From IMG/VR virus record IMGVR_UViG_3300025896_000025: a stretch of DNA of 64,000 bases; one strand, given 5' to 3'. A program made the translations under genes and the position numbers. Every line of letters starts with the position of its first letter. The stretch's first letter is position 1. The notes below the pieces were generated by a model. That model did not search any database, was not told the origin of the DNA, and saw nothing but the letters and a program-made list of their open reading frames with translations. Source of the DNA: an uncultured virus (IMG/VR IMGVR_UViG_3300025896_000025) (taxonomy: Duplodnaviria; Heunggongvirae; Uroviricota; Caudoviricetes). Positions 1-64,000 of the stretch are shown one piece after another.

Positions 1-740
1 TCGTAGTCCGTCATGTAATAGGTTGGGGATGGATCCCGGTGCGAGACAAGAACCGAGAAGTCCGTTGTCAGTAACTTTTCGAGAAGGAGAGCGACGTAGG
101 GTAGATGGACGTACTCATTCGAGGTGTGCTCACTGGAGAAGCCCGCTGAGATGTTGGTGCATTCGGGAATTAAGTCGGCGTAGCTGTAAGTGTCGGTGTA
201 CAGTCCTCCGTCGTCAGCCTCATGGTCCATACCCAGGAGTGAGCTCATCTGAGCGGCGAACAGTTCACTGGCAGTGCGTTGCATGCACTGATGCGTGATA
301 ATGCTCTTGTAACCACGGCGATCGAACGCGATGGAGAACTCTATGCCTGAGATAAGCTCGGGGGAATGATGGGCGATCCATTCCGATCCCAGTCGTCCGC
401 ACTCCTCACCACGGTGGAAGATGTAGAGACCAGGGACAGATCTGGTGATCATCTGGTGCATCAGGAATACACCGACTGTGTTGTCACCCCCCAGACAGTT
501 GGAGTCCGAGGTCACGTTTCCCTTCTTGTCCAAGGTAACGACCTGGAGACCGTCGGTGCTGTGAACAGTGTCGGTATGACAACTCCACATGATGGGGCTG
601 TCTCCAACACGGACAATCCCGTTCCCGAACTCATCCTGATAGAAACCAGGGAGAGGTCGGAGGTAGGCGTCGATGAAGATCTCCTCGAAGGTAGAGAGGT
701 GGGGCCGCTTATAGTGAAGCATCTCAAGGAAAAGCTTCAT
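1..740 (-). CDS. M20/M28-family zinc peptidase-like protein, 3' end outside the window
   Basis: Not in the ORF track; translated by hand from ATG 740 (ATGA overlap with the upstream stop): MKLFLEMLHYKRP...SCHTDTVH...CLGGDN...FHRGEECG...AFDRRG...EHT. HxD, D, EE, D and H residues match the metal-ligand pattern; open to the window edge. Confidence 0.75.
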   Translation of the reverse strand, partial: MKLFLEMLHYKRPHLSTFEEIFIDAYLRPLPGFYQDEFGNGIVRVGDSPIMWSCHTDTVHSTDGLQVVTLDKKGNVTSDSNCLGGDNTVGVFLMHQMITRSVPGLYIFHRGEECGRLGSEWIAHHSPELISGIEFSIAFDRRGYKSIITHQCMQRTASELFAAQMSSLLGMDHEADDGGLYTDTYSYADLIPECTNISAGFSSEHTSNEYVHLPYVALLLEKLLTTDFSVLVSHRDPSPTYYMTDY

Positions 741-2068
741 GCTGCTGTCGCATACTGGAACGTCAAAACGTACTGACCTCTTGAAGTTACCCGATACCGA
801 TAATCTGTCCATGAGATTTGGTTCGCTTCGAGGTACGAGATTGAGGAACGTTGATCGGGGAAGATTTTGATTAGCGGACGATCCGGACGACATACTTCAT
901 CTTCCTTACTCTTGTGGATCCAGATTCCATCAAACTGAACCATGTTGTCGACATGATACCACTGGCGGGTGAGATCGCAGAACTGGTAGTTCTCATCATC
1001 GTTCAGAGCGTCAGGTGATGCGAGCTCACCATCCGGGGCGATGACCACGAGTTCGCCGGAGAGCCAGAGCCCGTCGGTCAGGAAACAACGGGCCGTGGTG
1101 TCGTTCAGCTCATTGTCATGGACGTAGGTTGTGCCGTAACGATAGAGGACTTCAGTAGCCTCATCACGAGGGATAGCCTCACCTTCGTAGTCAGTGACGA
1201 AACACTCGTTGTAACAGGACTCGCAATACCTCTCATCGTTGTGGTGACAGCATTCATCAGGATCGACGGAACACTGACACTCGGAGCACTCGTAGGTTCT
1301 GCAGTCAACATAGCCAGCGGTGGTGGTGAGCTCGACATCTCCATCATCGGAGAGTGTCAGGTACTGATCACAGAGAATGGCCTCCATGGGGGAGTAGCGA
1401 GCACATGCAGAATCCCCTCCATCTACATAAGGGGCGATGATGTAGTCACTGTTTTCCCGGTTGATGCGGAGGAGACGACAGCCCTTAAAGGAGACAGCCT
1501 TACCGTAACCTTCGGCAGTGAGAGAGGCTAGGAGACGAACATCGTCGCCGTAGAGGCGCATGTAGCCGCGAGGTTCGGAGGTACGGATGACGGCGCGACC
1601 TACGATCCGATCCCCGGCTCCCTTGATGTAAGCCACGGCGGTGTCGGGGCCAGCGTAGACCTCGGAGGGGTGGCACTCAAGGGAACTGAACCTCTCAGAC
1701 ATGCACGAGTTGGGACCGTTCTTGTAGACGTGGGCGATCTCCTCACGAGTGCGAGCGATGAACAGTTCTGAAGACTTGGTGGTCGCTGAGATGAGACCGG
1801 CGAGGCGGGCCACCTCGGGCGGGGGAAGATCCGGGAAATACTTCGTGAGGTACTTGCCGGGTTTGATGGTGGTCTGACGGTCTCGCTCTCCGTGAGCTGA
1901 GGACTGGGTGAACGCGACGTTCCCGGGTGTGGTTTCGGATAGATGAAGGAAATGCCCCGGATACTGGGTCAGGTTCTCAGGCCAAGGGACAGGCTGGTAC
2001 TCACCCAAGTCGAAGCGGCTGTGCTCGCGCTCGAACCAATCGGGTGGGTTGCTGAGATCGTAGGTCAT
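737..2068 (-). CDS. Phage protein with a GPNSCM motif and a Cys-rich (CxxC) C-terminal region
   Basis: 443-aa ORF coupled to both neighbours; CSECQC, CESC motifs. Confidence 0.7.
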   Translation of the reverse strand: MTYDLSNPPDWFEREHSRFDLGEYQPVPWPENLTQYPGHFLHLSETTPGNVAFTQSSAHGERDRQTTIKPGKYLTKYFPDLPPPEVARLAGLISATTKSSELFIARTREEIAHVYKNGPNSCMSERFSSLECHPSEVYAGPDTAVAYIKGAGDRIVGRAVIRTSEPRGYMRLYGDDVRLLASLTAEGYGKAVSFKGCRLLRINRENSDYIIAPYVDGGDSACARYSPMEAILCDQYLTLSDDGDVELTTTAGYVDCRTYECSECQCSVDPDECCHHNDERYCESCYNECFVTDYEGEAIPRDEATEVLYRYGTTYVHDNELNDTTARCFLTDGLWLSGELVVIAPDGELASPDALNDDENYQFCDLTRQWYHVDNMVQFDGIWIHKSKEDEVCRPDRPLIKIFPDQRSSISYLEANQISWTDYRYRVTSRGQYVLTFQYATAA

Positions 2069-2466
2069 TTGTAGGACTCCACTGCACGATCTACGCGGTG
2101 ATTGAAGGATTCGATATCGTTGTCTTCCAGAGAAACAAATGCTTCATGTAGATTCATCCAGAATTGGGGGTGCATGGTGTCACTCCAAGCGAATACCTCG
2201 TCGATAGATCTATAAAGAGTTCGAATGTAAATGGGCATGTGGAAGCCCAAACCATAATCAGGGAAGGCGGACGTGCCGGCGAGAGACACTGCGGTGGCGA
2301 TACTCTCCTCGAACTCCAGAACGTCGTCCTCTGCCAAGTGATTGAAGGCGTTTCTCACATTCTTCCAGAAAGCTCGCTTATGCTTCGTTTTATCCCATCC
2401 GAAGCCGTAGTTAAGTGAATCTGATACACATCGAGCGGCCTCTGCATTGTACTTGAATTCAGACAT
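2065..2466 (-). CDS. Hypothetical protein with an internal duplication
   Basis: ATG 2466 preceded by GGAGG; two related halves, FGWDKTKHKRAFWKNV and FAWSDTMHPQFWMNL. Confidence 0.65.
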   Translation of the reverse strand: MSEFKYNAEAARCVSDSLNYGFGWDKTKHKRAFWKNVRNAFNHLAEDDVLEFEESIATAVSLAGTSAFPDYGLGFHMPIYIRTLYRSIDEVFAWSDTMHPQFWMNLHEAFVSLEDNDIESFNHRVDRAVESYK

Positions 2467-2821
2467 GGGGAACCTCCAAGCTATGACCACGAGCGAACTC
2501 TTCCAAGTTCAACTTCATCTCTTCAGGATTGTCTACGGAGTCGTGGCAATCCTGAAGAGATGAGAGAAAGAAGAGGTCTTCGCCCGTTAGTTGTGTAGTC
2601 AGACCCAGCGCGTGGCGGAACTGCTTCTCATAAGAGGGGCAGGGGGTCTCGCCCTCAAGATCAGATGAGTAGAGCTCATCTGAGATGCAGTGGCCGATGG
2701 CACACTTGAGGCCATTCTCGGTTCGATATGCACAGACCTGCTCGTCTTCGTCGACGGCACGGATAAAGCCTTGAGAGGCGAGGCCAAGGTAGGCTTTGGT
2801 GAAGATTTCTTGGCGGTTCAT
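2459..2821 (-). CDS. Hypothetical protein, paralogue of 2818-3150
   Basis: Shares FTKAYLGLASQGF, LKCAIGHCI and LQxCHD with the adjacent gene. Confidence 0.8.
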   Translation of the reverse strand: MNRQEIFTKAYLGLASQGFIRAVDEDEQVCAYRTENGLKCAIGHCISDELYSSDLEGETPCPSYEKQFRHALGLTTQLTGEDLFFLSSLQDCHDSVDNPEEMKLNLEEFARGHSLEVPHV

Positions 2822-3150
2822 GACTGAGGGACCTCCAGGCCATAGTGTTTGGCGAAGGCTAGTAGGCGAGACTTCATGTCCTCTGACGACTGTGCGTCGT
2901 CATGGCATATTTGAAGACGGTTAAGCTTCCAACCGAAGGCATTATCGATGTTCAAAACGTGACTGGCAGAGCCACCTTCGAAAGAGGAACGATATTCATC
3001 ATCAGGGATACAGTGACCGATGGCACACTTGAGACCGTTTGGTCCTCGGTAGAGACAACGACCGCCCTCAGAGGATTTCACGAAGCCTTGAGAGGCCAGA
3101 CCAAGGTAGGCTTTGGTGAAGTAGTCTTGGAGAGTCATTGGTTCATCCAT
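2818..3150 (-). CDS. Hypothetical protein, paralogue of 2459-2821
   Basis: Same shared motifs; ATGA coupling. Confidence 0.8.
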   Translation of the reverse strand: MDEPMTLQDYFTKAYLGLASQGFVKSSEGGRCLYRGPNGLKCAIGHCIPDDEYRSSFEGGSASHVLNIDNAFGWKLNRLQICHDDAQSSEDMKSRLLAFAKHYGLEVPQS

Positions 3151-3587
3151 TCTGCAATGTGCGGGTGGTGCTTACCGATAAGCAGTAGCTCTTCCTCGAA
3201 TCCTCGGAACCGTTCCTTGTTGAACGGTTCATCCAAGGAGAGCATCGCCATGAGTTCTATGTGGTCGTGCGTCAGGGGGTCTAGGAAGGCCGTAGGAAGG
3301 GGGGGATGGAAGTGATGGGGGTTCACACACAGATCCAGGTCACACACCTCCTTGAGCCTCTGGAGGCGCTTGGGAGGTGGTATGCCGTAGAGCTCGGTGA
3401 AGAAGACCCGTTGGGGGGTGGTCTTCTGATTGCCGAGCCGGATGGTGGGCCGTGGTTTGTAGGTGATATGGTATATACCGGATTTACCGGAGCGGGGGGC
3501 AGGACAGGATAGGGGACCGTGCCAGAGCCAGTGTTGGTCCGGGGTGGTGGTTACATATCGGAGGATGGAAGAGGGGGTGTTTGCCAT
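3135..3587 (-). CDS. Degenerate His-Me/HNH-like protein
   Basis: HWLWHG...CDLDLCVNPHH resembles the WxWxG...CxxxxCVNPxHL pattern of phage HNH proteins. Confidence 0.5.
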   Translation of the reverse strand: MANTPSSILRYVTTTPDQHWLWHGPLSCPAPRSGKSGIYHITYKPRPTIRLGNQKTTPQRVFFTELYGIPPPKRLQRLKEVCDLDLCVNPHHFHPPLPTAFLDPLTHDHIELMAMLSLDEPFNKERFRGFEEELLLIGKHHPHIAEWMNQ

Positions 3588-3657
3588 GCGAGTTAGATGG
3601 CAGGGAGGATGGGGGGTGTCGAGAGATCGTTATTGGATAACAAATGAGATTGGGGAG

Positions 3658-3994
3658 AAAAGCCCCAAAAAAGAAGGGTCATTCAATATACTAAGGATTT
3701 TGATTGTTATTGGATAATGAATGATTTACAGGGGGGTTCCGGTTGGGGTACTTTTTTGGGGCCTTTTTGGAGGGGCGCGAGGTAGGTTTGCCGTTTTGGA
3801 TTTTACCGTTGGGATAGGTAAGTATTAAGTATAAGTATTCTTTTTTCTCTAAGCGGATCTAAAGGAGGGGAGGAAGAAAGAAGAAAGAAGAAAGAAGAAA
3901 GAAGAAAGAAGAAAGAAGAAAGATAAGTTATTCATTATCTAATAAGGATTAAAATTCTTAGAGTATTGAATGGGGGTTCTTTTTTGGGGCTTTT
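3658..3994. repeat. 71-bp imperfect inverted repeat (3658-3728 / 3924-3994); putative replication origin or control region
   Basis: Gapless manual alignment, 58/71 complementary; lies in a ~520-bp non-coding AT-rich gap. Confidence 0.85.
3874..3922 (+). repeat. Tandem heptamer (AAGAAAG)x7
   Basis: Seven perfect copies read directly. Confidence 0.95.
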
Positions 3995-4112
3995 TTACGT
4001 CCCAGTCAACCCTTGCGGCCCCAGAGACCGTATTTTGTAATAAAGAACCTTGTTTGTAGAAAGATTATTACTATATTAGGTTTATACAACACGTATTATT
4101 AGAGAACTCTCC

Positions 4113-4781
4113 ATGGACATTACGACGCGCAGCGAAGCGATAAGATTGGGTTTGGCCCATTACTACACCGGGAAACCGTGCAAACACGGCCACTTGTCAC
4201 TTCGTCGGGTAGTTGGGGGCATCTGCCTCAGTTGCCACAGTCATAAGAAAGAGAACGGTTACTTTCAGGAAGCGGGCAAGAAATTCAGAGACCTGAACCC
4301 TGATTACGCTAAAGAATATCGGACGAAGCAGAAAACTAAGGATTCAAACAACACCCCCACAACGGGTGAACAGAGACTACTTAATTGTAAGAAGAAACAG
4401 AAAGAGTGGCGACAAAATAACAAAGCTAGAGTTCGTGATAAGAACAAAGAGTGGCGTGATAGCAATGCAGAGAGACTACTTACTGCAACAATTATTCGAA
4501 CATATCGTATAGCTCTTGCGACACCAAAATGGGTTAATGTTGACGATATTATTAGGCTTCACCTTTCAAAGACTGAGGATCAGCAGCTCGACCACGGCAT
4601 TCCATTAGCTCATGACCTTGTATGCGGACTTCACGTTCCGTGTAACCTTGATTTAGTTCCTGCTAATAAAAACCGAGCAAAATATAATCACTTCGATCCT
4701 GATGAGTGGTCGTACTCAGAAGCAGAGAGTAGATTTGTTCGAACGATACTTCCCTCCGCTCCCGATTATGACGAAGATTAG
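4113..4781 (+). CDS. HNH homing endonuclease
   Basis: N-terminal YYTGKPCKHGH...CLSC; C-terminal DHGIPL...VCGLHVPCNL...N; AT-rich and opposite to its neighbours. Confidence 0.85.
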   Translation: MDITTRSEAIRLGLAHYYTGKPCKHGHLSLRRVVGGICLSCHSHKKENGYFQEAGKKFRDLNPDYAKEYRTKQKTKDSNNTPTTGEQRLLNCKKKQKEWRQNNKARVRDKNKEWRDSNAERLLTATIIRTYRIALATPKWVNVDDIIRLHLSKTEDQQLDHGIPLAHDLVCGLHVPCNLDLVPANKNRAKYNHFDPDEWSYSEAESRFVRTILPSAPDYDED

Positions 4782-4786
4782 AGCAT

Positions 4787-4978
4787 CTACCCCACCACCA
4801 CGGCTTGAATGTCATATCGAAACGTGTCCCAGGCCCTAGAAACGCGGTCCTTGTCACCAACCAGGGCCTGCACCTCAACACGGCTCAGGACCGCCAATCC
4901 GTCCTTTTTATCCGGAACATAGACCAGCATACTCGGAGGGAGGTGCTTGAGCCTGTTGATTAGGTCGGAGATGGTCAT
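4787..4978 (-). CDS. Small hypothetical protein (MTISDLI family)
   Basis: ORF track; ATGA coupling with the upstream micro-ORF. Confidence 0.6.
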   Translation of the reverse strand: MTISDLINRLKHLPPSMLVYVPDKKDGLAVLSRVEVQALVGDKDRVSRAWDTFRYDIQAVVVG

Positions 4979-5043
4979 TCCTCGATCTCCCTGAACTCAT
5001 CCGGCACGTAGCCTAGAAGCTTGATCAGTTGTTCAATCGTCAT
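4975..5043 (-). CDS. 22-aa micro-ORF MTIEQLIKLLGYVPDEFREIEE
   Basis: Hand translation; overlaps the stop upstream and the start downstream; N-terminus resembles its neighbours. Confidence 0.45.
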   Translation of the reverse strand: MTIEQLIKLLGYVPDEFREIEE

Positions 5044-5384
5044 CACACGTACCTCACCTCCAAACCATACTGGTCACAAGCCGCAACCACCCGTGCCAAC
5101 GTCACATCGTGGCATCGAAACCTGAACAGCACCTCAACCCCCACACCTACGGCATAGACGTCCGAGAAGCCTGGAACCGGGTCCCAGTGAAGGCGGTTGA
5201 CGTGGATTGATCGTGGTTTGACCAAGGGCATCGGTGGCTTCCTTGTACGCTTGTGGAAGTAGTGATCCGCGAGCACATCATGCCTAGGAGTCGACGTGAG
5301 ATATGCTGTCCGGGTATGGTCATCCCAACCATGGTATGAGGCGAGAGCGTCGGCGAGGGGGAGGTCGTGGAGGTTGGGGTTCAA
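5043..5384 (-). CDS. Hypothetical protein
   Basis: ORF track; packs tightly between neighbours. Confidence 0.6.
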   Translation of the reverse strand: MNPNLHDLPLADALASYHGWDDHTRTAYLTSTPRHDVLADHYFHKRTRKPPMPLVKPRSIHVNRLHWDPVPGFSDVYAVGVGVEVLFRFRCHDVTLARVVAACDQYGLEVRYV

Positions 5385-5578
5385 ATCATTACACCTTCAA
5401 TATCGGTGTCTTCCGGCTTCTGCATAGGTGATACCACGTTGTAGCCACTTATTTCAGATTTTCGAAATTTAACCACCTTCAGTTCCTCAGTCTCATGCCA
5501 TTGATAGGACCCAAACGTGAAGGTCTTCAGGTTTGGGTCCAACTTCGAGAGTTCGGTAATCAGTTCAGCTACAGTCAT
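5381..5578 (-). CDS. Small hypothetical protein (MTVAELI family)
   Basis: ORF track. Confidence 0.65.
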   Translation of the reverse strand: MTVAELITELSKLDPNLKTFTFGSYQWHETEELKVVKFRKSEISGYNVVSPMQKPEDTDIEGVMI

Positions 5579-5589
5579 GTCATCTTTTC

Positions 5590-5742
5590 CTAGTAAATTT
5601 GAAGCACGAGCTTGGTTAAGGTGGGAACCAACTGCATCTTTGGTTCAACAAAACAAGGTTCCGCTTCACCAAGCGTGTCTACTACCACCTCGGTCTGAAG
5701 GTCGAGTTTCTGAAGCTCAGCGATTAGTTCAGCTACGGTCAT
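5590..5742 (-). CDS. 50-aa hypothetical protein (MTVAELIAELQKLD...)
   Basis: Hand translation; N-terminus nearly identical to 5381-5578. Confidence 0.6.
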   Translation of the reverse strand: MTVAELIAELQKLDLQTEVVVDTLGEAEPCFVEPKMQLVPTLTKLVLQIY

Positions 5743-5743
5743 G

Positions 5744-6067
5744 TCAGTCTTCTACCTTGGCAATAGCAGCTAGAACCTTGTCAGCGAAGTCCTCAAATCG
5801 AACCTTGCGACCGAGACCAAGTTTCTTTGAGAGACAGTTCGTCGTATCACAGAGTTGTTCGATATTCTGCTTAGCTTGTTTCAGGTCTTTGAGCATATCG
5901 GGTGCAGCAGTGATGAGCTTGGTATTGGCTGCTAACTCCTGGCTACCGTTACCATGAGCTTGAGCTTGAGCTACGGAGCTTTCTGTGCCGGGATGGACTT
6001 TGCTTGGGCCTCGGACTAGGCCCGATGGAATGGGGGCAACCCACAACCCTGGTGTATGTCCTGGCAT
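5744..6067 (-). CDS. Hypothetical phage protein (HTPGxW...ANxxLIxAAPD type)
   Basis: Common phage early-protein motif; AGGAG RBS. Confidence 0.7.
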   Translation of the reverse strand: MPGHTPGLWVAPIPSGLVRGPSKVHPGTESSVAQAQAHGNGSQELAANTKLITAAPDMLKDLKQAKQNIEQLCDTTNCLSKKLGLGRKVRFEDFADKVLAAIAKVED

Positions 6068-6097
6068 CAACTCAACTCCTTTGTAAGCTTAAGGGAA

Positions 6098-6334
6098 TTA
6101 TCTCGGGGACTTCTTCACGAGCATCTTGCTTATGTGTACGTCCTCAACAACGTAACGTTCGTGTTTGATAAAGACCTCGTCCCCCAATTCAAGACCTTCA
6201 ACCCTGTCCGTGACGACATAACCTTCGGGGTCATTAGGAGGTACACACCATATACTATCCCCTTCGGAATGTGACCGAACTGAGTATCCATGCTGTTCAA
6301 GGAACTCTATAGCCTTAGAAACAGTTAATGTCAT
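6098..6334 (-). CDS. Hypothetical protein
   Basis: ORF track; GGGAG RBS. Confidence 0.6.
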   Translation of the reverse strand: MTLTVSKAIEFLEQHGYSVRSHSEGDSIWCVPPNDPEGYVVTDRVEGLELGDEVFIKHERYVVEDVHISKMLVKKSPR

Positions 6335-6498
6335 CAATTCAACTCCCTCTCATAAGCCTCTGTCGCCATCAACTGAGCCTCCCCATCCAGTGCCCCAGAA
6401 GCGCGAGCCTCCTCGTAGGCCAGTCGAGCTCGAAACTTGGCTTTGAGCTCACGAGCGAGATGGTGGAATGCGATTGGGATTAGGTAGATCATGATCAT
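6334..6498 (-). CDS. 54-aa hypothetical protein
   Basis: Hand translation MIMIYLIPIAFHHLARELK...; its TGA overlaps the next ATG. Confidence 0.5.
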   Translation of the reverse strand: MIMIYLIPIAFHHLARELKAKFRARLAYEEARASGALDGEAQLMATEAYERELN

Positions 6499-6571
6499 AA
6501 ACCCTATGGGGTGCGCGCGGGGGAAGCTTTTGGATTTTAGCCTAGGCTACACTGTGACAGTTGTGTGACGA

Positions 6572-6883
6572 TTACTCATCCTCCACAAATTCTCTAGCTA
6601 CAGTTTCACATGCGTACCATACCATGAGATTCTTGAATGTGTTCCAATCTCCCAGCATGTCGGCCCGACCAAACCCACTGATCATCTCAGCCACGTTCTT
6701 GCAGCCCATGTCCTCTGCATCTTGAACGGCCATCTCCCAGATTTCTTCCCCGAACTTATCGAAGAGTTCAACCGTGTCGTTAGTGTAGGTGATGTAGGGG
6801 AAACCGCCGGCTGCCCCGTGGTTCACGATATCGGACGCATACTCGGATAGATTGGCTTTGAACCAATCGCGGAAGGTGGTCAT
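6572..6883 (-). CDS. Acidic small early protein
   Basis: 103 aa with 20 D/E versus 7 K/R; preceded by the hairpin motif. Confidence 0.7.
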   Translation of the reverse strand: MTTFRDWFKANLSEYASDIVNHGAAGGFPYITYTNDTVELFDKFGEEIWEMAVQDAEDMGCKNVAEMISGFGRADMLGDWNTFKNLMVWYACETVAREFVEDE

Positions 6884-6903
6884 TTCACTTACCCAATAAG
6901 TGG

Positions 6904-7200
6904 TTACGCATCAGACGCAGCTAGCCCCTGAGCCGCTTTCTTGGCAGCCCTGATGTTATCATACCCTTGGAATCCAGCACCGACGGTTGATATGGCGCCC
7001 GTCTCCCAATTCAGCCTACGGACGCTGTAGGCCCTTCGATGCCCAGACAGTTTCTCTGAGCTCACGAAGAATGCATCTGAGCCCTCGCGCTTGGCATATC
7101 CATCCTGACACAAGCGCGTCTTGAAGAAACTGTTCGATTTCGGCTCAAACCAGCAGTCAGAGTGGCGACGCTGGATCTCCCACATTGCGAGGGTGATCAT
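6904..7200 (-). CDS. Hypothetical phage protein
   Basis: WF...FFKTR...FFVSSE...YSVR motif; ATGA coupling. Confidence 0.65.
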   Translation of the reverse strand: MITLAMWEIQRRHSDCWFEPKSNSFFKTRLCQDGYAKREGSDAFFVSSEKLSGHRRAYSVRRLNWETGAISTVGAGFQGYDNIRAAKKAAQGLAASDA

Positions 7201-7580
7201 GACACGTAACTCACCAACTCCTTGCCCACAATGTAGGCCAGAACCTCGCTGCGATCCATGTGATACCAGTCCTCCCAGTTCACATTGAAAAACTCATCTC
7301 CCTCGTGGAACGGTTCGGGCTCACTTTCCTGCCAACCTCCAGCGAACGTATCGATCCATAAATCCGACACGTCGCCCAATGCAGCCGAAATCTTGTCACA
7401 TGCAGCACTGAAATCGAACTGAGTGGCGCCCTCGTTGAACAAGGAGCAGGCTTCTCCATCCTTGTCGAGAAAGAGTGGACCACTGTAAATGTCGAAATTG
7501 GCCTGACGGATGAGTGTTTTGATCTCAGGTGTGAGATTGAGGGATTCAACGTAGTTGGATAGTTCAGATTCGTATTTCAT
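7197..7580 (-). CDS. Acidic hypothetical protein
   Basis: ATG 7580 with GGGAG RBS. Confidence 0.65.
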   Translation of the reverse strand: MKYESELSNYVESLNLTPEIKTLIRQANFDIYSGPLFLDKDGEACSLFNEGATQFDFSAACDKISAALGDVSDLWIDTFAGGWQESEPEPFHEGDEFFNVNWEDWYHMDRSEVLAYIVGKELVSYVS

Positions 7581-7645
7581 CTCAATCTCCCATAAACTCG
7601 ATATCACACGCACCAAGGGTGGTTAGGTCAGCTATGGGCATGGCA

Positions 7646-8263
7646 TTAGCTCCCATAAATCTTACCGTCGTCACCGACGTAGAGATCGAACTCTCCAAAG
7701 GCTTTTGACGCCTTGGTTAGTGTCTCACCTACATCATCCGGCCAATCACCATCCCAGAACCCAGCACCGTGGCCGTTCCTCGTGAGCCAGAAATCATGGC
7801 CAGCTTGTGACATCGTTCCATGTTCAAGGATAAGATCTTCATTATCTTCCCTGAAGCTAGCGCAGTCCTGTCCCATTTTGGCCAGAGTCTCAGGTGCTAT
7901 GTCCTCGGGACCATAGTTATCATCGAGAGGATCCCCGCCTGTCTCTGGATCGCTGTTATCGTTTGTGCTCCATAGGGCGCAGGCAACGTATGCTTCCATG
8001 AATTCATCTGCTACCTGATATGGAAAATTCTCCTCCTGGTCAGCGAGATAATTCAAGGCATCGTTCAGCTCGTCAGCCTCACCAACGTCGTAATCCGATG
8101 GTTTCTTCTGAACGGTAAGCCTTGCCTGATGCAACTCCGACCAGCATCTGGATACGTGTTCCTTGTCCCAGAGCTTACCCGTGCTGAGCAGTGAATAGAG
8201 ACCGCTATCTTGCCCGCCATGCCAAGCCTCAGCGATTCCAATCAGCTTCTTAATGTTCATCAT
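7646..8263 (-). CDS. Acidic hypothetical protein with GHDFWLTRNGHGAGFWD motif
   Basis: ORF track; preceded by the hairpin motif. Confidence 0.7.
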   Translation of the reverse strand: MMNIKKLIGIAEAWHGGQDSGLYSLLSTGKLWDKEHVSRCWSELHQARLTVQKKPSDYDVGEADELNDALNYLADQEENFPYQVADEFMEAYVACALWSTNDNSDPETGGDPLDDNYGPEDIAPETLAKMGQDCASFREDNEDLILEHGTMSQAGHDFWLTRNGHGAGFWDGDWPDDVGETLTKASKAFGEFDLYVGDDGKIYGS

Positions 8264-8353
8264 CTCACTTACCCGATAAGCACCTGGAAACTAGGCATGG
8301 TTCATCTGTCAGGATCGTCTGGATTTCTGAGGGTCGCGGATACTAAGCCTGTG

Positions 8354-8509
8354 TCACTCTACCTCATGATTAAGAAAGTAGTCTGCGTTATCCACAGCTT
8401 CACAGGCTTGCTCCAGTACATCACCAGCTAGAAATCCATCGTTAATGCACGCTTTAAGCACCATCATTAACTCTTTGATGATTTCTTCAGCAGTTTGCAA
8501 ACTATCCAT
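8354..8509 (-). CDS. 51-aa acidic hypothetical protein
   Basis: Hand translation MDSLQTAEEIIKELMM...HEVE; GAGG RBS plus hairpin motif. Confidence 0.6.
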   Translation of the reverse strand: MDSLQTAEEIIKELMMVLKACINDGFLAGDVLEQACEAVDNADYFLNHEVE

Positions 8510-8599
8510 TGTCCGTTCCTCACTTACCAGTAAGCACCTAAACTCTAGTCACGCTCAATCGTGCCCTAGCATGTGTAGGGCACTCAGAGAGTGAGCTAT

Positions 8600-8758
8600 T
8601 CACCACCCTACAACGCTACTAAGATGGGTTGCTTTTCCAACTTCTTTCTTTGAAACCTTAGAGCTTGACATTAAGATGATTTTAGAAGCTTGACGAATTT
8701 CTTCGCAAGTATGACTGTTAGCATTGTTGATTATATTACGTGCCTCATCTAAGGTCAT
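8600..8758 (-). CDS. 52-aa hypothetical protein (MTLDEARNII...)
   Basis: ATG 8758 with GAGG RBS plus hairpin motif. Confidence 0.6.
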   Translation of the reverse strand: MTLDEARNIINNANSHTCEEIRQASKIILMSSSKVSKKEVGKATHLSSVVGW

Positions 8759-8785
8759 AGCGTCCTCGCTTACCGATAAGCGTTT

Positions 8786-8838
8786 ATGCGGATAGTCGCA
8801 GAAAGCTATCTCTTGCAGCTTTCTGCGACTATCCGCAT
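8786..8838. promoter_or_regulatory. Perfect 22-bp stem-loop (processing or regulatory hairpin)
   Basis: ATGCGGATAGTCGCAGAAAGCT, 9-nt loop, then its exact reverse complement; intergenic, no clear U-tract. Confidence 0.75.
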
Positions 8839-8959
8839 CTTGATGCACGAACACCCATTCTCCAGCCTGTCAACTGTGATCTTTATGTCACGCCCGGCCC
8901 CAAGCCTTGCCATTGAAACTAGGCCCCAGCTTAACCGCCCTAGGACCTAGCCTCAATCA

Positions 8960-9577
8960 TTAAGCCGCAAGAGCCTCCGCCGCTGCGATCTCAGTCTCGG
9001 CCACGATAGCCTCGCCCATAGCCGCCAGCGTCTCGACATCAGACATCTGCAACAGCACCTGGAAGATAGCCCCACGCTGCTCGGCGCTCCAATTGGGCAG
9101 GGCCAGCATGCACCGATCAAAGAGTGTCTGTTCTACAGACGACAGCGGCACGACCTCGCCCATCTCACCTTCGACCACCGGAACCTCAGTCACAGGACCG
9201 GGCACAACGGCCGGGGCACCTTGCGGCGCAGGCTTCAATGTGTCCTTGAGATCCTTCCAGCTAAGGTCGCCCTTAAGGGCCAGAATCCGCTCGCTTACCT
9301 CCACCATGGCATCATCATGGGAGGTGGTAGCCTTCACGCTATCCTCAATGCGAGGCGCAATCAGCTTGGCGATAGCGAAAGCGACGTCGATCGTGCCCTT
9401 AGGACAGCCTTTCTCTTCCATCCGCTTGCGCAGGATGCTGATAGCCTTGGGAGTAGGGGCGCTCAGTGTGTACGCTGTCGCCTTGCTGACGACGCCCAGC
9501 ATGGCGTTCCCCTGTTGCGTGGCATAAGCCATAAGCTGTTTCTCTAGTGCGACGTGGTTCAAGATACCAACGGTCAT
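8960..9577 (-). CDS. Hypothetical early protein
   Basis: 205-aa ORF. Confidence 0.7.
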   Translation of the reverse strand: MTVGILNHVALEKQLMAYATQQGNAMLGVVSKATAYTLSAPTPKAISILRKRMEEKGCPKGTIDVAFAIAKLIAPRIEDSVKATTSHDDAMVEVSERILALKGDLSWKDLKDTLKPAPQGAPAVVPGPVTEVPVVEGEMGEVVPLSSVEQTLFDRCMLALPNWSAEQRGAIFQVLLQMSDVETLAAMGEAIVAETEIAAAEALAA

Positions 9578-9664
9578 CGGAGTAAACCCTATGGGTTAGC
9601 GAGCGTGGTGATTGGTACGCCCCGACGCTGTGGACTGGCACAGCGTTTCGTCCTTATGGACTCG

Positions 9665-9745
9665 TCAGGGAGCGGATGAACCTTTGAACAAGTAGCATGT
9701 GCCTATGATGATGGCGAACCATGCCAGCAACCCGTATGTGATCAT
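9665..9745 (-). CDS. 26-aa hydrophobic peptide MITYGLLAWFAIIIGTCYLFKGSSAP
   Basis: Hand translation; a hairpin motif sits 4 nt upstream of the ATG. Confidence 0.4.
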   Translation of the reverse strand: MITYGLLAWFAIIIGTCYLFKGSSAP

Positions 9746-9992
9746 GTTTGCTTACCGATAAGTGGGAGGGATGAGGACGCAGCTATAGTGTCGGGAGTGC
9801 GGGGGTAGGTAGCGGGGTAGGTGGTGCGAGTGGTGTGTTCCTCTCTTCTTGATGTTGTGAGTGTAGGGCCGGGATAGAGCGAGGTGTTGGACAATGTAGT
9901 GTGATAAAGATACAACTTGACTTTAAGAAACGTAGAAGCCACCCACGATAATCTAGTGGCAGGAATGCCACACCATCCCTATCATTAGGATT

Positions 9993-10883
9993 TTATACCG
10001 CAGATAAATTTAGGAAATTTGAGTGTTGCATAAATGCCACGAGCTCACTTATGTCAGCAAAATCAATAGGTTGATTATATTTCACCTTCTGAAACACAGG
10101 AAGTTTAGTCATATCATCTAAGACCTTGTCGTTAGTATATAAGGACGTAGTCTTCTTCCAATCCTTCATAAATTTGAAGTAAGACATGCCACGCGGCAAG
10201 TAACCCTCTATTTCCTCCTCACCAATAACGTGGATCTTATTACCTGTCTGACGTTCAAATCGCTCAATCCGTGATGCACTTTCCTTGGTCATCACACCTT
10301 TGCATTCGACATATAGATCTTCCTCGGGAAGATAAAAATCTGGTACATAATCACCTCCTACTAACACAAACCTTTTTGGTTCATACGAAAACGAGACGTG
10401 ATTACGTATTAGATATTGTGCGTATATGACCTCGTAAGACGACTTCATCTTTATCCTCTCAGTGCCCCGAATTACATGCCAATCGTGGTTTACCCGAGTC
10501 CGTGTCGTCTTTTTACCATTACCTCTGTAGAAGGCATCCTTTCCAATCAGTTCCTCTCTGCCGCAGCCGCAACTGAGGCTCCAGCCTTTAAATAGCCTTC
10601 TCTTATCAATGATCAACACTTCCCCGCACTTACACCGGCAAGACCATTTTCTACCTGTAACATGAGCCAGTACAGTAAAGCTACCGTAAACACGTCCTGA
10701 TAGGTCCACACGACAGGAGTCTTTCATCAGACACCCGCAGCTTCTCGTGTTACCAGTTTTTACTGAGTTAGTGAGTTTGACAACTTCCGAGCCACAGTCA
10801 CATCGAAATTTGTAGTGGGTCTTATCTACTCGTTCAATGATAGTCAGTCGTCCATACTTAATATTGGGGTCTAGTTCAATCAT
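9993..10883 (-). CDS. Putative homing endonuclease: two CxCG...SCGC zinc-ribbon repeats plus a PD-(D/E)xK nuclease domain
   Basis: FRCDCG...RSCGC and SCRCKCG...LSCGC, then YEPKRF...YVPDFYLP...YVECKG; AT-rich. Confidence 0.7.
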   Translation of the reverse strand: MIELDPNIKYGRLTIIERVDKTHYKFRCDCGSEVVKLTNSVKTGNTRSCGCLMKDSCRVDLSGRVYGSFTVLAHVTGRKWSCRCKCGEVLIIDKRRLFKGWSLSCGCGREELIGKDAFYRGNGKKTTRTRVNHDWHVIRGTERIKMKSSYEVIYAQYLIRNHVSFSYEPKRFVLVGGDYVPDFYLPEEDLYVECKGVMTKESASRIERFERQTGNKIHVIGEEEIEGYLPRGMSYFKFMKDWKKTTSLYTNDKVLDDMTKLPVFQKVKYNQPIDFADISELVAFMQHSNFLNLSAV

Positions 10884-10980
10884 AGTATCAGTCCATCGAA
10901 ATAAAGGTTGACCTTGGTAGGATACTATGTTAAGTAAACACTATATCTGTAATATCAAGCAAATAATGTAAACCGATGTC

Positions 10981-11006
10981 AAAGAAAAGGCCCCTTGCGG
11001 GGCCTT
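10981..11006 (-). terminator. Rho-independent terminator
   Basis: AAGGCCCC-TTGC-GGGGCCTT hairpin followed by a U-rich tail on the minus strand. Confidence 0.75.
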
Positions 11007-11039
11007 CCATACTCACTTCCACTCCTCTTCTCGTGGGTT

Positions 11040-11420
11040 CTAAGCACTCCGAAGACGATCGCGTGTCTGTCTAATAAGACCCGTCACGTGATCAATCTTA
11101 GTGAGAATGTGAATTTTACTATCCTCCAGGTCTGCAAGCTGATCAGCTAGTCGACTAAGGTACTCTTCATTTTCGAAGAGGTCTTCCAGCATCTTGTCCA
11201 ACTCTTCATCGGTCATCTTGGTCCCCTTCACCCTATTCTCTGTATCCTCTACCAAAGCTCTCCACATACCAGATTGCATATCATAATCATTCGGCGAACA
11301 GAATTTGAAGTGTATCCTAACTAAATACTGAAGTGGGTTCGATAGCCTCACTTCAATATCCCACTTATACCCACCAAGCAACTTGCAAACAGCCTCTGCC
11401 TCCTTGTTATAGTCCCTCAT
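11040..11420 (-). CDS. Hypothetical protein
   Basis: ORF track; ATG 11420 is coupled to the upstream stop. Confidence 0.6.
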   Translation of the reverse strand: MRDYNKEAEAVCKLLGGYKWDIEVRLSNPLQYLVRIHFKFCSPNDYDMQSGMWRALVEDTENRVKGTKMTDEELDKMLEDLFENEEYLSRLADQLADLEDSKIHILTKIDHVTGLIRQTRDRLRSA

Positions 11421-11581
11421 GATCCCAACACCACCATCTTGGGGCAGCCTTTGGTCTCGCAAGCCCAGGGCCTGTTCATATCGAAGCCACATACCTTACA
11501 CTCCTTCAACTTCTTCACCTTCAGCATCCCCTCCAACACGGCGAGACGGCGCTCAACTTCAACAAGACGGTCATTTTCCAT
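11417..11581 (-). CDS. 54-aa small Cys-motif protein
   Basis: Hand translation MENDRLVEVERRL...CKVCG...CETKGC; fills the gap exactly. Confidence 0.55.
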   Translation of the reverse strand: MENDRLVEVERRLAVLEGMLKVKKLKECKVCGFDMNRPWACETKGCPKMVVLGS

Positions 11582-11582
11582 C

Positions 11583-11867
11583 TCAATTCACCTTATGTCT
11601 AAAGATTCTCATTTCACGAGCCATGCTATCCTCAGCGAGCTCGCCCACCGCGTGCTGGAAGCCTACTACGGCACCAAGGCCGCTCCCACAATCGAGAATA
11701 GCCTGATCGAACGCATGGTCCAGAAACGCGGTCACCAGGAACTCCGATGGGACCTCATACTTCCTCTCTAGGTAAGCCCAAATTTGGACGAGCTCCCCGT
11801 CAATCTGGGACATCACCTCAACGTATTCACTATCTATTTCGGGTTCATCGAGCATCAGAATGTCCAA
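11583..11867 (-). CDS. Hypothetical protein
   Basis: ORF track. Confidence 0.6.
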   Translation of the reverse strand: MDILMLDEPEIDSEYVEVMSQIDGELVQIWAYLERKYEVPSEFLVTAFLDHAFDQAILDCGSGLGAVVGFQHAVGELAEDSMAREMRIFRHKVN

Positions 11868-12157
11868 TCGTCACCTAGTGACTCATATTGTTTCAATCGT
11901 GACTCCAACTCTCTTACCCTTGCCTTCAGACTTTTGATGCTGTGGTTCTTCCGCAAAATGGCTTTGTTCAGATTGGTGATTTCCTTACGATGAGTCTCGC
12001 TTATACTCTTATGATACTCTCCATGTCGGAGGCAGGCTTCCAAGTTTGGGTATACGGACGACTTATGTATGGTCGTCCTTCCGTGTGAGTGCAGAGCTTC
12101 CATACACGGACAAAGAGCATGTCCTGGGCTAGGTCCAACGCAATTACAGATAGTCAT
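11855..12157 (-). CDS. Hypothetical protein (Cys motif plus coiled coil)
   Basis: ORF track. Confidence 0.55.
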   Translation of the reverse strand: MTICNCVGPSPGHALCPCMEALHSHGRTTIHKSSVYPNLEACLRHGEYHKSISETHRKEITNLNKAILRKNHSIKSLKARVRELESRLKQYESLGDDWTF

Positions 12158-14619
12158 GCCACAATCCTCAATCCCTCATATTCCACACCAGTCTCGTTAA
12201 TCAGAACCTTGAACCCGATCTCGGGAGCGAGCTCCCTCAACTTGAAATCGAACATCTTCAAATTAATCGGGGTCTTATGCGCGGTCATCAAGCAAAACGT
12301 CATGTACTCCTTGTAGAGGTCACCAGAAGAGACAGCCTTCATCGGCTTGCCCACCTCGTGGATCCCCTTGTTGATCTTGATCTTCTCGCTGCACGTAATG
12401 AAATGCCGCACCGAGTTGGACCTATTGGCAATCTCGCCAATCAGATCGAAATGCGAGTGTGGACAGTCGAAATCGTTACGCTCAGAGATCGTTTTGATAG
12501 CCGGGATAGCCCAGGCTGCGATGGCCTCCCTCTCTGCGGCCAACACCTTGGTAGCAAAGTGAAGGATCTTCTTCTCTGGCGGGATCTTCTTGTCGAACTT
12601 GAAGATGAGCCACCGCCTCAAGAACCCACCCGAGCTATCCTTCGACTGCGGCAGGTGATTGGTAGCGAACCAATGTGTGGCAATCGGACGGAACTCGAAG
12701 ATAGGTGTTCCCTTATGCTGACCTTGAATAACGCCACCCTCCACGATGATCTTGAACATCTCACCGTTAATATAGGCAGTCTCACTCAGATCGTTACCAA
12801 CATTCAGTAGTTTACCCACCATATTCGCCGGCTTGAACTTATCATTCCAATCGCTTGGTGGAATGTGTGACGAGCAACCCTCCGGCATCAGACCTGCAAT
12901 GATATCCAACATGGTGGATTTCCCACCATGAGCGGCGTTATAGAGCACGATCGCCCTACTATACTTCGGACCCTGACCGAACAGCGTGATGGCGATAGCC
13001 TCCCTCAGAGCCTGCTTCTTCTGCTCGAAGTCGGTATCATCACCCCAGATATCCCGAAGGAAGCCCATGAACATGGGGCAGTTGGCCTCATCGGCCAACT
13101 CGGGACGGTATGGGTATGTCAGGCGGTAGGTGCAGCCATACTCCTTCTTGTGGGGTTTCAGCACCATCTGATCGGTGAGATATCCGTTGGCAAAGTTGAT
13201 CCCGGCTTCGCTGTCACTCCGAAGGCTGCCCTCGTTGCAGATCGTCTGCAGAACCTGGAGAATGCCCCGGTGATCGGAATTCCGTACCGAGGACTCGAAA
13301 TGACCGAACTCCTGGGCGATCAGCTTCTTCAGTCGCCACTCCTCATAGATCTCCCAGTGAGAGCCCTCCCAATGGTAGAACTGGCCACCGTGCCACTGCA
13401 GCGGGGCATTCATTCCGAGCTCCATATACTCCCGCACCGATCGGGCAACCTCGGAGTGGTTGTTCCCCTTGAAGTCCGCCCCTTCGGTCATGCTCATATA
13501 CATGCGACGCAGGACGGCAGCGGTAACCCGGATACGACTATTGGCGGCGATCCAGCCCATAAGGGCCTCTCGCTCGACCTGTGTCATGGACTCCGAGCGA
13601 GCCATGAACTCCAGCGATTGCGAGATTGCCTCCATCCTTGCAGGGTCGTTCTCCGCATTGACCGTGAAGTTATGATACAACCACTTCTGCAAGCGGTCGA
13701 AGGTCCAATCCTCATCAGTCTCAGTGAAGTTCAAACCGAGCTCGAACTTGTCCTGCTCAGTCAGACCCGCATCCCAACCGGGCTTCAGCGGGCGCTTGGT
13801 CTTATCATTGACATCACGGGTAAGGAACTGGACGATCCGCAGCTTTCCCTTCTCAGGGTCAATCGGATCGGTCTTGTTCTCCTCACAATACTCCGCACAC
13901 CAATGGTCCATAAACCCAAGGGCTTCCTTCAACGTGAAGTGCCCCCTCTGGATCCCTACGGCATAGAGCCCAGCCTCCTGAATCATCCGATTGTCCCTGG
14001 TACCCTTAGGGACAAACTCAATGATGGAGGAGAAGCCTGAGTTGGACAGACGAAGCCCACCCTGCTCAATAAGAGCAGTACGGAAGATGTCCTCGATGTT
14101 GGGGGGCAGGTTGGTCAGCTCACCCAGGCACTCGTAGAGGAGCCTATCAGACGTGTAGGGCATGCCTGTCTCGGGATGCACCGAAGGGGGCAGGACAACC
14201 TGTCGACCCTGGCTCAGGAGCTCCACGATGACCTGACCGCCCTCTCCCTTGATCTGGAAGGTCTTCTCCCCCTGATAGCGGAAGGCATAGACGGCACCCT
14301 TCCGCCCAATCCTCTGCCAGGGTGAGCGAGGCAGGCAGCCTTCGATGATCTGCTGCAGATGCGGGTCCATCGTGTCGATGTCGACAATGACGATGTTGGA
14401 CTGAGGACCGCAAGGAAGACCAATGTTGTACGCGCGCTTGTCGTACAACCAATCCTGCTGGGTCTCTCGATCCGGCATCTCGACACACCAGCGGGACCAC
14501 GAATTATGGATCGGGCGCTTACCTAGATTCTTGTCACCCTCCATCGGGCGTGTGAGCGGAATGACGGGAAGACCAACGGCCCAATAGGAAGGAGCGTAAT
14601 TCTTAAAAGGGGTACTCAA
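12154..14619 (-). CDS. Primase-polymerase fused to a D5-like SF3 helicase
   Basis: NIGLPCG...VDID...QVVLPPSVHPETG (bifunctional prim-pol); INFANG (D5_N-like); Walker A GGKST; FATNHLP; RRWLIF. Confidence 0.9.
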   Translation of the reverse strand: MSTPFKNYAPSYWAVGLPVIPLTRPMEGDKNLGKRPIHNSWSRWCVEMPDRETQQDWLYDKRAYNIGLPCGPQSNIVIVDIDTMDPHLQQIIEGCLPRSPWQRIGRKGAVYAFRYQGEKTFQIKGEGGQVIVELLSQGRQVVLPPSVHPETGMPYTSDRLLYECLGELTNLPPNIEDIFRTALIEQGGLRLSNSGFSSIIEFVPKGTRDNRMIQEAGLYAVGIQRGHFTLKEALGFMDHWCAEYCEENKTDPIDPEKGKLRIVQFLTRDVNDKTKRPLKPGWDAGLTEQDKFELGLNFTETDEDWTFDRLQKWLYHNFTVNAENDPARMEAISQSLEFMARSESMTQVEREALMGWIAANSRIRVTAAVLRRMYMSMTEGADFKGNNHSEVARSVREYMELGMNAPLQWHGGQFYHWEGSHWEIYEEWRLKKLIAQEFGHFESSVRNSDHRGILQVLQTICNEGSLRSDSEAGINFANGYLTDQMVLKPHKKEYGCTYRLTYPYRPELADEANCPMFMGFLRDIWGDDTDFEQKKQALREAIAITLFGQGPKYSRAIVLYNAAHGGKSTMLDIIAGLMPEGCSSHIPPSDWNDKFKPANMVGKLLNVGNDLSETAYINGEMFKIIVEGGVIQGQHKGTPIFEFRPIATHWFATNHLPQSKDSSGGFLRRWLIFKFDKKIPPEKKILHFATKVLAAEREAIAAWAIPAIKTISERNDFDCPHSHFDLIGEIANRSNSVRHFITCSEKIKINKGIHEVGKPMKAVSSGDLYKEYMTFCLMTAHKTPINLKMFDFKLRELAPEIGFKVLINETGVEYEGLRIVA

Positions 14620-14930
14620 GAGAGGGGGACTCCGAGGTCTGTCAGCTCTGTCTCAATATCCTTGAGACATATATTAAGGAACTTAACATAGGCATTCGTC
14701 GTAAGGCGGATTACGGGGACTGACGCATGGGGAAACATCTCGTCGTTTCTAACTGTAACGCAATAGGTATCATCATCCTTGGCATCTGAGATATAGTCCT
14801 TAAGCCTCTTACGTTTTGTCAGGAGTTCAGCAGCCCGTGTGATCCTCTCGTGCTCTGGATTAGGTTCCGGCAAACGGACCTCAATCGCTGGCTTCACCGT
14901 CTCCTCCTTCTTCCACCAATCAAACATCAC
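14616..14930 (-). CDS. Hypothetical protein
   Basis: ORF track. Confidence 0.6.
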   Translation of the reverse strand: MMFDWWKKEETVKPAIEVRLPEPNPEHERITRAAELLTKRKRLKDYISDAKDDDTYCVTVRNDEMFPHASVPVIRLTTNAYVKFLNICLKDIETELTDLGVPLS

Positions 14931-15223
14931 AGAACCTCCACTTCGTAATCACACATTGAATGATGATCACTCCAAAAGACGCCGTCTTCATCATAACCAT
15001 CTTCACCCAAATTCTCAGGACGGTACCGAAGATTGGTCTGCTTCACTTGGACAACAACCTTTCCGTCCTCATCACCCTCAGCGACGTAGACATCTTCGAT
15101 CCAATCCGACCACTCACCATCCTCGCAAGCAAACCCAACGGCATCAACTAGACACATGCGGGCTTCTTCGAAGTTATCGACGTAGAAGGATCCGATCCCA
15201 TCATACACATAATACCTAGTCAT
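14927..15223 (-). CDS. Acidic hypothetical protein
   Basis: ORF track; ATGA coupling. Confidence 0.6.
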   Translation of the reverse strand: MTRYYVYDGIGSFYVDNFEEARMCLVDAVGFACEDGEWSDWIEDVYVAEGDEDGKVVVQVKQTNLRYRPENLGEDGYDEDGVFWSDHHSMCDYEVEVL

Positions 15224-15711
15224 GCCGCCTCCAGCACCATAAGAGCCCGCAACTTGGTCATAACTTCAGTCCTTTGATCAGGCGTCAGTGTATTTTCCAT
15301 CACTTCAAGCACACCACGGCGAAAATCAGCAAGTTGACGCATCCATTTCGACCGATCACCTACCTCTGTAAGCTTATCTAGTAGCGTGGCCATCGTTTTG
15401 ATAGTCTGGAGCTGTTCCGTAGTGTCTTCAGCGTCGAAATTGTTCCTCAATTCCTGTAATTCACCGTAGAGAGCCATTCTTTCTCGATCTACAGCGGTCC
15501 ATTTGTCCGTGTAATGCCCTAGATAAGGCTCCTCGGACACACCATCTTCTGTTGTGGAGGGATTCTTCAATACCCTCAACAACTCGGCCTGCATTTCGGG
15601 GCTGTAAGGGCAATTCTTCCCGAGGTAGTCGGGATATTCTCGAATTGAGTTCAGCACGACCATGAGCGTCGGCAGGTGATCTTCCTCGGGATAGTAGTAA
15701 GCGTCTGCCAC
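15220..15711 (-). CDS. Hypothetical helical protein, divergent from the terminase
   Basis: GTG start with GAGGAG RBS. Confidence 0.65.
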   Translation of the reverse strand: MADAYYYPEEDHLPTLMVVLNSIREYPDYLGKNCPYSPEMQAELLRVLKNPSTTEDGVSEEPYLGHYTDKWTAVDRERMALYGELQELRNNFDAEDTTEQLQTIKTMATLLDKLTEVGDRSKWMRQLADFRRGVLEVMENTLTPDQRTEVMTKLRALMVLEAA

Positions 15712-15781
15712 TCAATGCTCCTCGTTGCTGGGCTTTACACCTGTGGGCTGCCAGCGGATTTTAAAGGGACCAATCTTATTC

Positions 15782-17527
15782 ATGACCAGTTCAGGAAACG
15801 ATCTTCTTCGAGATTTGGTGGCTCAGATGGAGGCCCGGTACCTCGACGACCACTCCCACCTCTCGATGAGCGACTGGGTGATCGAGAACACAACTCTCAA
15901 AGGTCGTCCATTCTCCTTCAAGGGATACGAATTCCAGAAACAGATTGTGGATGATTTACACCCGGACCTTGTGGTAATTAAATGTTCCCAGGTGGGTCTA
16001 ACTGAGACCCAAATTCGTAAGATCCTAGGGTATCTTAAACGCACCACGGCTATCAAAGCTTTGATTTCGTTTCCTACCGAGGAAATGTTTAAGCGTGTAA
16101 GTCAAGTTCGTATCAAGCCTATTGTAGATGGTGATCGTTGCTTCAATCTTGAAGACGACGACAAGTCAATTCGTTCAATGGCGCTCATTCAGATCGGTAA
16201 ATCGTATCTGTATGTGACTGGTTGTACGGAAAAGGACGCGACGTCGCTCGACCTCGACGCTCTGTTCCATGACGAGCTCGATCTCTCAGACCCAAAGATG
16301 ATTGGTTTGTTCCAGTCGCGCCTACAGAACTCTGACTTGAAAATGACGCAGGCATTCTCTACTCCAACGTTCACAGGAATGGGAATTGATCGAGAGTATA
16401 CCAACTCGGATCAACATGAATATTACTGTAAATGTGAGGCTTGCAACGAATGGCAGGTCCCTGAGTTCAATCATAAGTTTGTTCATATTGAGGGCCTCCC
16501 TGGTGATATGACCGATCTCTCCTTGATCGATCATGAGTTAGCAGCAAGCTTAGATTTACTAAACGCATATGTGAAATGTCACAAGTGTGGGGCACGTCTT
16601 GATCTTGCCAACCCGGACCTGCGTGAGTGGGTCGCTGCCTACCCCTCTAGAGTTCTGAAACGTGGCTACCGGGTCCGTCCGTTCTCAACCTCCCGACTGC
16701 CGATCTCTTACATTGTCGGTAGATTACTCAAGGCCAAGGACCAGGATTATCTTAAGGGCTGGGCCAACACGGTGTTGGGGGAGTCGTATGCTGACTCTAA
16801 CATCAGACTTACGGAGGAGGACATTTTGGCATGTATGGGCCTCCCATCTATTCCTGAAGTCAGTTCAGATATACCCGTGTTCGTCGGAATCGACGTTGGT
16901 AATACCTGCCACGTGGTACTTGGCACTCACGATCAAAGAATCTTCCTGATGGAAACGGTCCAGAACCGGGAGCTTGAAGATTATGTCAAAGCGTTAATGG
17001 GTCGATATAATATCGTTGGGGGAGCGATAGATATCCAACCAGAGATGACATTGTCATTCTCGATTAGAGACATAACCCGTGGTAAGGTAATGCCCATTAT
17101 GTACCGCGGAACATTACCAGTCAAATTTGAGAAGGATGAGTACGATAACGTAACACACGCTATGTGTCACCGAACGTTGGCACTCGATCAGGTTGCAAAG
17201 GCCGTTAGACGTCGAACCCTCAGCTTGAATGGCTACCGCGAGCAGAAACAGGCCGTTATATCCCATCTTCGTGACATGGTACGAGACGAACAGCCTGATA
17301 AACCGGCAGTATGGGTAAAACTAACCGGGGCAGATCATTGGTTCCACTCTCTGAACTACTATCTGCTGGGCATTCGTTTGAGGGGTGCCTACGACGAGAT
17401 GTTCAACGACGAGATCAGAACGATGATCGCTGCAGTGAACGTCGACGTGAAGCCAGTAAACCAATCATTATACGGCAGACCTAGTATTGCACGGCCGATG
17501 TACAGTAACCATATGGGATTTAGATAA
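15782..17527 (+). CDS. Terminase large subunit, lambda GpA-like
   Basis: KCSQVGLTE Walker A variant, FHDELD Walker B, STPT motif, CxxC pairs, VGIDVG nuclease motif, DHWFH. Confidence 0.9.
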   Translation: MTSSGNDLLRDLVAQMEARYLDDHSHLSMSDWVIENTTLKGRPFSFKGYEFQKQIVDDLHPDLVVIKCSQVGLTETQIRKILGYLKRTTAIKALISFPTEEMFKRVSQVRIKPIVDGDRCFNLEDDDKSIRSMALIQIGKSYLYVTGCTEKDATSLDLDALFHDELDLSDPKMIGLFQSRLQNSDLKMTQAFSTPTFTGMGIDREYTNSDQHEYYCKCEACNEWQVPEFNHKFVHIEGLPGDMTDLSLIDHELAASLDLLNAYVKCHKCGARLDLANPDLREWVAAYPSRVLKRGYRVRPFSTSRLPISYIVGRLLKAKDQDYLKGWANTVLGESYADSNIRLTEEDILACMGLPSIPEVSSDIPVFVGIDVGNTCHVVLGTHDQRIFLMETVQNRELEDYVKALMGRYNIVGGAIDIQPEMTLSFSIRDITRGKVMPIMYRGTLPVKFEKDEYDNVTHAMCHRTLALDQVAKAVRRRTLSLNGYREQKQAVISHLRDMVRDEQPDKPAVWVKLTGADHWFHSLNYYLLGIRLRGAYDEMFNDEIRTMIAAVNVDVKPVNQSLYGRPSIARPMYSNHMGFR

Positions 17528-17540
17528 CCCGGATTTATTG

Positions 17541-19028
17541 ATGGCCCTTTCGTTTGACTCGGTTTTAAACTTCATTGCGCCCAAGGGGAAAACAAAAGCT
17601 GGTGGGGCGGGGGTTACCCCAACCTTTGATCCAACCAGCGCGACTGGTGTACTGACTCTCCCGAATTTCCAGACCCATCTAACCGACGTCTACGCCACCA
17701 GACTGGCTAACGACACTCGGGCTCTGATCGAATACTTCTTCCAATATGATCCCGATCTTTCCGCCGCAGTAAGTGCCTATCTGACGCTGGCCAATACCGA
17801 GCCTATGATCGTGGCTCGTGACGTTGATGGAGTGATTGATCGCGACGCCACCAAGAGCGTCTACCAGTTGATCAAGCTCCTCGGCACCCGAGTGGATATG
17901 ACCCTGGGGTTCCAGTGGAAGCCAGACCTGAAGGCGATCTGTGCCGACCTCCGCACCATGCTCCTCCTCCGTGGCTCGATCATGGCAGAAGCGGTTCTAG
18001 ACAAGACTGGCATCCCGAGCGAGATCCGTCTAATCGATCCGATCACCATCGAATGGCGGGAGCAGGGGCAGGCGGGTAACTACAAGCCCTGGCAGGACCA
18101 GAAGGGTAAGAACGACAAGGTCGCTCTGGACAGCCCCGCAATCTTCTATTCGACGTACCGTCGTAATGTCACGACGATGTACACCCAGTCTCCCTTCGTG
18201 AGCTGCCTCAACATTGTGGCTGCCCGTCAGAACGTGATTCAAACCCTCTACCGGATCATGAATGTGACCGGTGTGCCTCGCCTTGAGCTTAAGGTCCTTG
18301 AAGAGGTGATGGCCAAGGCGGTCCCTGAGAGCATCAAGCAGGATCCGAACAAGATCCGCGAGTGGATGAACTCCAGACTCCAGGAGCTCGCTTCCAGCTT
18401 CTCGACCCTGCGCCCTGATCAGGTATTCGTTCACTGGGATAGTGTCGAGGCCGGCACGCTCAACAGTGAGAACCCTGGTCTGGCCATCGATATCACCTCG
18501 GTTATCGACACGCTGAACGCCCAGTGTCAGGCAGCTATGAAGACCATGGCCACCATCCTGGGTCGTGGTACCTCTGGTGTCAACACCGCCAGCGTTGAAG
18601 CTCGTATCGCCGCCATGAATGCGGACGAGATCAACGACCCGATCGAGGAGATGTTGGGCAACATCTTCACCTTCTACATGGTGATGTCGGGCTTCCAGGG
18701 CACCGTCGAGTTCAAGTTCCGGCCGGTTGAGATGCGCCAGGAGTTGGAGCTCGAACCGCAGTTGATTATGCGCCAGTCGAGACTCCAGACCGAGCTCAGC
18801 CTGGGCACGATCGATGATGACACCTACCATCTCCTGATGTTCGGACACATCCGTCCTGATGATGCCCCTGAGCTTTCAGGCACCGGTTTCATGGCTCCTC
18901 AGACAGCGGGTGTCGACACAAGCTCTGTGAGCCCGAACTCTGACCCCCTTGGTAGATCTCTGACTGCCCCTGATTCCAAATCCGCCAAGAGCAAGACGGT
19001 CAAGAAGCCAAAACCTAAAGCAAAATAA
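17541..19028 (+). CDS. Portal protein
   Basis: 495 aa directly after TerL; position and size. Confidence 0.75.
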   Translation: MALSFDSVLNFIAPKGKTKAGGAGVTPTFDPTSATGVLTLPNFQTHLTDVYATRLANDTRALIEYFFQYDPDLSAAVSAYLTLANTEPMIVARDVDGVIDRDATKSVYQLIKLLGTRVDMTLGFQWKPDLKAICADLRTMLLLRGSIMAEAVLDKTGIPSEIRLIDPITIEWREQGQAGNYKPWQDQKGKNDKVALDSPAIFYSTYRRNVTTMYTQSPFVSCLNIVAARQNVIQTLYRIMNVTGVPRLELKVLEEVMAKAVPESIKQDPNKIREWMNSRLQELASSFSTLRPDQVFVHWDSVEAGTLNSENPGLAIDITSVIDTLNAQCQAAMKTMATILGRGTSGVNTASVEARIAAMNADEINDPIEEMLGNIFTFYMVMSGFQGTVEFKFRPVEMRQELELEPQLIMRQSRLQTELSLGTIDDDTYHLLMFGHIRPDDAPELSGTGFMAPQTAGVDTSSVSPNSDPLGRSLTAPDSKSAKSKTVKKPKPKAK

Positions 19029-19071
19029 TGCGGTTGCCTAATATACCGTACACCACCATCTAGGAGTTGTA

Positions 19072-19422
19072 ATGGCCAGACATAAACCAGTTTCCAGCTT
19101 TGATCTAGTTGTAGCCAGTGGCGCCAGTGTTAGTAACATTGTCGATCTCCAGGGCTATCAGGCCGTTCGAATTATTACTCCTGCCGCGCTGACCGCCACC
19201 TACCTCGTCTTTCTCCAGGGAGAGGCTGACGACACGATGGTCCTCAGCTACGACAAGGCTGGTGCGTTGATCGTTCCACCTGTTGCCGCATCACGTAGTC
19301 TCGAACTTGGCATCGATAACTTCCGCTCTTGTCGTTATTTTCAGATTCGTACTTGTTCCACCAACACCGGCACCGCCGGCAATGAAGCCGCAGCCCGCAC
19401 CTTTAAACTCATTGTGGATTGA
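19072..19422 (+). CDS. Probable virion protein
   Basis: AGGAG RBS; beta-rich sequence in the head module. Confidence 0.55.
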   Translation: MARHKPVSSFDLVVASGASVSNIVDLQGYQAVRIITPAALTATYLVFLQGEADDTMVLSYDKAGALIVPPVAASRSLELGIDNFRSCRYFQIRTCSTNTGTAGNEAAARTFKLIVD

Positions 19423-19426
19423 TTGA

Positions 19427-19804
19427 ATGACGAACCTTACGGCGCTTACTGTTGAGCAGGGTGGGGGTCTATGGGATGACATCCCTGCGGATCTCGTTCT
19501 CTCGGGGGTCTCTCCTACTCGGGGCACTGGTTATTTCAGTAAGGACACCACTGCCAACGAGCTCCACAATGTGATGTTCCCGTTTTCGGGAACGTATACT
19601 TGGCTCGGCTCGGGGGCAACTGCTGCTCTGACGGTGACGGGCGTTGCTGCTACTGATATCGTTATTGCTACCATCCGCGTGAAGCCCACCCAGGCTGCGT
19701 ATCTCGTTCGTGCAGTCCCGTCTACCAACACGATCACCTTCGAGTTGTCTGCCGCCAACACGGGTAATGATGCCCAGATCTCCTATCTTGTGCTGAGGCC
19801 GTAA
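19427..19804 (+). CDS. Probable virion fibre/decoration protein
   Basis: N-terminal 35 aa homologous to that of 41119-42795. Confidence 0.6.
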   Translation: MTNLTALTVEQGGGLWDDIPADLVLSGVSPTRGTGYFSKDTTANELHNVMFPFSGTYTWLGSGATAALTVTGVAATDIVIATIRVKPTQAAYLVRAVPSTNTITFELSAANTGNDAQISYLVLRP

Positions 19805-19805
19805 C

Positions 19806-19859
19806 ATGAAGAAGCTGTTCGAGAAGATCAAGGCTTGGTTTGCCAAATTCGCCAAGTGA
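19806..19859 (+). CDS. 17-aa cationic amphipathic peptide MKKLFEKIKAWFAKFAK
   Basis: ATG 1 nt after the upstream stop, GAGG 7 nt upstream, AAG/TTC/GAG codons typical of the late genes. Confidence 0.5.
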   Translation: MKKLFEKIKAWFAKFAK

Positions 19860-19922
19860 CTGCATAATGATGCACACCTAACTCTTGCATTATTCAAGTA
19901 GGAATATTACATCCTTTACTAG

Positions 19923-21032
19923 ATGAAACAAATCACTAAGACGCCGGAAATTCTTGCCAAGCTACAGAAAGCAGTTGGACCCGACGTCTCCACTGATGAG
20001 TTGGTTGTCTACGAAGCCTCCGCATTTAATACCCTGCCTCTTCGTAAGAGGCATCCTCTGTACAACAAAGCGGTAGCTTCGGAGGATATCCTCCACTCCA
20101 TGGCCAGTCAGGTCAACGGAGAGAGTGTTCCCCTCCACGTCATGCACTCTGCTGATGGTTTGAATATTGGTCGTGTCTTCACCGGTTCAGTGGTGAATAT
20201 CAATGGAGCCCCAGAGCTCCGAGCTTTGTTCTTTCTACCGAGGTCCGCAGCCCAAGCTATCGATCTAATTGATACCGGCACAGTTGATCAAGTAAGCGTA
20301 TCGTTTGTTTCCAACAAGATTCTTTGTAGTGACTGCGGCTTTGACTTCCTAGGTACAGACGCCACCCTCGATAATATTTACGGCGGCGTTTGTGATCAAG
20401 GGCACATCCTCGGTGAGGGCAATACCCACGCTAAGTTGATCGGCTTGGACCGGTGGTTCGAACTCAGCCTAGTCAACACGGGCGGTGCGCAGAAGGCCCG
20501 GATCCAGTCCGGTAAAACCAGTGTATTCGCTCAAGATCATCGTCTCGCTGCCTCTGGTGTCGATCCTAATTTCCTACTCGCTAACCTTTCCACTTCCGAA
20601 CTGGGTAAGATTGATCCGATGGATCTTAAAGAACTCGTTGATAAGCTGACCGATACGGTCACGAAGCTGGCTCTGGCAGATGCTAAGGTCGCAGAACTTG
20701 AGGCCAAGTTGGTCACTGCCGAGGCAGACCTCGCTGAAGCCGAGAGCAAGATCGTTGAGGTCCCCGCCGATACCGTCGCGTTGCAGGCACAGCTCGATCC
20801 GGCGATGGCCCATCTGGTCGCTGAGGCCAAGATGCTCGCTCCCATGATCGGGGCAACCTTTGACGAAGCTGAGACGGACGTCACCAAGATCGTGACCTTT
20901 ATCACGGGTGGTCGGGACAAGCTCCGTGTTGCTATCCCGCTGGGGGGTATTTCCCAGAGTGCTAATGTTGAGACCGTTGTAACCAAGATGACCGGGAACG
21001 CCGGCGCTTTCAGTTCTAAAAAGGGCAAGTAA
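19923..21032 (+). CDS. Prohead protease/scaffold
   Basis: H...VSVSF...FELSLVxxG protease-like motifs plus a C-terminal coiled coil; precedes the capsid genes. Confidence 0.75.
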   Translation: MKQITKTPEILAKLQKAVGPDVSTDELVVYEASAFNTLPLRKRHPLYNKAVASEDILHSMASQVNGESVPLHVMHSADGLNIGRVFTGSVVNINGAPELRALFFLPRSAAQAIDLIDTGTVDQVSVSFVSNKILCSDCGFDFLGTDATLDNIYGGVCDQGHILGEGNTHAKLIGLDRWFELSLVNTGGAQKARIQSGKTSVFAQDHRLAASGVDPNFLLANLSTSELGKIDPMDLKELVDKLTDTVTKLALADAKVAELEAKLVTAEADLAEAESKIVEVPADTVALQAQLDPAMAHLVAEAKMLAPMIGATFDEAETDVTKIVTFITGGRDKLRVAIPLGGISQSANVETVVTKMTGNAGAFSSKKGK

Positions 21033-21036
21033 TTAA

Positions 21037-21462
21037 ATGGCTGGTATTGGCAACGCCCCCTCGATGGAGGGTTATTTTTTCGAGGACTGGCAGTTCAGTT
21101 TCACGCTGAACTCTGCGATTGTGATTGGTGATGTGGGCAAGGCTGTTGCCTTGGATACCGCAGGGAACACTCGGGTCAAGTTGGCCGGCGACGGCGACGA
21201 AATCATTGGGCGTCTTGAGGTAGTTGAAGACCGTCTCCAGGAGGGGGTCAAGATCGGCACCGTGGCATTGAAATTTGCCAACCGAGTTCCTGTTAAGTCG
21301 GGCCTGACTGGTGCCGAGGCAGTCGTTCTTGGTTCTACGGTTGTAGGCGCTGGGTCGGGTGAAGTGAAGGCCCGTGTGGTTTCGGCGGCTGCTACGCCTG
21401 CCTATTCGATGAATATTGTGACCGAGGTTGGCTCGGGTTATGCTGTTGTCGTGAAGGTTTAA
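21037..21462 (+). CDS. Head decoration/cement protein
   Basis: GKAVAL...VKLAGDGDEIIGRL; position before the MCP. Confidence 0.7.
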   Translation: MAGIGNAPSMEGYFFEDWQFSFTLNSAIVIGDVGKAVALDTAGNTRVKLAGDGDEIIGRLEVVEDRLQEGVKIGTVALKFANRVPVKSGLTGAEAVVLGSTVVGAGSGEVKARVVSAAATPAYSMNIVTEVGSGYAVVVKV

Positions 21463-21469
21463 TAATACA

Positions 21470-22663
21470 ATGACTCGCTCTCTCCTCGAACTCGCCCGTA
21501 ATCGCAAGTCGCCTGAGGCCCTCCTCAGCGGAATTCTCAATGCCAGCCCTGGGACTTCCCGAGAAGCTGGTGAGAACCTTCTTGCTCAGGCCGCAGAATA
21601 TGGTCTGGGTCTCCGTGATTTTCTTACCCTAGCTATTGAGCCGCAGGCTTCCGATGAGAAGCTTAAGTATGTTGACGATGCCGGTAAGTTTGTCAACGGT
21701 TATGAGGCTTCGCTTGCCTACCTGAATCTACCTTTTCGTAATGACTTCGAGCGTGGCATTGTCATGGAGGCTGCGTCTGAGACGTTTCAGACCTTCCCTG
21801 GCTCGCGGGCTCTCTTTCCTGACGTCATCGATGATCTGATCAAGTGGAATTATAAGCAGGATCAGTTGGAGCGCGTTGAGCCCCTGATTGGTTCTAGCCG
21901 CGTCATTTCGGGTGTGCAGATGATCAGCACCGTCGTTGATGATGCTCAGACTGATTACACTCATGCACAGAAGGTCGCTGAGGGTTCTCGTGTTCCTGTG
22001 CGCTCGATCCGCATGAGCGAGCAGTCGGTCAAGATCTGGAAGCACGGTTCGGGCATTCGTACCACATATGAATTCGCCCGGCGTACTGGCCTTGATCTCC
22101 TCACTCCGTATGCTAAGCGTGTTGCTCGTGAGATCGAGATGAGCAAGGTTGGTGTCGCTACGGATCTATTGATTAATGGAGATGGCGTCAACAGCGCGGC
22201 TACCGAGGTTGAGCAGACCTCTTTTGTCACGGGCGCTACGGCAGGTACGCTAAATCGTACAGCGCTGTTAATGTGGTTCGTTAGTCGTGCCAAGGCTGGC
22301 TACCCAATCGACGTGGTTGTGGGTGACTGGGACGCATATCTCCAGTGGCTTCTCCTCTTTACCCCTTCGACGACTGCCAACCGCAGCGAGGCCGACAATC
22401 TGGCTGGCTCTGGCTTTTCAATTGGTCAGCCGACCCTTCTCTCGGGCTCGATAAACTTCGCTCTTTCGTCGAGCATGACCGCCGGTAAGATCTTGGGAAT
22501 GACCAAGGGCGAGACGCTGGAGGAGTTGATTGAGGCAAATTCGAGCATCAGCGAGAATGAGCGTTCGATTCAGAATCAGACGATTACCTACGTGAACACC
22601 GTCAACTCTGGCTTCCGCATCGTGTGGCCGAATACGCGCCAAGTGTTCGACTACAATCACTGA
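21470..22663 (+). CDS. Major capsid protein
   Basis: 397 aa; VAEGSRVP...K.G...TYE...LLINGD pattern typical of HK97-fold capsids; followed by a terminator. Confidence 0.85.
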   Translation: MTRSLLELARNRKSPEALLSGILNASPGTSREAGENLLAQAAEYGLGLRDFLTLAIEPQASDEKLKYVDDAGKFVNGYEASLAYLNLPFRNDFERGIVMEAASETFQTFPGSRALFPDVIDDLIKWNYKQDQLERVEPLIGSSRVISGVQMISTVVDDAQTDYTHAQKVAEGSRVPVRSIRMSEQSVKIWKHGSGIRTTYEFARRTGLDLLTPYAKRVAREIEMSKVGVATDLLINGDGVNSAATEVEQTSFVTGATAGTLNRTALLMWFVSRAKAGYPIDVVVGDWDAYLQWLLLFTPSTTANRSEADNLAGSGFSIGQPTLLSGSINFALSSSMTAGKILGMTKGETLEELIEANSSISENERSIQNQTITYVNTVNSGFRIVWPNTRQVFDYNH

Positions 22664-22694
22664 GATAACCAATAAGAAAAATGCGATCTAACTT

Positions 22695-22731
22695 GACCCC
22701 CGAGACTGCGCGCTCGGGGGTCTTTTTATTT
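22695..22731 (+). terminator. Rho-independent terminator after the MCP
   Basis: GACCCCCGAG-loop-CTCGGGGGTC then TTTTTATTT. Confidence 0.85.
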
Positions 22732-22776
22732 CTGGCGTAATAACCATATACTGACTGTAATTCCTCTGGAGTCGAA

Positions 22777-22962
22777 ATGATTGACAACGTGATTAAGGGT
22801 CTGCAGATCCTGCAAAGTTATGGTGCTGACTGTGTCTGTGCTGAGCATGACGAGATTTGGTCTGGCCACAACACCCAAGTGTCTAATGAAGATAAGTTGC
22901 GTTTAGACGAACTTGGTTGGTTCTATGACGAAGACATTGATGGTTGGGTGAGATACGTCTAA
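22777..22962 (+). CDS. Small hypothetical protein
   Basis: GGAG RBS; AEHDEIW...LGW motif. Confidence 0.65.
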   Translation: MIDNVIKGLQILQSYGADCVCAEHDEIWSGHNTQVSNEDKLRLDELGWFYDEDIDGWVRYV

Positions 22963-23243
22963 TGATGATCGTCGAAACAACCGGCCCATGGTCACTCCTT
23001 CAACCTAACCATGCCGGTCCTATTCATCGTTTGCGTCCAACGGTCGTAGACAATACTCAGTTTGTCCAGCATCAGACTGCTATCGGACAAATCAGGATCC
23101 TAGCCACTGATCTGCCAGATGAAGCTACCGACAAGGAATTCGTCGCTTTCTGGATCGAGAGTGGCAAGGATAAAGAGTTGGCCATCGAGTCCTTCAAAGC
23201 CAGCTTCCTAGTCCCTACGCCCCGTAGGAAGTCCGCTAAGTGA
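22962..23243 (+). CDS. Hypothetical head-module protein
   Basis: TAATG coupling. Confidence 0.6.
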   Translation: MMIVETTGPWSLLQPNHAGPIHRLRPTVVDNTQFVQHQTAIGQIRILATDLPDEATDKEFVAFWIESGKDKELAIESFKASFLVPTPRRKSAK

Positions 23244-23956
23244 TCTACGGGATCCAGGGCACCAGCGTCACCGTCAACTTCGTCTTCCCGGATTCCAGTG
23301 GCAATCCCACCATCCCGGATGCCAACACTGCGACTTACTCGATCCGTCTAAACGATGGTACCCTGGACCCTGACTATACTGACGTTGCGATTGATCTGGG
23401 TGTTACGGATACCTACACCAACATCGTCCTAGCCGACACTGCAATCGACGGTCAGGTCGAGACACGTACCATCGTAGTCAGTTATCAGAAGGCGGCAATC
23501 ACCAGGACGCTCACTCAGATCGTGCGACTGGTGCAGTTCCCCCGACACTGGCTCACTCCTGATGACGTTCGAGCCTTCCTTGGGGTCAACGCCAGCGAGC
23601 TCCCTGACTCCGACATCGATCTCCATCGGGCCTACATGGAAGCCCAGGACGCTGTGGGAGCGGAAGCCCTTGCGACCGCATTCAGTTCCACTACCACGGA
23701 TGCGATCAAGGCCAACGATCTCGTGATGTGTCGGGCCGCATTGAATGTCTTCCCGTCTCTGGAGCTCCGCATCGCCCAGTCAGAGAGCAACGGCACGAAG
23801 ACCTACGCCCGTCTAACCAAACTCAACCTTGATCGGCTCTATACCTACATTAGCGGAATGTATAGTGATCTGTTGGGTGTTATCGGTAGCGTAGAGACTG
23901 TGGCACCGGTACTCCTTGTACTCAGCACTCAGGCCGATCCGATTACGGGGGTCTGA
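23240..23956 (+). CDS. Head-tail adaptor-like protein
   Basis: TPDDVRAFLGV...ELPD motif; position. Confidence 0.6.
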   Translation: MIYGIQGTSVTVNFVFPDSSGNPTIPDANTATYSIRLNDGTLDPDYTDVAIDLGVTDTYTNIVLADTAIDGQVETRTIVVSYQKAAITRTLTQIVRLVQFPRHWLTPDDVRAFLGVNASELPDSDIDLHRAYMEAQDAVGAEALATAFSSTTTDAIKANDLVMCRAALNVFPSLELRIAQSESNGTKTYARLTKLNLDRLYTYISGMYSDLLGVIGSVETVAPVLLVLSTQADPITGV

Positions 23957-24504
23957 TGCCCAGCCTAGAATCGTGTGGTGCCCGCTTCGACTCTGTCTTC
24001 ACCATCCTCTCGAACGATCGAACGTTCAAGGGGGTGCTGGAAACTCCACTCGATCGCGAGCCACCTGCGTTCCTGTGGGTAGAGAACCGCCGGCTCCTTA
24101 CGGTCAAGCGTGACTGCATCGTCCAGCTCCGCGATGTGATCACTTCCAGGGCAGGGGAGATCTACGCGGTAGGGGCCTCCACCTACGCAGAGTATGGGGC
24201 CAGTATTTTGTATCGGACCCACCGCCTGTTCGAGATGAACACCCAGGTTGCCTGGAGCCGCCAGTACAAAACGACGGACACTCTGACGGGCCTGGAGAAG
24301 GAGTCCTCGACCAACGATCTTGGGACGGTCTGGGTGGCTATGGAGTACACCAACAGGGAAGACGTTGGACGTGCGTCCCACGTGTGGCAAGAGCGCGTTG
24401 TCTGCATCTCTGCCTCTGAGCTCCAGGAGGGTGATCGCATTGACAATCGCGAGGTCATCCGCAGCAATGTCCAGCTTGGGTTGACCGTAGCTGAGTTGAG
24501 GTGA
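23956..24504 (+). CDS. Head-closure-like protein
   Basis: Position and size. Confidence 0.5.
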   Translation: MPSLESCGARFDSVFTILSNDRTFKGVLETPLDREPPAFLWVENRRLLTVKRDCIVQLRDVITSRAGEIYAVGASTYAEYGASILYRTHRLFEMNTQVAWSRQYKTTDTLTGLEKESSTNDLGTVWVAMEYTNREDVGRASHVWQERVVCISASELQEGDRIDNREVIRSNVQLGLTVAELR

Positions 24505-24734
24505 TGGAAGAATCCGTTCTTAATCCGGAGTGCTATGATTGCGAAGAACCCTACGGTTCACCTAGGTTCCCTGACTTGCTTATAGAGTGGGATGCTTGGA
24601 AGACGATCTCTCCTGACGGTGAAGGTAATGGACTACTCTGCCCGAACTGTATAAATGCAAGGCTTGAAGAGCATGGTTTCTCGGGTGTGAAAGCTGCGTT
24701 CCGAAGTGGACCAATGGTTATCTATGGCCCGTAA
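24504..24734 (+). CDS. Small CxxC...CxxC protein
   Basis: CYDC...LLCPNC. Confidence 0.55.
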   Translation: MEESVLNPECYDCEEPYGSPRFPDLLIEWDAWKTISPDGEGNGLLCPNCINARLEEHGFSGVKAAFRSGPMVIYGP

Positions 24735-25509
24735 ATCTACATTCAGCGCCAATAAGTTCATCCAGCAGGTTCTCGATCAGGTCGTCAAGAAGGGGGCTGT
24801 TCAGGTCCGAGCTGGCTACCTGAAGAAGTTTGCTACCGATATGGACATAATTATCGGTAAGCAGGCAGCTCGGTTGTTCCCATTGATCGTATCTCTCATG
24901 GGCGGCAAATCGACTGGCAACCCCTATGTGCTCAACATCAAGAACCTAAGTTCTGGTCAGGCCCTGGTTGCTCAACAACTGCGGCCTGGGAACGCGAAGA
25001 CGAAGTTCCATGGTGTTACGTGGCTCCCTCTGAGCAAGGAGACGATTGCCAGGAAAGCCGAGCTCGCCAAGAAGGGTAAGATTGACATCGATAACATCAG
25101 TCGGTTCTTTGTCCAGACTGGTGAGCTTCGTGACTTCTTCAAGACGGCTGATTATAGAAGCACCCTCGGCAATACCCAGGTCAACTACTTTGAGAAGGTA
25201 GCGCCGAACGCTGCCAGCAGCAAGACTGATTTCAGGAAGCTGTTGGGAGTGCTCAGGTTCTCGATCTTCAAGCGGATCGCACCGTATCTCCAAGCGGCGT
25301 TGGAGGGGAAATTCGACCCTGATGCCAAGCTTGAGAAGGTTGCGTTTGGATCCGAGGTAGGCAAGAAGCTCGCTGGATTCCAGTATAATAAGAGCCATCA
25401 TCGCCCGTTGGTGCAGCCCGCCATCGCCTACATGGTTGGGCAGGTAATCCCGAACGCTATTGGTAGAGAAATAGAACGCCGGACGAAGATCTCGGCGCGG
25501 AGAAGTTAG
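24724..25509 (+). CDS. Basic neck/tail-completion protein
   Basis: WLPLSKETIARK motif seen in virion morphogenesis proteins; position. Confidence 0.55.
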   Translation: MARKSTFSANKFIQQVLDQVVKKGAVQVRAGYLKKFATDMDIIIGKQAARLFPLIVSLMGGKSTGNPYVLNIKNLSSGQALVAQQLRPGNAKTKFHGVTWLPLSKETIARKAELAKKGKIDIDNISRFFVQTGELRDFFKTADYRSTLGNTQVNYFEKVAPNAASSKTDFRKLLGVLRFSIFKRIAPYLQAALEGKFDPDAKLEKVAFGSEVGKKLAGFQYNKSHHRPLVQPAIAYMVGQVIPNAIGREIERRTKISARRS

Positions 25510-25955
25510 TGATCATTAAGAACATATTCGGTAGTGTGGTTAAGTTTGCTCAGCAGAGGATCACGGAATATCGTGGACTGGGATTGAGCTCGAACATGAC
25601 CTTCCTGAATTTGGATGCACATTCCAATATCCACGAACTGCAGTTGGTTGACTACCTCGGGATCAATGGTCTCTCTGTCACCGTCGAGGACAAGATCCAT
25701 ACCATCAACCTAGGCTTCACAGTGACTTTGGCAGAGGATGCCAACCTGCTGCGGCACATGGAGGTGATGGCTCGGATGTACGAGGAACTGCAGCCTGAAA
25801 AGAAGCTCGTATACTACGATGCCGAGACTGCTGAGGCGCTATCCTGGATGGGGATCACAGATGGGACATACCTCACCCCGATGTCGCGCGACGAACTCAG
25901 AGCCTTCCAGATGATTAGCGTTACGATGCTTTTGAACCCGAATTCTGGTTCGTGA
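25509..25955 (+). CDS. Tail terminator-like protein
   Basis: Position before the major tail gene. Confidence 0.5.
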   Translation: MIIKNIFGSVVKFAQQRITEYRGLGLSSNMTFLNLDAHSNIHELQLVDYLGINGLSVTVEDKIHTINLGFTVTLAEDANLLRHMEVMARMYEELQPEKKLVYYDAETAEALSWMGITDGTYLTPMSRDELRAFQMISVTMLLNPNSGS

Positions 25956-25964
25956 TGGTATAAT
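25956..25964 (+). promoter_or_regulatory. Extended -10 promoter for the HNH gene
   Basis: TGGTATAAT about 65 nt upstream of the HNH start. Confidence 0.45.
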
Positions 25965-26029
25965 GAATAGTTGTTTGATTGAGATTAGGAACTAACTGAA
26001 GAGTTGGATTTGAACCAACCGTTGGATTG

Positions 26030-26767
26030 ATGATGGATCTGATTAGTAGGGAAGAGGCTCGGGAGAAAGGACTGAAGAAGTTCTATACAGGCGTGCCTTG
26101 TAAGAATGGACATGACTGTGAAAGATATGTTGGTCGTAGTACGTGTGTTCAATGCGCTTCTGGCCGTACGCACAAGTATTATCAGGAGAACAAGGAGGTT
26201 ATCAACGATAGATCTAAAGAATGGTCTCGTAACAATCTAGATAAAAAGAGAGTATACGGCAAAAGAAGTAGAGATAAAGACCCAGAAGCTTATGCTGCAC
26301 GTCGTAAGGCTTGGAGACTGGCTAATCCAGAAAAACTAGCACAGCGGGCGGCCAACAAATCACTAGAGTATAGAGAGAAGCATAAGGCCGACTGTAAGCG
26401 TCGATATCGAGAAAACGAGGCCCGCTACAAAGAACAGTCGAAGATTTGGTACGAGAATAACAAGGAACAAAGCTTACAGAAGCAGAAAGAGTGGGTAGAT
26501 AACAATCGTGGGAAGATTCGTGAGTATTCGGCTGCACACAGAGCCGCTAAGCTAAACCAATGTCCAACTTGGGCAGATCGTGCCCCTATACTAGAATTCT
26601 ATCGAAATTGCCCGGTTGGTTATCACGTTGACCACATTATTCCGTTACGCGGAAAGATTGTCAGTGGGCTCCACGTTATATGGAACCTTCAATATCTTCC
26701 AGCGATCGAGAATCTTAGGAAGAAGAATAAGTTCGATCCCGATGTCTACGCTCATGTATACCCCTAA
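26030..26767 (+). CDS. HNH homing endonuclease, related to 4113-4781
   Basis: FYTGVPCKNGH...CVQC; HVDHIIPL...GLHVIWNLQYL...N. Confidence 0.9.
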   Translation: MMDLISREEAREKGLKKFYTGVPCKNGHDCERYVGRSTCVQCASGRTHKYYQENKEVINDRSKEWSRNNLDKKRVYGKRSRDKDPEAYAARRKAWRLANPEKLAQRAANKSLEYREKHKADCKRRYRENEARYKEQSKIWYENNKEQSLQKQKEWVDNNRGKIREYSAAHRAAKLNQCPTWADRAPILEFYRNCPVGYHVDHIIPLRGKIVSGLHVIWNLQYLPAIENLRKKNKFDPDVYAHVYP

Positions 26768-26964
26768 ATTTTAATAGTTCCTAATCGCATGGCTTCAATG
26801 ACAGCTAGGTCCATTCTGGTCGAGCTGTCTATCCCTTCCTCAATAAGTGCTACTGCCTCGCTTGAGAATGATCTACGATTCACACGAGCCCGCTGAGCTA
26901 CCATCTGTTTGAGCTCAGGACTCAGGTAAATAGTCTGGCGAAATTTATCGTCTCTTTTCTTCAT
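26764..26964 (-). CDS. Arc-like ribbon-helix-helix DNA-binding protein
   Basis: TIYLSPELKQMVAQRARVNRRSFSSEAVALIEEG matches the Arc/Mnt pattern. Confidence 0.75.
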   Translation of the reverse strand: MKKRDDKFRQTIYLSPELKQMVAQRARVNRRSFSSEAVALIEEGIDSSTRMDLAVIEAMRLGTIKI

Positions 26965-27063
26965 TTTCGCTTCACAATACGGTATTATGCACCTCTTTAA
27001 TATAGTGCATTATTGGCCACATATCAACTACCATTACGCCAATATTTAAGGAAGAATAATAAG

Positions 27064-27867
27064 ATGGCCGGTGAAGCCAAGACGTCTGCCTTTATGCTAG
27101 CATCTGCTACTGTGATGATTGGTCCGGTTGCGGATCTGTTCAATCTAAATCCAACTGATCATTCGATTGGTCTGGTGAAGAATTTTCAGATTACGGCTGA
27201 GCCTACCTACACTGAGCTTACACAGGGTGTGCAGAATACCATTGTTTATTCAACTCTTACCGGCAACCCCATCCGTGCAAGTTGCGAAGTGTATGAATAT
27301 AATTCTAAGACCTTGTCTTATGCATTGGGTCTTGAGGCTCCGACTACCAACGACTACACAGCGCTGACGCTTAAGACAGCACTTACGTCTGGTGGAACGA
27401 CTGTTGTAGCCGACGCTGCTGTTGATCCTGACTGGAACACAGGTGACTGGATTATAGTTCAGCGGGGCAACGCTGGTGATCTCGTGCACGTTGGGCAGCT
27501 CGCTTCAGATGGTGTATTTGCAACGAACCAGGTGACCGGTACTTTTACGGCTGCTACTGCCGTTGATACGGATAATGATTTCTCGGTCGGTGACCGTGTG
27601 ACTAAGGTTAATCGTATCGACGTCGGGGCCAAGCAAGCTCAGCCGTATTTTGCGGCGAAGATTGTGTGTCCTCTTCCTGAAGGTGGTCAGCCGATCATTC
27701 TGCTCCTTCCCAAGGTAAGAATCACGAAGGGCTTCACTGTGGGTTCGACTACTGACCAGTATGGAAACATGCCATATGAGATGGTCCCATACGATCTCGT
27801 GTCTACTGACACCTTCTACTCCCTGTTCCAGGGTAAGGGCTCCGTCGCGCTCTTTAGTGACTTCTAA
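27064..27867 (+). CDS. Major tail tube protein
   Basis: AAGGAAG upstream; precedes a terminator and the chaperone/TMP genes. Confidence 0.75.
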   Translation: MAGEAKTSAFMLASATVMIGPVADLFNLNPTDHSIGLVKNFQITAEPTYTELTQGVQNTIVYSTLTGNPIRASCEVYEYNSKTLSYALGLEAPTTNDYTALTLKTALTSGGTTVVADAAVDPDWNTGDWIIVQRGNAGDLVHVGQLASDGVFATNQVTGTFTAATAVDTDNDFSVGDRVTKVNRIDVGAKQAQPYFAAKIVCPLPEGGQPIILLLPKVRITKGFTVGSTTDQYGNMPYEMVPYDLVSTDTFYSLFQGKGSVALFSDF

Positions 27868-27894
27868 AATCTAAACTACAATCTCTACTTGCAC

Positions 27895-27931
27895 AAAGGC
27901 ATCCTCGTGATCATATTACGAGGATGCCTTT
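27895..27931 (+). terminator. Terminator hairpin
   Basis: AAAGGCATCCTCGT...ACGAGGATGCCTTT. Confidence 0.75.
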
Positions 27932-27952
27932 CCACGTCTATTGGACTATTTC

Positions 27953-28330
27953 ATGGCCGACGCCAACTATACTCTGAAGACTCTTGACGGATCCACGATC
28001 GAGGTCTTCATGTCCTTCGGTTTGCTCAACACCCTGGTCAGGATCGTCAAGGACCCTGACGTCATTGTGCAACTTCCTTTCCTCCACGATATCCGCGACG
28101 AGTTTCTGGACGCCTTGGTGCAGGTCCGCAGCAAGACCGGCATGCTCCTGAGCGACGAGCGGAACAAGCTGGAGAACATGCAGGTTGCACCTGCGGTAAT
28201 CGTGGACCTTCTCGCTTGGGCGGAAGAGCACGTACTTGAATTTTTTTTATCTCAGGCGACCAGACTGCACAAGATCAATCAGAAGAACGAAAAAGTTCTC
28301 AAGGCCCTGACACCCTCAACTCCTGGCTAA
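27953..28330 (+). CDS. Tail assembly chaperone (gpG-like)
   Basis: Position; contains the T8 slippery run at 28241-28248. Confidence 0.75.
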   Translation: MADANYTLKTLDGSTIEVFMSFGLLNTLVRIVKDPDVIVQLPFLHDIRDEFLDALVQVRSKTGMLLSDERNKLENMQVAPAVIVDLLAWAEEHVLEFFLSQATRLHKINQKNEKVLKALTPSTPG

Positions 28331-28641
28331 GAAGCCTCTCCCAGCCTGACGCATGGTGTTGGGCATTTGACACCGTACCCTCCAGACTCAACGAGCTCAA
28401 ATGGTCCTATAGTCTGGAGGACCTACGGTTCAAAACCAAGATGAGGTTTCAGGAAGAACAAGTCAGAGCGGTACAGGATTACGAGAACCTGATCCTCGTC
28501 GTCAGTCAGGCACTAGGAGGGAAGCCCAAGAATAACTCTCCTGATCCATCAACGGTGTTACAGCCCAAGAATGCAAAAGAAGCAAAATCAATGCTGCAGT
28601 CCGTCATGTTTCCGGCACAGACTAAGATCATAAATGGCTAA
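27953..28641 (+). CDS. Tail chaperone G-T fusion via programmed -1 frameshift
   Basis: T TTT TTA heptamer at 28243-28249; the -1 frame is open from 28240 through the 28441-28641 ORF. Confidence 0.8.
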
Positions 28642-31600
28642 CAACGCCGGTGAAATCGACGTCCCAGTTGGCGTAGATCTCGGTAACGCACTCCGAGACA
28701 TGAAGAAGTTCGCAGACACCATTCGTGCTGCGACTACTGACGCTGAGAAGCTGGGCGCTGCGATCTCAGGGGCCTTCGGTAAGATCCCCCAGAACGGCAA
28801 GGCTTTCCAACAGGCCATCCGTTCCCTGTCCTCAGGTGGGCAGGATGCCTCTGCCATCAACGCCCGGATCCGGGGGCAGGGTGCTCAGGCCAAGGCAACG
28901 CCTGAGGGTCAGTTCGCTCAAATCGCGAAGCAGCAGTCGGCCTTCATTCGTGATCAGATCAAGGGTGGTAAGGATGTTCTCAACATCCTGGCCCTACAGA
29001 CGAGCGAGGTCAACAAGGGCAATCGTCTCGCGCAACAGCGTGCGATTATCACGCAGCGTGAGCTCAATCTCACCAAGGCTCTTCAGCAGAGTGGCGGTGA
29101 GTATACCTCTGCGGTAGCCAAGGCCAATGAGCGCCTGACCAACTCCAACGCCATTCTGGAGCGCATGAATGCGAACCAGAAACAGGCTGTGGTCAATGCC
29201 AAGTACCTTGAAGGCGTTCGAGCTCGCTCTGCCCTGGCTGAGGGTAGGTCCGGCTTCGCGGAGCATGTCGCCCGTGAGAAGTTGGTCAACGCCAACCAGA
29301 GTTACCTCAACCGTCTGCAGGTCAAGTCCGCTCTCACTGACGGCAAAGATGGCATCAACGCCGAGAATGAGCGCGCCAATCAGGCTATCAAGAACCAGAA
29401 CTACTTGGATCGCTTGAAGGTCCGCTCTGCTCTCGACGACTTCAAGAACCAGAAGATCCTGGCTGCTGCTGAAGACGCTGCATTCCAGAAGAAGATCCGC
29501 TACCAGCTTGAGAGCCTGAAGATCGAGGAGCGTCGTCTCAAGAAGGAACTGGCTGATGCCAAGGCCCTGGAAGCGGCCGACGAGAAACGTCTTCGCAATA
29601 AGATCAGACTTCAGCTCAACAGCATCAAGATCGAGGAAGATCGAGTAAAGGCTGAGGGTCGAGCTGCAGCCAAAGCGTACGCTGCCTCACCGAAGGGGTT
29701 GAAGGAAGCTGACGACAAGGCCCGTGCTCGTCGCTACGACATCGCCGTAGGCGACGGTGGGGCTGCTCTCTTCAAGCTCCAGACCAGACTGCTGGCACAG
29801 TATCAGGTAATCGGTGCACTGTTCAACGGGCTCCGTGGCCTAGGTGCTTTCATCGTCGATTTGGATAAGAGCTTCACTCAGCTCCAGGCGATTTCTGCCG
29901 CCACCGATGAGGAGATGAAGTCCCTCTCCGGGACCATCATCGAAGTCTCGAAGTCGACGAAGTTCAGTGCGGTTGAGATCGCTGACGCAGCGGTGACCCT
30001 GTCGCAGGCTGGCTTCTCCGTCAAAGACATCCAGGACTCGATCGGGGCAGTCACTCTGCTGGCCACGGCCTCGGGATCCACCCTGGCTGAGTCGGTCGAC
30101 CTCGCATCGTCCGTTGTCACCGTCTTCAATCTTCGTGCCCAGGAGATGGGCAACGTCGCTGATATCACGACTGGCGCGCTGAACCTAACCAAGCTGTCCG
30201 TCGACAAGCTGGCCCTCGGTGTCCAGTACGCCGGTAACATCGCTGCTGATGCTGGGGTGACCTTCACCGAACTGACCGCCGTTCTTGGTCAGGCTTCGGA
30301 TGCTGGTATCCGTTCGGGCTCCACACTAGGCACCGGCTTCCGTCAGCTCCTCACTGAGTTCGAGAACCCATCTGAGAAGCTTCAGGCGCAGTTGAAGCAC
30401 CTCGGCGCCGGCCTCGATACGATCGATGTGAAGGCCAACGGCTTCAACGGTGTTTTGAAAAACCTCAACGCGATTGGGTTCAGCACCGCTGATGCGATGC
30501 AGGCCCTCGACGTTCGAGCCGCCGCTTTTTTCGCTGCCGTATCCAAGGGCACTTCCGACATCGACTCCTTGCAGCAGGAACTCCTGTACACCAGTGCAGC
30601 CACTGCCGCCAACGCGGTCCAGATGGAAAGCTTGTCCGTCAAGTTCGGTAAGTTTGCCAACGCGGCCGGGATTGCATCGAGCGAGATCACCTCTGGTCTC
30701 GTCATCGCTCTGAAGAAGGCCCTGGATGGCTCTACGAGCCTGATCAGCAGCTTCGGCGATTTGAGCACCGCTGGTAAGCTCTTGGGCACCGTGCTCCTCT
30801 CCGTGGTTGCTGGGGGGGCTGCAGCCGCCCTTGTTCGTATGCTTGGGCTCTCGACTGCGATTGGCAGCCTCATTACGGGCCTACGGGGCGTCGTGGCTGC
30901 CGGGGGCGGGATCTCCGCACTGTTCGCCACGCTCTCTACCGGAGGCATCGTAGCGGTCGCTGTAGGCGCTCTGGTGGCAGCAGTCACCCTTCTGACTGGT
31001 GCATTCGGGTTGCTGGGTGATGAGACCCAGGGTGCAGAATCCAATCTGGCTAAGGTCTCCACCCGACTGAACGAGGCCAGGGGTAAGTTCGACAGCGCCC
31101 GTCAGGCGATGAGCTCGGTCAAGGATGGTCTGACGCAGGTCACTGAGCGAGCCAATTTCCTCCGTCGTGACCAGGGGGAACTGAACACCGAGATCGCAAC
31201 GGCGCAGCAGCGCTTCGGGGATCTCGGGTTTACGATGGAGGGATTGCCGGCGACCTTTGAAGGTCTTCAGCAAGCGTATCTGAACCTACTCACTACCTTG
31301 CAGACCCCGATTGTTACCCACCTTGGTGATCTGATCGATCAGACCAAACAGGCGATCGACGCCCAGAACGCCGTCATTAACCAGAAGTTCTCATCTCCGG
31401 GTCGTGAGAAGTTCATCACCGATCATAACCTCCGTCAGTACGCCCCCAACCCGGACCTTCCTGGTGTGCAGGATGAAGTTGGGATCAAGCCTCAGTCACC
31501 TGCGGTTCAAAAGGGTCTCGTCGCCCTGGACTCCAAGAGCCTGGAAGAGGTCACGGCTGCCATCCGTGATGTCACCAACGAGCAAGGCGGTACTGAGGAA

Positions 31601-33558
31601 GATCGCAAGGTCCGCGAGGATCTGGTCAAGGTTCTCGATCAGCTCCGTGGTGCTCTGTCGCAGCAGAAGGCCAACGAGCTCACCGTAGGTAGACTGACGG
31701 CACAGCAGAGCCAGCAGAACCTCATCAAGAAGGTCGGGCCCCAGGTCGAATCTGCCTTCGCGTACAGCGAGACCTTCACCCAGACGGAGACGGAGAAGCG
31801 CCTCAAGGGTGTGAAGGACAGCACCCAGCGTGACCAGATTGCCAAGGAGATCAAGGAACAGGCGGGCAGGGTACTCGCTGGTGTGATCAAGGGCATCGTC
31901 GACGATCTGAATCCTGATGAGCTCAAAGACTTCCACACGGTCTACGACAACCGGTTGAAGTCAGCCCGTGTTCAGATGACCGCCAAGTATGAAGCCGTCA
32001 TCAAGGAGAACCAGGACGCCCGCGAGAAGGTCAACGACCTGGACATCCAGACCCTCAACGACGAGATCGCCATTCGCGAGAAGATCCTGTCGAGCACCAA
32101 GGATGGAAAGAAGCGTGAGGCCCTGAAGAAGGACATCATCGCCAGAATCAAGCGCAAGGAAGAGCTTGAGCTAGAGGCGCTGAAGACCAACAAGGATCTT
32201 TTGGACGCCCCGACCAATCTACAGGAGAGGGCCAAGGCCAACATTCGGGCGCAGACCCAGGCAGCGATCGATGAGGTCAATCATCGTGACACTCAAGCGG
32301 CTAACCGTCCTACTCGCGCCAAGTACGAGTTCAAGTCTTTCCGTGATAACGAAAACAGAGCCACGAAGGACGCTCTTGATCAGGTCAATCAGGCCAAGGA
32401 TCGAGAACTCTTCCGCGCCGGCCAACCTTCGCAGCAGAACCAGTTTCGTATCGGTTCCTACGATCTGCTCCGCAACCAGGGGAAGATCACCGATAGTCAG
32501 AGGACTGAGGCAGCCAAGCAACAGGAACTGATTGAAACCCAGCGACTGAAGGAGGTAGCACAAATTGAGAATGAGCGACTGCTTGCCCTCACGAAGGTTC
32601 GTGCGGAAGCACAGCTTGAGTACGAGAAGAAGCTGGCAGAGTTCAATCAACTCAACGCAGAAGCTCAAAGCTTCAACGGCACCAAGGAAAAGGGCGACGA
32701 GCTTCTGGCCCTGCGGGACAAGGCGGGTCGTGAAGCCGAGGCATTAAACACCACCATCGAGTAAACACCACCATCGAGAAGTCTCAGGAGCAGGTCACTG
32801 AGGCTATTCAAAAGACCACCGATGCTCAGTCTGAGTATAACGCCCGCCTAGCTGAGACCAAGGAACTGACCGCTGGGCAGGCGATCAAGGGTGGCCTCGA
32901 TGAGTTCGCTCGTCAGGAAGGTCTCTTCGATAGTGCTGCCGTCAAGATTGAGAAGACGATGGTTACCATCGCTGGATCGGTCAGGGATAACCTCGCTGGT
33001 GCATTCACTGATGTGGTCACCGGTACCAAGTCCATGGGCGAGGCGTTCAAGGATTTCGGTAAGAACGTCATCGATACTTTGATCCAGATCGCTGCACAGC
33101 AGGCTGCCAATGCCTTGATAGGTCTCCTCATCGGCTCAATCGGTGGGGGAGGTGGTGGAACTACCCAAGCAGCTACCGCCATCCTGCAGAACGGCCAGCC
33201 TCGTTGGAATGGCGGCAAGATCCGAATGGCCGGCGGGGGTAAAGTCCCCGGCAGCCTGAAGACCCGTGACAACGTGAATGCCTACCTCGCTCCTGATGAG
33301 TGGGTGGTCAACTCCTCGGCAGCGAAGTCCATCGGTGACAAGAAGATGGGAGAGATCAATCAGAAAGGCGCTGCCGCCCTGAGCAATAACCCCATCCCGG
33401 CCATCGTAGTCCCTCCCGCTCCAGCACCCGTCAACGTCTACGCGGTAGGGCAGGATCAGGTGCCGCCGCCGAGTGCCAACGACATCATCGCAATCATCGG
33501 CAATGACATCGCTCGTGGCGGCGTCACCAAGAAACTCATTCATCAGGCGGTTCGCTAA
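28634..33558 (+). CDS. Tape measure protein, interrupted by a 17-nt tandem duplication
   Basis: TP901-type core (LSQAGFS...LLATAS...GIRSGSTLGTGFR); removing one copy at 32745-32778 fuses the two ORFs into 1635 aa. Confidence 0.85.
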
Positions 33559-34473
33559 ATGGAAGTCTTCAACTTTCCCTTCCATAAGTGCCGGACCAAG
33601 TATCCTGAGACCGGAGCCAAGGTCCAGTTCGGTCGTGGGTGGGTCTTCGCTGCTGTTCCAGAGGCGCCTCCTTCAAGGGAGTTTAACCTTACCTTCAAAG
33701 GTATGACCTACTTCGTCGAGTCTGATGGCAAAACCATCGATGACTATACGTGGCCAGGGTTGAACATGAAGCGCCTGGAGGATTTCTACCTCCGGCACCA
33801 GACCCACAAGAGCTTCTGGTATGAGCATCCCGTCTGGGGTTTCCTCAAGGTAAGATTTCAGACACCGATTGATATCCCCGACGTTCACGAGGGTGGCGGA
33901 GGTGTCGTTCAGGAGCTTCAGATCCAACTCAAGGAAGTCCCTGGTCTCGTGGGCTTGGAATATCCTGAGAGCATTCCACCCCCTGTCCCAGCCGCCCTTT
34001 ACATTCTCACCTCGGCGGTCGCCAGCTTCTCAGGGGCCTACAGTTATGTGTCGGTGTCACCGCCCGATAATGCCTATGAGGGCAACACTGGAGCCACCAA
34101 GAGCTTCGATTTCACCGTCTCACGTACCCGTAACTTGGATAGCACCTGTCAGGTTACATGGGCTGTAACAGGCACCATCAGTGCAGATGACTTCGTTGTA
34201 GATCAACCTCTAACTGGAGATCTGTACTTCGATAGTGGCGAGGATACGAAGACCGTTTCCATCGTAGTCAAGGGTGACGTCGTCAAAGAGCGTTCCGAGA
34301 GTCTTCGTGTCTCTCTATCCGACGCCATTAATTGTTACCTCGATGTCTATAGCGCCCAGTGTTTCGTACTGAATGATGATGGAAATACTAGTTCCGGGCC
34401 GTCCAATGCTATCATTACCGAAGATGGTGATTATATAGTGAACGAGGATGGAGTCTTTCTGATTTGGGAATAA
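33559..34473 (+). CDS. Distal tail protein (gpM-like) with a Calx-beta-like domain
   Basis: LEDFYLRH...SFWYEHP; C-terminal EGNTG...FTVSR...DF...GDLYFDSGEDTKTV...GD..KE. Confidence 0.7.
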   Translation: MEVFNFPFHKCRTKYPETGAKVQFGRGWVFAAVPEAPPSREFNLTFKGMTYFVESDGKTIDDYTWPGLNMKRLEDFYLRHQTHKSFWYEHPVWGFLKVRFQTPIDIPDVHEGGGGVVQELQIQLKEVPGLVGLEYPESIPPPVPAALYILTSAVASFSGAYSYVSVSPPDNAYEGNTGATKSFDFTVSRTRNLDSTCQVTWAVTGTISADDFVVDQPLTGDLYFDSGEDTKTVSIVVKGDVVKERSESLRVSLSDAINCYLDVYSAQCFVLNDDGNTSSGPSNAIITEDGDYIVNEDGVFLIWE

Positions 34474-34476
34474 TCT

Positions 34477-34992
34477 GTGGCAATACCCGCCGAGCATGCA
34501 ATTGACGCACAGAAGATGGAGTCGGATGGAATTGTGGACCTCTTTGAGATCCACATGCTGTCTGGCGCTCGCTTCTACTTCAAGAACAATGATCGAGTAG
34601 ATTGGCAAGGTAAGACCTACGAGGGTTGGGCCGGACAGCTCTCGGGAGTGGAGACCAATGCCGATGAGCAGGAAGGTCGTCCGACACTGATCATCGCCAA
34701 CGCCGGCAATGATCCACAGGATGGCACCTTCAATATCAACAGCCTGTTCTCTCCCTTTATCGAGTCCGGTGCCCTAGATGGCGCCACCATTTATCGTCGT
34801 AGGTTGCTTCGTCCACACCTCGATGCTGACCTGAACATCTGTCAGACCCGTCGTTGGATCGCCATTCGAATTGCCAATATGGATGAGCAGACTCTGACCC
34901 TGGAGCTTCGTTCACCGACCGAAGGAACCATGTTCCAGGTTCCTGCCCGTATGTATATGCCGCCTGAGTTTCCGACTGTGAGCTTGACATGA
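34477..34992 (+). CDS. Minor tail protein, gpL-like
   Basis: VDLFEI...WQGKTY...RPTLIIAN...GATIYRRR. Confidence 0.75.
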   Translation: MAIPAEHAIDAQKMESDGIVDLFEIHMLSGARFYFKNNDRVDWQGKTYEGWAGQLSGVETNADEQEGRPTLIIANAGNDPQDGTFNINSLFSPFIESGALDGATIYRRRLLRPHLDADLNICQTRRWIAIRIANMDEQTLTLELRSPTEGTMFQVPARMYMPPEFPTVSLT

Positions 34993-35432
34993 GATACGAA
35001 CATCTCAAGGGTTTGGTCTTTGAGCACGGGGTTCAGGATTGTTACACAATCTTGCGTCAGTTCTACCAAGATAACTTCAACATCACGTTGGGGGATTACG
35101 CTCGCCAGGATGGTTGGTGGGACAAAGGTCAGAACCTCTATGTGGAGAACTTCAGGAAGGAGGGCTTTAGTCTTGTTGATAGTCCTCGCTGGGAACTGAA
35201 GAAGGCAGACGTGATCCTCATGGCCCTACGGTCTCCCGTCGCCAATCACTGTGCCATCTACTTGGGCGATGGCAATATCCTACACCACTTCTATGGGCGT
35301 CTCTCAAATGTCGAGCTCTACAAAGGTCTCTGGTATAACAGCACGGTTGGTGTGATCCGCCACAAGGATGTATCAGTGCCCGACGATTTCCAGGTTCTGA
35401 ACATCCTCGATCTTCGAAAGGGAATGATGTGA
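34989..35432 (+). CDS. NlpC/P60 tail-tip protein (C-terminal half of gpK)
   Basis: DCY...HCAIYLGDG.ILHH. Confidence 0.85.
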   Translation: MRYEHLKGLVFEHGVQDCYTILRQFYQDNFNITLGDYARQDGWWDKGQNLYVENFRKEGFSLVDSPRWELKKADVILMALRSPVANHCAIYLGDGNILHHFYGRLSNVELYKGLWYNSTVGVIRHKDVSVPDDFQVLNILDLRKGMM

Positions 35433-35848
35433 TTAGAGAGAGGTGGGGGATCATACAACATGGATCGGTATTCGAGCTCGCAAACATCGCACTAGAACCA
35501 GAGACGACCTTCCTTCCTGCGTCACAAGACTACGTTCATTTAGATCATCCCGAAACCGTCGCTACTTGGCACACGCATCCGCGCTCCGATAATACTCCAA
35601 GCGAAGAAGATAAAGAAGCTTTCCTGGCATGGCCGCACCTTCTACACTATATACTAGGTAATAACGGTCTTGCTGCTTATCAGATACTCAACGGTGAAGT
35701 CATTGATCACGATCATACTACACGGCTACCTGAAGAACTTATACGATCAGACGATCCAGTTCCAGGTATCAACGCCCTTGGAAGCCTTGCGCGCGCTTAC
35801 GACGCAGATCCCGTGCTTCAAGGCGCGGTTGGGTCGGAAGCCGTATAA
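35429..35848 (+). CDS. JAB/MPN-domain protein (N-terminal half of gpK)
   Basis: WHTHP...PSEED JAMM motif. Confidence 0.75.
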   Translation: MIRERWGIIQHGSVFELANIALEPETTFLPASQDYVHLDHPETVATWHTHPRSDNTPSEEDKEAFLAWPHLLHYILGNNGLAAYQILNGEVIDHDHTTRLPEELIRSDDPVPGINALGSLARAYDADPVLQGAVGSEAV

Positions 35849-36294
35849 GGTATCGATCGAGGGCTGTGACACTGATCTTGATCTCCTGAAGCCCATTACC
35901 GGCAACGAGCTCCACATCTACCCCCTCTTCGCTGGTGCAGCCTCACAGCAAGGCCAGGGGAAGGGGAGCGGTATGTCATGGGGCATGATTGCTGTAGGCG
36001 CTGTCCTTGTTGTGGCGGCTCTTCTAATCCCAGGTGGCGGCCTAATCGCGGCCCTTCTCCTTTCTACCGGCGCCGGCTTGAGCTGGTCTGATGTTGGGAG
36101 GCGTCGCCCAGCTCCTGTCTCCCGCACCAAAGGCCGATGACCCGAACAGCCAGAACTCTGAAGCCTCCAAGTATTTTGGGGCACCGGGGAACACCATCGC
36201 CATTGGAACCAGGATCCCGATCATTTACGGGAAGGCCAAAGTCGGTGGTCACATCCTCTCCTACGATGTCCGGGCTGTGGATGTGAGTGTCTGA
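35703..36294 (+). CDS. Tail assembly protein, gpI-like, frameshifted by an extra 10 nt
   Basis: ILHGYLK...EALRAL...IYPLFAGA, glycine-rich hydrophobic segment, then LGGVAQLLSP...IPIIYG in another frame. Confidence 0.75.
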
Positions 36295-39200
36295 TGGGTG
36301 TTCTTTATGACAACAAAAATGATAATCTGCGCTCTGCTGACACCCTTGAAGTTCTTCTTGGAGTAGGTGAGGGACCAATCTGGGGTCTCGAAAATGGACT
36401 CCAATCCTTCTATTTGGGCGACACGCCCCTGATGAACTCGACGGGGGCTCTCAATTTCAAGGGAGCCTACCTCAAGATCTGGCCCGGTTATGGCACAGGT
36501 GAGATCATCAAGCCGTTTCTTGGCGGGCTGGCCTCATCGACCACTGTGAATGTGCAGTTGCAGAAGGGAACTCCGGTTGTCCGTCGTACCGTCAGGACAA
36601 ACCTGACCTTTATCGACATCCGCTTCGTCATCCAGACTCTGATGGAGAACAACGACAAGGGCAGCTACGACGGCCACTTTAATTTCACGATCGAGTGGAA
36701 GCACACAAGCAGCACTCAATGGTTCGATGCTTTCAATGACCACGATCTGACCATCACTGGTAAGACGACATCTACCTACGTGAAGGAGTTCAGGTTCGCG
36801 GTCGAACCTGGAGATGACACCTACGACATCCGCGTTACGAAGACCAACCCGTCCGAGACGGATATTCATTCACTGTGCGAGGTATCCTGGGAAAGTTTCC
36901 AGGAGGTGTACGGTGCCAACAAATGGGAGTGGCCGCACACCACCATCGCGCATCTGAACACGAAGGCCAGCAATCAACTCAGCAACGGTATCGGGTTCTA
37001 CGGGATCTACAAGGGTCGTCTGATCAACATCCCGTCGAACTTCAATCCAACCCAGAGAACCTACACTGGAATCTGGGACGGGACATTCAAGATCGACTGG
37101 ACCGATGATCCAGCCTGGATCCTCTTCGACTTCATTATCAATGATCGCTATGGTCTCAATGCCTACGACCAAGTAGGTGCGGATAAGTGGGATTTCTACG
37201 AAGCGTCAAAGTGGTGCTCGACCTCCGTCCCCAACGGCAACGGAGGAATGCAGCCCAGGTTCAGCTTCAACTACACACTGGCTGAAGCTTCTCCTGGCAA
37301 AGAGATGGCCCGCTTCATCGCCGGTACCTTCAATGCCTCCCTGTTTGATAGCGGCGACGGCATTGTCAAGATCCGAGTTGATAAGCCTGAAGACGCTATT
37401 CATCTCTTCACACCTGAGAACGTTATAGACGGGAAGTTCAGCTACAGCTTCTCGGATATCAACACGCGCTACAACGATATCACGGTAGCTTTCACCAATC
37501 CAGAAATGAACTGGGAGACAGACCGTCGTCGGGTCTTCAATCAGGAATCCATCGATAAGTTCGGGCGCACGCCGCTGGACTTCGTTGCAGTCGGGGCTCT
37601 CAATTTCCAGGAGGCTATCCGGTCGGCTCGCTATAAGCTGATCACTGGCCTCACTGAGAAGATGACTGTGACCTTCAAGACGAACCGATTGGGTGCTGCT
37701 GTGGAGCCCTTCCAAGTAATCTTGCTGGGTGACAACCGCCTTGGGTTCAGCTTCACGGGTCGCATCATGGCGACCGATCCTGCTGACAAGAGCTTGATCT
37801 ACCTCAGGGATCCTGTCTATCTGGAAGTTGGTGTCGACTACCAGATGAATTTCCAGGTGCCGGATCCCACGTCGTCTGACGCCTACAAGATCATCACTAT
37901 CGGTATTCAGGAACCCCTAGAGGCGGGTCTGCAGAAGATCCTGTATCTTGATTCTGCGCTCCCTGATGATGTGCCTGAGTTCGCCACCTTCTCACTGCAG
38001 CAGTCCACCACGGGGTTCGGGCTTCCGAAGCCTTTCAGAATCCTTTCGGTCAAGGAGAGTGACCCAGACGGTGATGCCTACGAGATCACTGCAATCGAGG
38101 TCAACCGGTATAAGTGGCAGTACGTGGACGATGGCACGTTCATCGAGACACCCCACTACAGCTTTCTCGATCAGAAGCAAACGCCACAACCAAGCAACTT
38201 TCGGGTAGCTACCGAATATGAGATCCAGGACGGTGTGAACACGCCTATCATCATGCTTCGCTGGGATCGGAGCGCAGGTAATACGGTTCGACATTACCGC
38301 TTGGAATACTCAAGGAACGGAGATGCTTTTGCCACCCTAGCCGAGGCCAACGATACTGAATACAAGCTGGTTAACCCACCGGCGGGTCTCTATGACTTCC
38401 GTCTCGTAGCTGTCAATATCTTCAATGTCGATAGCTCCCCACTTGAGATTCTGGACTATCAGGTCGTTGGTGAGACTCGCTTCATCACACGTCCGATCAA
38501 TCTCAGAGACGCGGTGACAGGTACCGCACAGTTCAACACTGCCGACCTACGGGCAGTCTGGGCTCCAGGTCAGGCAGACCCCTACTTCCTGAAGTACCGA
38601 GTGGAGGTACGCACCTCAAATGATGCCACTAACTACATTCTTCGACGCACGGAGTATGTGACATCACCAGAGTACACCTACCGCTTCACAACAAATGCAG
38701 CGGACAATGGGGGCCAAGCAGTTCGGTACGTGGCTTTGTGGATCTGGCACCTCGACAAGAACCTAAATGAATCTGCAGTCACACCGGTTATCTTCTACAA
38801 CCCACCCCCGGCGGCCTTGAATGGTAACTCCTTCGAAGGGGGCTTCGAGGCTTGGCACTTCAACTTCAAACCACAGAACTCGATACCTGACTTCGGAGGT
38901 TATCTTCTCTATGCCTCGACGGTAAGTGGCTTCACCCCCAGTAGTGCTAATGTTGCCTACGATGGCCCTGATTCCACCTTCAGTATTCGTGGTAGCGGAA
39001 GAATATATTGGCGTGCTGCTTGTTACGATGCATTCAAGACAAGTCTGAACCTAACCCCTGAGTATTTTCTTGATGCTGGAGGAACCATTGGTACCGAAGC
39101 GATCGAGAACGGAGCCATCACCACCATGGCGATCTTTGATGTCGCTGGTGCTAGCTCTTCTTCTGGTTCGGCTACTACGACCAATACAGTATTCATTGGG

Positions 39201-39575
39201 GCCTTCACCACCTCCACCAATGGATTGGGTAGGGTTCTACTCTCCCTTACCTCGACATCTAACAATTATCTTGCGCAGGCGTGGTCAAAGGGCAGCTTCA
39301 ATTCCAGCGTGACCTACACAATCTCGATCTATGGAGTTGTCAATAGTGTCTCCCACAATGTCTGGGCACAAACAATGTCCTTTAATGACTCGGGCGGTCT
39401 AGTTACAACACAACTGAATTCGACTCCTTGTGTGGTCAAGCGGGATATTGTCGGCGTAGCCCAGACCTGCAACTACTACTTGACGATTACCTCCACCAGG
39501 AATGAGGACGCTGGACGAACAACGGGCTTCGCGAGAAGTCCGCTGACCCTAACCATCATGGAGTACCTACGATGA
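36294..39575 (+). CDS. Central tail tip/host specificity protein, gpJ-like
   Basis: GEGPIWGL, YTGIWDGTFK..WTDDPAWI, ENVIDGKFSY, FN3-like segments. Confidence 0.9.
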   Translation: MGVLYDNKNDNLRSADTLEVLLGVGEGPIWGLENGLQSFYLGDTPLMNSTGALNFKGAYLKIWPGYGTGEIIKPFLGGLASSTTVNVQLQKGTPVVRRTVRTNLTFIDIRFVIQTLMENNDKGSYDGHFNFTIEWKHTSSTQWFDAFNDHDLTITGKTTSTYVKEFRFAVEPGDDTYDIRVTKTNPSETDIHSLCEVSWESFQEVYGANKWEWPHTTIAHLNTKASNQLSNGIGFYGIYKGRLINIPSNFNPTQRTYTGIWDGTFKIDWTDDPAWILFDFIINDRYGLNAYDQVGADKWDFYEASKWCSTSVPNGNGGMQPRFSFNYTLAEASPGKEMARFIAGTFNASLFDSGDGIVKIRVDKPEDAIHLFTPENVIDGKFSYSFSDINTRYNDITVAFTNPEMNWETDRRRVFNQESIDKFGRTPLDFVAVGALNFQEAIRSARYKLITGLTEKMTVTFKTNRLGAAVEPFQVILLGDNRLGFSFTGRIMATDPADKSLIYLRDPVYLEVGVDYQMNFQVPDPTSSDAYKIITIGIQEPLEAGLQKILYLDSALPDDVPEFATFSLQQSTTGFGLPKPFRILSVKESDPDGDAYEITAIEVNRYKWQYVDDGTFIETPHYSFLDQKQTPQPSNFRVATEYEIQDGVNTPIIMLRWDRSAGNTVRHYRLEYSRNGDAFATLAEANDTEYKLVNPPAGLYDFRLVAVNIFNVDSSPLEILDYQVVGETRFITRPINLRDAVTGTAQFNTADLRAVWAPGQADPYFLKYRVEVRTSNDATNYILRRTEYVTSPEYTYRFTTNAADNGGQAVRYVALWIWHLDKNLNESAVTPVIFYNPPPAALNGNSFEGGFEAWHFNFKPQNSIPDFGGYLLYASTVSGFTPSSANVAYDGPDSTFSIRGSGRIYWRAACYDAFKTSLNLTPEYFLDAGGTIGTEAIENGAITTMAIFDVAGASSSSGSATTTNTVFIGAFTTSTNGLGRVLLSLTSTSNNYLAQAWSKGSFNSSVTYTISIYGVVNSVSHNVWAQTMSFNDSGGLVTTQLNSTPCVVKRDIVGVAQTCNYYLTITSTRNEDAGRTTGFARSPLTLTIMEYLR

Positions 39576-39955
39576 GACTGGTTCTTCACGACGAGGATGG
39601 TCGGATCACCCACACAGTTGAGGCGGCGGTGGATTGTTGTCGGGGTTTGCTCGACACCTGGGATCTGCTCGTGGTGGTCGACGAACTCCCGGACATGAAC
39701 ACGTTCTATGTGAAGGATGGGGAGGTCATAGAACGACCCACTATCCCTCAACCCGATAGGACAACGCTGATCGCGGATGGTTACGATACAATCGTGATGA
39801 ACTTCCCTGAGGAACTATGGGTCTCGATCGATGAGGTCATGCTTGAAGCCCCTACCGATATGTTGGAGCTCGTTTCCGACCATGCTGACACTTACGAGAT
39901 TGAGATAAATCAGTGGCCCTACTTTCCCTTTCGTACGCAGGTCGTCGCGACATGA
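39572..39955 (+). CDS. Tail-associated hypothetical protein
   Basis: Follows the J-like gene; YVKDGEVIERP. Confidence 0.6.
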   Translation: MRLVLHDEDGRITHTVEAAVDCCRGLLDTWDLLVVVDELPDMNTFYVKDGEVIERPTIPQPDRTTLIADGYDTIVMNFPEELWVSIDEVMLEAPTDMLELVSDHADTYEIEINQWPYFPFRTQVVAT

Positions 39956-40344
39956 AGTTGAACCTAACCAAAGAGCTCGGCGTGATTAAGAAGAAGAGCA
40001 GCGATCGGGTGCGAGAGGAGATCGAAGCTAAGATCAATGATCAGCTTAGCTTCTTCGATCTTACACCCTTGGAGCTCGTCTCGCTTCTGTTCGAGGCGCA
40101 GTCCGTCATTGTTGACAAGAAGCCGGATCCACTGATGTATCCGTGCCTCGTGCAGTATGCCACCTATAAGCAGACACTCAAAGAGACGGCCTTGTTCGTT
40201 CTCGACAAGCGAGTGCAGATCATGAACAAGGTCTCGCGATTGCGTAAGAAACTAGCAACCGCTCAGAGTGACATCAGTAAAGCTAAATCGAGTTATGATG
40301 TAAAACACAGCGTGGAAAGTCTTGACCTGAACGCTGATATATAG
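39952..40344 (+). CDS. Hypothetical protein (possible fibre assembly factor)
   Basis: ATGA coupling. Confidence 0.55.
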   Translation: MKLNLTKELGVIKKKSSDRVREEIEAKINDQLSFFDLTPLELVSLLFEAQSVIVDKKPDPLMYPCLVQYATYKQTLKETALFVLDKRVQIMNKVSRLRKKLATAQSDISKAKSSYDVKHSVESLDLNADI

Positions 40345-40347
40345 AAT

Positions 40348-41118
40348 ATGAGACGGGTTGCGCAGGTTGGTATTGAACTCATTAAGGCGTACGAAGGACT
40401 GGGCGACGGTGATCCATCAACCGTCAACCTTGATCCTTACCTGTGTCCGGCCGGGATCTGGACTATTGGCTGGGGTCACACGATTGTCGACCCTAAGACT
40501 GGTAAGCGACTAACCAAGGCGAACTGCACCAAAGAGGAAGCGTTCGCTCTCTACCCCGGCGGTATCACCAGAGAAGAGGCTGAGCTTCTTCTCAATGAAG
40601 ACCTGAAGCCAAGAGAGGAGGTGGTCCAACGTCTCGTGAGGGTTGAACTGAATGACAATCAGTTCGCCGCTCTAGTCTCCTTCGTGTATAACGTCGGAGC
40701 CCCCGCGTTCCAGATATCCAAGCTTCTAAAGAAGCTGAACGCGGGGGACTTCGGCGGAGCCGTTGCTGAGTTCCCAAAGTGGAACAAGATTACCACAGAG
40801 AATGGTAAGGTTGAGAACAAGGGTTTGACCAACAGACGAGAGGCTGAGCGCATGCGCTTCGTCACTCCGTTGTTCAAGGCCCCCATCCCGGTCAGTAAGA
40901 CCCCAGAAGGTCAGGGCCAAATCCTGGCCTCTGTCGGTATCGTGGGTAGCGCTCTGAGTGAGATGACTGATAGTGTCGGCGTTGCCTACACACAGTTGCA
41001 CTCCCTAGGTATTGAAATCGAGTATATTAAATTTGCCTTCGTAGCGCTCACATTGTTCGGCGTGGCCTACACATTTTACTCTCGGGTCAAGGCCCGCAAT
41101 GATAAAGGATCACAATAA
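40348..41118 (+). CDS. Endolysin, GH24 lysozyme with a hydrophobic C-terminal extension
   Basis: YEG...YLCPAGIWTIGWGHT, NQFAALVSFVYNVG, GLTNRREAE. Confidence 0.9.
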   Translation: MRRVAQVGIELIKAYEGLGDGDPSTVNLDPYLCPAGIWTIGWGHTIVDPKTGKRLTKANCTKEEAFALYPGGITREEAELLLNEDLKPREEVVQRLVRVELNDNQFAALVSFVYNVGAPAFQISKLLKKLNAGDFGGAVAEFPKWNKITTENGKVENKGLTNRREAERMRFVTPLFKAPIPVSKTPEGQGQILASVGIVGSALSEMTDSVGVAYTQLHSLGIEIEYIKFAFVALTLFGVAYTFYSRVKARNDKGSQ

Positions 41119-42795
41119 GTGGCGAATCTGACACCGATTACTGCGGAACAGGCTGGGGGGCCTTGGGATGATATCCCAACTGACGCTATGCTTACACTGG
41201 AGAGTCCTACTCGTGGAACAGGGAGGATTCCACAAAACCTGATTCCATCGTTTTCTAACTTTCTCAACGGTGCTGTCGATATTGGTCTTGCAACCGACGC
41301 CATGGCAGACGGTAGCAGCGCTGCTTTACTGGCTGCTATACTTGGGAGCACCCTGCACCACGACCCGGCGAACAACTGCCATGACATTTGCAGCTACCCA
41401 GGTAGCACACTGAACGCCAAGTGGGAAGCAGCCTGCGTTGCCATGGACACGCAGAGGCCAAAGGTGATCGTCATTCGCCGGCCCTATGCCAACGAGCCGG
41501 GCGCCCGCAACGTCACCGGTCGCGGTTGGATGTGGGATCTGACGGCGCCGCTGACGTTCGATGATCCATGCTCACTGGCGCACATCTACATCTATGGTGG
41601 GTTGACCTGCGATCCTGCTGGCAGCGCAGTAACCGCAGCCCTGCATTTCTCGCCGACGAGCAAAACTGAAGACATCAACATCTATACGCAGGTGTCGATC
41701 TACGGCGCTGACAAGATGACGCAAGGCATCCTGATCGACGGTGGCGCGCGCATCTTCTTTGACAGTGGATCACGAATAGTTGGTTGCAACGGCCCGGGCA
41801 TCTATATGTCTGGTGTGCACGCAGAAGGTACTAACGACTGTGATCTAGGTCACGTTGTCAGCGCGCAGAACCGTGGCCCAGCCGTCTACATAAACGGCAC
41901 GGCGCATCAGATCCGAGATACTTGGATCACTAAAATTCACGAACAAGGCACGCCGACGACAGGCACGCAGGCGGCGCACGCGCTCCACGTTGCCGGCATT
42001 GTTCGCGGTTTTAAGGTAGGTAAAGTCAAACTTTCCGCCGCCGCGACGGGCATCGGCGCTCCCACGGGGGCCATTTGCTACATTGAAGCCACAACTGCTG
42101 GCATCCCGCAGTTCGACATGGAAATCGGCAGCATCCACCAGGATGGGCAGAACAACACGGCGCTGGAGACTAGCAAGGGCACGTATACTGGCTCGACCAA
42201 AATCACGGGCCTTAAGCTTGGTCGTTCGTACAGCAGCTCCGGCAGCACCGACGTCGCCCTGTCTTGGGTCGACGAGTGCGACCTGTCGAATATCCGCTAC
42301 GGCGCCATCCTGATTGACGCTGCTCTTTGCGATGTCGTCCGCATCAGGAACTCTGACAAAGCTACGCTCACCATCACCTGGCCGACAGACGGCAGCGAGA
42401 CGCTGCAGCTTTGGCAGGATGGGGTCTATACCTGCACGAAGACGACCACATCATCGACGGCCAATCGCGCCCGCTGCTTTACCGTGCCGGTGCCGGCCAA
42501 GTTCGAGACCGCGTGCATCCTCGACATTCTGTGCTCGGGCACCAGCGGTGAGAGCCTGTATTCCGGCTCGTTCCGCCTGCGCCCGACGGTGACCGGATCG
42601 TTGATCTCGTCGACAATCCAGGGCGGCGCGAACTGCACCGCGCACAGCGCCCGCGCCGACCTTACAGGCGCTCCGACTGGCCTCGCTGGTAACATTGTGC
42701 ATTCCGTCGAGGGATCTGCCGGCGTCATGAAGCTGCATCTAGAGAACAACACCGGCAACTCACGAACACTCAGCTTGACGCTACGCGGATGCTAG
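41119..42795 (+). CDS. Tailspike/fibre-like protein (probable beta-helix)
   Basis: G/T/I-rich beta-repeat pattern; N-terminal module shared with 19427-19804. Confidence 0.6.
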   Translation: MANLTPITAEQAGGPWDDIPTDAMLTLESPTRGTGRIPQNLIPSFSNFLNGAVDIGLATDAMADGSSAALLAAILGSTLHHDPANNCHDICSYPGSTLNAKWEAACVAMDTQRPKVIVIRRPYANEPGARNVTGRGWMWDLTAPLTFDDPCSLAHIYIYGGLTCDPAGSAVTAALHFSPTSKTEDINIYTQVSIYGADKMTQGILIDGGARIFFDSGSRIVGCNGPGIYMSGVHAEGTNDCDLGHVVSAQNRGPAVYINGTAHQIRDTWITKIHEQGTPTTGTQAAHALHVAGIVRGFKVGKVKLSAAATGIGAPTGAICYIEATTAGIPQFDMEIGSIHQDGQNNTALETSKGTYTGSTKITGLKLGRSYSSSGSTDVALSWVDECDLSNIRYGAILIDAALCDVVRIRNSDKATLTITWPTDGSETLQLWQDGVYTCTKTTTSSTANRARCFTVPVPAKFETACILDILCSGTSGESLYSGSFRLRPTVTGSLISSTIQGGANCTAHSARADLTGAPTGLAGNIVHSVEGSAGVMKLHLENNTGNSRTLSLTLRGC

Positions 42796-43241
42796 GCTTC
42801 ATCTCGTTCATCCTCACACATCGCTGGATGCTCCCTCTAGCTCTCTGCGCCAGTCTTGTCTGTGGGATCTGGTTCGTGAAGGTTCAGAACAACCATCTAC
42901 GATCCGAGCTCGCTGTCACACAGACGAACCTGGAGTCTGCTACCGCGACCGCCTTAGCCAACGCTGAGGCCATTCGAAAGATGGCCTTGTTTCAGGCTCA
43001 GCAGCAGAAGGAGTTGGACCGCGTTGAGGAGGAGCAGAACAAGACAGCCCAAGTGGCAGATGAGATTCAGAGGAGAATGAACCGTGCGCGCAAGACCGGG
43101 GCTGATGGCCCTATTGCTCCTGCTGTCCGTGATGGGCTTGAGCTCCTGTATGGCACCCCAGGAACCGTTGGTAAAGATCGAGTATCGAAGCCCAGCAGTG
43201 TCTCCCCAGCTCCTAAAGTGCCAGCCTCGCCCAACCCCTAA
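42789..43241 (+). CDS. i-spanin (Rz-like)
   Basis: N-terminal TM helix plus coiled coil; overlaps a lipoprotein gene. Confidence 0.8.
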   Translation: MLGFISFILTHRWMLPLALCASLVCGIWFVKVQNNHLRSELAVTQTNLESATATALANAEAIRKMALFQAQQQKELDRVEEEQNKTAQVADEIQRRMNRARKTGADGPIAPAVRDGLELLYGTPGTVGKDRVSKPSSVSPAPKVPASPNP

Positions 43242-43356
43242 CGGCGAGATAGAGACGCAGGTCGATCTCATGGACCAACTCGCTCGGGTGGATAAGGCAG
43301 GAGAAGACTGCCGGCAGAAACTGAATTCCGTGGCGAAGATCCTCAGTGAGCCCTAG
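43084..43356 (+). CDS. o-spanin (Rz1-like lipoprotein)
   Basis: Signal peptide ending LSSC; Pro-rich with further Cys. Confidence 0.8.
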   Translation: MRARPGLMALLLLLSVMGLSSCMAPQEPLVKIEYRSPAVSPQLLKCQPRPTPNGEIETQVDLMDQLARVDKAGEDCRQKLNSVAKILSEP

Positions 43357-43702
43357 CCCATCAATCGAGTCTCGGGTCACCAGACTAGAGACCAACCAAG
43401 AGCATTTCAGCAAGGATCTTGATCAACAGGAAACGCTCATTGGTCAGTTTGGGCAGGCAGCAAACACCATGGAGAGAGTCACTGAGACCCTATCTACAGT
43501 CGTGACCCAATTGGACACAGTGAGTAAGCGTCTTACTACGGTCGAAGAAAAGCTGCGCGATGAGACTTTAATTAGGACCTATCGAAATAATCACATTAGG
43601 AATCTGGCCAGCGGTGTTGTTATTCTGGTAATGTTGTGGTCTGACAAGCTTGGTGACGCGATAACGCAATCAACCGAACTGATCCCCCGATGGTTCCGAT
43701 AA
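43346..43702 (+). CDS. Coiled-coil plus TM protein (possible holin)
   Basis: RVTRLE coiled coil and one C-terminal hydrophobic segment in the lysis region. Confidence 0.5.
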   Translation: MSPSPSIESRVTRLETNQEHFSKDLDQQETLIGQFGQAANTMERVTETLSTVVTQLDTVSKRLTTVEEKLRDETLIRTYRNNHIRNLASGVVILVMLWSDKLGDAITQSTELIPRWFR

Positions 43703-44205
43703 GCAAGAAAGTGTATACCCGCACCACAAATTATATCACCTATATCGTCCTGGCACTGGTGGCGTTCTGTTTCCTCGTACCCGTCATGACCAACTACAGT
43801 CACATCACCACGATGCCCCCATTGGAACTCGATCCAGGAGCAAAAGTGGTTTGGGTTGATGAGGACACGATGATGTTCCAGACCACAGGAGGTAAGAACC
43901 TTACCAACTGTCCGGTCGTTTGGATCGAGCGTGGTTTGGAGACGAAGCGTGGACGCGTGGATGTCACGATAGATCTTCTGAGTGGACCAATGAAAGGTAT
44001 TGGCCCTCAGACTGGACGTAACGTCTTGAAGGACGTGAAGATTGGAAGGCGCCCGCCGGTAGTGGGTCTTCTCATACGTCCGAAGGACGTCCCCAAAGAG
44101 GACATCCTAGCCTTCTTCACCAACCAGATTGTGCCGCAGGACCAAGCCTGTGAGAACGGTTGGTGGGGTACCTCGAAGTTAATGAAAATCACGGTATCGG
44201 AGTAA
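43690..44205 (+). CDS. Membrane-anchored protein
   Basis: N-terminal TM helix and a two-Cys soluble domain. Confidence 0.55.
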   Translation: MVPISKKVYTRTTNYITYIVLALVAFCFLVPVMTNYSHITTMPPLELDPGAKVVWVDEDTMMFQTTGGKNLTNCPVVWIERGLETKRGRVDVTIDLLSGPMKGIGPQTGRNVLKDVKIGRRPPVVGLLIRPKDVPKEDILAFFTNQIVPQDQACENGWWGTSKLMKITVSE

Positions 44206-44350
44206 GGGGCAGTCGGTAATCCCAGACTGTCTTAGGCTCGCCGGAGGTACCCAAGCGTAGCTTCCGTTCAACAACAAGCCACCAGAAGCGTTTCCCGTCG
44301 ATAACGACGGGATGCCACGCGAACCAATGATGCCAACCTAGCTTAACCAT
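44189..44350 (-). CDS. 53-aa Trp-rich phage protein (WHHWFAWHPV...WLVVER)
   Basis: Hand translation; AGGAG RBS. Confidence 0.6.
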   Translation of the reverse strand: MVKLGWHHWFAWHPVVIDGKRFWWLVVERKLRLGTSGEPKTVWDYRLPLTPIP

Positions 44351-44364
44351 ATCATGCTCTCCTG

Positions 44365-45084
44365 TTAGTGCTGAGGGAGAGCTACTAGCTCAATATGGTA
44401 TTGGGTTGGATAAGTCAACTGCGGCATACGCAGCGCTACGAAATAGTTTCCAGGTGTGAGGTAAGCCTCCGCACTATCATTGGCTTCCTTGATAACGGAT
44501 GTATCAGCGCGTCTGAGGGAGAGGATCCCAGGTACGAACCAATTTACTCCACTAGCTTGGACTCGATAGGTGCCGGGGGATGAGATACTGAACCGGTACC
44601 AGTCTTTATCGGTTGCAGCCCGAATGACTCCCGAGCCAGGAAGGGTGCACTTTGTCTTACGCGTTGGTGAGCAGGATGGTGCAGCGATGAGGTTGTAGAC
44701 GGTGTCCTTGGAGCAGTCTCTTCCAGGAGGGGTTCGATCGATCACCTGGACGTAGTAGCCGCCCTCGTAGGTCGCGGTATATTCCACCCACGCATTCTGT
44801 GGATCTGCAGCCTGGAAGCTGGATCGAAGGAGACGGAACCTGCGGTCATATAGCTTGATAGCCACATCTTGACAAAAGCTGTGAACCTCGAATCCAAGGC
44901 TCAGTCCTTTGGGAAGCCAGCTTTTGTAAGCGTCCACGTCGCCTCGATAGTTCCACACGCCTCCGTTGTAGTAACCAGCTTCTCCGACCTTGAGACGGGC
45001 GGGGGTGGTGATACCAGGAGGTAGGTCTTTGGCTATGACCGGCAGAGGGGCTAGGGATAGCGCGAGGGCGAGCGGTTTTAACAT
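44365..45084 (-). CDS. Exported protein with signal peptide and PPC-like beta-sandwich domains
   Basis: MLKPLALALSLAPLPVIA; GDVDAY and DKDWYRF...GxYxV repeats. Confidence 0.6.
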   Translation of the reverse strand: MLKPLALALSLAPLPVIAKDLPPGITTPARLKVGEAGYYNGGVWNYRGDVDAYKSWLPKGLSLGFEVHSFCQDVAIKLYDRRFRLLRSSFQAADPQNAWVEYTATYEGGYYVQVIDRTPPGRDCSKDTVYNLIAAPSCSPTRKTKCTLPGSGVIRAATDKDWYRFSISSPGTYRVQASGVNWFVPGILSLRRADTSVIKEANDSAEAYLTPGNYFVALRMPQLTYPTQYHIELVALPQH

Positions 45085-45159
45085 CTTGGATCCTTCCAGT
45101 TGCGGAAGGCGGATGGTAGCGAGATTGTAGATTCTGTCTATGAGAAATACCACAAAGGA

Positions 45160-45189
45160 AGAGAGCCTAGGAAATTTCCTAGGCTCTCT
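45160..45189. terminator. Perfect 30-bp palindrome, terminator-like
   Basis: AGAGAGCCTAGGAAA|TTTCCTAGGCTCTCT. Confidence 0.65.
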
Positions 45190-45192
45190 GGT

Positions 45193-45378
45193 TTAGGGAC
45201 GTCCGATGAACTCTCTCGGCTTACCTTCGTGAGTGCTCGATAAATCTAGCAATCCCTCGCGCTGCAGTTTCCAGAGCACATCGAGATATTCGTACCAAGC
45301 ACTGGCCCACGTCTTAGTCTCCTTGTTGCATTTAACCCGTGAGGGTTGTCGGAAGTCCACCCGTACTACGTTCTCCAC
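45193..45378 (-). CDS. Small hypothetical protein
   Basis: ORF track; start uncertain. Confidence 0.45.
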   Translation of the reverse strand: MENVVRVDFRQPSRVKCNKETKTWASAWYEYLDVLWKLQREGLLDLSSTHEGKPREFIGRP

Positions 45379-45445
45379 CAACCCACCGGTAGAACCTCTC
45401 CTACAGGTTGAACATCGGGCATTTTGTCGCACTGAAGGTGGGGTG

Positions 45446-45522
45446 TGGTGCCTGCGGTAGGATTCGAACCTACACTTTTACTGTCTTTGAATCAGCGGCC
45501 TCTGCCGTTGGGCTACGCAGGC
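45446..45522 (-). tRNA. tRNA-Leu(CAA)
   Basis: Acceptor GCCTGCG/CGCAGGC, TTCGAAT T-loop, encoded CCA; short variable loop, A31-A39 mismatch. Confidence 0.8.
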
Positions 45523-45528
45523 AAAAAG

Positions 45529-45604
45529 TGGTACCACGAGTCAGATTCGAACTGACACTGACAAGTTCCTAAGACTTGTGCCTCTGCCGTTGGGCTACCG
45601 TGGC
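45529..45604 (-). tRNA. tRNA-Leu(TAG)
   Basis: CAAGT-CTTAGGA-ACTTG anticodon arm; encoded CCA. Confidence 0.9.
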
Positions 45605-45609
45605 GTAGG

Positions 45610-45683
45610 TGGTGGGAGAGGTAGGAATCGAACCTACGCTCGAATGTTTTACAGACATGGACCGCTGCCCAGGCGTCCCTCCC
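45610..45683 (-). tRNA. tRNA-Tyr(GTA), atypical
   Basis: ATGT-CTGTAAA-ACAT; good T-arm and CCA, reduced D-arm. Confidence 0.65.
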
Positions 45684-45790
45684 GTTAGAGGTATATAGGT
45701 GAGGGGTTGGGGGCTGAAGGCAAGCCAGCAGTGGGTCAATCCCAACCCCCCGGATCCTTACCAGGGAACCTAGCTTATGTAGGCACGAGC

Positions 45791-46039
45791 CTACGTGATA
45801 GCAACCCCATCTTTCCACTTGGTCTTATGCGATTTTCCCCAAGCGCCTCGGCTAACCTTGGTCACCTCATCTATGTCACCATCCACTACCTCATCATAAT
45901 GGACGATGCAACTTTGGATATCCTCCCAACTATCAATCCCAGCAGCCCACCTCTCTGCCTCATCAGCATTCTCTGCTTCAACGTAGATCGTCATATTACG
46001 AACGATCGTCTCAGATCCATCGATCTTGTAGATAGGCAT
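45791..46039 (-). CDS. Small acidic hypothetical protein
   Basis: GAGG RBS; VEAENADEA. Confidence 0.6.
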   Translation of the reverse strand: MPIYKIDGSETIVRNMTIYVEAENADEAERWAAGIDSWEDIQSCIVHYDEVVDGDIDEVTKVSRGAWGKSHKTKWKDGVAIT

Positions 46040-46308
46040 TAAACCTCTCCATTCGCTAGTGAAAGAAGAACATCCGCATGACATAACTCTGGTGAACACC
46101 AACACACCAGATCCTTACCGCGTAAACTACGTATCTTAGACATCAACTTGGTATTAGAGAGTAAATACTTAGTGTACAGGAAAACGACTTCTTCCCTGGA
46201 ACCATGCACACCCACCACGAATGGATTACCCCACTTGCTTGGTCGTCCAACATAGATTGCCCCCGCGGTGACATCATGGAAGTGTTTATTAAGCACTTTT
46301 GGTGGCAT
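46039..46308 (-). CDS. DUF4326-like protein
   Basis: IYVGRPSKWGNPF...LRGKDLVCWC...CHADVL. Confidence 0.85.
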   Translation of the reverse strand: MPPKVLNKHFHDVTAGAIYVGRPSKWGNPFVVGVHGSREEVVFLYTKYLLSNTKLMSKIRSLRGKDLVCWCSPELCHADVLLSLANGEV

Positions 46309-46468
46309 TAGACTGACCTGCTAACTTTCCAGCTTGGCGGTTGTTTATAGCTTTACAGATACCGTGATTTTTGAAATGACCCATAGGACGGACTTTCCAC
46401 AAAACGATCCCCGTCTCTAGGTCATACTCAAAACATTCACGAAGAAACTCCTGCGTTGGGTCGGTCAT
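46289..46468 (-). pseudogene. Truncated HNH homing endonuclease remnant (N-terminal part only)
   Basis: Hand translation MTDPTQEFLRECFEYDLETGIVLWKVRP..HF...AGKLAG; stops at 59 aa with no HNH core. Confidence 0.6.
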
Positions 46469-49400
46469 ATCTCACAACCTCCACTGGTGCAGGCAAGCGT
46501 TTGGGAACCTACGGTCTTATCCTCTCCTCCTTCGTAGACACTCATCCAACGGAAATCGATCTCCTTTGGCATCCTCTCTAGCAACGCTTCGTATTCCTCC
46601 TTTGTGCACTCCTGGTACGGGGCCTGTCGGTAGATGTGGTCAGTGTGGGGCAGAAAGCTTACGCCAGTGACATCATCAAACCGAGCGTACACCCACGCAC
46701 CCACCTCCAGCCACTCGTGCTCACGAACTGTGATGGTCACCGAAGGAGTGTGCTCACACCAGTGAGTCTTGAACTTCAACCACATCTCTAACTGCTGGAT
46801 CGCAGTCATATCATCTCGTGTTGTGGAACCGGCGGAAGCCTTGCGAGGAAACGAAAAGATCGTCGTGTCATTTGGCTTCGTCACACAAGGCTCGTTCGGG
46901 AAGCTTTGGTCCTTCATGAACTCCGTCATTGGGTCTTTGTTGTCTTGACGCACGGTCCTCACATAATATGAAGCGAAGTCGGCGTGCATACCAGATGGGC
47001 TATAAACTAACTGGGATGTCGTCCCCTCAGGCTTCACGCACGTAGTGGCCGTGCTTTGTGGAATCCCGAGTTCCGAGGCCATGCGCTTGTTACGTGCGAC
47101 CACACCTGAGCGCAGATCTGACAGAGCCTCACCCGAGAAGTCGCGTATAGTGCTTCCCATGATCCCGGTGAGGGAGACACCTAGAAGACGCTCCTCCTCT
47201 GTGTTGCGCTGCCAGACTTTGCGAAGATACTTGAAGTTCGTGAGTGTGCTCTGGAAGGTCCCAAGGAGGGTCGCCATCTCCGTCTTCCAGGACAGCGAGA
47301 CGAAGTCATCTTCCATTCTACAAACAGTGGTTGAAAGATTACAGAACTGATTAGGTCTAAGTAGGATTTCTAGGCAAGGATTAGATCCCCATTCATGATC
47401 TGGATCTCGTCGGTCTGTCCTAAGTATCTGCTTTCTTGCCGCTTCTCTATTGAAGATACCCCGCTCGCCGCTCTTGGATTCATAGAGTGACAACCACTCC
47501 TTCATGAAGAGACCGATCTCTGGCTTCTCCGTGTATGCAACCGAGTTGTTTGCCAGAGATCGCTGAGGCTCACTCTCCCACCATTGCCCGGACTTAGCGT
47601 AGCGCATGCGGTCGTCGCTGAGGTTCGAGAGAGATAGGAGGGCACTGTTGTGCACAACGATACCACACGTTGTAAATTGATGAAGTTCCTCTACCTCAAT
47701 ATCCCAGGTCTCAACCTCACCCCACGGCTCCACACTAACCACCGGAGTCGGTAGATACCCATTAGGGTTCATCTCCAACGCAGAGGCTGTAATATTATTC
47801 ATAGCCCGATATCCCGAACGTCCCCCAATAAATGCTACGGGAAACGTAAAGTCTATAGGACTGCCGAAAGCGTCGATATCAACCAATTTACCCGTTCGGA
47901 TGTGTGGACTAACGAGATCCAGCCACTTCTTACGGTTAAGTCTGCCGACGATGAACAGTCCGTGAGCGTCCTTGGCTTTCTCACCCGCAGCGCGTCGCCT
48001 ATCGTTGCAGGTAAAATGACGAGAACACCCTATACCCAATGATGCTAGAAGAACTACAAGGTCGTCCTCATACTCCGGGTAAATTGTTGTTACCTGTTCA
48101 ATTACCTTGTCTTTACGTGAGCGTCCGTCGCTATCAAACAATCCAGCCAAATACGCCGACCTGATCGGTTGCAAGGCGTTCATTATAAACTCTGGAACAC
48201 GTATGGGCTCATTTGGCACCTTAAGATGCGTCTTTAGCCACCGAGCAAACGGGGCCGAGAACACACGGAGACGTGCGCCATTACCTTCTCTACCGTCTGA
48301 ACCATAAGCGCCACTCAGACCAAAACAATCTTCGAAGATAATGTTTGCTTCTTCCAAGGTTTCTAGATGATCGATGTGATGAGCAATCTCAATCGTCTGA
48401 TCACCTATGTAGCCGTTTCCGTGAATCAATCCAAACAACCAAGCTACGCGAGGCGTCAGCTCCGGGATGTTGAAGATCTTTGAATTGAAGTGAAGGACTT
48501 CATCAAACGCCGGTAGTTCCGTGTGTTGACCTTCATATCCTGCACCGTCCCATACCAGTCGATCGCCAACCTTGAGATCTGCTGCGGCCTTGAATGCGTA
48601 TGAGTCGACGGCATTAAACACTGCAACTCGGTGCTCTGGTGTGCATGCAAGCTCACCGAAGCGGTGTTTAATCTTCAAGATTGCTTTTTTACCAGACGGA
48701 CCTGATGCAACAACCCTGGCGGTTTTACCGCCAGTAACTACCACATCCCCCGGCTCCACTTGGCTTATAGGCTTGGTCCCGGTGGTTAAAGCTACCGGAG
48801 CGTCTGACGGCAAACACCGTCTCACACCCCCGACCACAACGATCTCACCGATCTTGCACATGAGATCGTGGCATTCCAAACTGCTCAACCTACGGCCATG
48901 CGCGTCACGAAACTTCTTAACGGTGAAGCGGAACAGATCGTCGAGGGGAGCTGGCCCCGAGGCTCGCCCACCGAATGTCTTCAGGGGAGCCCCAGCAGGG
49001 CGCACCTTGCTCATGTCCCAGGCGGGGATCTGTCCAGCATAGAGCATCGCAATGAGCTCTCGGTATGCCTTGGACCAACCTTCCTTGCTGTCGTCCACCA
49101 CGATGGTGGTGCTGCTCTTCTCGAAGCTCTCAGCTACTGATGGGAGCTGAGCCACACACTGACGCTCGACGGAGAACCCAACCCCAGTACCACACATCAG
49201 AATGTACATGGCCTCATCGAAGGCCCTAGGGTGGTCAATCGGAACGTAGGCACAGTTGTAGCCGGCGACGTTACAGCGAGCCAGAGCAGGGCCAGCAGTC
49301 ATCAAAGCTCGCATCGAGGGTAGGAAGTGGAAGTTCTCGACACCCTCCTGGAGCTCGGAACGAAGTGACGGACTCAGAGTGTATTTGCATTTCTCTTCGA

Positions 49401-49521
49401 GATGATCCTGGAAGAAGTCAAAGTATCGTGTAACAGTCTCATTCCAAGTTTCACGACGGCCAAGATCCGGTCTCCATCGAGCATAACGGCTCTGATGGAT
49501 CATGTTTTGAAACAGGTCCAT
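46465..49521 (-). CDS. nrdJ: Class II (adenosylcobalamin) ribonucleotide reductase, intein-containing
   Basis: LPSMRAL, YNC, GTGVGFSV, FGGRASGP, VVGGVRR/SAL, NPCLE, FCNL, CVKPEGT, C-terminal CTSGGCEI. Confidence 0.92.
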   Translation of the reverse strand: MDLFQNMIHQSRYARWRPDLGRRETWNETVTRYFDFFQDHLEEKCKYTLSPSLRSELQEGVENFHFLPSMRALMTAGPALARCNVAGYNCAYVPIDHPRAFDEAMYILMCGTGVGFSVERQCVAQLPSVAESFEKSSTTIVVDDSKEGWSKAYRELIAMLYAGQIPAWDMSKVRPAGAPLKTFGGRASGPAPLDDLFRFTVKKFRDAHGRRLSSLECHDLMCKIGEIVVVGGVRRCLPSDAPVALTTGTKPISQVEPGDVVVTGGKTARVVASGPSGKKAILKIKHRFGELACTPEHRVAVFNAVDSYAFKAAADLKVGDRLVWDGAGYEGQHTELPAFDEVLHFNSKIFNIPELTPRVAWLFGLIHGNGYIGDQTIEIAHHIDHLETLEEANIIFEDCFGLSGAYGSDGREGNGARLRVFSAPFARWLKTHLKVPNEPIRVPEFIMNALQPIRSAYLAGLFDSDGRSRKDKVIEQVTTIYPEYEDDLVVLLASLGIGCSRHFTCNDRRRAAGEKAKDAHGLFIVGRLNRKKWLDLVSPHIRTGKLVDIDAFGSPIDFTFPVAFIGGRSGYRAMNNITASALEMNPNGYLPTPVVSVEPWGEVETWDIEVEELHQFTTCGIVVHNSALLSLSNLSDDRMRYAKSGQWWESEPQRSLANNSVAYTEKPEIGLFMKEWLSLYESKSGERGIFNREAARKQILRTDRRDPDHEWGSNPCLEILLRPNQFCNLSTTVCRMEDDFVSLSWKTEMATLLGTFQSTLTNFKYLRKVWQRNTEEERLLGVSLTGIMGSTIRDFSGEALSDLRSGVVARNKRMASELGIPQSTATTCVKPEGTTSQLVYSPSGMHADFASYYVRTVRQDNKDPMTEFMKDQSFPNEPCVTKPNDTTIFSFPRKASAGSTTRDDMTAIQQLEMWLKFKTHWCEHTPSVTITVREHEWLEVGAWVYARFDDVTGVSFLPHTDHIYRQAPYQECTKEEYEALLERMPKEIDFRWMSVYEGGEDKTVGSQTLACTSGGCEI
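47647..48816 (-). mobile_element. Intein (390 aa) with LAGLIDADG endonuclease
   Basis: VRR|CLPSDAPV...CTPEHR...FGLIHGNG...LAGLFDSDG...IVVHN|S. Confidence 0.93.
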
Positions 49522-49618
49522 ATATAACCTCGAATGTGTATCTGGGGTGAAGGTTATATATGGGTGGAGGGAGCGACTTGATCACCCCCTCCTTTTACTT
49601 CATGTGGTTCATTACCGA

Positions 49619-50098
49619 CTAACTAATATCCATCCTCTCCAAAGCCAATGCCTCGCTGAACTTTTCTGGATACCTCTTCTTCAACTTATCGATATTACCC
49701 TCCATGACTTCCTCGAACGTGGTATCCAGAGCCTTCAAGAGGAGAGCCACATACCACAACAGGTCTCCAACCTCTCCCAGCACAGCCTTCCGATCGAGAT
49801 CAATGTACATCATCTCATCGACGAGCTCCTTGGCCTCCGTGAAGACACCAAGGATCCCATGCACCACATCTGGTTCCTTCCAGTAGACCCGAGCGGCGTA
49901 GTAGCCCGTGTCTTCGATCTTATCGAGGTGTGGAGTCTCCTTCCCGTAGAAGAGACCCTTCTTGATCTCGTCGATCAGATCGGCATAGTTGAGCACAGGG
50001 TAGATAGTCTGCTCAGCCTTCCAGTATGGCACTTTGTCCGTGTAGAACGCATCAGACTTCGTACGGAGCGCAGCGGTCATGTATTCAGAGGGGGTCAT
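49619..50098 (-). CDS. MazG-like nucleotide pyrophosphohydrolase
   Basis: TEAKELVD...EVGDLLWYVA...NIDKLKKRYP. Confidence 0.85.
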   Translation of the reverse strand: MTPSEYMTAALRTKSDAFYTDKVPYWKAEQTIYPVLNYADLIDEIKKGLFYGKETPHLDKIEDTGYYAARVYWKEPDVVHGILGVFTEAKELVDEMMYIDLDRKAVLGEVGDLLWYVALLLKALDTTFEEVMEGNIDKLKKRYPEKFSEALALERMDIS

Positions 50099-50945
50099 TC
50101 ATGATCTCCAAGGTGAGGGCCGCCAGTGCGTTCCAAGCTTCGTGCGCACGGTGTTTCAACCCGCTATCACTCGCTCTCTCTTCACCCAACATACGGGCTA
50201 TGATGTGGCGCATCTTGGCGTCGTCGTAGGTTTCGATGGTGCCGTTCTGCCAGTTGTTGAAGGAGATGGCCTGAGCAGCCTGCTCAGGTGTAGCTCCCTC
50301 CTCACGGATAAGCTTCTCGCGGGCAGGGGCTGTGTGCTTTCCAAATCCGAAGGTGGACACCTCGATCACAGCCTGGAGAGCGAGGGCGAACCCCTGGATC
50401 ACTTGAGCGGCCTGAGGCTTTCCTTCGAACTTCTTGGCGTCTCGGATCCAGGTGGCTCCAGGATTGGAGCTCGGCATTTGTGCAACCTTGCGGCCAGCTT
50501 CACTTATAGGAAGCTCGTCAATGAGAGCATCAGCTTCGTAGACAGGAGCTTCCGCTGGTTGTGGAGGTCCCAACGTCTTCTCGCAACAACCTTGAGATAG
50601 ACAATCAGAGGTCCAGCAATCGGCACAGGATTCAAAGGCTGGTGGCTCCGGGGTTGATGGTATGATTGGACCAGGACCTATGATCATATCGCTAAGAGAG
50701 GGGACTTCACGGCATGTGTTTGGGTTAGAGTCAGCGACAGAAGTCGCTGCTGAAGCCGAGCCTCGTTTTAGATGCGAGGAGTAAAGACATTTACCCGCTT
50801 CTTTACAAGAGTAATCCGAACGATCGCATTCTCCAACGGCTTGTCCTTGGTAATTCACCCGACAATAGCAGTAACCACCGATAGCCACAACCACGGCTCT
50901 GGTCCGCTCCTCTTCATCAGCCGCCCAACTACGAGAGTCACTCAT
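50085..50945 (-). CDS. dATP/dGTP diphosphohydrolase (DUF5664-like) with a Cys-rich N-terminal extension
   Basis: GKP...V.TFG..K...NNW...AKMRH...SGLKHRAHEAWN. Confidence 0.75.
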   Translation of the reverse strand: MSDSRSWAADEEERTRAVVVAIGGYCYCRVNYQGQAVGECDRSDYSCKEAGKCLYSSHLKRGSASAATSVADSNPNTCREVPSLSDMIIGPGPIIPSTPEPPAFESCADCWTSDCLSQGCCEKTLGPPQPAEAPVYEADALIDELPISEAGRKVAQMPSSNPGATWIRDAKKFEGKPQAAQVIQGFALALQAVIEVSTFGFGKHTAPAREKLIREEGATPEQAAQAISFNNWQNGTIETYDDAKMRHIIARMLGEERASDSGLKHRAHEAWNALAALTLEIMNDPL

Positions 50946-51520
50946 GCCAAAGCTCCCATAAAGCTATCAACGCTCATGAAGGCACTGGCATCCGTAGGAC
51001 CACCTCCTGAGTCGTCCTCACCATCGTAGAGCTCGTAGAACCGGTCCAGGAACTCGTCGCGGGCGTCGCGCCAGTCCATCTCACGGATCTTGCCGATCCG
51101 AAGAGGCTTAAGACCTTTAGATGGAGGGAAGGCACAGAGCTGATTGATCTCGTCCACACAGATGCGTCGATCGTATTCCTTGACCGCTTCGAGATCTGAG
51201 AAGGTGAGACCGAACTTCAGAACGAAGACACCGGTAACGATATCCTCGATTTCCTGATATCCCTCCAAGCGGCTCTTGATTGGATACGCAATATCCTGGA
51301 TTAGGTACTCAGGACCATCGTGGAGGAGAGCGGCGAATGCTAGGTGTCGAGGGACATTCCTCGATAGCAGAGTGGAGTGTTGTGCCACTGACAGCGGAAA
51401 CTTGGTGTGTCCCGTGTATCGGTTCTGCTGGGCAAGCGAGTGGGCAACTTCCTCGATATCGATGTCTGCTGGAGACAACTTGAAGGGATCGAGTAGCTTC
51501 CCTGAGAGGGTACCAATCAT
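50942..51520 (-). CDS. HD-domain phosphohydrolase (YfbR-like)
   Basis: AHSLA..NRYTGH...SVAQHS...ALLHD..EY..DI. Confidence 0.85.
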   Translation of the reverse strand: MIGTLSGKLLDPFKLSPADIDIEEVAHSLAQQNRYTGHTKFPLSVAQHSTLLSRNVPRHLAFAALLHDGPEYLIQDIAYPIKSRLEGYQEIEDIVTGVFVLKFGLTFSDLEAVKEYDRRICVDEINQLCAFPPSKGLKPLRIGKIREMDWRDARDEFLDRFYELYDGEDDSGGGPTDASAFMSVDSFMGALA

Positions 51521-51609
51521 GGTAGGTAGATCTCCTTGGTCTGTGGTCTCGTATAGGTGGGTCTACAGACCAAGGAGGGAAGGTTTTATTAATAGTTAAG
51601 GAACTAGAT

Positions 51610-51683
51610 TGGTTGCCAGACTAGGGTTCGAACCTAGATTGTGAGGGCCAAAACCTCATGTCCTACCGTTAGACGATCTGGCA
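51610..51683 (-). tRNA. tRNA-Gln(TTG)
   Basis: TGAGG-TTTTGGC-CCTCA arm; TGCCAGA/TCTGGCA acceptor; CCA. Confidence 0.9.
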
Positions 51684-51684
51684 T

Positions 51685-51759
51685 TGGAGAGATGGGGCGG
51701 GATCGAACCGCCGATCTTCAGATTTGCAGTCTGACGCATTACCTCTCTGCTACCGTCTC
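51685..51759 (-). tRNA. tRNA-Cys(GCA)
   Basis: TCAGA-CTGCAAA-TCTGA arm; U discriminator; CCA. Confidence 0.9.
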
Positions 51760-51902
51760 GACTAGTTTCTTCAGTGCTTGAATATGAAGGGAGAGCATGA
51801 TCCGCGACACAGTGGCGGAATTTACATTTCCGGCAGCAGAGTGATGCAAGCTTGTTTCATCTGCCAAAATTACCAACGCAATAGCCTTACGAAGTTCTGG
51901 TG

Positions 51903-52721
51903 TCATAGTTGTAGTACCTTTCTCCACTGTTGCCACCCCCTAAAGTTACCATGGAGGTGAGGGTTCTCCCACCCATTCTTCGTAGCAACGTCAGGAGTCG
52001 CTATGTGCTCTACCGGAGAGGCGTGGGCGGGCTCGCTGGTGATCAAGCGATCATAGAGAGCTAGGTCTGCATCAAGGTTCGGTGTCTTGCCCTCGTGAGT
52101 GAGATAACTCACACGCGCACACCGAGCAGCACTAGCCTTCTTCAGCTCGTGCAGAGGTGCGTCGTCCTGCTCCGTAATGTAGGGTAGGTGCCACTCACCG
52201 TGGTGGAGAAACTGCGGATCCGTCTGGACCATAGCACCCCACATATGTTGTGCCAGGAGTTGGATCTCAGGCTGAGCGTCCTTGTGGAGGCGAAGGTCGA
52301 AGAAGTTGCTAAACTCGGTGGCTGTAACTACGGTGGAGATATGCGCAAATGGTTCGAGAATGCGGTTCACGATCTGCTTGTGTGCTCCCCTAATACGCAG
52401 AGCATGGGCATGTCGTACTGCATCATCACACGCATTTTGCCACGCGGATTTGGCAAGAGCTAGATCCAGGCCCTCTAGTTCCTCCTCAGCCTGCATACCC
52501 TTCTGGTTCTTTCCCCAGTGGATCGGCATCGCTGGGTCATCGATCACATCCTGGATCAGACGCTCAACAGGGATGGCCCTGGAGCTTGACGAGTTCCTAG
52601 AGAACACACGGTGGGTCAGGAACTCCGCATGGATGAAGCGCGGATACCGAAGCTGAAGTGTAGTCAACCGGAGTCCATCAGGCGAGATGCTATCCAGGAT
52701 TACCTTGGCTGAGATGGTCAT
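51903..52721 (-). CDS. thyX: FAD-dependent thymidylate synthase
   Basis: EFLTHRVFSRNSSSSR, FFDLR...AQPEI, ARCARVSY. Confidence 0.9.
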   Translation of the reverse strand: MTISAKVILDSISPDGLRLTTLQLRYPRFIHAEFLTHRVFSRNSSSSRAIPVERLIQDVIDDPAMPIHWGKNQKGMQAEEELEGLDLALAKSAWQNACDDAVRHAHALRIRGAHKQIVNRILEPFAHISTVVTATEFSNFFDLRLHKDAQPEIQLLAQHMWGAMVQTDPQFLHHGEWHLPYITEQDDAPLHELKKASAARCARVSYLTHEGKTPNLDADLALYDRLITSEPAHASPVEHIATPDVATKNGWENPHLHGNFRGWQQWRKVLQL

Positions 52722-53053
52722 TAGTCTTCCTGTGCTGGGGTATTGAAATAAGGCTTCCTCTTGACCCTGTGGATATGTGGCTGATAATACAGGATCACCC
52801 ACTCGGCAGTGGTCTCGGTGAACATCACACCCCAGCCTTGGTCGTGGCCATAGCGAGCGTTGATGATGACTTGATCCTGATTATTCCACTGCCCCATCAC
52901 GGGCCTACAGGCGATGGCCCACTTACGGAGGCGTTCCTTGCCTACCGTCTTGGGGTCCACGGATCTATTTGCAAGATCATAGAGATCCTGCTTCTCTGTT
53001 CCCGTCAATGGACGGGACAAGTCTAGTCGCTGCTGAAGACGAGAAATCGACAT
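52721..53053 (-). CDS. Hypothetical protein
   Basis: ORF track; TAATG coupling. Confidence 0.6.
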   Translation of the reverse strand: MSISRLQQRLDLSRPLTGTEKQDLYDLANRSVDPKTVGKERLRKWAIACRPVMGQWNNQDQVIINARYGHDQGWGVMFTETTAEWVILYYQPHIHRVKRKPYFNTPAQED

Positions 53054-53126
53054 ACATCAAACCCTTTCTAGGGAATGATGTATGTACTGATAGCTTAATT
53101 ACGAGTATTTGTTACTAGATAAAGAA

Positions 53127-53315
53127 CTAGGAAAACTCGGTCTTCAGTAGTATTTCGATTTCAGCGTCGATATCATCGAGATAGTTCGACTCAATACGCG
53201 GTAATGCGTCTTCGAGCAGATCCTTCATCTTATGAACTAGTATGATCAAATCCCTCGCAAGGGCATAATACTTTGTGTCCTTCTCCAATAGCAGCAAGCC
53301 TTCATAAGCCGTCAT
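53127..53315 (-). CDS. Small hypothetical protein
   Basis: ATGA coupling. Confidence 0.55.
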   Translation of the reverse strand: MTAYEGLLLLEKDTKYYALARDLIILVHKMKDLLEDALPRIESNYLDDIDAEIEILLKTEFS

Positions 53316-54022
53316 AGTGTGATCACCTTCGCTTTATAAGGACCTGGGTTCTCGCCTTTGTATCCCATCGGGTTACACACCACTCGGCATCTTCCGACCG
53401 TGTAATCAAAGGGAGTGTGTGTATGACCGTGAACCCACAGATCGACGTGAGGGAACAAGTAGTCAAGGTTAGAAGCAAAGCAGGCGTTGAGTGGATCGCA
53501 GCCATACTTTGGGTTCACTGAGAGGTGGGAGGGACAGTGGTGGGTCATGACGATTGTTTTACCATCGAATGGCTCCTTGAGCTTGGCCTCAAGCCAACGC
53601 AAGGAAATCTTATGTACCTCCAACTGCCTTTTTGGAGACCACCCTCGGATCATACGGAAGTCGTTCAATCCGTATAATCCCTCAACCATTGCTTTGGCCT
53701 GATCACCGTACAAGTTGAAGTCGGTCCAGAGGGTGCAGGCTAGAAGGCGGATGTCTCCCAGGCCAACGTCCTCACGCTCAGTGTAACCAGGGTAGACGCC
53801 AAGCGAGTGGCGTATATCAATATGCCAGGATCCGTAGAACTCGTGATTACCAGCAATTGTGATAACTGGAATGTCACCGTAGGCGTCCGTTAAGACAGTG
53901 TGGCCGAGTTCGCCCGTGTCTATATCTCCCGCCGCTAGAACGATGTCCACCTCCTCCTCCTCCTCAATCGGGGGAGGTGGTGCACCATGTAGGTCACTGA
54001 TCAGAGCTATCTTCATCTTCAC
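53312..54022 (-). CDS. Calcineurin-like metallophosphoesterase
   Basis: SDLH, AGD, GNHE, THH, HGHTH. Confidence 0.9.
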   Translation of the reverse strand: MKMKIALISDLHGAPPPPIEEEEEVDIVLAAGDIDTGELGHTVLTDAYGDIPVITIAGNHEFYGSWHIDIRHSLGVYPGYTEREDVGLGDIRLLACTLWTDFNLYGDQAKAMVEGLYGLNDFRMIRGWSPKRQLEVHKISLRWLEAKLKEPFDGKTIVMTHHCPSHLSVNPKYGCDPLNACFASNLDYLFPHVDLWVHGHTHTPFDYTVGRCRVVCNPMGYKGENPGPYKAKVITL

Positions 54023-54245
54023 ACTTCCTCATAACGATTGAGCCGCCTACCGTACGGTAGATGGCAACGTAAGGTATGTTGGGGTCCTCTTCAACAGGGC
54101 CGTAGATGACGCAGTTGCGGGGCCGAACCTTGCCCTCGGGGTAGTCCTCCTTGAACTGTGTTAAGAGGTTAGCGATCCTCCAAGGTGGAAGATCACCAAA
54201 TACACTAAGTTGGGGAATTGTGGTGTCAGATAGTTTCATCCTCAT
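53994..54245 (-). CDS. Hypothetical protein
   Basis: ORF track. Confidence 0.55.
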   Translation of the reverse strand: MRMKLSDTTIPQLSVFGDLPPWRIANLLTQFKEDYPEGKVRPRNCVIYGPVEEDPNIPYVAIYRTVGGSIVMRKCEDEDSSDQ

Positions 54246-56215
54246 AGCCTTATGTACGAATCCGCGAGTGGATCCTTGTGTGACACAACGAAGATCTGTG
54301 CAATGCTACCTGTCAGCGACCGGATAGCTTCAGCCGTACTCTCACTCCATTCTGCATCTAGGGCCTCATCGAACTCATCGAGTGCAAGGAAGGGAAAAGC
54401 CCGACAAGTCAGGATCTGACCCAATGCAATCCGCAAAGCGATGTTGGCAATCGCCTTCTCTGCACCGCTCAGTGTGCGGACCGGCTGGTTATCAACGAAC
54501 AAGTCGAAGTCGTCGTTGACCAATACTTCCGTGCGCTTTCCTCCAGTCATCTTCCACAACAGGGAGGAGGCTACCCTGGACAGGGCAGGGACGAGATAGC
54601 TCTTCACCTTTGCGCGCAACTCGTCAAGGGCTGCCTTGACCTTGCGCCAGTTGGCCTCGCTGCTGCGGAGCGCAGTCACCTCAGCGAGCTTGGTATCGTA
54701 GAGGGCCTTAGCCTTGGTGTAGTTAGCGAGGTCCCTCTCATAGGCGCGGGCCAGTTCGAGCTCGACCTTCAACGTGGGAAGGTTCGAGGTGAGGGGTTTC
54801 AGCTCCTCCAGTCGCTGTTCCTTAGTTGCGCGTTCAATGAGATATTGCGCGTAAGCCTCGGTTGCTTGCGCATAGGTCTCTTGCGCGATCTGATAGATGT
54901 GCAGAGCACGAAGATCGGGCGACCTATCGACTGGGATCACGAAGCTGGCAAGCTTGGTGGTGAGCTCAGCGCGCTCCTTCTCAAACCTAGCGTTGTCGAT
55001 GTCCTTGCGGGTGAACGGTGGTGAAGTTAATCTAAACGGACCCTCATCCAGTGCCAGCCATACGGGATCTTGTGAGAGAGTGTTCCAGTTTTCGATTCGA
55101 CGGACATTCTCGTCTATCTGGCTTCGAGTGAGTTCAGACCCTGACTTAGTTGTGGGTAAGGGACCAAGGAGTTCTAGCTCCTTTCGCATTTCGTCAACGT
55201 GACTGCCGCTGAGATCGAAGCCACAGTTTGGGCAGCCTTTGAAGTGAGCTTCAATGTCACGCTTAAGGCTGTCGCGCTTATCAATTTTCAGGTTGGTCTC
55301 GGAGTCCTCGATGTCCTTCTGACTGCACAGTGCTACAGGATTGCGACGTAGAAAGGTATCTCTCTCCTGCCACCTGTCCCACGCATCGAGCTGAGCCTCA
55401 GCGTCCTCTGGGAGAACGACCTTCGGTGCCGGCGGCAACCTCTTCAGACTGGCTTCCACAGCAGCCCGCTCTGCGACCACAGCAGCGCGGGCAGAGACCA
55501 GGGCCTCGAGCTCGTCTAGGCTTTCTGTGAAGGCGGGCCTGACGGGCTCCACAGGGGGGCTACGGGGCACAGAGAGCCAGCCCTGGAGCTGGCTCATCTC
55601 GTGAACGAGGGCTTCAAGGTTGTTTACGTGCTTCTCGATTAGATGACTAATACGGTAGCCCTCTGGCCTACTCGGCTCTACCGGCTTGACCAGGACACCC
55701 TCAAGAGCCTCGGCGCGCGTACCCTCGTCCTTGGCCTGATCGTTCGCCCACTTACCGAGCTCGACAAGAAAGGTCATGCCCGACACATTATCGACCATCT
55801 GCTTCCGCTCTGACGGAAGCATGGAGGAGAGGGCCGCGATGTTGCCCTGGTTGACGGAGCACGCCACATCGAAGACATCTAGGGGGAAGCCTAGGATCTC
55901 AACGATCTTCGCGTTGACGGCCTTGGTCCCGACTGCGATCTCGATTCCATCACGATAGAGGACAGCTCTGGTCCCGTTACGAAGAACGAAGAGAGTGTCC
56001 CAGTAGAGTTCCACCTTCAGGTTGGAGTAGTCGGAAGCCTGTCCACGGAGAGCCTTTGATCCATAGAGTGCATAACGTATCATCTCCACAATCAGAGTCT
56101 TGCCCCTGCCGTTGGCACCGACTATGGCAGTCATACCAAGATCAAAGGTCAATTCGTTTGAAAGGGTCTTCCCCGTGGAGGGGAAGGTGACTTCATACTT
56201 TAGGGATCTGATCAC
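54242..56215 (-). CDS. Rad50/SbcC/gp46-like ATPase
   Basis: GANGRGKT, CPNCG hook, LSGAEK signature, LALDE, VSH. Confidence 0.9.
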   Translation of the reverse strand: MIRSLKYEVTFPSTGKTLSNELTFDLGMTAIVGANGRGKTLIVEMIRYALYGSKALRGQASDYSNLKVELYWDTLFVLRNGTRAVLYRDGIEIAVGTKAVNAKIVEILGFPLDVFDVACSVNQGNIAALSSMLPSERKQMVDNVSGMTFLVELGKWANDQAKDEGTRAEALEGVLVKPVEPSRPEGYRISHLIEKHVNNLEALVHEMSQLQGWLSVPRSPPVEPVRPAFTESLDELEALVSARAAVVAERAAVEASLKRLPPAPKVVLPEDAEAQLDAWDRWQERDTFLRRNPVALCSQKDIEDSETNLKIDKRDSLKRDIEAHFKGCPNCGFDLSGSHVDEMRKELELLGPLPTTKSGSELTRSQIDENVRRIENWNTLSQDPVWLALDEGPFRLTSPPFTRKDIDNARFEKERAELTTKLASFVIPVDRSPDLRALHIYQIAQETYAQATEAYAQYLIERATKEQRLEELKPLTSNLPTLKVELELARAYERDLANYTKAKALYDTKLAEVTALRSSEANWRKVKAALDELRAKVKSYLVPALSRVASSLLWKMTGGKRTEVLVNDDFDLFVDNQPVRTLSGAEKAIANIALRIALGQILTCRAFPFLALDEFDEALDAEWSESTAEAIRSLTGSIAQIFVVSHKDPLADSYIRL

Positions 56216-56216
56216 G

Positions 56217-56736
56217 CTAAAACATATCCTTCCTTTTCCAATGTGTCGTCAACCGCTTCCGTATCTGTTCCAGCGTTACCGGAGCGAAATCGAAGTTATC
56301 AACCCCAACATCCACACACTGACTATCTCCTGCAAGCGTGCCGTGGGAGTGTCCGTAGAAGTGCAGCGCCCCACGATGAGAACAGTTCCATACCTCAAAC
56401 TTGTAGTGACAGAGAACGATAAGTTGTCCGTTCAGCTCTAGCTCGTGATAGTGACCCAGAAGCTCGACGTTGCGCTCGACCTGGGATCGGCTGTCGTGGT
56501 TACCCCAAAGGAACTTGATGTTTCCATTCAGACGATCGGTATACCGGTGTGCTGTCTTAAACGAGAAGTCACCTAAGTGATAGACTGTATCATCAGGCTT
56601 AACCCGCCTTAACCCGCTCATTCCAATTGTTGATCATTGTTCTATCCATCTCCTCCGCAGAGGAGAATGGACGGTTACAATACTTGATGATGTTAGCGTG
56701 ACCGAAGTGGGTATCTGCGGTGAACCAGATGGTCAT
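56217..56736 (-). CDS. Metallophosphoesterase, interrupted by a 10-nt tandem duplication
   Basis: [13 protein letters not shown]...[18 protein letters not shown]...GNHD...GHSH; CTTAACCCGC x2 at 56598-56617; 169 aa when repaired. Confidence 0.85.
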
Positions 56737-56928
56737 TACCAACCCCTCCAAATCTCATAAAGGATTAATCCACTGACTACCAGCATAGCCACCACAATCA
56801 CCATTAATAAGAGACCTATGATGATCACAGGAGGTACACCAGCAAAGCACCAGCCGCAGCTCCCGCCACGAAGATGAAGGCTACACCGGCTAGGATCTCC
56901 TCGGTAGAGGGGATATGAATGTCACGCA

Positions 56929-57906
56929 TCACCGACTCCTCAATTCTTGATACTTGTCTCTAACCAACATTCCGATACCCTCGTCGATGTCCACTAGGCT
57001 CTCCTCCAACAACCGGTCCAGATTGAACTCATCCATCTGAACCGAGATGTCTTCCTCCTCAACACCTGCCTTCTTCAAGGTGAGTTGCAGACAATCGATG
57101 TCGAAGTCCAGCTTCTCTCCAGGGCCGAGTTCGATCCGAAGACATTTGTCGTGGTAGCGAGAAGGATCAGCACGTACGGTATCGAGATCGCGGGTCACGT
57201 AGAGTCTTTCATCAGGATCCTCCGAGTGAGAGTAAGGCTGCATCGAGCCGACTACGTTGATGGTGACACCGTCTCTGGTCTCGATGCGTGGGAGGTGGTC
57301 GTGGCCCCCGTAATAGGTAGTGATCCCGAGCTCAGCCATTAGCTTCGTTGGGATCATGTTATGTGGATCACTCAGGGGGTGAATATCAAAATGTGCACAC
57401 AGGGTGTCGATCCCTCGGTTGAGTGAACGAACCATCTCCTCAGCGGTCTTCACGGGATGCCAAGGAACGAACCCAATCCTCAAATCCTTCCGGCTATCGT
57501 TTGTCGTAAAGGTGATAACCTCAGGCTCCTCGATCACTCTGATATTCGGAACCGAAGCGACGATAGCTTTAAACACATCAAACCCGGAGCGCTTCTCCAG
57601 GTCTTTGTGTCGCTCGTGATTACCAGCGATGACGATGAACTGCGTGTATCGTCGATGCTTCGCTGCCCACAAGTATGTCTCTGCGGTCTGAAGGATCAAC
57701 TCAGTTGGGACATAAGGCTTATCAAAAAGATCTCCTAGGTTGATGTGAATATCGAACTCGTCATTCCACATAAAAGACTTACGAAAGGTCTCCATTTGTG
57801 AGGCTTCCCGCTCACCACGACGGTGAAGCGGGACGCCATTCTTGAAGGTCTTTCCAATGTGTGGATCGCCTAGGAGCTTGATGCTCAAGCCGTTGATGTT
57901 GATCAC
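56929..57906 (-). CDS. Mre11/SbcD/gp47-like nuclease
   Basis: GDPH, GDLFD, GNHE, GHDH, VGS; near the Rad50-like gene. Confidence 0.85.
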   Translation of the reverse strand: MININGLSIKLLGDPHIGKTFKNGVPLHRRGEREASQMETFRKSFMWNDEFDIHINLGDLFDKPYVPTELILQTAETYLWAAKHRRYTQFIVIAGNHERHKDLEKRSGFDVFKAIVASVPNIRVIEEPEVITFTTNDSRKDLRIGFVPWHPVKTAEEMVRSLNRGIDTLCAHFDIHPLSDPHNMIPTKLMAELGITTYYGGHDHLPRIETRDGVTINVVGSMQPYSHSEDPDERLYVTRDLDTVRADPSRYHDKCLRIELGPGEKLDFDIDCLQLTLKKAGVEEEDISVQMDEFNLDRLLEESLVDIDEGIGMLVRDKYQELRSR

Positions 57907-58069
57907 GTCACCTTCCGATTTGCGTATTCAATGCACTTAGTAAGTCCCACATCGAATAGGAAGCAACCTAGGGTCATCGCAAGGGCATATGTCCATGTAA
58001 GTTCGACTGGGATCAGGATCAGACAGGCTAGTGCCGTACAGTAGCCGGCCCAAAAGTGTATTTTCAGAT

Positions 58070-58567
58070 TCACGTAGACCTCTCCAAAACCATTGGCTTA
58101 TCTTCAACCGGAGGTTGCTTCTCTGGCATCTGCGGCTGCGGTAGATCGTAAAACCTAGGAACACTCGGATCCAAGCTCATCTCGAAGGGTAGCTTTACCA
58201 TTGCTCCCTTCTTGCCGGATTGTGCCGACTTGGCTTCAGCCTTCTGTAACTGCTCTGCTGCCTGTTCATTCCAAGGGAGCACGTAAGACATGGGCTCGAC
58301 CTCACCAGGAAGGAGGATGTAAACGAAGATACCGACCCCCTCCCGGATCACAGAGCCTACCACCAAGGCTTCCTCGACACGGGGCTTGGCCCACTCCAAC
58401 CGCACTGGCTTCGGCTTACCCATAAGGGAGGAGACTGCACCGTAGGAGACGGGAATGAAGAGAGCAACGAGGAGAAGGATCGGGATCACACGCTTGGAAA
58501 ACGCACATCCGAAAGCAGCTACGGCGATGAGGAGAGTAAGAGAGATGAGGAAGTAGGGTGTGATCAT
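58070..58567 (-). CDS. Membrane protein (two TM helices plus soluble domain)
   Basis: Hydrophobic N-terminus, MGKPKP, EPMSYVLPW. Confidence 0.7.
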   Translation of the reverse strand: MITPYFLISLTLLIAVAAFGCAFSKRVIPILLLVALFIPVSYGAVSSLMGKPKPVRLEWAKPRVEEALVVGSVIREGVGIFVYILLPGEVEPMSYVLPWNEQAAEQLQKAEAKSAQSGKKGAMVKLPFEMSLDPSVPRFYDLPQPQMPEKQPPVEDKPMVLERST

Positions 58568-58569
58568 GA

Positions 58570-58764
58570 CTACAGATCCTTCAATACTGTTTGCTCAATG
58601 GTTTCAGTAACCTTTTCCTTGATGATGAGCCTCACTCGGAACCTCGACGGATGTGGACCACCTACAGTCCCCTCTGAGATCACAATCCGATCCGCAAACA
58701 GATGAAGATTGATAAGTTCCATCGCGCGCTTCAAAGCTTCACGTTCTACGGAACCTAGTGTCAT
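58570..58764 (-). CDS. Small hypothetical protein
   Basis: ATG 58764, MTLGSVERE... Confidence 0.5.
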   Translation of the reverse strand: MTLGSVEREALKRAMELINLHLFADRIVISEGTVGGPHPSRFRVRLIIKEKVTETIEQTVLKDL

Positions 58765-58981
58765 CGCTTCCCACCCCGAGTTACTCTGCAAGTAATCTTC
58801 GGTTTCGTACCACTGAGAACCGCAGCAGATCCAACTGCAATACACCCAATGAGAAAGATACTAGCAGCTAGAGCCAAGCCCACCAGAACGGAAGCGTGAC
58901 CAGCCACCAGCTCCAATCAATGTAACCTGTAAGTTTGAGGCCAACAAACAGAACCCCAAGAAGCCCTATCACCACGTTCAT
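58761..58981 (-). CDS. Small membrane protein (LKLTGxIxWSWW family), apparent 1-nt frameshift
   Basis: Stops at 37 aa as written; the -1 frame continues hydrophobic (VGLALAASIFLIG) to a TGA overlapping the next ATG. Confidence 0.55.
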
Positions 58982-59580
58982 TTAACTCGTCCCTTATACG
59001 TCCTGAGTTCAGTCTGCAACTGGTCGACACTGCCCTTAACGAGCTCACCCTTATCATCGAGCTCGAAGCGGAACACAGTAACCTCCTTGCCTTCAGCGTC
59101 CATCTTGACCTCACTCATCAGGATCTTCTTCATCGTTCCGTTGGTCTCGTTCTTGACACTGACGAAGACCTTGACAGGAACAATCGCTACACCCGCGCGA
59201 TTTCGGTAGAAGTGCAGGTTGACGATATACCTTCCGGCATAGACCCCGCGTGAGTAGGCGTTCTCGTAGTTCAGACCACTAAGATCGAGCATGTTCCCGA
59301 GGTCATCGCGGAGGAGATTGAAGATGGCACCTCCCTTGTTCGAGTAGCCTACCGGCACATCACCCGGTGCTTGGACCCAGAGATCAATGTCCGCGTCCAT
59401 GGAAGGCGGCCAGATGACCTCGACGGACACAACACCGGGTGGCGAGCTTGTGTCATCCTTCTCTGCCTTGGCTTTGGGGTTGACCAACGGGAGAGTGAAG
59501 AAGGCAATCATGATAGCAGTTACCATCATGAGGAACAGCATATCAGCAAAGATGATGGCGTTCCGTCTGGAGCTAAACAT
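58978..59580 (-). CDS. ExbD/MotB-like TM anchor plus YfaP-like periplasmic domain
   Basis: FADMLFL... TM helix with Asp; W...DIDLWV...D..G...EN...GRYIVNLHFY. Confidence 0.65.
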   Translation of the reverse strand: MFSSRRNAIIFADMLFLMMVTAIMIAFFTLPLVNPKAKAEKDDTSSPPGVVSVEVIWPPSMDADIDLWVQAPGDVPVGYSNKGGAIFNLLRDDLGNMLDLSGLNYENAYSRGVYAGRYIVNLHFYRNRAGVAIVPVKVFVSVKNETNGTMKKILMSEVKMDAEGKEVTVFRFELDDKGELVKGSVDQLQTELRTYKGRVK

Positions 59581-59758
59581 CTCGATGGACCTCTACACAT
59601 TGATGATAGCCCAGCCAATTAATGATCCAAAACATGGTCGGGTTCACCAGCAAGTCCGTCAATACGAAGTGGCCTGTAGCTAGGTAGCCGATGCCATAAA
59701 CGACGACCCCTATGCCCCACCACCAAATTAGTTCGCGCAACCAAGGAAACGGCTTCAT
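59573..59758 (-). CDS. Small membrane protein
   Basis: 61 aa, hydrophobic; overlaps both neighbours. Confidence 0.55.
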   Translation of the reverse strand: MKPFPWLRELIWWWGIGVVVYGIGYLATGHFVLTDLLVNPTMFWIINWLGYHQCVEVHRDV

Positions 59759-60294
59759 GCTGCCACCTCTGAGTTACGGATGTCGAAGGCACGAGAGTTC
59801 AAGATGTAGAGATCAGCAGCGAGCCACAGAGCCAGGGAGGCACCAACCATGGACTTACCGAAGCTTGCAATCGTCTCCTTCAGGAACTCTGCCATTGCGG
59901 GTGTAGCTGAAGCCGCATCGTTCAGAAGGCTCGGATCCAGATGGGAGGCTGCGATGATGATACCCACGAAGGTTCCGATCATCCCGAGCATGGCAACCTC
60001 GGTGGACAGCCAATAGGGGAGGGACATCATGTGGTCGAAACGCTCCTTCAGCAGCGTGTTCTTATCCACACCGTGGTGGACAGCCAGGGGGATAGCCTCC
60101 CAGCGGGACAGCCTCCATGATTTGATCCAACAGTCGATGAGACCTACTAGAAACAGGGCGACGATTCCATAGACGACGTAAGTGTTATCGTCCCTGAACA
60201 GTGGAATCAACCACCCAGCCCAGTAAGCGGCGAAGAGGAACCCGAACCCCGCGATGTTGAGCAGGGAGGTGTAGGCGAAGCAGAGACTACGCAT
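59755..60294 (-). CDS. MotA/TolQ/ExbB proton-channel family protein
   Basis: Four hydrophobic segments; MLGMIGTFVGIIIA signature. Confidence 0.75.
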   Translation of the reverse strand: MRSLCFAYTSLLNIAGFGFLFAAYWAGWLIPLFRDDNTYVVYGIVALFLVGLIDCWIKSWRLSRWEAIPLAVHHGVDKNTLLKERFDHMMSLPYWLSTEVAMLGMIGTFVGIIIAASHLDPSLLNDAASATPAMAEFLKETIASFGKSMVGASLALWLAADLYILNSRAFDIRNSEVAA

Positions 60295-60940
60295 CTTTCG
60301 TTACCTTGCTAAGGGTTGACTTAACATAAAAGACAAGCTTTATCTGATAGAGGGCATCGAACAGGGCGTTGTGCGCCGTTCCTTCCATTGGACACTCTCT
60401 ATACACTGAGTTAACGTCCATATTGCCCCGAGCGCCTTTGATGAAACTCATCAGGTCGGTGGCATGTCTGTGGGAGAATGGTGATGGTATGCTGTAGTCA
60501 TGTAGGTAGCTCTCGATGAACGCACTGTCGAAGCTAATGGGCTTAGCCCAGAATCTCAGGGGTTCGCTGTGCCCATAACCAACCCAGTCAGCGAAGTCCT
60601 GCATCACGGTACGAGGATCTTCCGCCCTACGCATGATGTCTTCATAGACGTCTTTACGCTTAGACCACCAAACCCTCGTTTCTGGATCCCAGTATCGATG
60701 GGGTGGCATGTGCATGGATCGGTTAAAGAAACCTCCGTCTACAGTCTCGTTCTCATAGTTGAACTTGACCGCACCGATTTGAATAATGGCACATCGATCT
60801 GGACGTAGACCTGTGGTCTCAATGTCAATTTGGATATCAGGAAACTCTACCACTGGAACTGACCCATTTCTGTCCAAGACAACGAGTTCATTCCCGCGTC
60901 TTTTGTTAATACACAGTATGAGAAGGGAACCTTGTACCAA
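60287..60940 (-). CDS. DEDDh 3'-5' exonuclease (true start probably near 60850)
   Basis: IDIETTG...IIQIGAV...FD...HNALFDA. Confidence 0.85.
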   Translation of the reverse strand: MVQGSLLILCINKRRGNELVVLDRNGSVPVVEFPDIQIDIETTGLRPDRCAIIQIGAVKFNYENETVDGGFFNRSMHMPPHRYWDPETRVWWSKRKDVYEDIMRRAEDPRTVMQDFADWVGYGHSEPLRFWAKPISFDSAFIESYLHDYSIPSPFSHRHATDLMSFIKGARGNMDVNSVYRECPMEGTAHNALFDALYQIKLVFYVKSTLSKVTKDA

Positions 60941-61266
60941 GTATCGCTCAGCAGATTATGCACGTAGATCATGTAGGTACCAAGGGCAGCCGTGATCTTA
61001 ACGGCGGCTGCCCATTGGTCCTTGCTCAACATGCTAAATCGGAAAGCGCGTGGGTCCTGGGTGGACTTCACCTCGGCGAATTGAACCGCTCCGTTGTGGA
61101 CAACCAGGAAGTCGGAAGGGAGGGGCGGAAGCTTGAACCTTTTGCCCCCATTTATCCCGAACAGGTCGCTCATATCGCGGAACCTGTAGACGTAACACCG
61201 CTTACCAAGCTTTCGGTATCGAGTTACGAACGCTGCTTCACTGGCTTTACCGGAGTTCCTGCTCAT
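60847..61266 (-). CDS. PD-(D/E)xK Holliday junction resolvase-like protein
   Basis: GKASE...PSDF...FAEVKST. Confidence 0.7.
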   Translation of the reverse strand: MSRNSGKASEAAFVTRYRKLGKRCYVYRFRDMSDLFGINGGKRFKLPPLPSDFLVVHNGAVQFAEVKSTQDPRAFRFSMLSKDQWAAAVKITAALGTYMIYVHNLLSDTWYKVPFSYCVLTKDAGMNSLSWTEMGQFQW

Positions 61267-61289
61267 ACAAGGAAGATAGTGGTAGATAG

Positions 61290-61320
61290 AAGTTTAGGAA
61301 GGGTTTGTTATAGTATCAAG
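61290..61320 (-). promoter_or_regulatory. Sigma70-like promoter
   Basis: Minus strand TTGATA-17 bp-TAAACT upstream of the resolvase gene. Confidence 0.5.
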
Positions 61321-61528
61321 AAACAACTTTAAATTCTTTTCTGGTCTCAGCTATCTGCCTCTGTCGATAGGCTACTGCATCGTCGAGCTCGTCGTCCGAG
61401 TAGTCGTCCAGACTACCCTCATCATCGTCGCTCAACTCCTTCACCATCGCTTCCAGATCCACCGTCTCGATACCAGGAGTGTTCATCAGACGGAGGAGCT
61501 GCTTCAGTTCGTGGATCGAAAGTTCCAT
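61316..61528 (-). CDS. Small acidic protein
   Basis: ORF track. Confidence 0.6.
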   Translation of the reverse strand: MELSIHELKQLLRLMNTPGIETVDLEAMVKELSDDDEGSLDDYSDDELDDAVAYRQRQIAETRKEFKVVS

Positions 61529-61604
61529 GGATAGAGATCTCTCTTGCTGTGGATTCCTGAGCCAAGATTTAGCAGTTTCTGTTGTTCTGTCGAGAGTTCG
61601 TTAT

Positions 61605-61856
61605 CTAATCAGGAATGCGATATTCGAACAAATTATCTTTCTGGTTCAAGGTTTCTAGAGCCTGGGCACGAGCTTTCTCGGTGTTGTACCGAGTCCAGTA
61701 GGTTCTCCATCGATGAAAGAACCCGGTGACACGAATCTTACTATCTCGAAGCCGTAGTCGATACTCAAGTACAAACTTCTTCGTTCCCTTGGAATGTCGG
61801 GGGGGTTTGGGCCATTCATCCGTTTCAAGTGGTGGTTTCAAGCGGCTCGCTTCCAC
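61605..61856 (-). CDS. Small basic protein
   Basis: ORF track. Confidence 0.5.
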   Translation of the reverse strand: MEASRLKPPLETDEWPKPPRHSKGTKKFVLEYRLRLRDSKIRVTGFFHRWRTYWTRYNTEKARAQALETLNQKDNLFEYRIPD

Positions 61857-64000
61857 TCTTCTCTTCCCTGCATGAGGTAATCAACCACATCCTGGACCCC
61901 AGCATCGGTCAACCGTCCGGTCTCACGAACCCCAGGGAGTTCTGGGCACTCATAGAGCTCGATCTGCCCAAATGGTGCCTTGGTTCGGTGCCATGGCTCG
62001 AAGCTCAGTCCGATCGAGGGGCTTGCATCGAGCTTCATGACCTTGAAGATGTCTGGGTGGGAGCACATGATCTGATGAACCTCCTTTACGACCTGAGGTA
62101 CTAGGCTATGGTGAGCACTGTATATAAGCTCATCATGGTTTGGGAGCATGAACCTAACATCACGCTTACTCCAACCTAGTGCCTTAAACCTATCCTCAAC
62201 CCGAAGAATGGACCGCTTGGCGATCGTACTGCACGTACCCTGCACTAGAGAATTGACCGCCTGATTCTTAGCCCGACGCTGGATCTTATTGGCGATCTCG
62301 TTCCAGAATGCTTGAACACCCTGGTTGTTGAAGTGAGCCATCTTAGCGTTCCACAAACGGCGCCATTCGTGTGTGGCTTCAAACCGTGTGCGTCGGTGAC
62401 CATCAGGGAGTTGCACATACCCATCAGTCATACACTTGTTGATAACATCATCGCGCCACTGCTTTGCTACTTGGAATTTCTCCCAAAACAGCTCAGTGGC
62501 AGCCCACATCTGCTCAGTGGTCCATCCTAGGCGTTGCCCTACGGTTGATAGAGCACCACTATAATACGCATTAAAGTTGGCCCCCTTGCCAATTTCTGTG
62601 CGCCAGTAGGAGTACGCTTTCCCTGGCTGCATCATCTCCCCTTTGATATTTAGGAGGATGCCAGGGTTGATGAGGTCACAAGCTTCTTCCTCACACATCG
62701 AGGGTAGACGCTTGAACAGATCCAAGGTGATATCTGGAAACTTCACCTTCAGAACACTGGCAGCAGCACCAGCGTGTAGGTCCTTGTGAGGTAGCTGACC
62801 AAAAGCTTCGACGAAGCTGGGGTCCTGGGAGAACTCTCCAATCTCCACCAGCTCGATACCGGACCAATCTAAAGAGACAACGATGTGATCATCGTAATCA
62901 CCCTGATAGAAGCCACGGACATAAGTTCCATCGCCACGTTTACTGAGCTGATTCCCGTTGGGTGCTGACATAGCCATGCGGCGGGAAGCCAGTTTGGATG
63001 TCAGGACCGGATACATTCTCAGGCTCTCAGGATCTGTAAGCTGTTCATAGGGCGTGAGGAACAGCTTCATCCTGGTATCGATGCTTGCCATCTCGGTAAG
63101 CGCGGACACGATCTTGAGGGCTGCGGGATTCGTCAGTTCCTCACGGATCTTACCACGGGCCTCACCATCAGAGCTTGTCTTACCATCCGAGATGATGAGC
63201 TTAGCTCCGATCAGATCGTAAAGGAGCACGCGCTGCGGCATATAGTGCGAGAAGTTCGGTCCATCAGGCTGCTTGACCGACCGTTCGGTGGCCCAGGCAT
63301 TAGGGACAGCACCCCTAGCTCGCAGCGCCTCAGTGAAATCGTCCGAGGAACTGTCCAGAAGCGCCCAGCTTTCGATAGAGGACCGATAACCCTTCGAGTT
63401 TTTTGCATACCAAGCGTCGCGCTCAGCAAGAGATTTGTTCGGGATAGTGGGAAAGGGTAGAAGCCCTCGAATGCCTTCACGTAGCGTCCTCAACGCAGCG
63501 GCATAGTTTGACCGCTCTTCATCTCGCTTGCTCTTGATCTCCTTGAGATTGACAGACAGACCCTCCTTCCACACATTAGCGTAGATGGGCACCATACGGT
63601 TCTCGGTATCGATGAAGGTCTGGACCAAACCAGGGTTCACCTTCATCATCTTATCGAGCGCTGCATGAAAGACCTTCACACACCAGAAAGCGTCGTCACA
63701 TCCGTACCCAACTACCTCATCACCGGTTAGTTGACGCATACCAGAGCGCTTACCCAGCACCTCTTAATACGTGACCATTGAATAGTTGAAGAGTGACTTA
63801 ACACATTTCTTGAGAGCATATCCGATGCAGATATCACGGACATAGCCATTATAGGAAAACTTCGCCTCAGACTCCTTTGCCGTGATCTTGTTCATCAACT
63901 CTATTTGAGCGACTGTCAGACTATCACGGTTACCATCATATGTACTCGCAAGACGAAATAACTCAGGTAGGAGTGCACCAATGCCACCCAAACCAGCAGC
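61838..64000 (-). CDS. Family A DNA polymerase, 5' part outside the window, with an in-frame TAA at 63764-63766
   Basis: YGCDD (ExoIII), LDWSGIEL (motif A), R...KGANF...Y (motif B), VQG, NHDEL (motif C); the two track ORFs are in the same frame. Confidence 0.9.

Follow-up and report, generated by a model that had tools for sequence, protein, structure and literature searches.

A conserved trio of membrane-protein genes, here called A, B and C, was identified in the genome of an uncultured caudovirus (IMG/VR record IMGVR_UViG_3300025896_000025). The trio is a real, new variant within a known motor class and is carried here as an intact phage cassette. Its products are probably (at a probability of about 0.6) the subunits of an undescribed, compact ion-driven motor of the 5:2 class, with a TonB/TolA-like third partner acting on the envelope.

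The seven-gene run and its surroundings

The window (the whole stretch of 64,000 nt that was analysed) contains a run of seven translationally coupled minus-strand genes, flanked by the exonuclease and SbcD genes of a siphovirus-like phage, with successive junctions of -8, -4, -8, -4, +22, +2, -4 and -4 nt from the exonuclease to SbcD. The flanking genes belong to DNA metabolism (family-A DNA polymerase, resolvase, 3'-5' exonuclease, SbcD, phosphoesterase and SbcC). The ORFs reported by the initial annotation, an earlier reading of the sequence, were all recovered in place on the minus strand in the ORF listing, and two more were found in the run that it had missed, one of 91 aa (58570-58845) and one of 56 aa (57903-58073), the latter just beyond the position at which that annotation had begun. 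The seven genes are as follows.

A, 59755-60294, minus strand: 179 aa; predicted minimal four-TM subunit of the MotA/ExbB superfamily
s1, 59573-59758, minus strand: 61 aa; Trp/Gly-rich and hydrophobic; between A and B
B, 58978-59580, minus strand: 200 aa; stator-like, with one TM helix carrying Asp13 and a predicted periplasmic beta-sandwich
s2, 58868-58981, minus strand: 37 aa; single-TM, Trp-rich; between B and C
o91, 58570-58845, minus strand: 91 aa; GTG start; from the ORF listing
C, 58070-58567, minus strand: 165 aa; TM hairpin, periplasmic domain and Pro-rich tail
s3, 57903-58073, minus strand: 56 aa; hydrophobic; between C and SbcD

Among these, A, B and C constitute the conserved trio, and their clustering is more than chance because dozens of unrelated loci likewise contain members of all three families in the same order. 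Promoter-like and terminator-like sites between 56000 and 64000 were not in excess of those in shuffled sequence. No match to 57900-60300 was obtained by blastn against GenBank phages, and B was absent from the nearest virus record (G001), which is a 43%-complete fragment. The phage probably infects an alphaproteobacterium.

None of the four small ORFs is present in close relatives, and all are restricted to this phage lineage. s1, which overlaps A by 4 nt and B by 8 nt, had a homologue among 57 other loci only in the identical L003, and a related contig from run X7 skipped it by joining position 59590 to 59753 (80% likeness, weak). s2, which overlaps B by 4 nt, matched phrog_1374 (E 2.2e-10), a small phage membrane-protein family; no counterpart was found in other trio loci, and a related contig from run X8 skipped 58534-58989, a segment that takes in both s2 and o91. 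s2 has been inserted between B and C. It is less certain that o91 is a genuine gene: no family match and no homologue in the other loci were found, and an internal ATG would yield 64 aa instead of 91. Its product is probably soluble, since no hydrophobic segment reached the TM threshold used. s3 has a 4-nt overlap on each side and no homologues except in L003. Small membrane proteins had been included in the module by the initial annotation; having no homologues in other loci beyond L003, and being skipped in relatives, they fall outside it. None of the runs listed as containing the sequence is recorded as RNA, and two runs labelled RNA-Seq contained only relatives and are probably DNA.

Sequence and structural relationships of the three proteins

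Judged by profile comparisons, A is a membrane protein of the MotA/ExbB superfamily that has been cut down to four TM helices. The motif LGMIGTFVG lies inside TM3, and the loop between TM2 and TM3 is ~35 aa long, so that hardly any cytoplasmic domain is left. The initial annotation had described A as MotA/ExbB-like, which holds for the family, whereas the window protein taken alone is sub-threshold: its score against PF01618 was 16.4 bits (E 0.008, residues 101-145 only), below the cut-off of 22.9, and its own matches to ZorA and PomA were weak. PF01618 matched 35 of the 37 A-family members at E<=0.01, and the orthologues in L001 and L002 scored above the cut-off (32.0 and 23.1 bits, respectively). 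When a profile of the family was compared with PDB, 23 of the 24 matches were chains of ZorA, MotA, PomA, TolQ or ExbB. The E values were 2.9e-7 for ZorA, whose sequence matched the TM3-TM4 core best, and 1.5e-6 for MotA; the PomA alignment covered TM1 through TM4. Identity between A and the known motors was ~15-25% in the PDB alignments. The lineage of the window protein was joined to the remainder of the A family by hhalign at 99.8% (E 2.9e-30). The polar residues of the ion path are presumably the Thr of the G-x-x-G-T helix and the Thr of the last TM helix, a mapping that we assume from ExbB, TolQ and MotA. T108 of A is present within LGMIGTFVG, and TM4 of the window protein has K-S-M where most relatives have T-T-L.

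B has a stator-type layout, comprising a cytoplasmic N-terminus, one TM helix with a conserved Asp and a periplasmic domain. The short basic N-terminus (SSRRN) is followed by the TM helix with the motif FADMLF, a linker of ~15 aa and a periplasmic beta-sandwich at residues ~50-193 that contains DIDLWV and GRYIVNLHFY. A single-TM protein with a membrane Asp had been proposed here from the sequence, and the proposal was upheld: FADMLF lies in the TM helix of B, and Asp13 was found in 22/22 and in 36/36 sequences, the full set of 56 containing one S and one truncated row. The TM profile of B had as its best PDB match the TM segment of MotB, with the Asp aligned, at a non-significant E of 2; no significant similarity of the B TM helix to ExbD, TolR or MotB profiles was found, residues 1-45 had no match in PDB by phmmer, and no MotB-type plug was detected.

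Profile comparison and an AlphaFold2 model (pLDDT 74; helix 3-33 plus beta-sandwich) assign the periplasmic domain of B, by distant homology, to the YfaP/DUF2135-type beta-sandwiches, and not to the ExbD/TolR fold or the OmpA-like domains. An alignment of the B domain was matched by hhalign to 13 extended DUF2135 domains at 97.4% (E 1e-11, 121 columns) and at 98.0% in global mode, and the alignment takes in the D-x-D-L-[WH]-V, acidic-loop and G-x-Y-x-V-x-x-x-Y motifs. The label 'YfaP-like' given to this domain by the initial annotation is thus borne out by profile-to-profile comparison but not by the Pfam DUF2135 model (PF09906), which leaves out the first half of the domain (it has 48 positions) and did not match B at E<=1. 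PF09906 also had no match in G002 or G003, two genomes with B homologues, and an E. coli control was positive. Among named clusters of the ESM Atlas, DUF2135 and PPC came closest to B (0.83, taken as a lead only). The sandwich can be aligned with E. coli YfaP/DUF2135 over the 121 columns, although the DUF2135 matches of 13 loci lie in frames of ~290-1300 aa, longer than B. No match to B was found in Pfam, PHROG, NCBIfam or PADLOC. Foldseek gave nothing in PDB at E<=0.001, the best entries being TerD-like (2qng and 2qz7), and a wide structure search by VIA gave middling scores, led by the Tk-SP jelly roll (Z 6.5) and followed by TerD (Z 6.3 and 5.9). The B profile had no meaningful match among PDB sequences (best E 0.62).

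C, described in the initial annotation as a two-TM protein, does have two N-terminal hydrophobic helices, which form a TM hairpin (4-23 and 27-49). These are followed by a small periplasmic alpha/beta domain of ~75 residues (~66-140) and a Pro-rich tail of ~25 residues that ends in a conserved PxxP-x-K motif; the AlphaFold2 model had a pLDDT of 89.5. C corresponded to no Pfam family and did not match the TonB or TolA families. Foldseek and VIA revealed no clear structural relative, their matches being limited to helical hairpins of a generic kind and a small barrel resembling eIF5A (Z 6.3). C represents a separate family that is conserved as strongly as A and B, and it is the conserved third member of the module. 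Its family HMM found a match in 51 members of the 57-locus set and in 12 of the 13 bacterial loci, with B adjacent every time. At E<=0.001 there were 3459 C representatives; for B more than 4030 homologues (>4000 clusters) were found.

The trio has the same gene order as TolQ-TolR-TolA and ExbB-ExbD-TonB, namely a channel subunit, an Asp-TM subunit and an anchored periplasmic third protein with a Pro-rich stretch, and A shares its superfamily (PF01618) with TolQ and ExbB. It differs from Tol and Ton in that A has four TM helices, as have MotA and PomA, and hardly any cytoplasmic domain, and in that B carries a DUF2135-type sandwich, a fold other than that of ExbD and TolR. TonB and TolA are anchored by one TM helix and continue in a long spacer, either Pro-rich or helical; C instead has a hairpin of two TM helices followed by a small novel domain, and lacks a TonB_C or TolA domain. 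Flagellar stators (MotA-MotB and PomA-PomB) likewise have a four-TM subunit, and the Asp of B is at the cytoplasmic end of its TM helix; in contrast to them, the trio lacks a FliG-binding cytoplasmic domain, a plug and an OmpA-like peptidoglycan-binding domain, and has a third subunit and no flagellar context. ZorA-ZorB and the trio are both tied to the phage-bacteria interface, but A ends right behind TM4 without the long tail of ZorA, and the peptidoglycan-binding domain of ZorB is absent.

Distribution and gene order of the trio

Of the complete loci examined, essentially all had A, B and C jointly and in this order, usually with overlapping genes, in phages and bacterial chromosomes alike; the set comprised 55 viral contigs, 15 bacterial loci and two cultured rhizobiophages, 16-3 and RHph_TM3_3_14B. 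In the set of 57 loci, B was found in 55, A in 49 and C in 51. The loci without C, together with two of those without A (L028 and L038), were sited at contig or locus ends, and in four of the other five loci without an A match the upstream ORF was a divergent A (hhalign 94%, E 1e-7). The bacterial set contained A in 13/13, B in 13/13 and C in 12/13 loci. The initial annotation had allowed that homologous clusters might exist elsewhere, and the conserved co-occurrence is indeed strong across the 57 loci, the 13 bacterial loci and the cultured phages. Some of the 'viral' contigs in IMG/VR may be bacterial fragments.

The module was not invented by phages and is common in bacterial chromosomes, with many alphaproteobacteria among its carriers. 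Of the 401 genomes sampled from the class to which a Geminicoccaceae MAG belongs, 55 had B, compared with 13 of 401 across its phylum, and, as a further difference from Tol and Ton, the trio occurred in a CPR bacterium (Nealsonbacteria), an organism not known to have an outer membrane. At the 13 bacterial loci the neighbours were two-component systems, sigma-54 activators and metabolic genes, and not defence genes. Searches of 50,697 GenBank phage records with three B queries gave 22, 25 and 29 matches, all in Rhizobium or Sinorhizobium phages, whose genomes were of very different sizes (about 60, 68 and 150-170 kb). In the temperate phage 16-3 the trio is p038, p040 and p042.

Positions of the trio varied, from within replication genes to between tail sheath and tube or between two terminase-like halves (L008), and in strictly lytic T4-like phages it was placed among structural genes. 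RHph_TM3_3_14B has a homing endonuclease between A and B. A periplasmic trypsin-like lipoprotein protease was encoded directly upstream in 9 of 38 non-redundant viral loci, and also in 16-3, TM3_3_14B and the bacterial locus L088. The syntenic relative L009 has the order resolvase, exonuclease, A, B, C, SbcD, phosphoesterase, at 32-58% identity to the window (32% for A and 42-58% for the flanking genes). Since the trio has been kept in L009, it is older than the split between this phage and the phage of the window and has been retained since.

Proposed motor and alternative explanations

To our knowledge, every 5:2 motor characterised so far (the flagellar stator, Ton, Tol, gliding and Zorya) has a known output that is coupled to ion flow. 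In the motor proposed here, a pentamer of A would enclose a dimer of B, and PMF-driven ion flow would protonate and deprotonate Asp13 of B, turning A relative to B. Like TonB and TolA, C would dock against the outer face of the A ring, by means of its TM hairpin, and its periplasmic domain and Pro-rich tail would hand the work to an envelope target, while the acidic, possibly Ca-binding sandwich of B might be the anchor or gate of the unit. The putative likeness of C to TonB and TolA is one of gene order and Pro-rich tail only, and a prediction of a 1:1:1 A+B+C complex gave a score of 0.00 for C as partner, which counts neither way on binding. The output would be expected to be periplasmic or intramembrane because A is nearly devoid of a cytoplasmic domain, and the presence of the trio in a CPR bacterium speaks against an output specific to the outer membrane. 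Because the trio lies within a minus-strand replication/repair operon, it most likely acts on the host envelope during infection, where the phage might use it, for example, to stabilise or modify the envelope against secondary infection.

It is unlikely that the trio is instead a minimal Zorya-like sensor, in which A5B2 would sense the envelope perturbation caused by an incoming phage and block that phage, guarding the infected cell or lysogen from competitors. ZorA is the top match of A in PDB and in NCBIfam/PADLOC, the temperate phage 16-3 carries the trio, the upstream lipoprotein protease of some loci would suit such a role, and exclusion genes are frequent phage cargo; but A scores far below the NCBIfam cut-offs for ZorA (<=23.5 bits where 100-750 are required, and at most 17.4 bits with the ZorA models requiring 250-750), A has no ZorA tail, and no ZorC/D/E-like partner or other PADLOC match was found in the module or among the remaining genes of the run. 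The bacterial loci outside defence regions and the lytic T4-like phages with the trio amid structural genes also argue against it. The short linker of B, the absence of a detectable plug and the lack in A of the cytoplasmic domain through which other motors are coupled to their targets would suit a regulated ion channel rather than a motor, through which A and B would leak protons so that the phage could tune the PMF, an option raised in the initial annotation, for instance in timing the holin or shutting down host transport. This appears distinctly unlikely, as a mere leak would hardly account for the strict conservation of three genes or for periplasmic domains that are conserved in both B and C; in this phage the trio is not adjacent to lysis genes (the endolysin is at 40348-41118), and free-living bacteria retain the trio in their chromosomes.

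That A is a bare TM core, able in principle to co-assemble with host subunits, and that between the window and L009 it evolves faster than its neighbours, as in an arms race, would accord with an anti-host decoy, whereby phage A or B would join and poison host MotAB, TolQR, ExbBD or ZorAB and so disable motility, Tol-Pal, Ton uptake or Zorya. This is very improbable: the conserved partners B and C would be needless, self-poisoning would be senseless for the many bacteria with a chromosomal trio, and A is too far from the known motors (~15-25% identity) to favour it. We find it scarcely credible that the phage gains nothing from the trio and carries it as a selfish or hitch-hiking element, for while the very different genome positions and the homing endonuclease between A and B in RHph_TM3_3_14B are what such an element might display, essentially no complete locus has a broken frame in any of the three genes, and the trio has been retained through deep divergence within one syntenic lineage.

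The motor reading can be extended, though only tentatively, to a wider proposal. The trio might constitute a fourth functional class of 5:2 motor, in which C transmits force and B is a Ca-dependent beta-sandwich stator. It might have been traded repeatedly between alphaproteobacteria and phages, and gained independently by unrelated phage lineages of the same hosts because a PMF-powered envelope device raises phage fitness, for example by energising the exclusion of rival phages or by holding the envelope until lysis.

No description of the trio was found in the literature on the motor families with phage, on phage 16-3 or on DUF2135 and YfaP. A classification of non-flagellar MotAB homologues mentions DUF appendages (PMC12505986); in the passages retrieved from that article no mention of the trio family was found, and the word 'sandwich' had 0 occurrences. 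The trio is a minimal member of the motor class with two partner subunits, B and C, that come from no described family, and it is abundant (>4000 B clusters and ~3500 C representatives). One copy of each protein adds up to ~545 residues, a small size that suits structural work on force transmission, and the cultured carriers, all of them rhizobiophages, offer a concrete experimental entry with genetics available, for example in 16-3 of Sinorhizobium meliloti. If the proposal is true, host takeover by a virus-encoded, PMF-driven machine acting on the envelope would be of a new kind.

Gene run and phage genome

The window carries genes for the large terminase, portal, major head protein, tape measure, central tail fibre J and endolysin, along with primase, ribonucleotide reductase and thymidylate synthase, and is a siphovirus-like phage genome. 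The tightly packed minus-strand run of membrane-protein genes noticed in the initial annotation was confirmed, and the motifs quoted for it were all found in the window. It comprises seven ORFs, of which A, B and C (the trio) are conserved.

Seven-ORF run (ORF calls) and its flanking genes
60287-60940, minus, 3'-5' exonuclease (flank)
59755-60294, minus, A, MotA/ExbB-like four-TM protein
59573-59758, minus, s1, small ORF
58978-59580, minus, B, Asp-TM and beta-sandwich protein
58868-58981, minus, s2, small ORF
58570-58845, minus, 91-aa ORF
58070-58567, minus, C, third trio protein
57903-58073, minus, s3, small ORF
56929-57906, minus, SbcD-like nuclease (other flank)

The junctions from the exonuclease through the seven ORFs to SbcD measure -8, -4, -8, -4, +22, +2, -4 and -4 nt, and promoter-like and terminator-like sites showed no excess over shuffled sequences between 56000 and 64000. 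The run is accordingly read as belonging to a single long operon of replication and repair genes, in the series DNA polymerase A, resolvase, exonuclease, seven-ORF run, SbcD, phosphoesterase and SbcC.

None of s1, s2, the 91-aa ORF and s3 had a homologue in the other loci examined, save L003, which is identical to the window, and they lie outside the trio module. Only s2 among them belongs to a phage small-membrane-protein family (phrog_1374). In contigs of related phages from wastewater runs, 58533 is joined directly to 58990, leaving out s2 and the 91-aa ORF, and, less securely, 59590 to 59753, leaving out s1; there is evidence that the small ORFs of the window are insertions.

Other genes of the window were also irregular. 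The phosphoesterase gene downstream of SbcD (56217-56751, minus) is split over two reading frames: compared with its intact homologue in the syntenic phage locus L009, frame -3 (56611-56736) corresponds to residues 1-42 and frame -1 (56220-56606) to residues 41-173. This indicates a frameshift near 56606-56611, for which sequencing error, pseudogenisation or programmed frameshifting could account. The tape-measure gene is apparently split by about 195 nt, since ORFs 28634-32764 and 32959-33558 (plus) both match phrog_37649 (profile positions 77-931 and 1792-2000 of 2006). Three endonuclease VII/HNH-type (homing-endonuclease-like) genes are scattered (4113-4781, 9993-10883 and 26027-26767), one of them midway through the head-tail structural block. 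The ribonucleotide reductase ORF (46465-49521, 1018 aa) matches its family mainly over residues 624-1018, with a weak helicase-like match at residues 234-329, and its N-terminal half may contain an insertion or result from a fusion. The family-A DNA polymerase ORF (61838-63760) has a GTG start 3 bases past the stop of the upstream ORF (63764-64000), which extends beyond the window edge; the polymerase gene may be in two parts or broken by a stop codon.

Proteins of the trio

Searched alone, window A gave a sub-threshold Pfam match (PF01618, 16.4 bits against a cut-off of 22.9) and weak ZorA and PomA matches, and a search of 5.8 billion clusters yielded just three close relatives. At other loci, the genes lying upstream of B homologues group with window A in a single family, and its lineage aligned to the remaining 48 members with hhalign 99.8 % (E 2.9e-30, 159 columns). 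Orthologues from a Geminicoccaceae MAG (32.0 bits) and a Nealsonbacteria MAG (23.1 bits) exceeded the PF01618 cut-off, and 35 of 37 family members matched it at E ≤ 0.01. The family profile matched ZorA (2.9e-7), MotA (1.5e-6), PomA, TolQ and ExbB in PDB, and these made up 23 of the 24 sequences matched. The PomA alignment covers all four TM helices, by which A is, judged from sequence, a four-TM MotA-like core. Its TM2-TM3 cytoplasmic domain is reduced to ~10-35 residues, and the last TM helix has K-S-M in the window protein versus T-T-L in most relatives.

B has a stator-like layout and homologues in >4030 clusters, many of them from bacterial contigs as long as 527 kb. Its single TM helix carries Asp13 at the cytoplasmic end, a residue invariant in 22/22 and in 36/36 sequences. 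In the AF2 model (pLDDT 74), a short linker connects the helix (3-33) to a beta-sandwich (50-193). No model in Pfam, PHROG, NCBIfam or PADLOC matched B, and the top PDB match of its TM-region profile, a MotB TM segment with the Asp aligned, had an E of 2, so that the likeness to ExbD/MotB is architectural and not demonstrable homology. The proposed YfaP-like domain was borne out: an alignment of B domains matched 13 extended DUF2135 domains from Pseudomonadota (hhalign 97.4 %, E 1e-11, 121 columns), sharing a D-x-D-L-[WH]-V strand, an acidic loop and a G-x-Y-x-V-x-x-x-Y strand. The Pfam DUF2135 model, whose 48 positions represent only the second half of the domain, gave no match to B. Fold comparison gave middling scores to the Tk-SP jelly roll (Z 6.5) and TerD (Z 6.3 and 5.9), and the acidic residues may bind Ca2+ as in TerD.

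C (165 aa; AF2 pLDDT 89.5) forms a third conserved family. A small alpha/beta domain follows its TM hairpin, and its Pro-rich tail closes with a P-x-K motif that is almost invariant; no known family and no clear fold matched C. At E ≤ 0.001 its profile retrieved 3459 representatives, 1746 of them at E ≤ 1e-10, and nearly all of the best 150 listed were stand-alone proteins 150-180 aa long. By the positive-inside rule, members of the family would have the loop between the helices on the cytoplasmic side and the domain in the periplasm.

Linkage and distribution of the trio

The trio genes are strictly linked. In 57 loci fetched with B (two from genomes, 55 from IMG/VR), HMMs built here detected B in 55, A in 49 and C in 51. 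A lies immediately upstream of B, with C downstream on the same strand; in three exceptions C is convergent (L002) or upstream (L016 and L024). Most of the gaps have an explanation. Contig or locus ends truncate L028, L038, L056 and L057, and the loci without C (L017, L023, L028 and L030) are cut off on the side where relatives carry it. In the L029-L034 group, five loci lacked an A-HMM match (L029, L030, L031, L033 and L034); the upstream four-TM ORFs of the four loci compared (L029, L030, L033 and L034) are a divergent A (hhalign 94 %, E 1e-7). Sampling 401 Pseudomonadota genomes gave 13 more bacterial loci; all contained A and B, and 12 contained C, in the same order. The cultured phages 16-3 (p038, p040 and p042) and RHph_TM3_3_14B (genes 011, 013 and 015) carry the trio. 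In the latter, a Rhizobium phage, the annotation places a Seg-like homing endonuclease gene (3258-4016 of locus L059) between A and B, another gene inserted into the cassette.

Phage copies occupy unrelated places: within replication genes (window and L009), between tail sheath and tail tube (L051), between UvsY and helicase plus late sigma factor (L055), or ahead of the small terminase (L042 and L046). In the 16-3-like group the trio follows a periplasmic trypsin-like lipoprotein protease and precedes a DNA-repair exonuclease, found in 9 and 8, respectively, of the 38 non-redundant viral loci examined (110 of 155 flanking ORFs scanned). In the viral contig L008 the trio lies between ORFs 538-1293 and 3262-4011, which match different large-terminase parts (profile positions 266-402 and 424-590 of 807), and looks as if it sits inside a split terminase gene.

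The 13 bacterial loci are chromosomal, and none had the look of a defence island (52 neighbour proteins scanned). Five (L094, L096, L097, L098 and L099) adjoin a HisKA_3 kinase and LuxR-type response regulator, which hints at regulated, perhaps envelope-stress-linked, expression; two of these also hold a Ser/Thr kinase-Usp protein and a metallophosphoesterase. Three adjoin a GAF/sigma-54 activator with a metallo-beta-lactamase-fold protein, one an FHA-vWA protein and one the trypsin-like protease.

L009 has a compact layout (resolvase, exonuclease, A, B, C, SbcD, phosphoesterase), with identities to the window of 58 % (resolvase), 58 % (exonuclease), 32 % (A), 46 % (B), 42 % (C) and 45 % (SbcD), A diverging faster than the neighbouring genes. 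Given this shared synteny, the trio predates the split of the two phages and was vertically retained. The window trio is a genuine phage copy, set within a replication operon.

A quick tree of 60 B sequences (exact duplicates removed, L003 standing for the window) contained two clades (aLRT 100) and required at least five virus/bacterium label changes, two on well-supported branches; window B grouped with viral sequences and the Geminicoccaceae copy. GenBank phages matching any of three divergent B queries (22, 25 and 29 records, GenBank/RefSeq duplicates included) were all Rhizobium or Sinorhizobium phages, with genomes of about 60, 68 and 150-170 kb; cultured phage carriers are thus restricted to rhizobiophages. 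Of 401 genomes sampled from the class to which the Geminicoccaceae MAG belongs, 55 contained B, versus 13 of 401 from its phylum. From these carriers and frequencies, the host of the window phage, found in freshwater and wastewater metagenomes, is likely alphaproteobacterial.

Possible function

The initial identification of an ExbB/MotA plus ExbD/MotB-like motor module was largely right: the feature is real and probably belongs to the 5:2 motor class (MotAB, ExbBD, TolQR and ZorAB). The trio, of which the literature searched held no description, would be a previously undescribed variant of that class. A and B would assemble as a rotary A5B2 unit, powered by ions flowing via the Asp of B, with C attached at its periphery like TonB or TolA. 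As A is almost without a cytoplasmic domain, the output would be expected on the periplasmic or membrane side.

Among other readings, exclusion of the Zorya kind ranks second; a PMF leak is less probable, a decoy less so again, and a selfish cassette comes last. An envelope-directed function during infection is the best explanation for the role of the trio in the phage.
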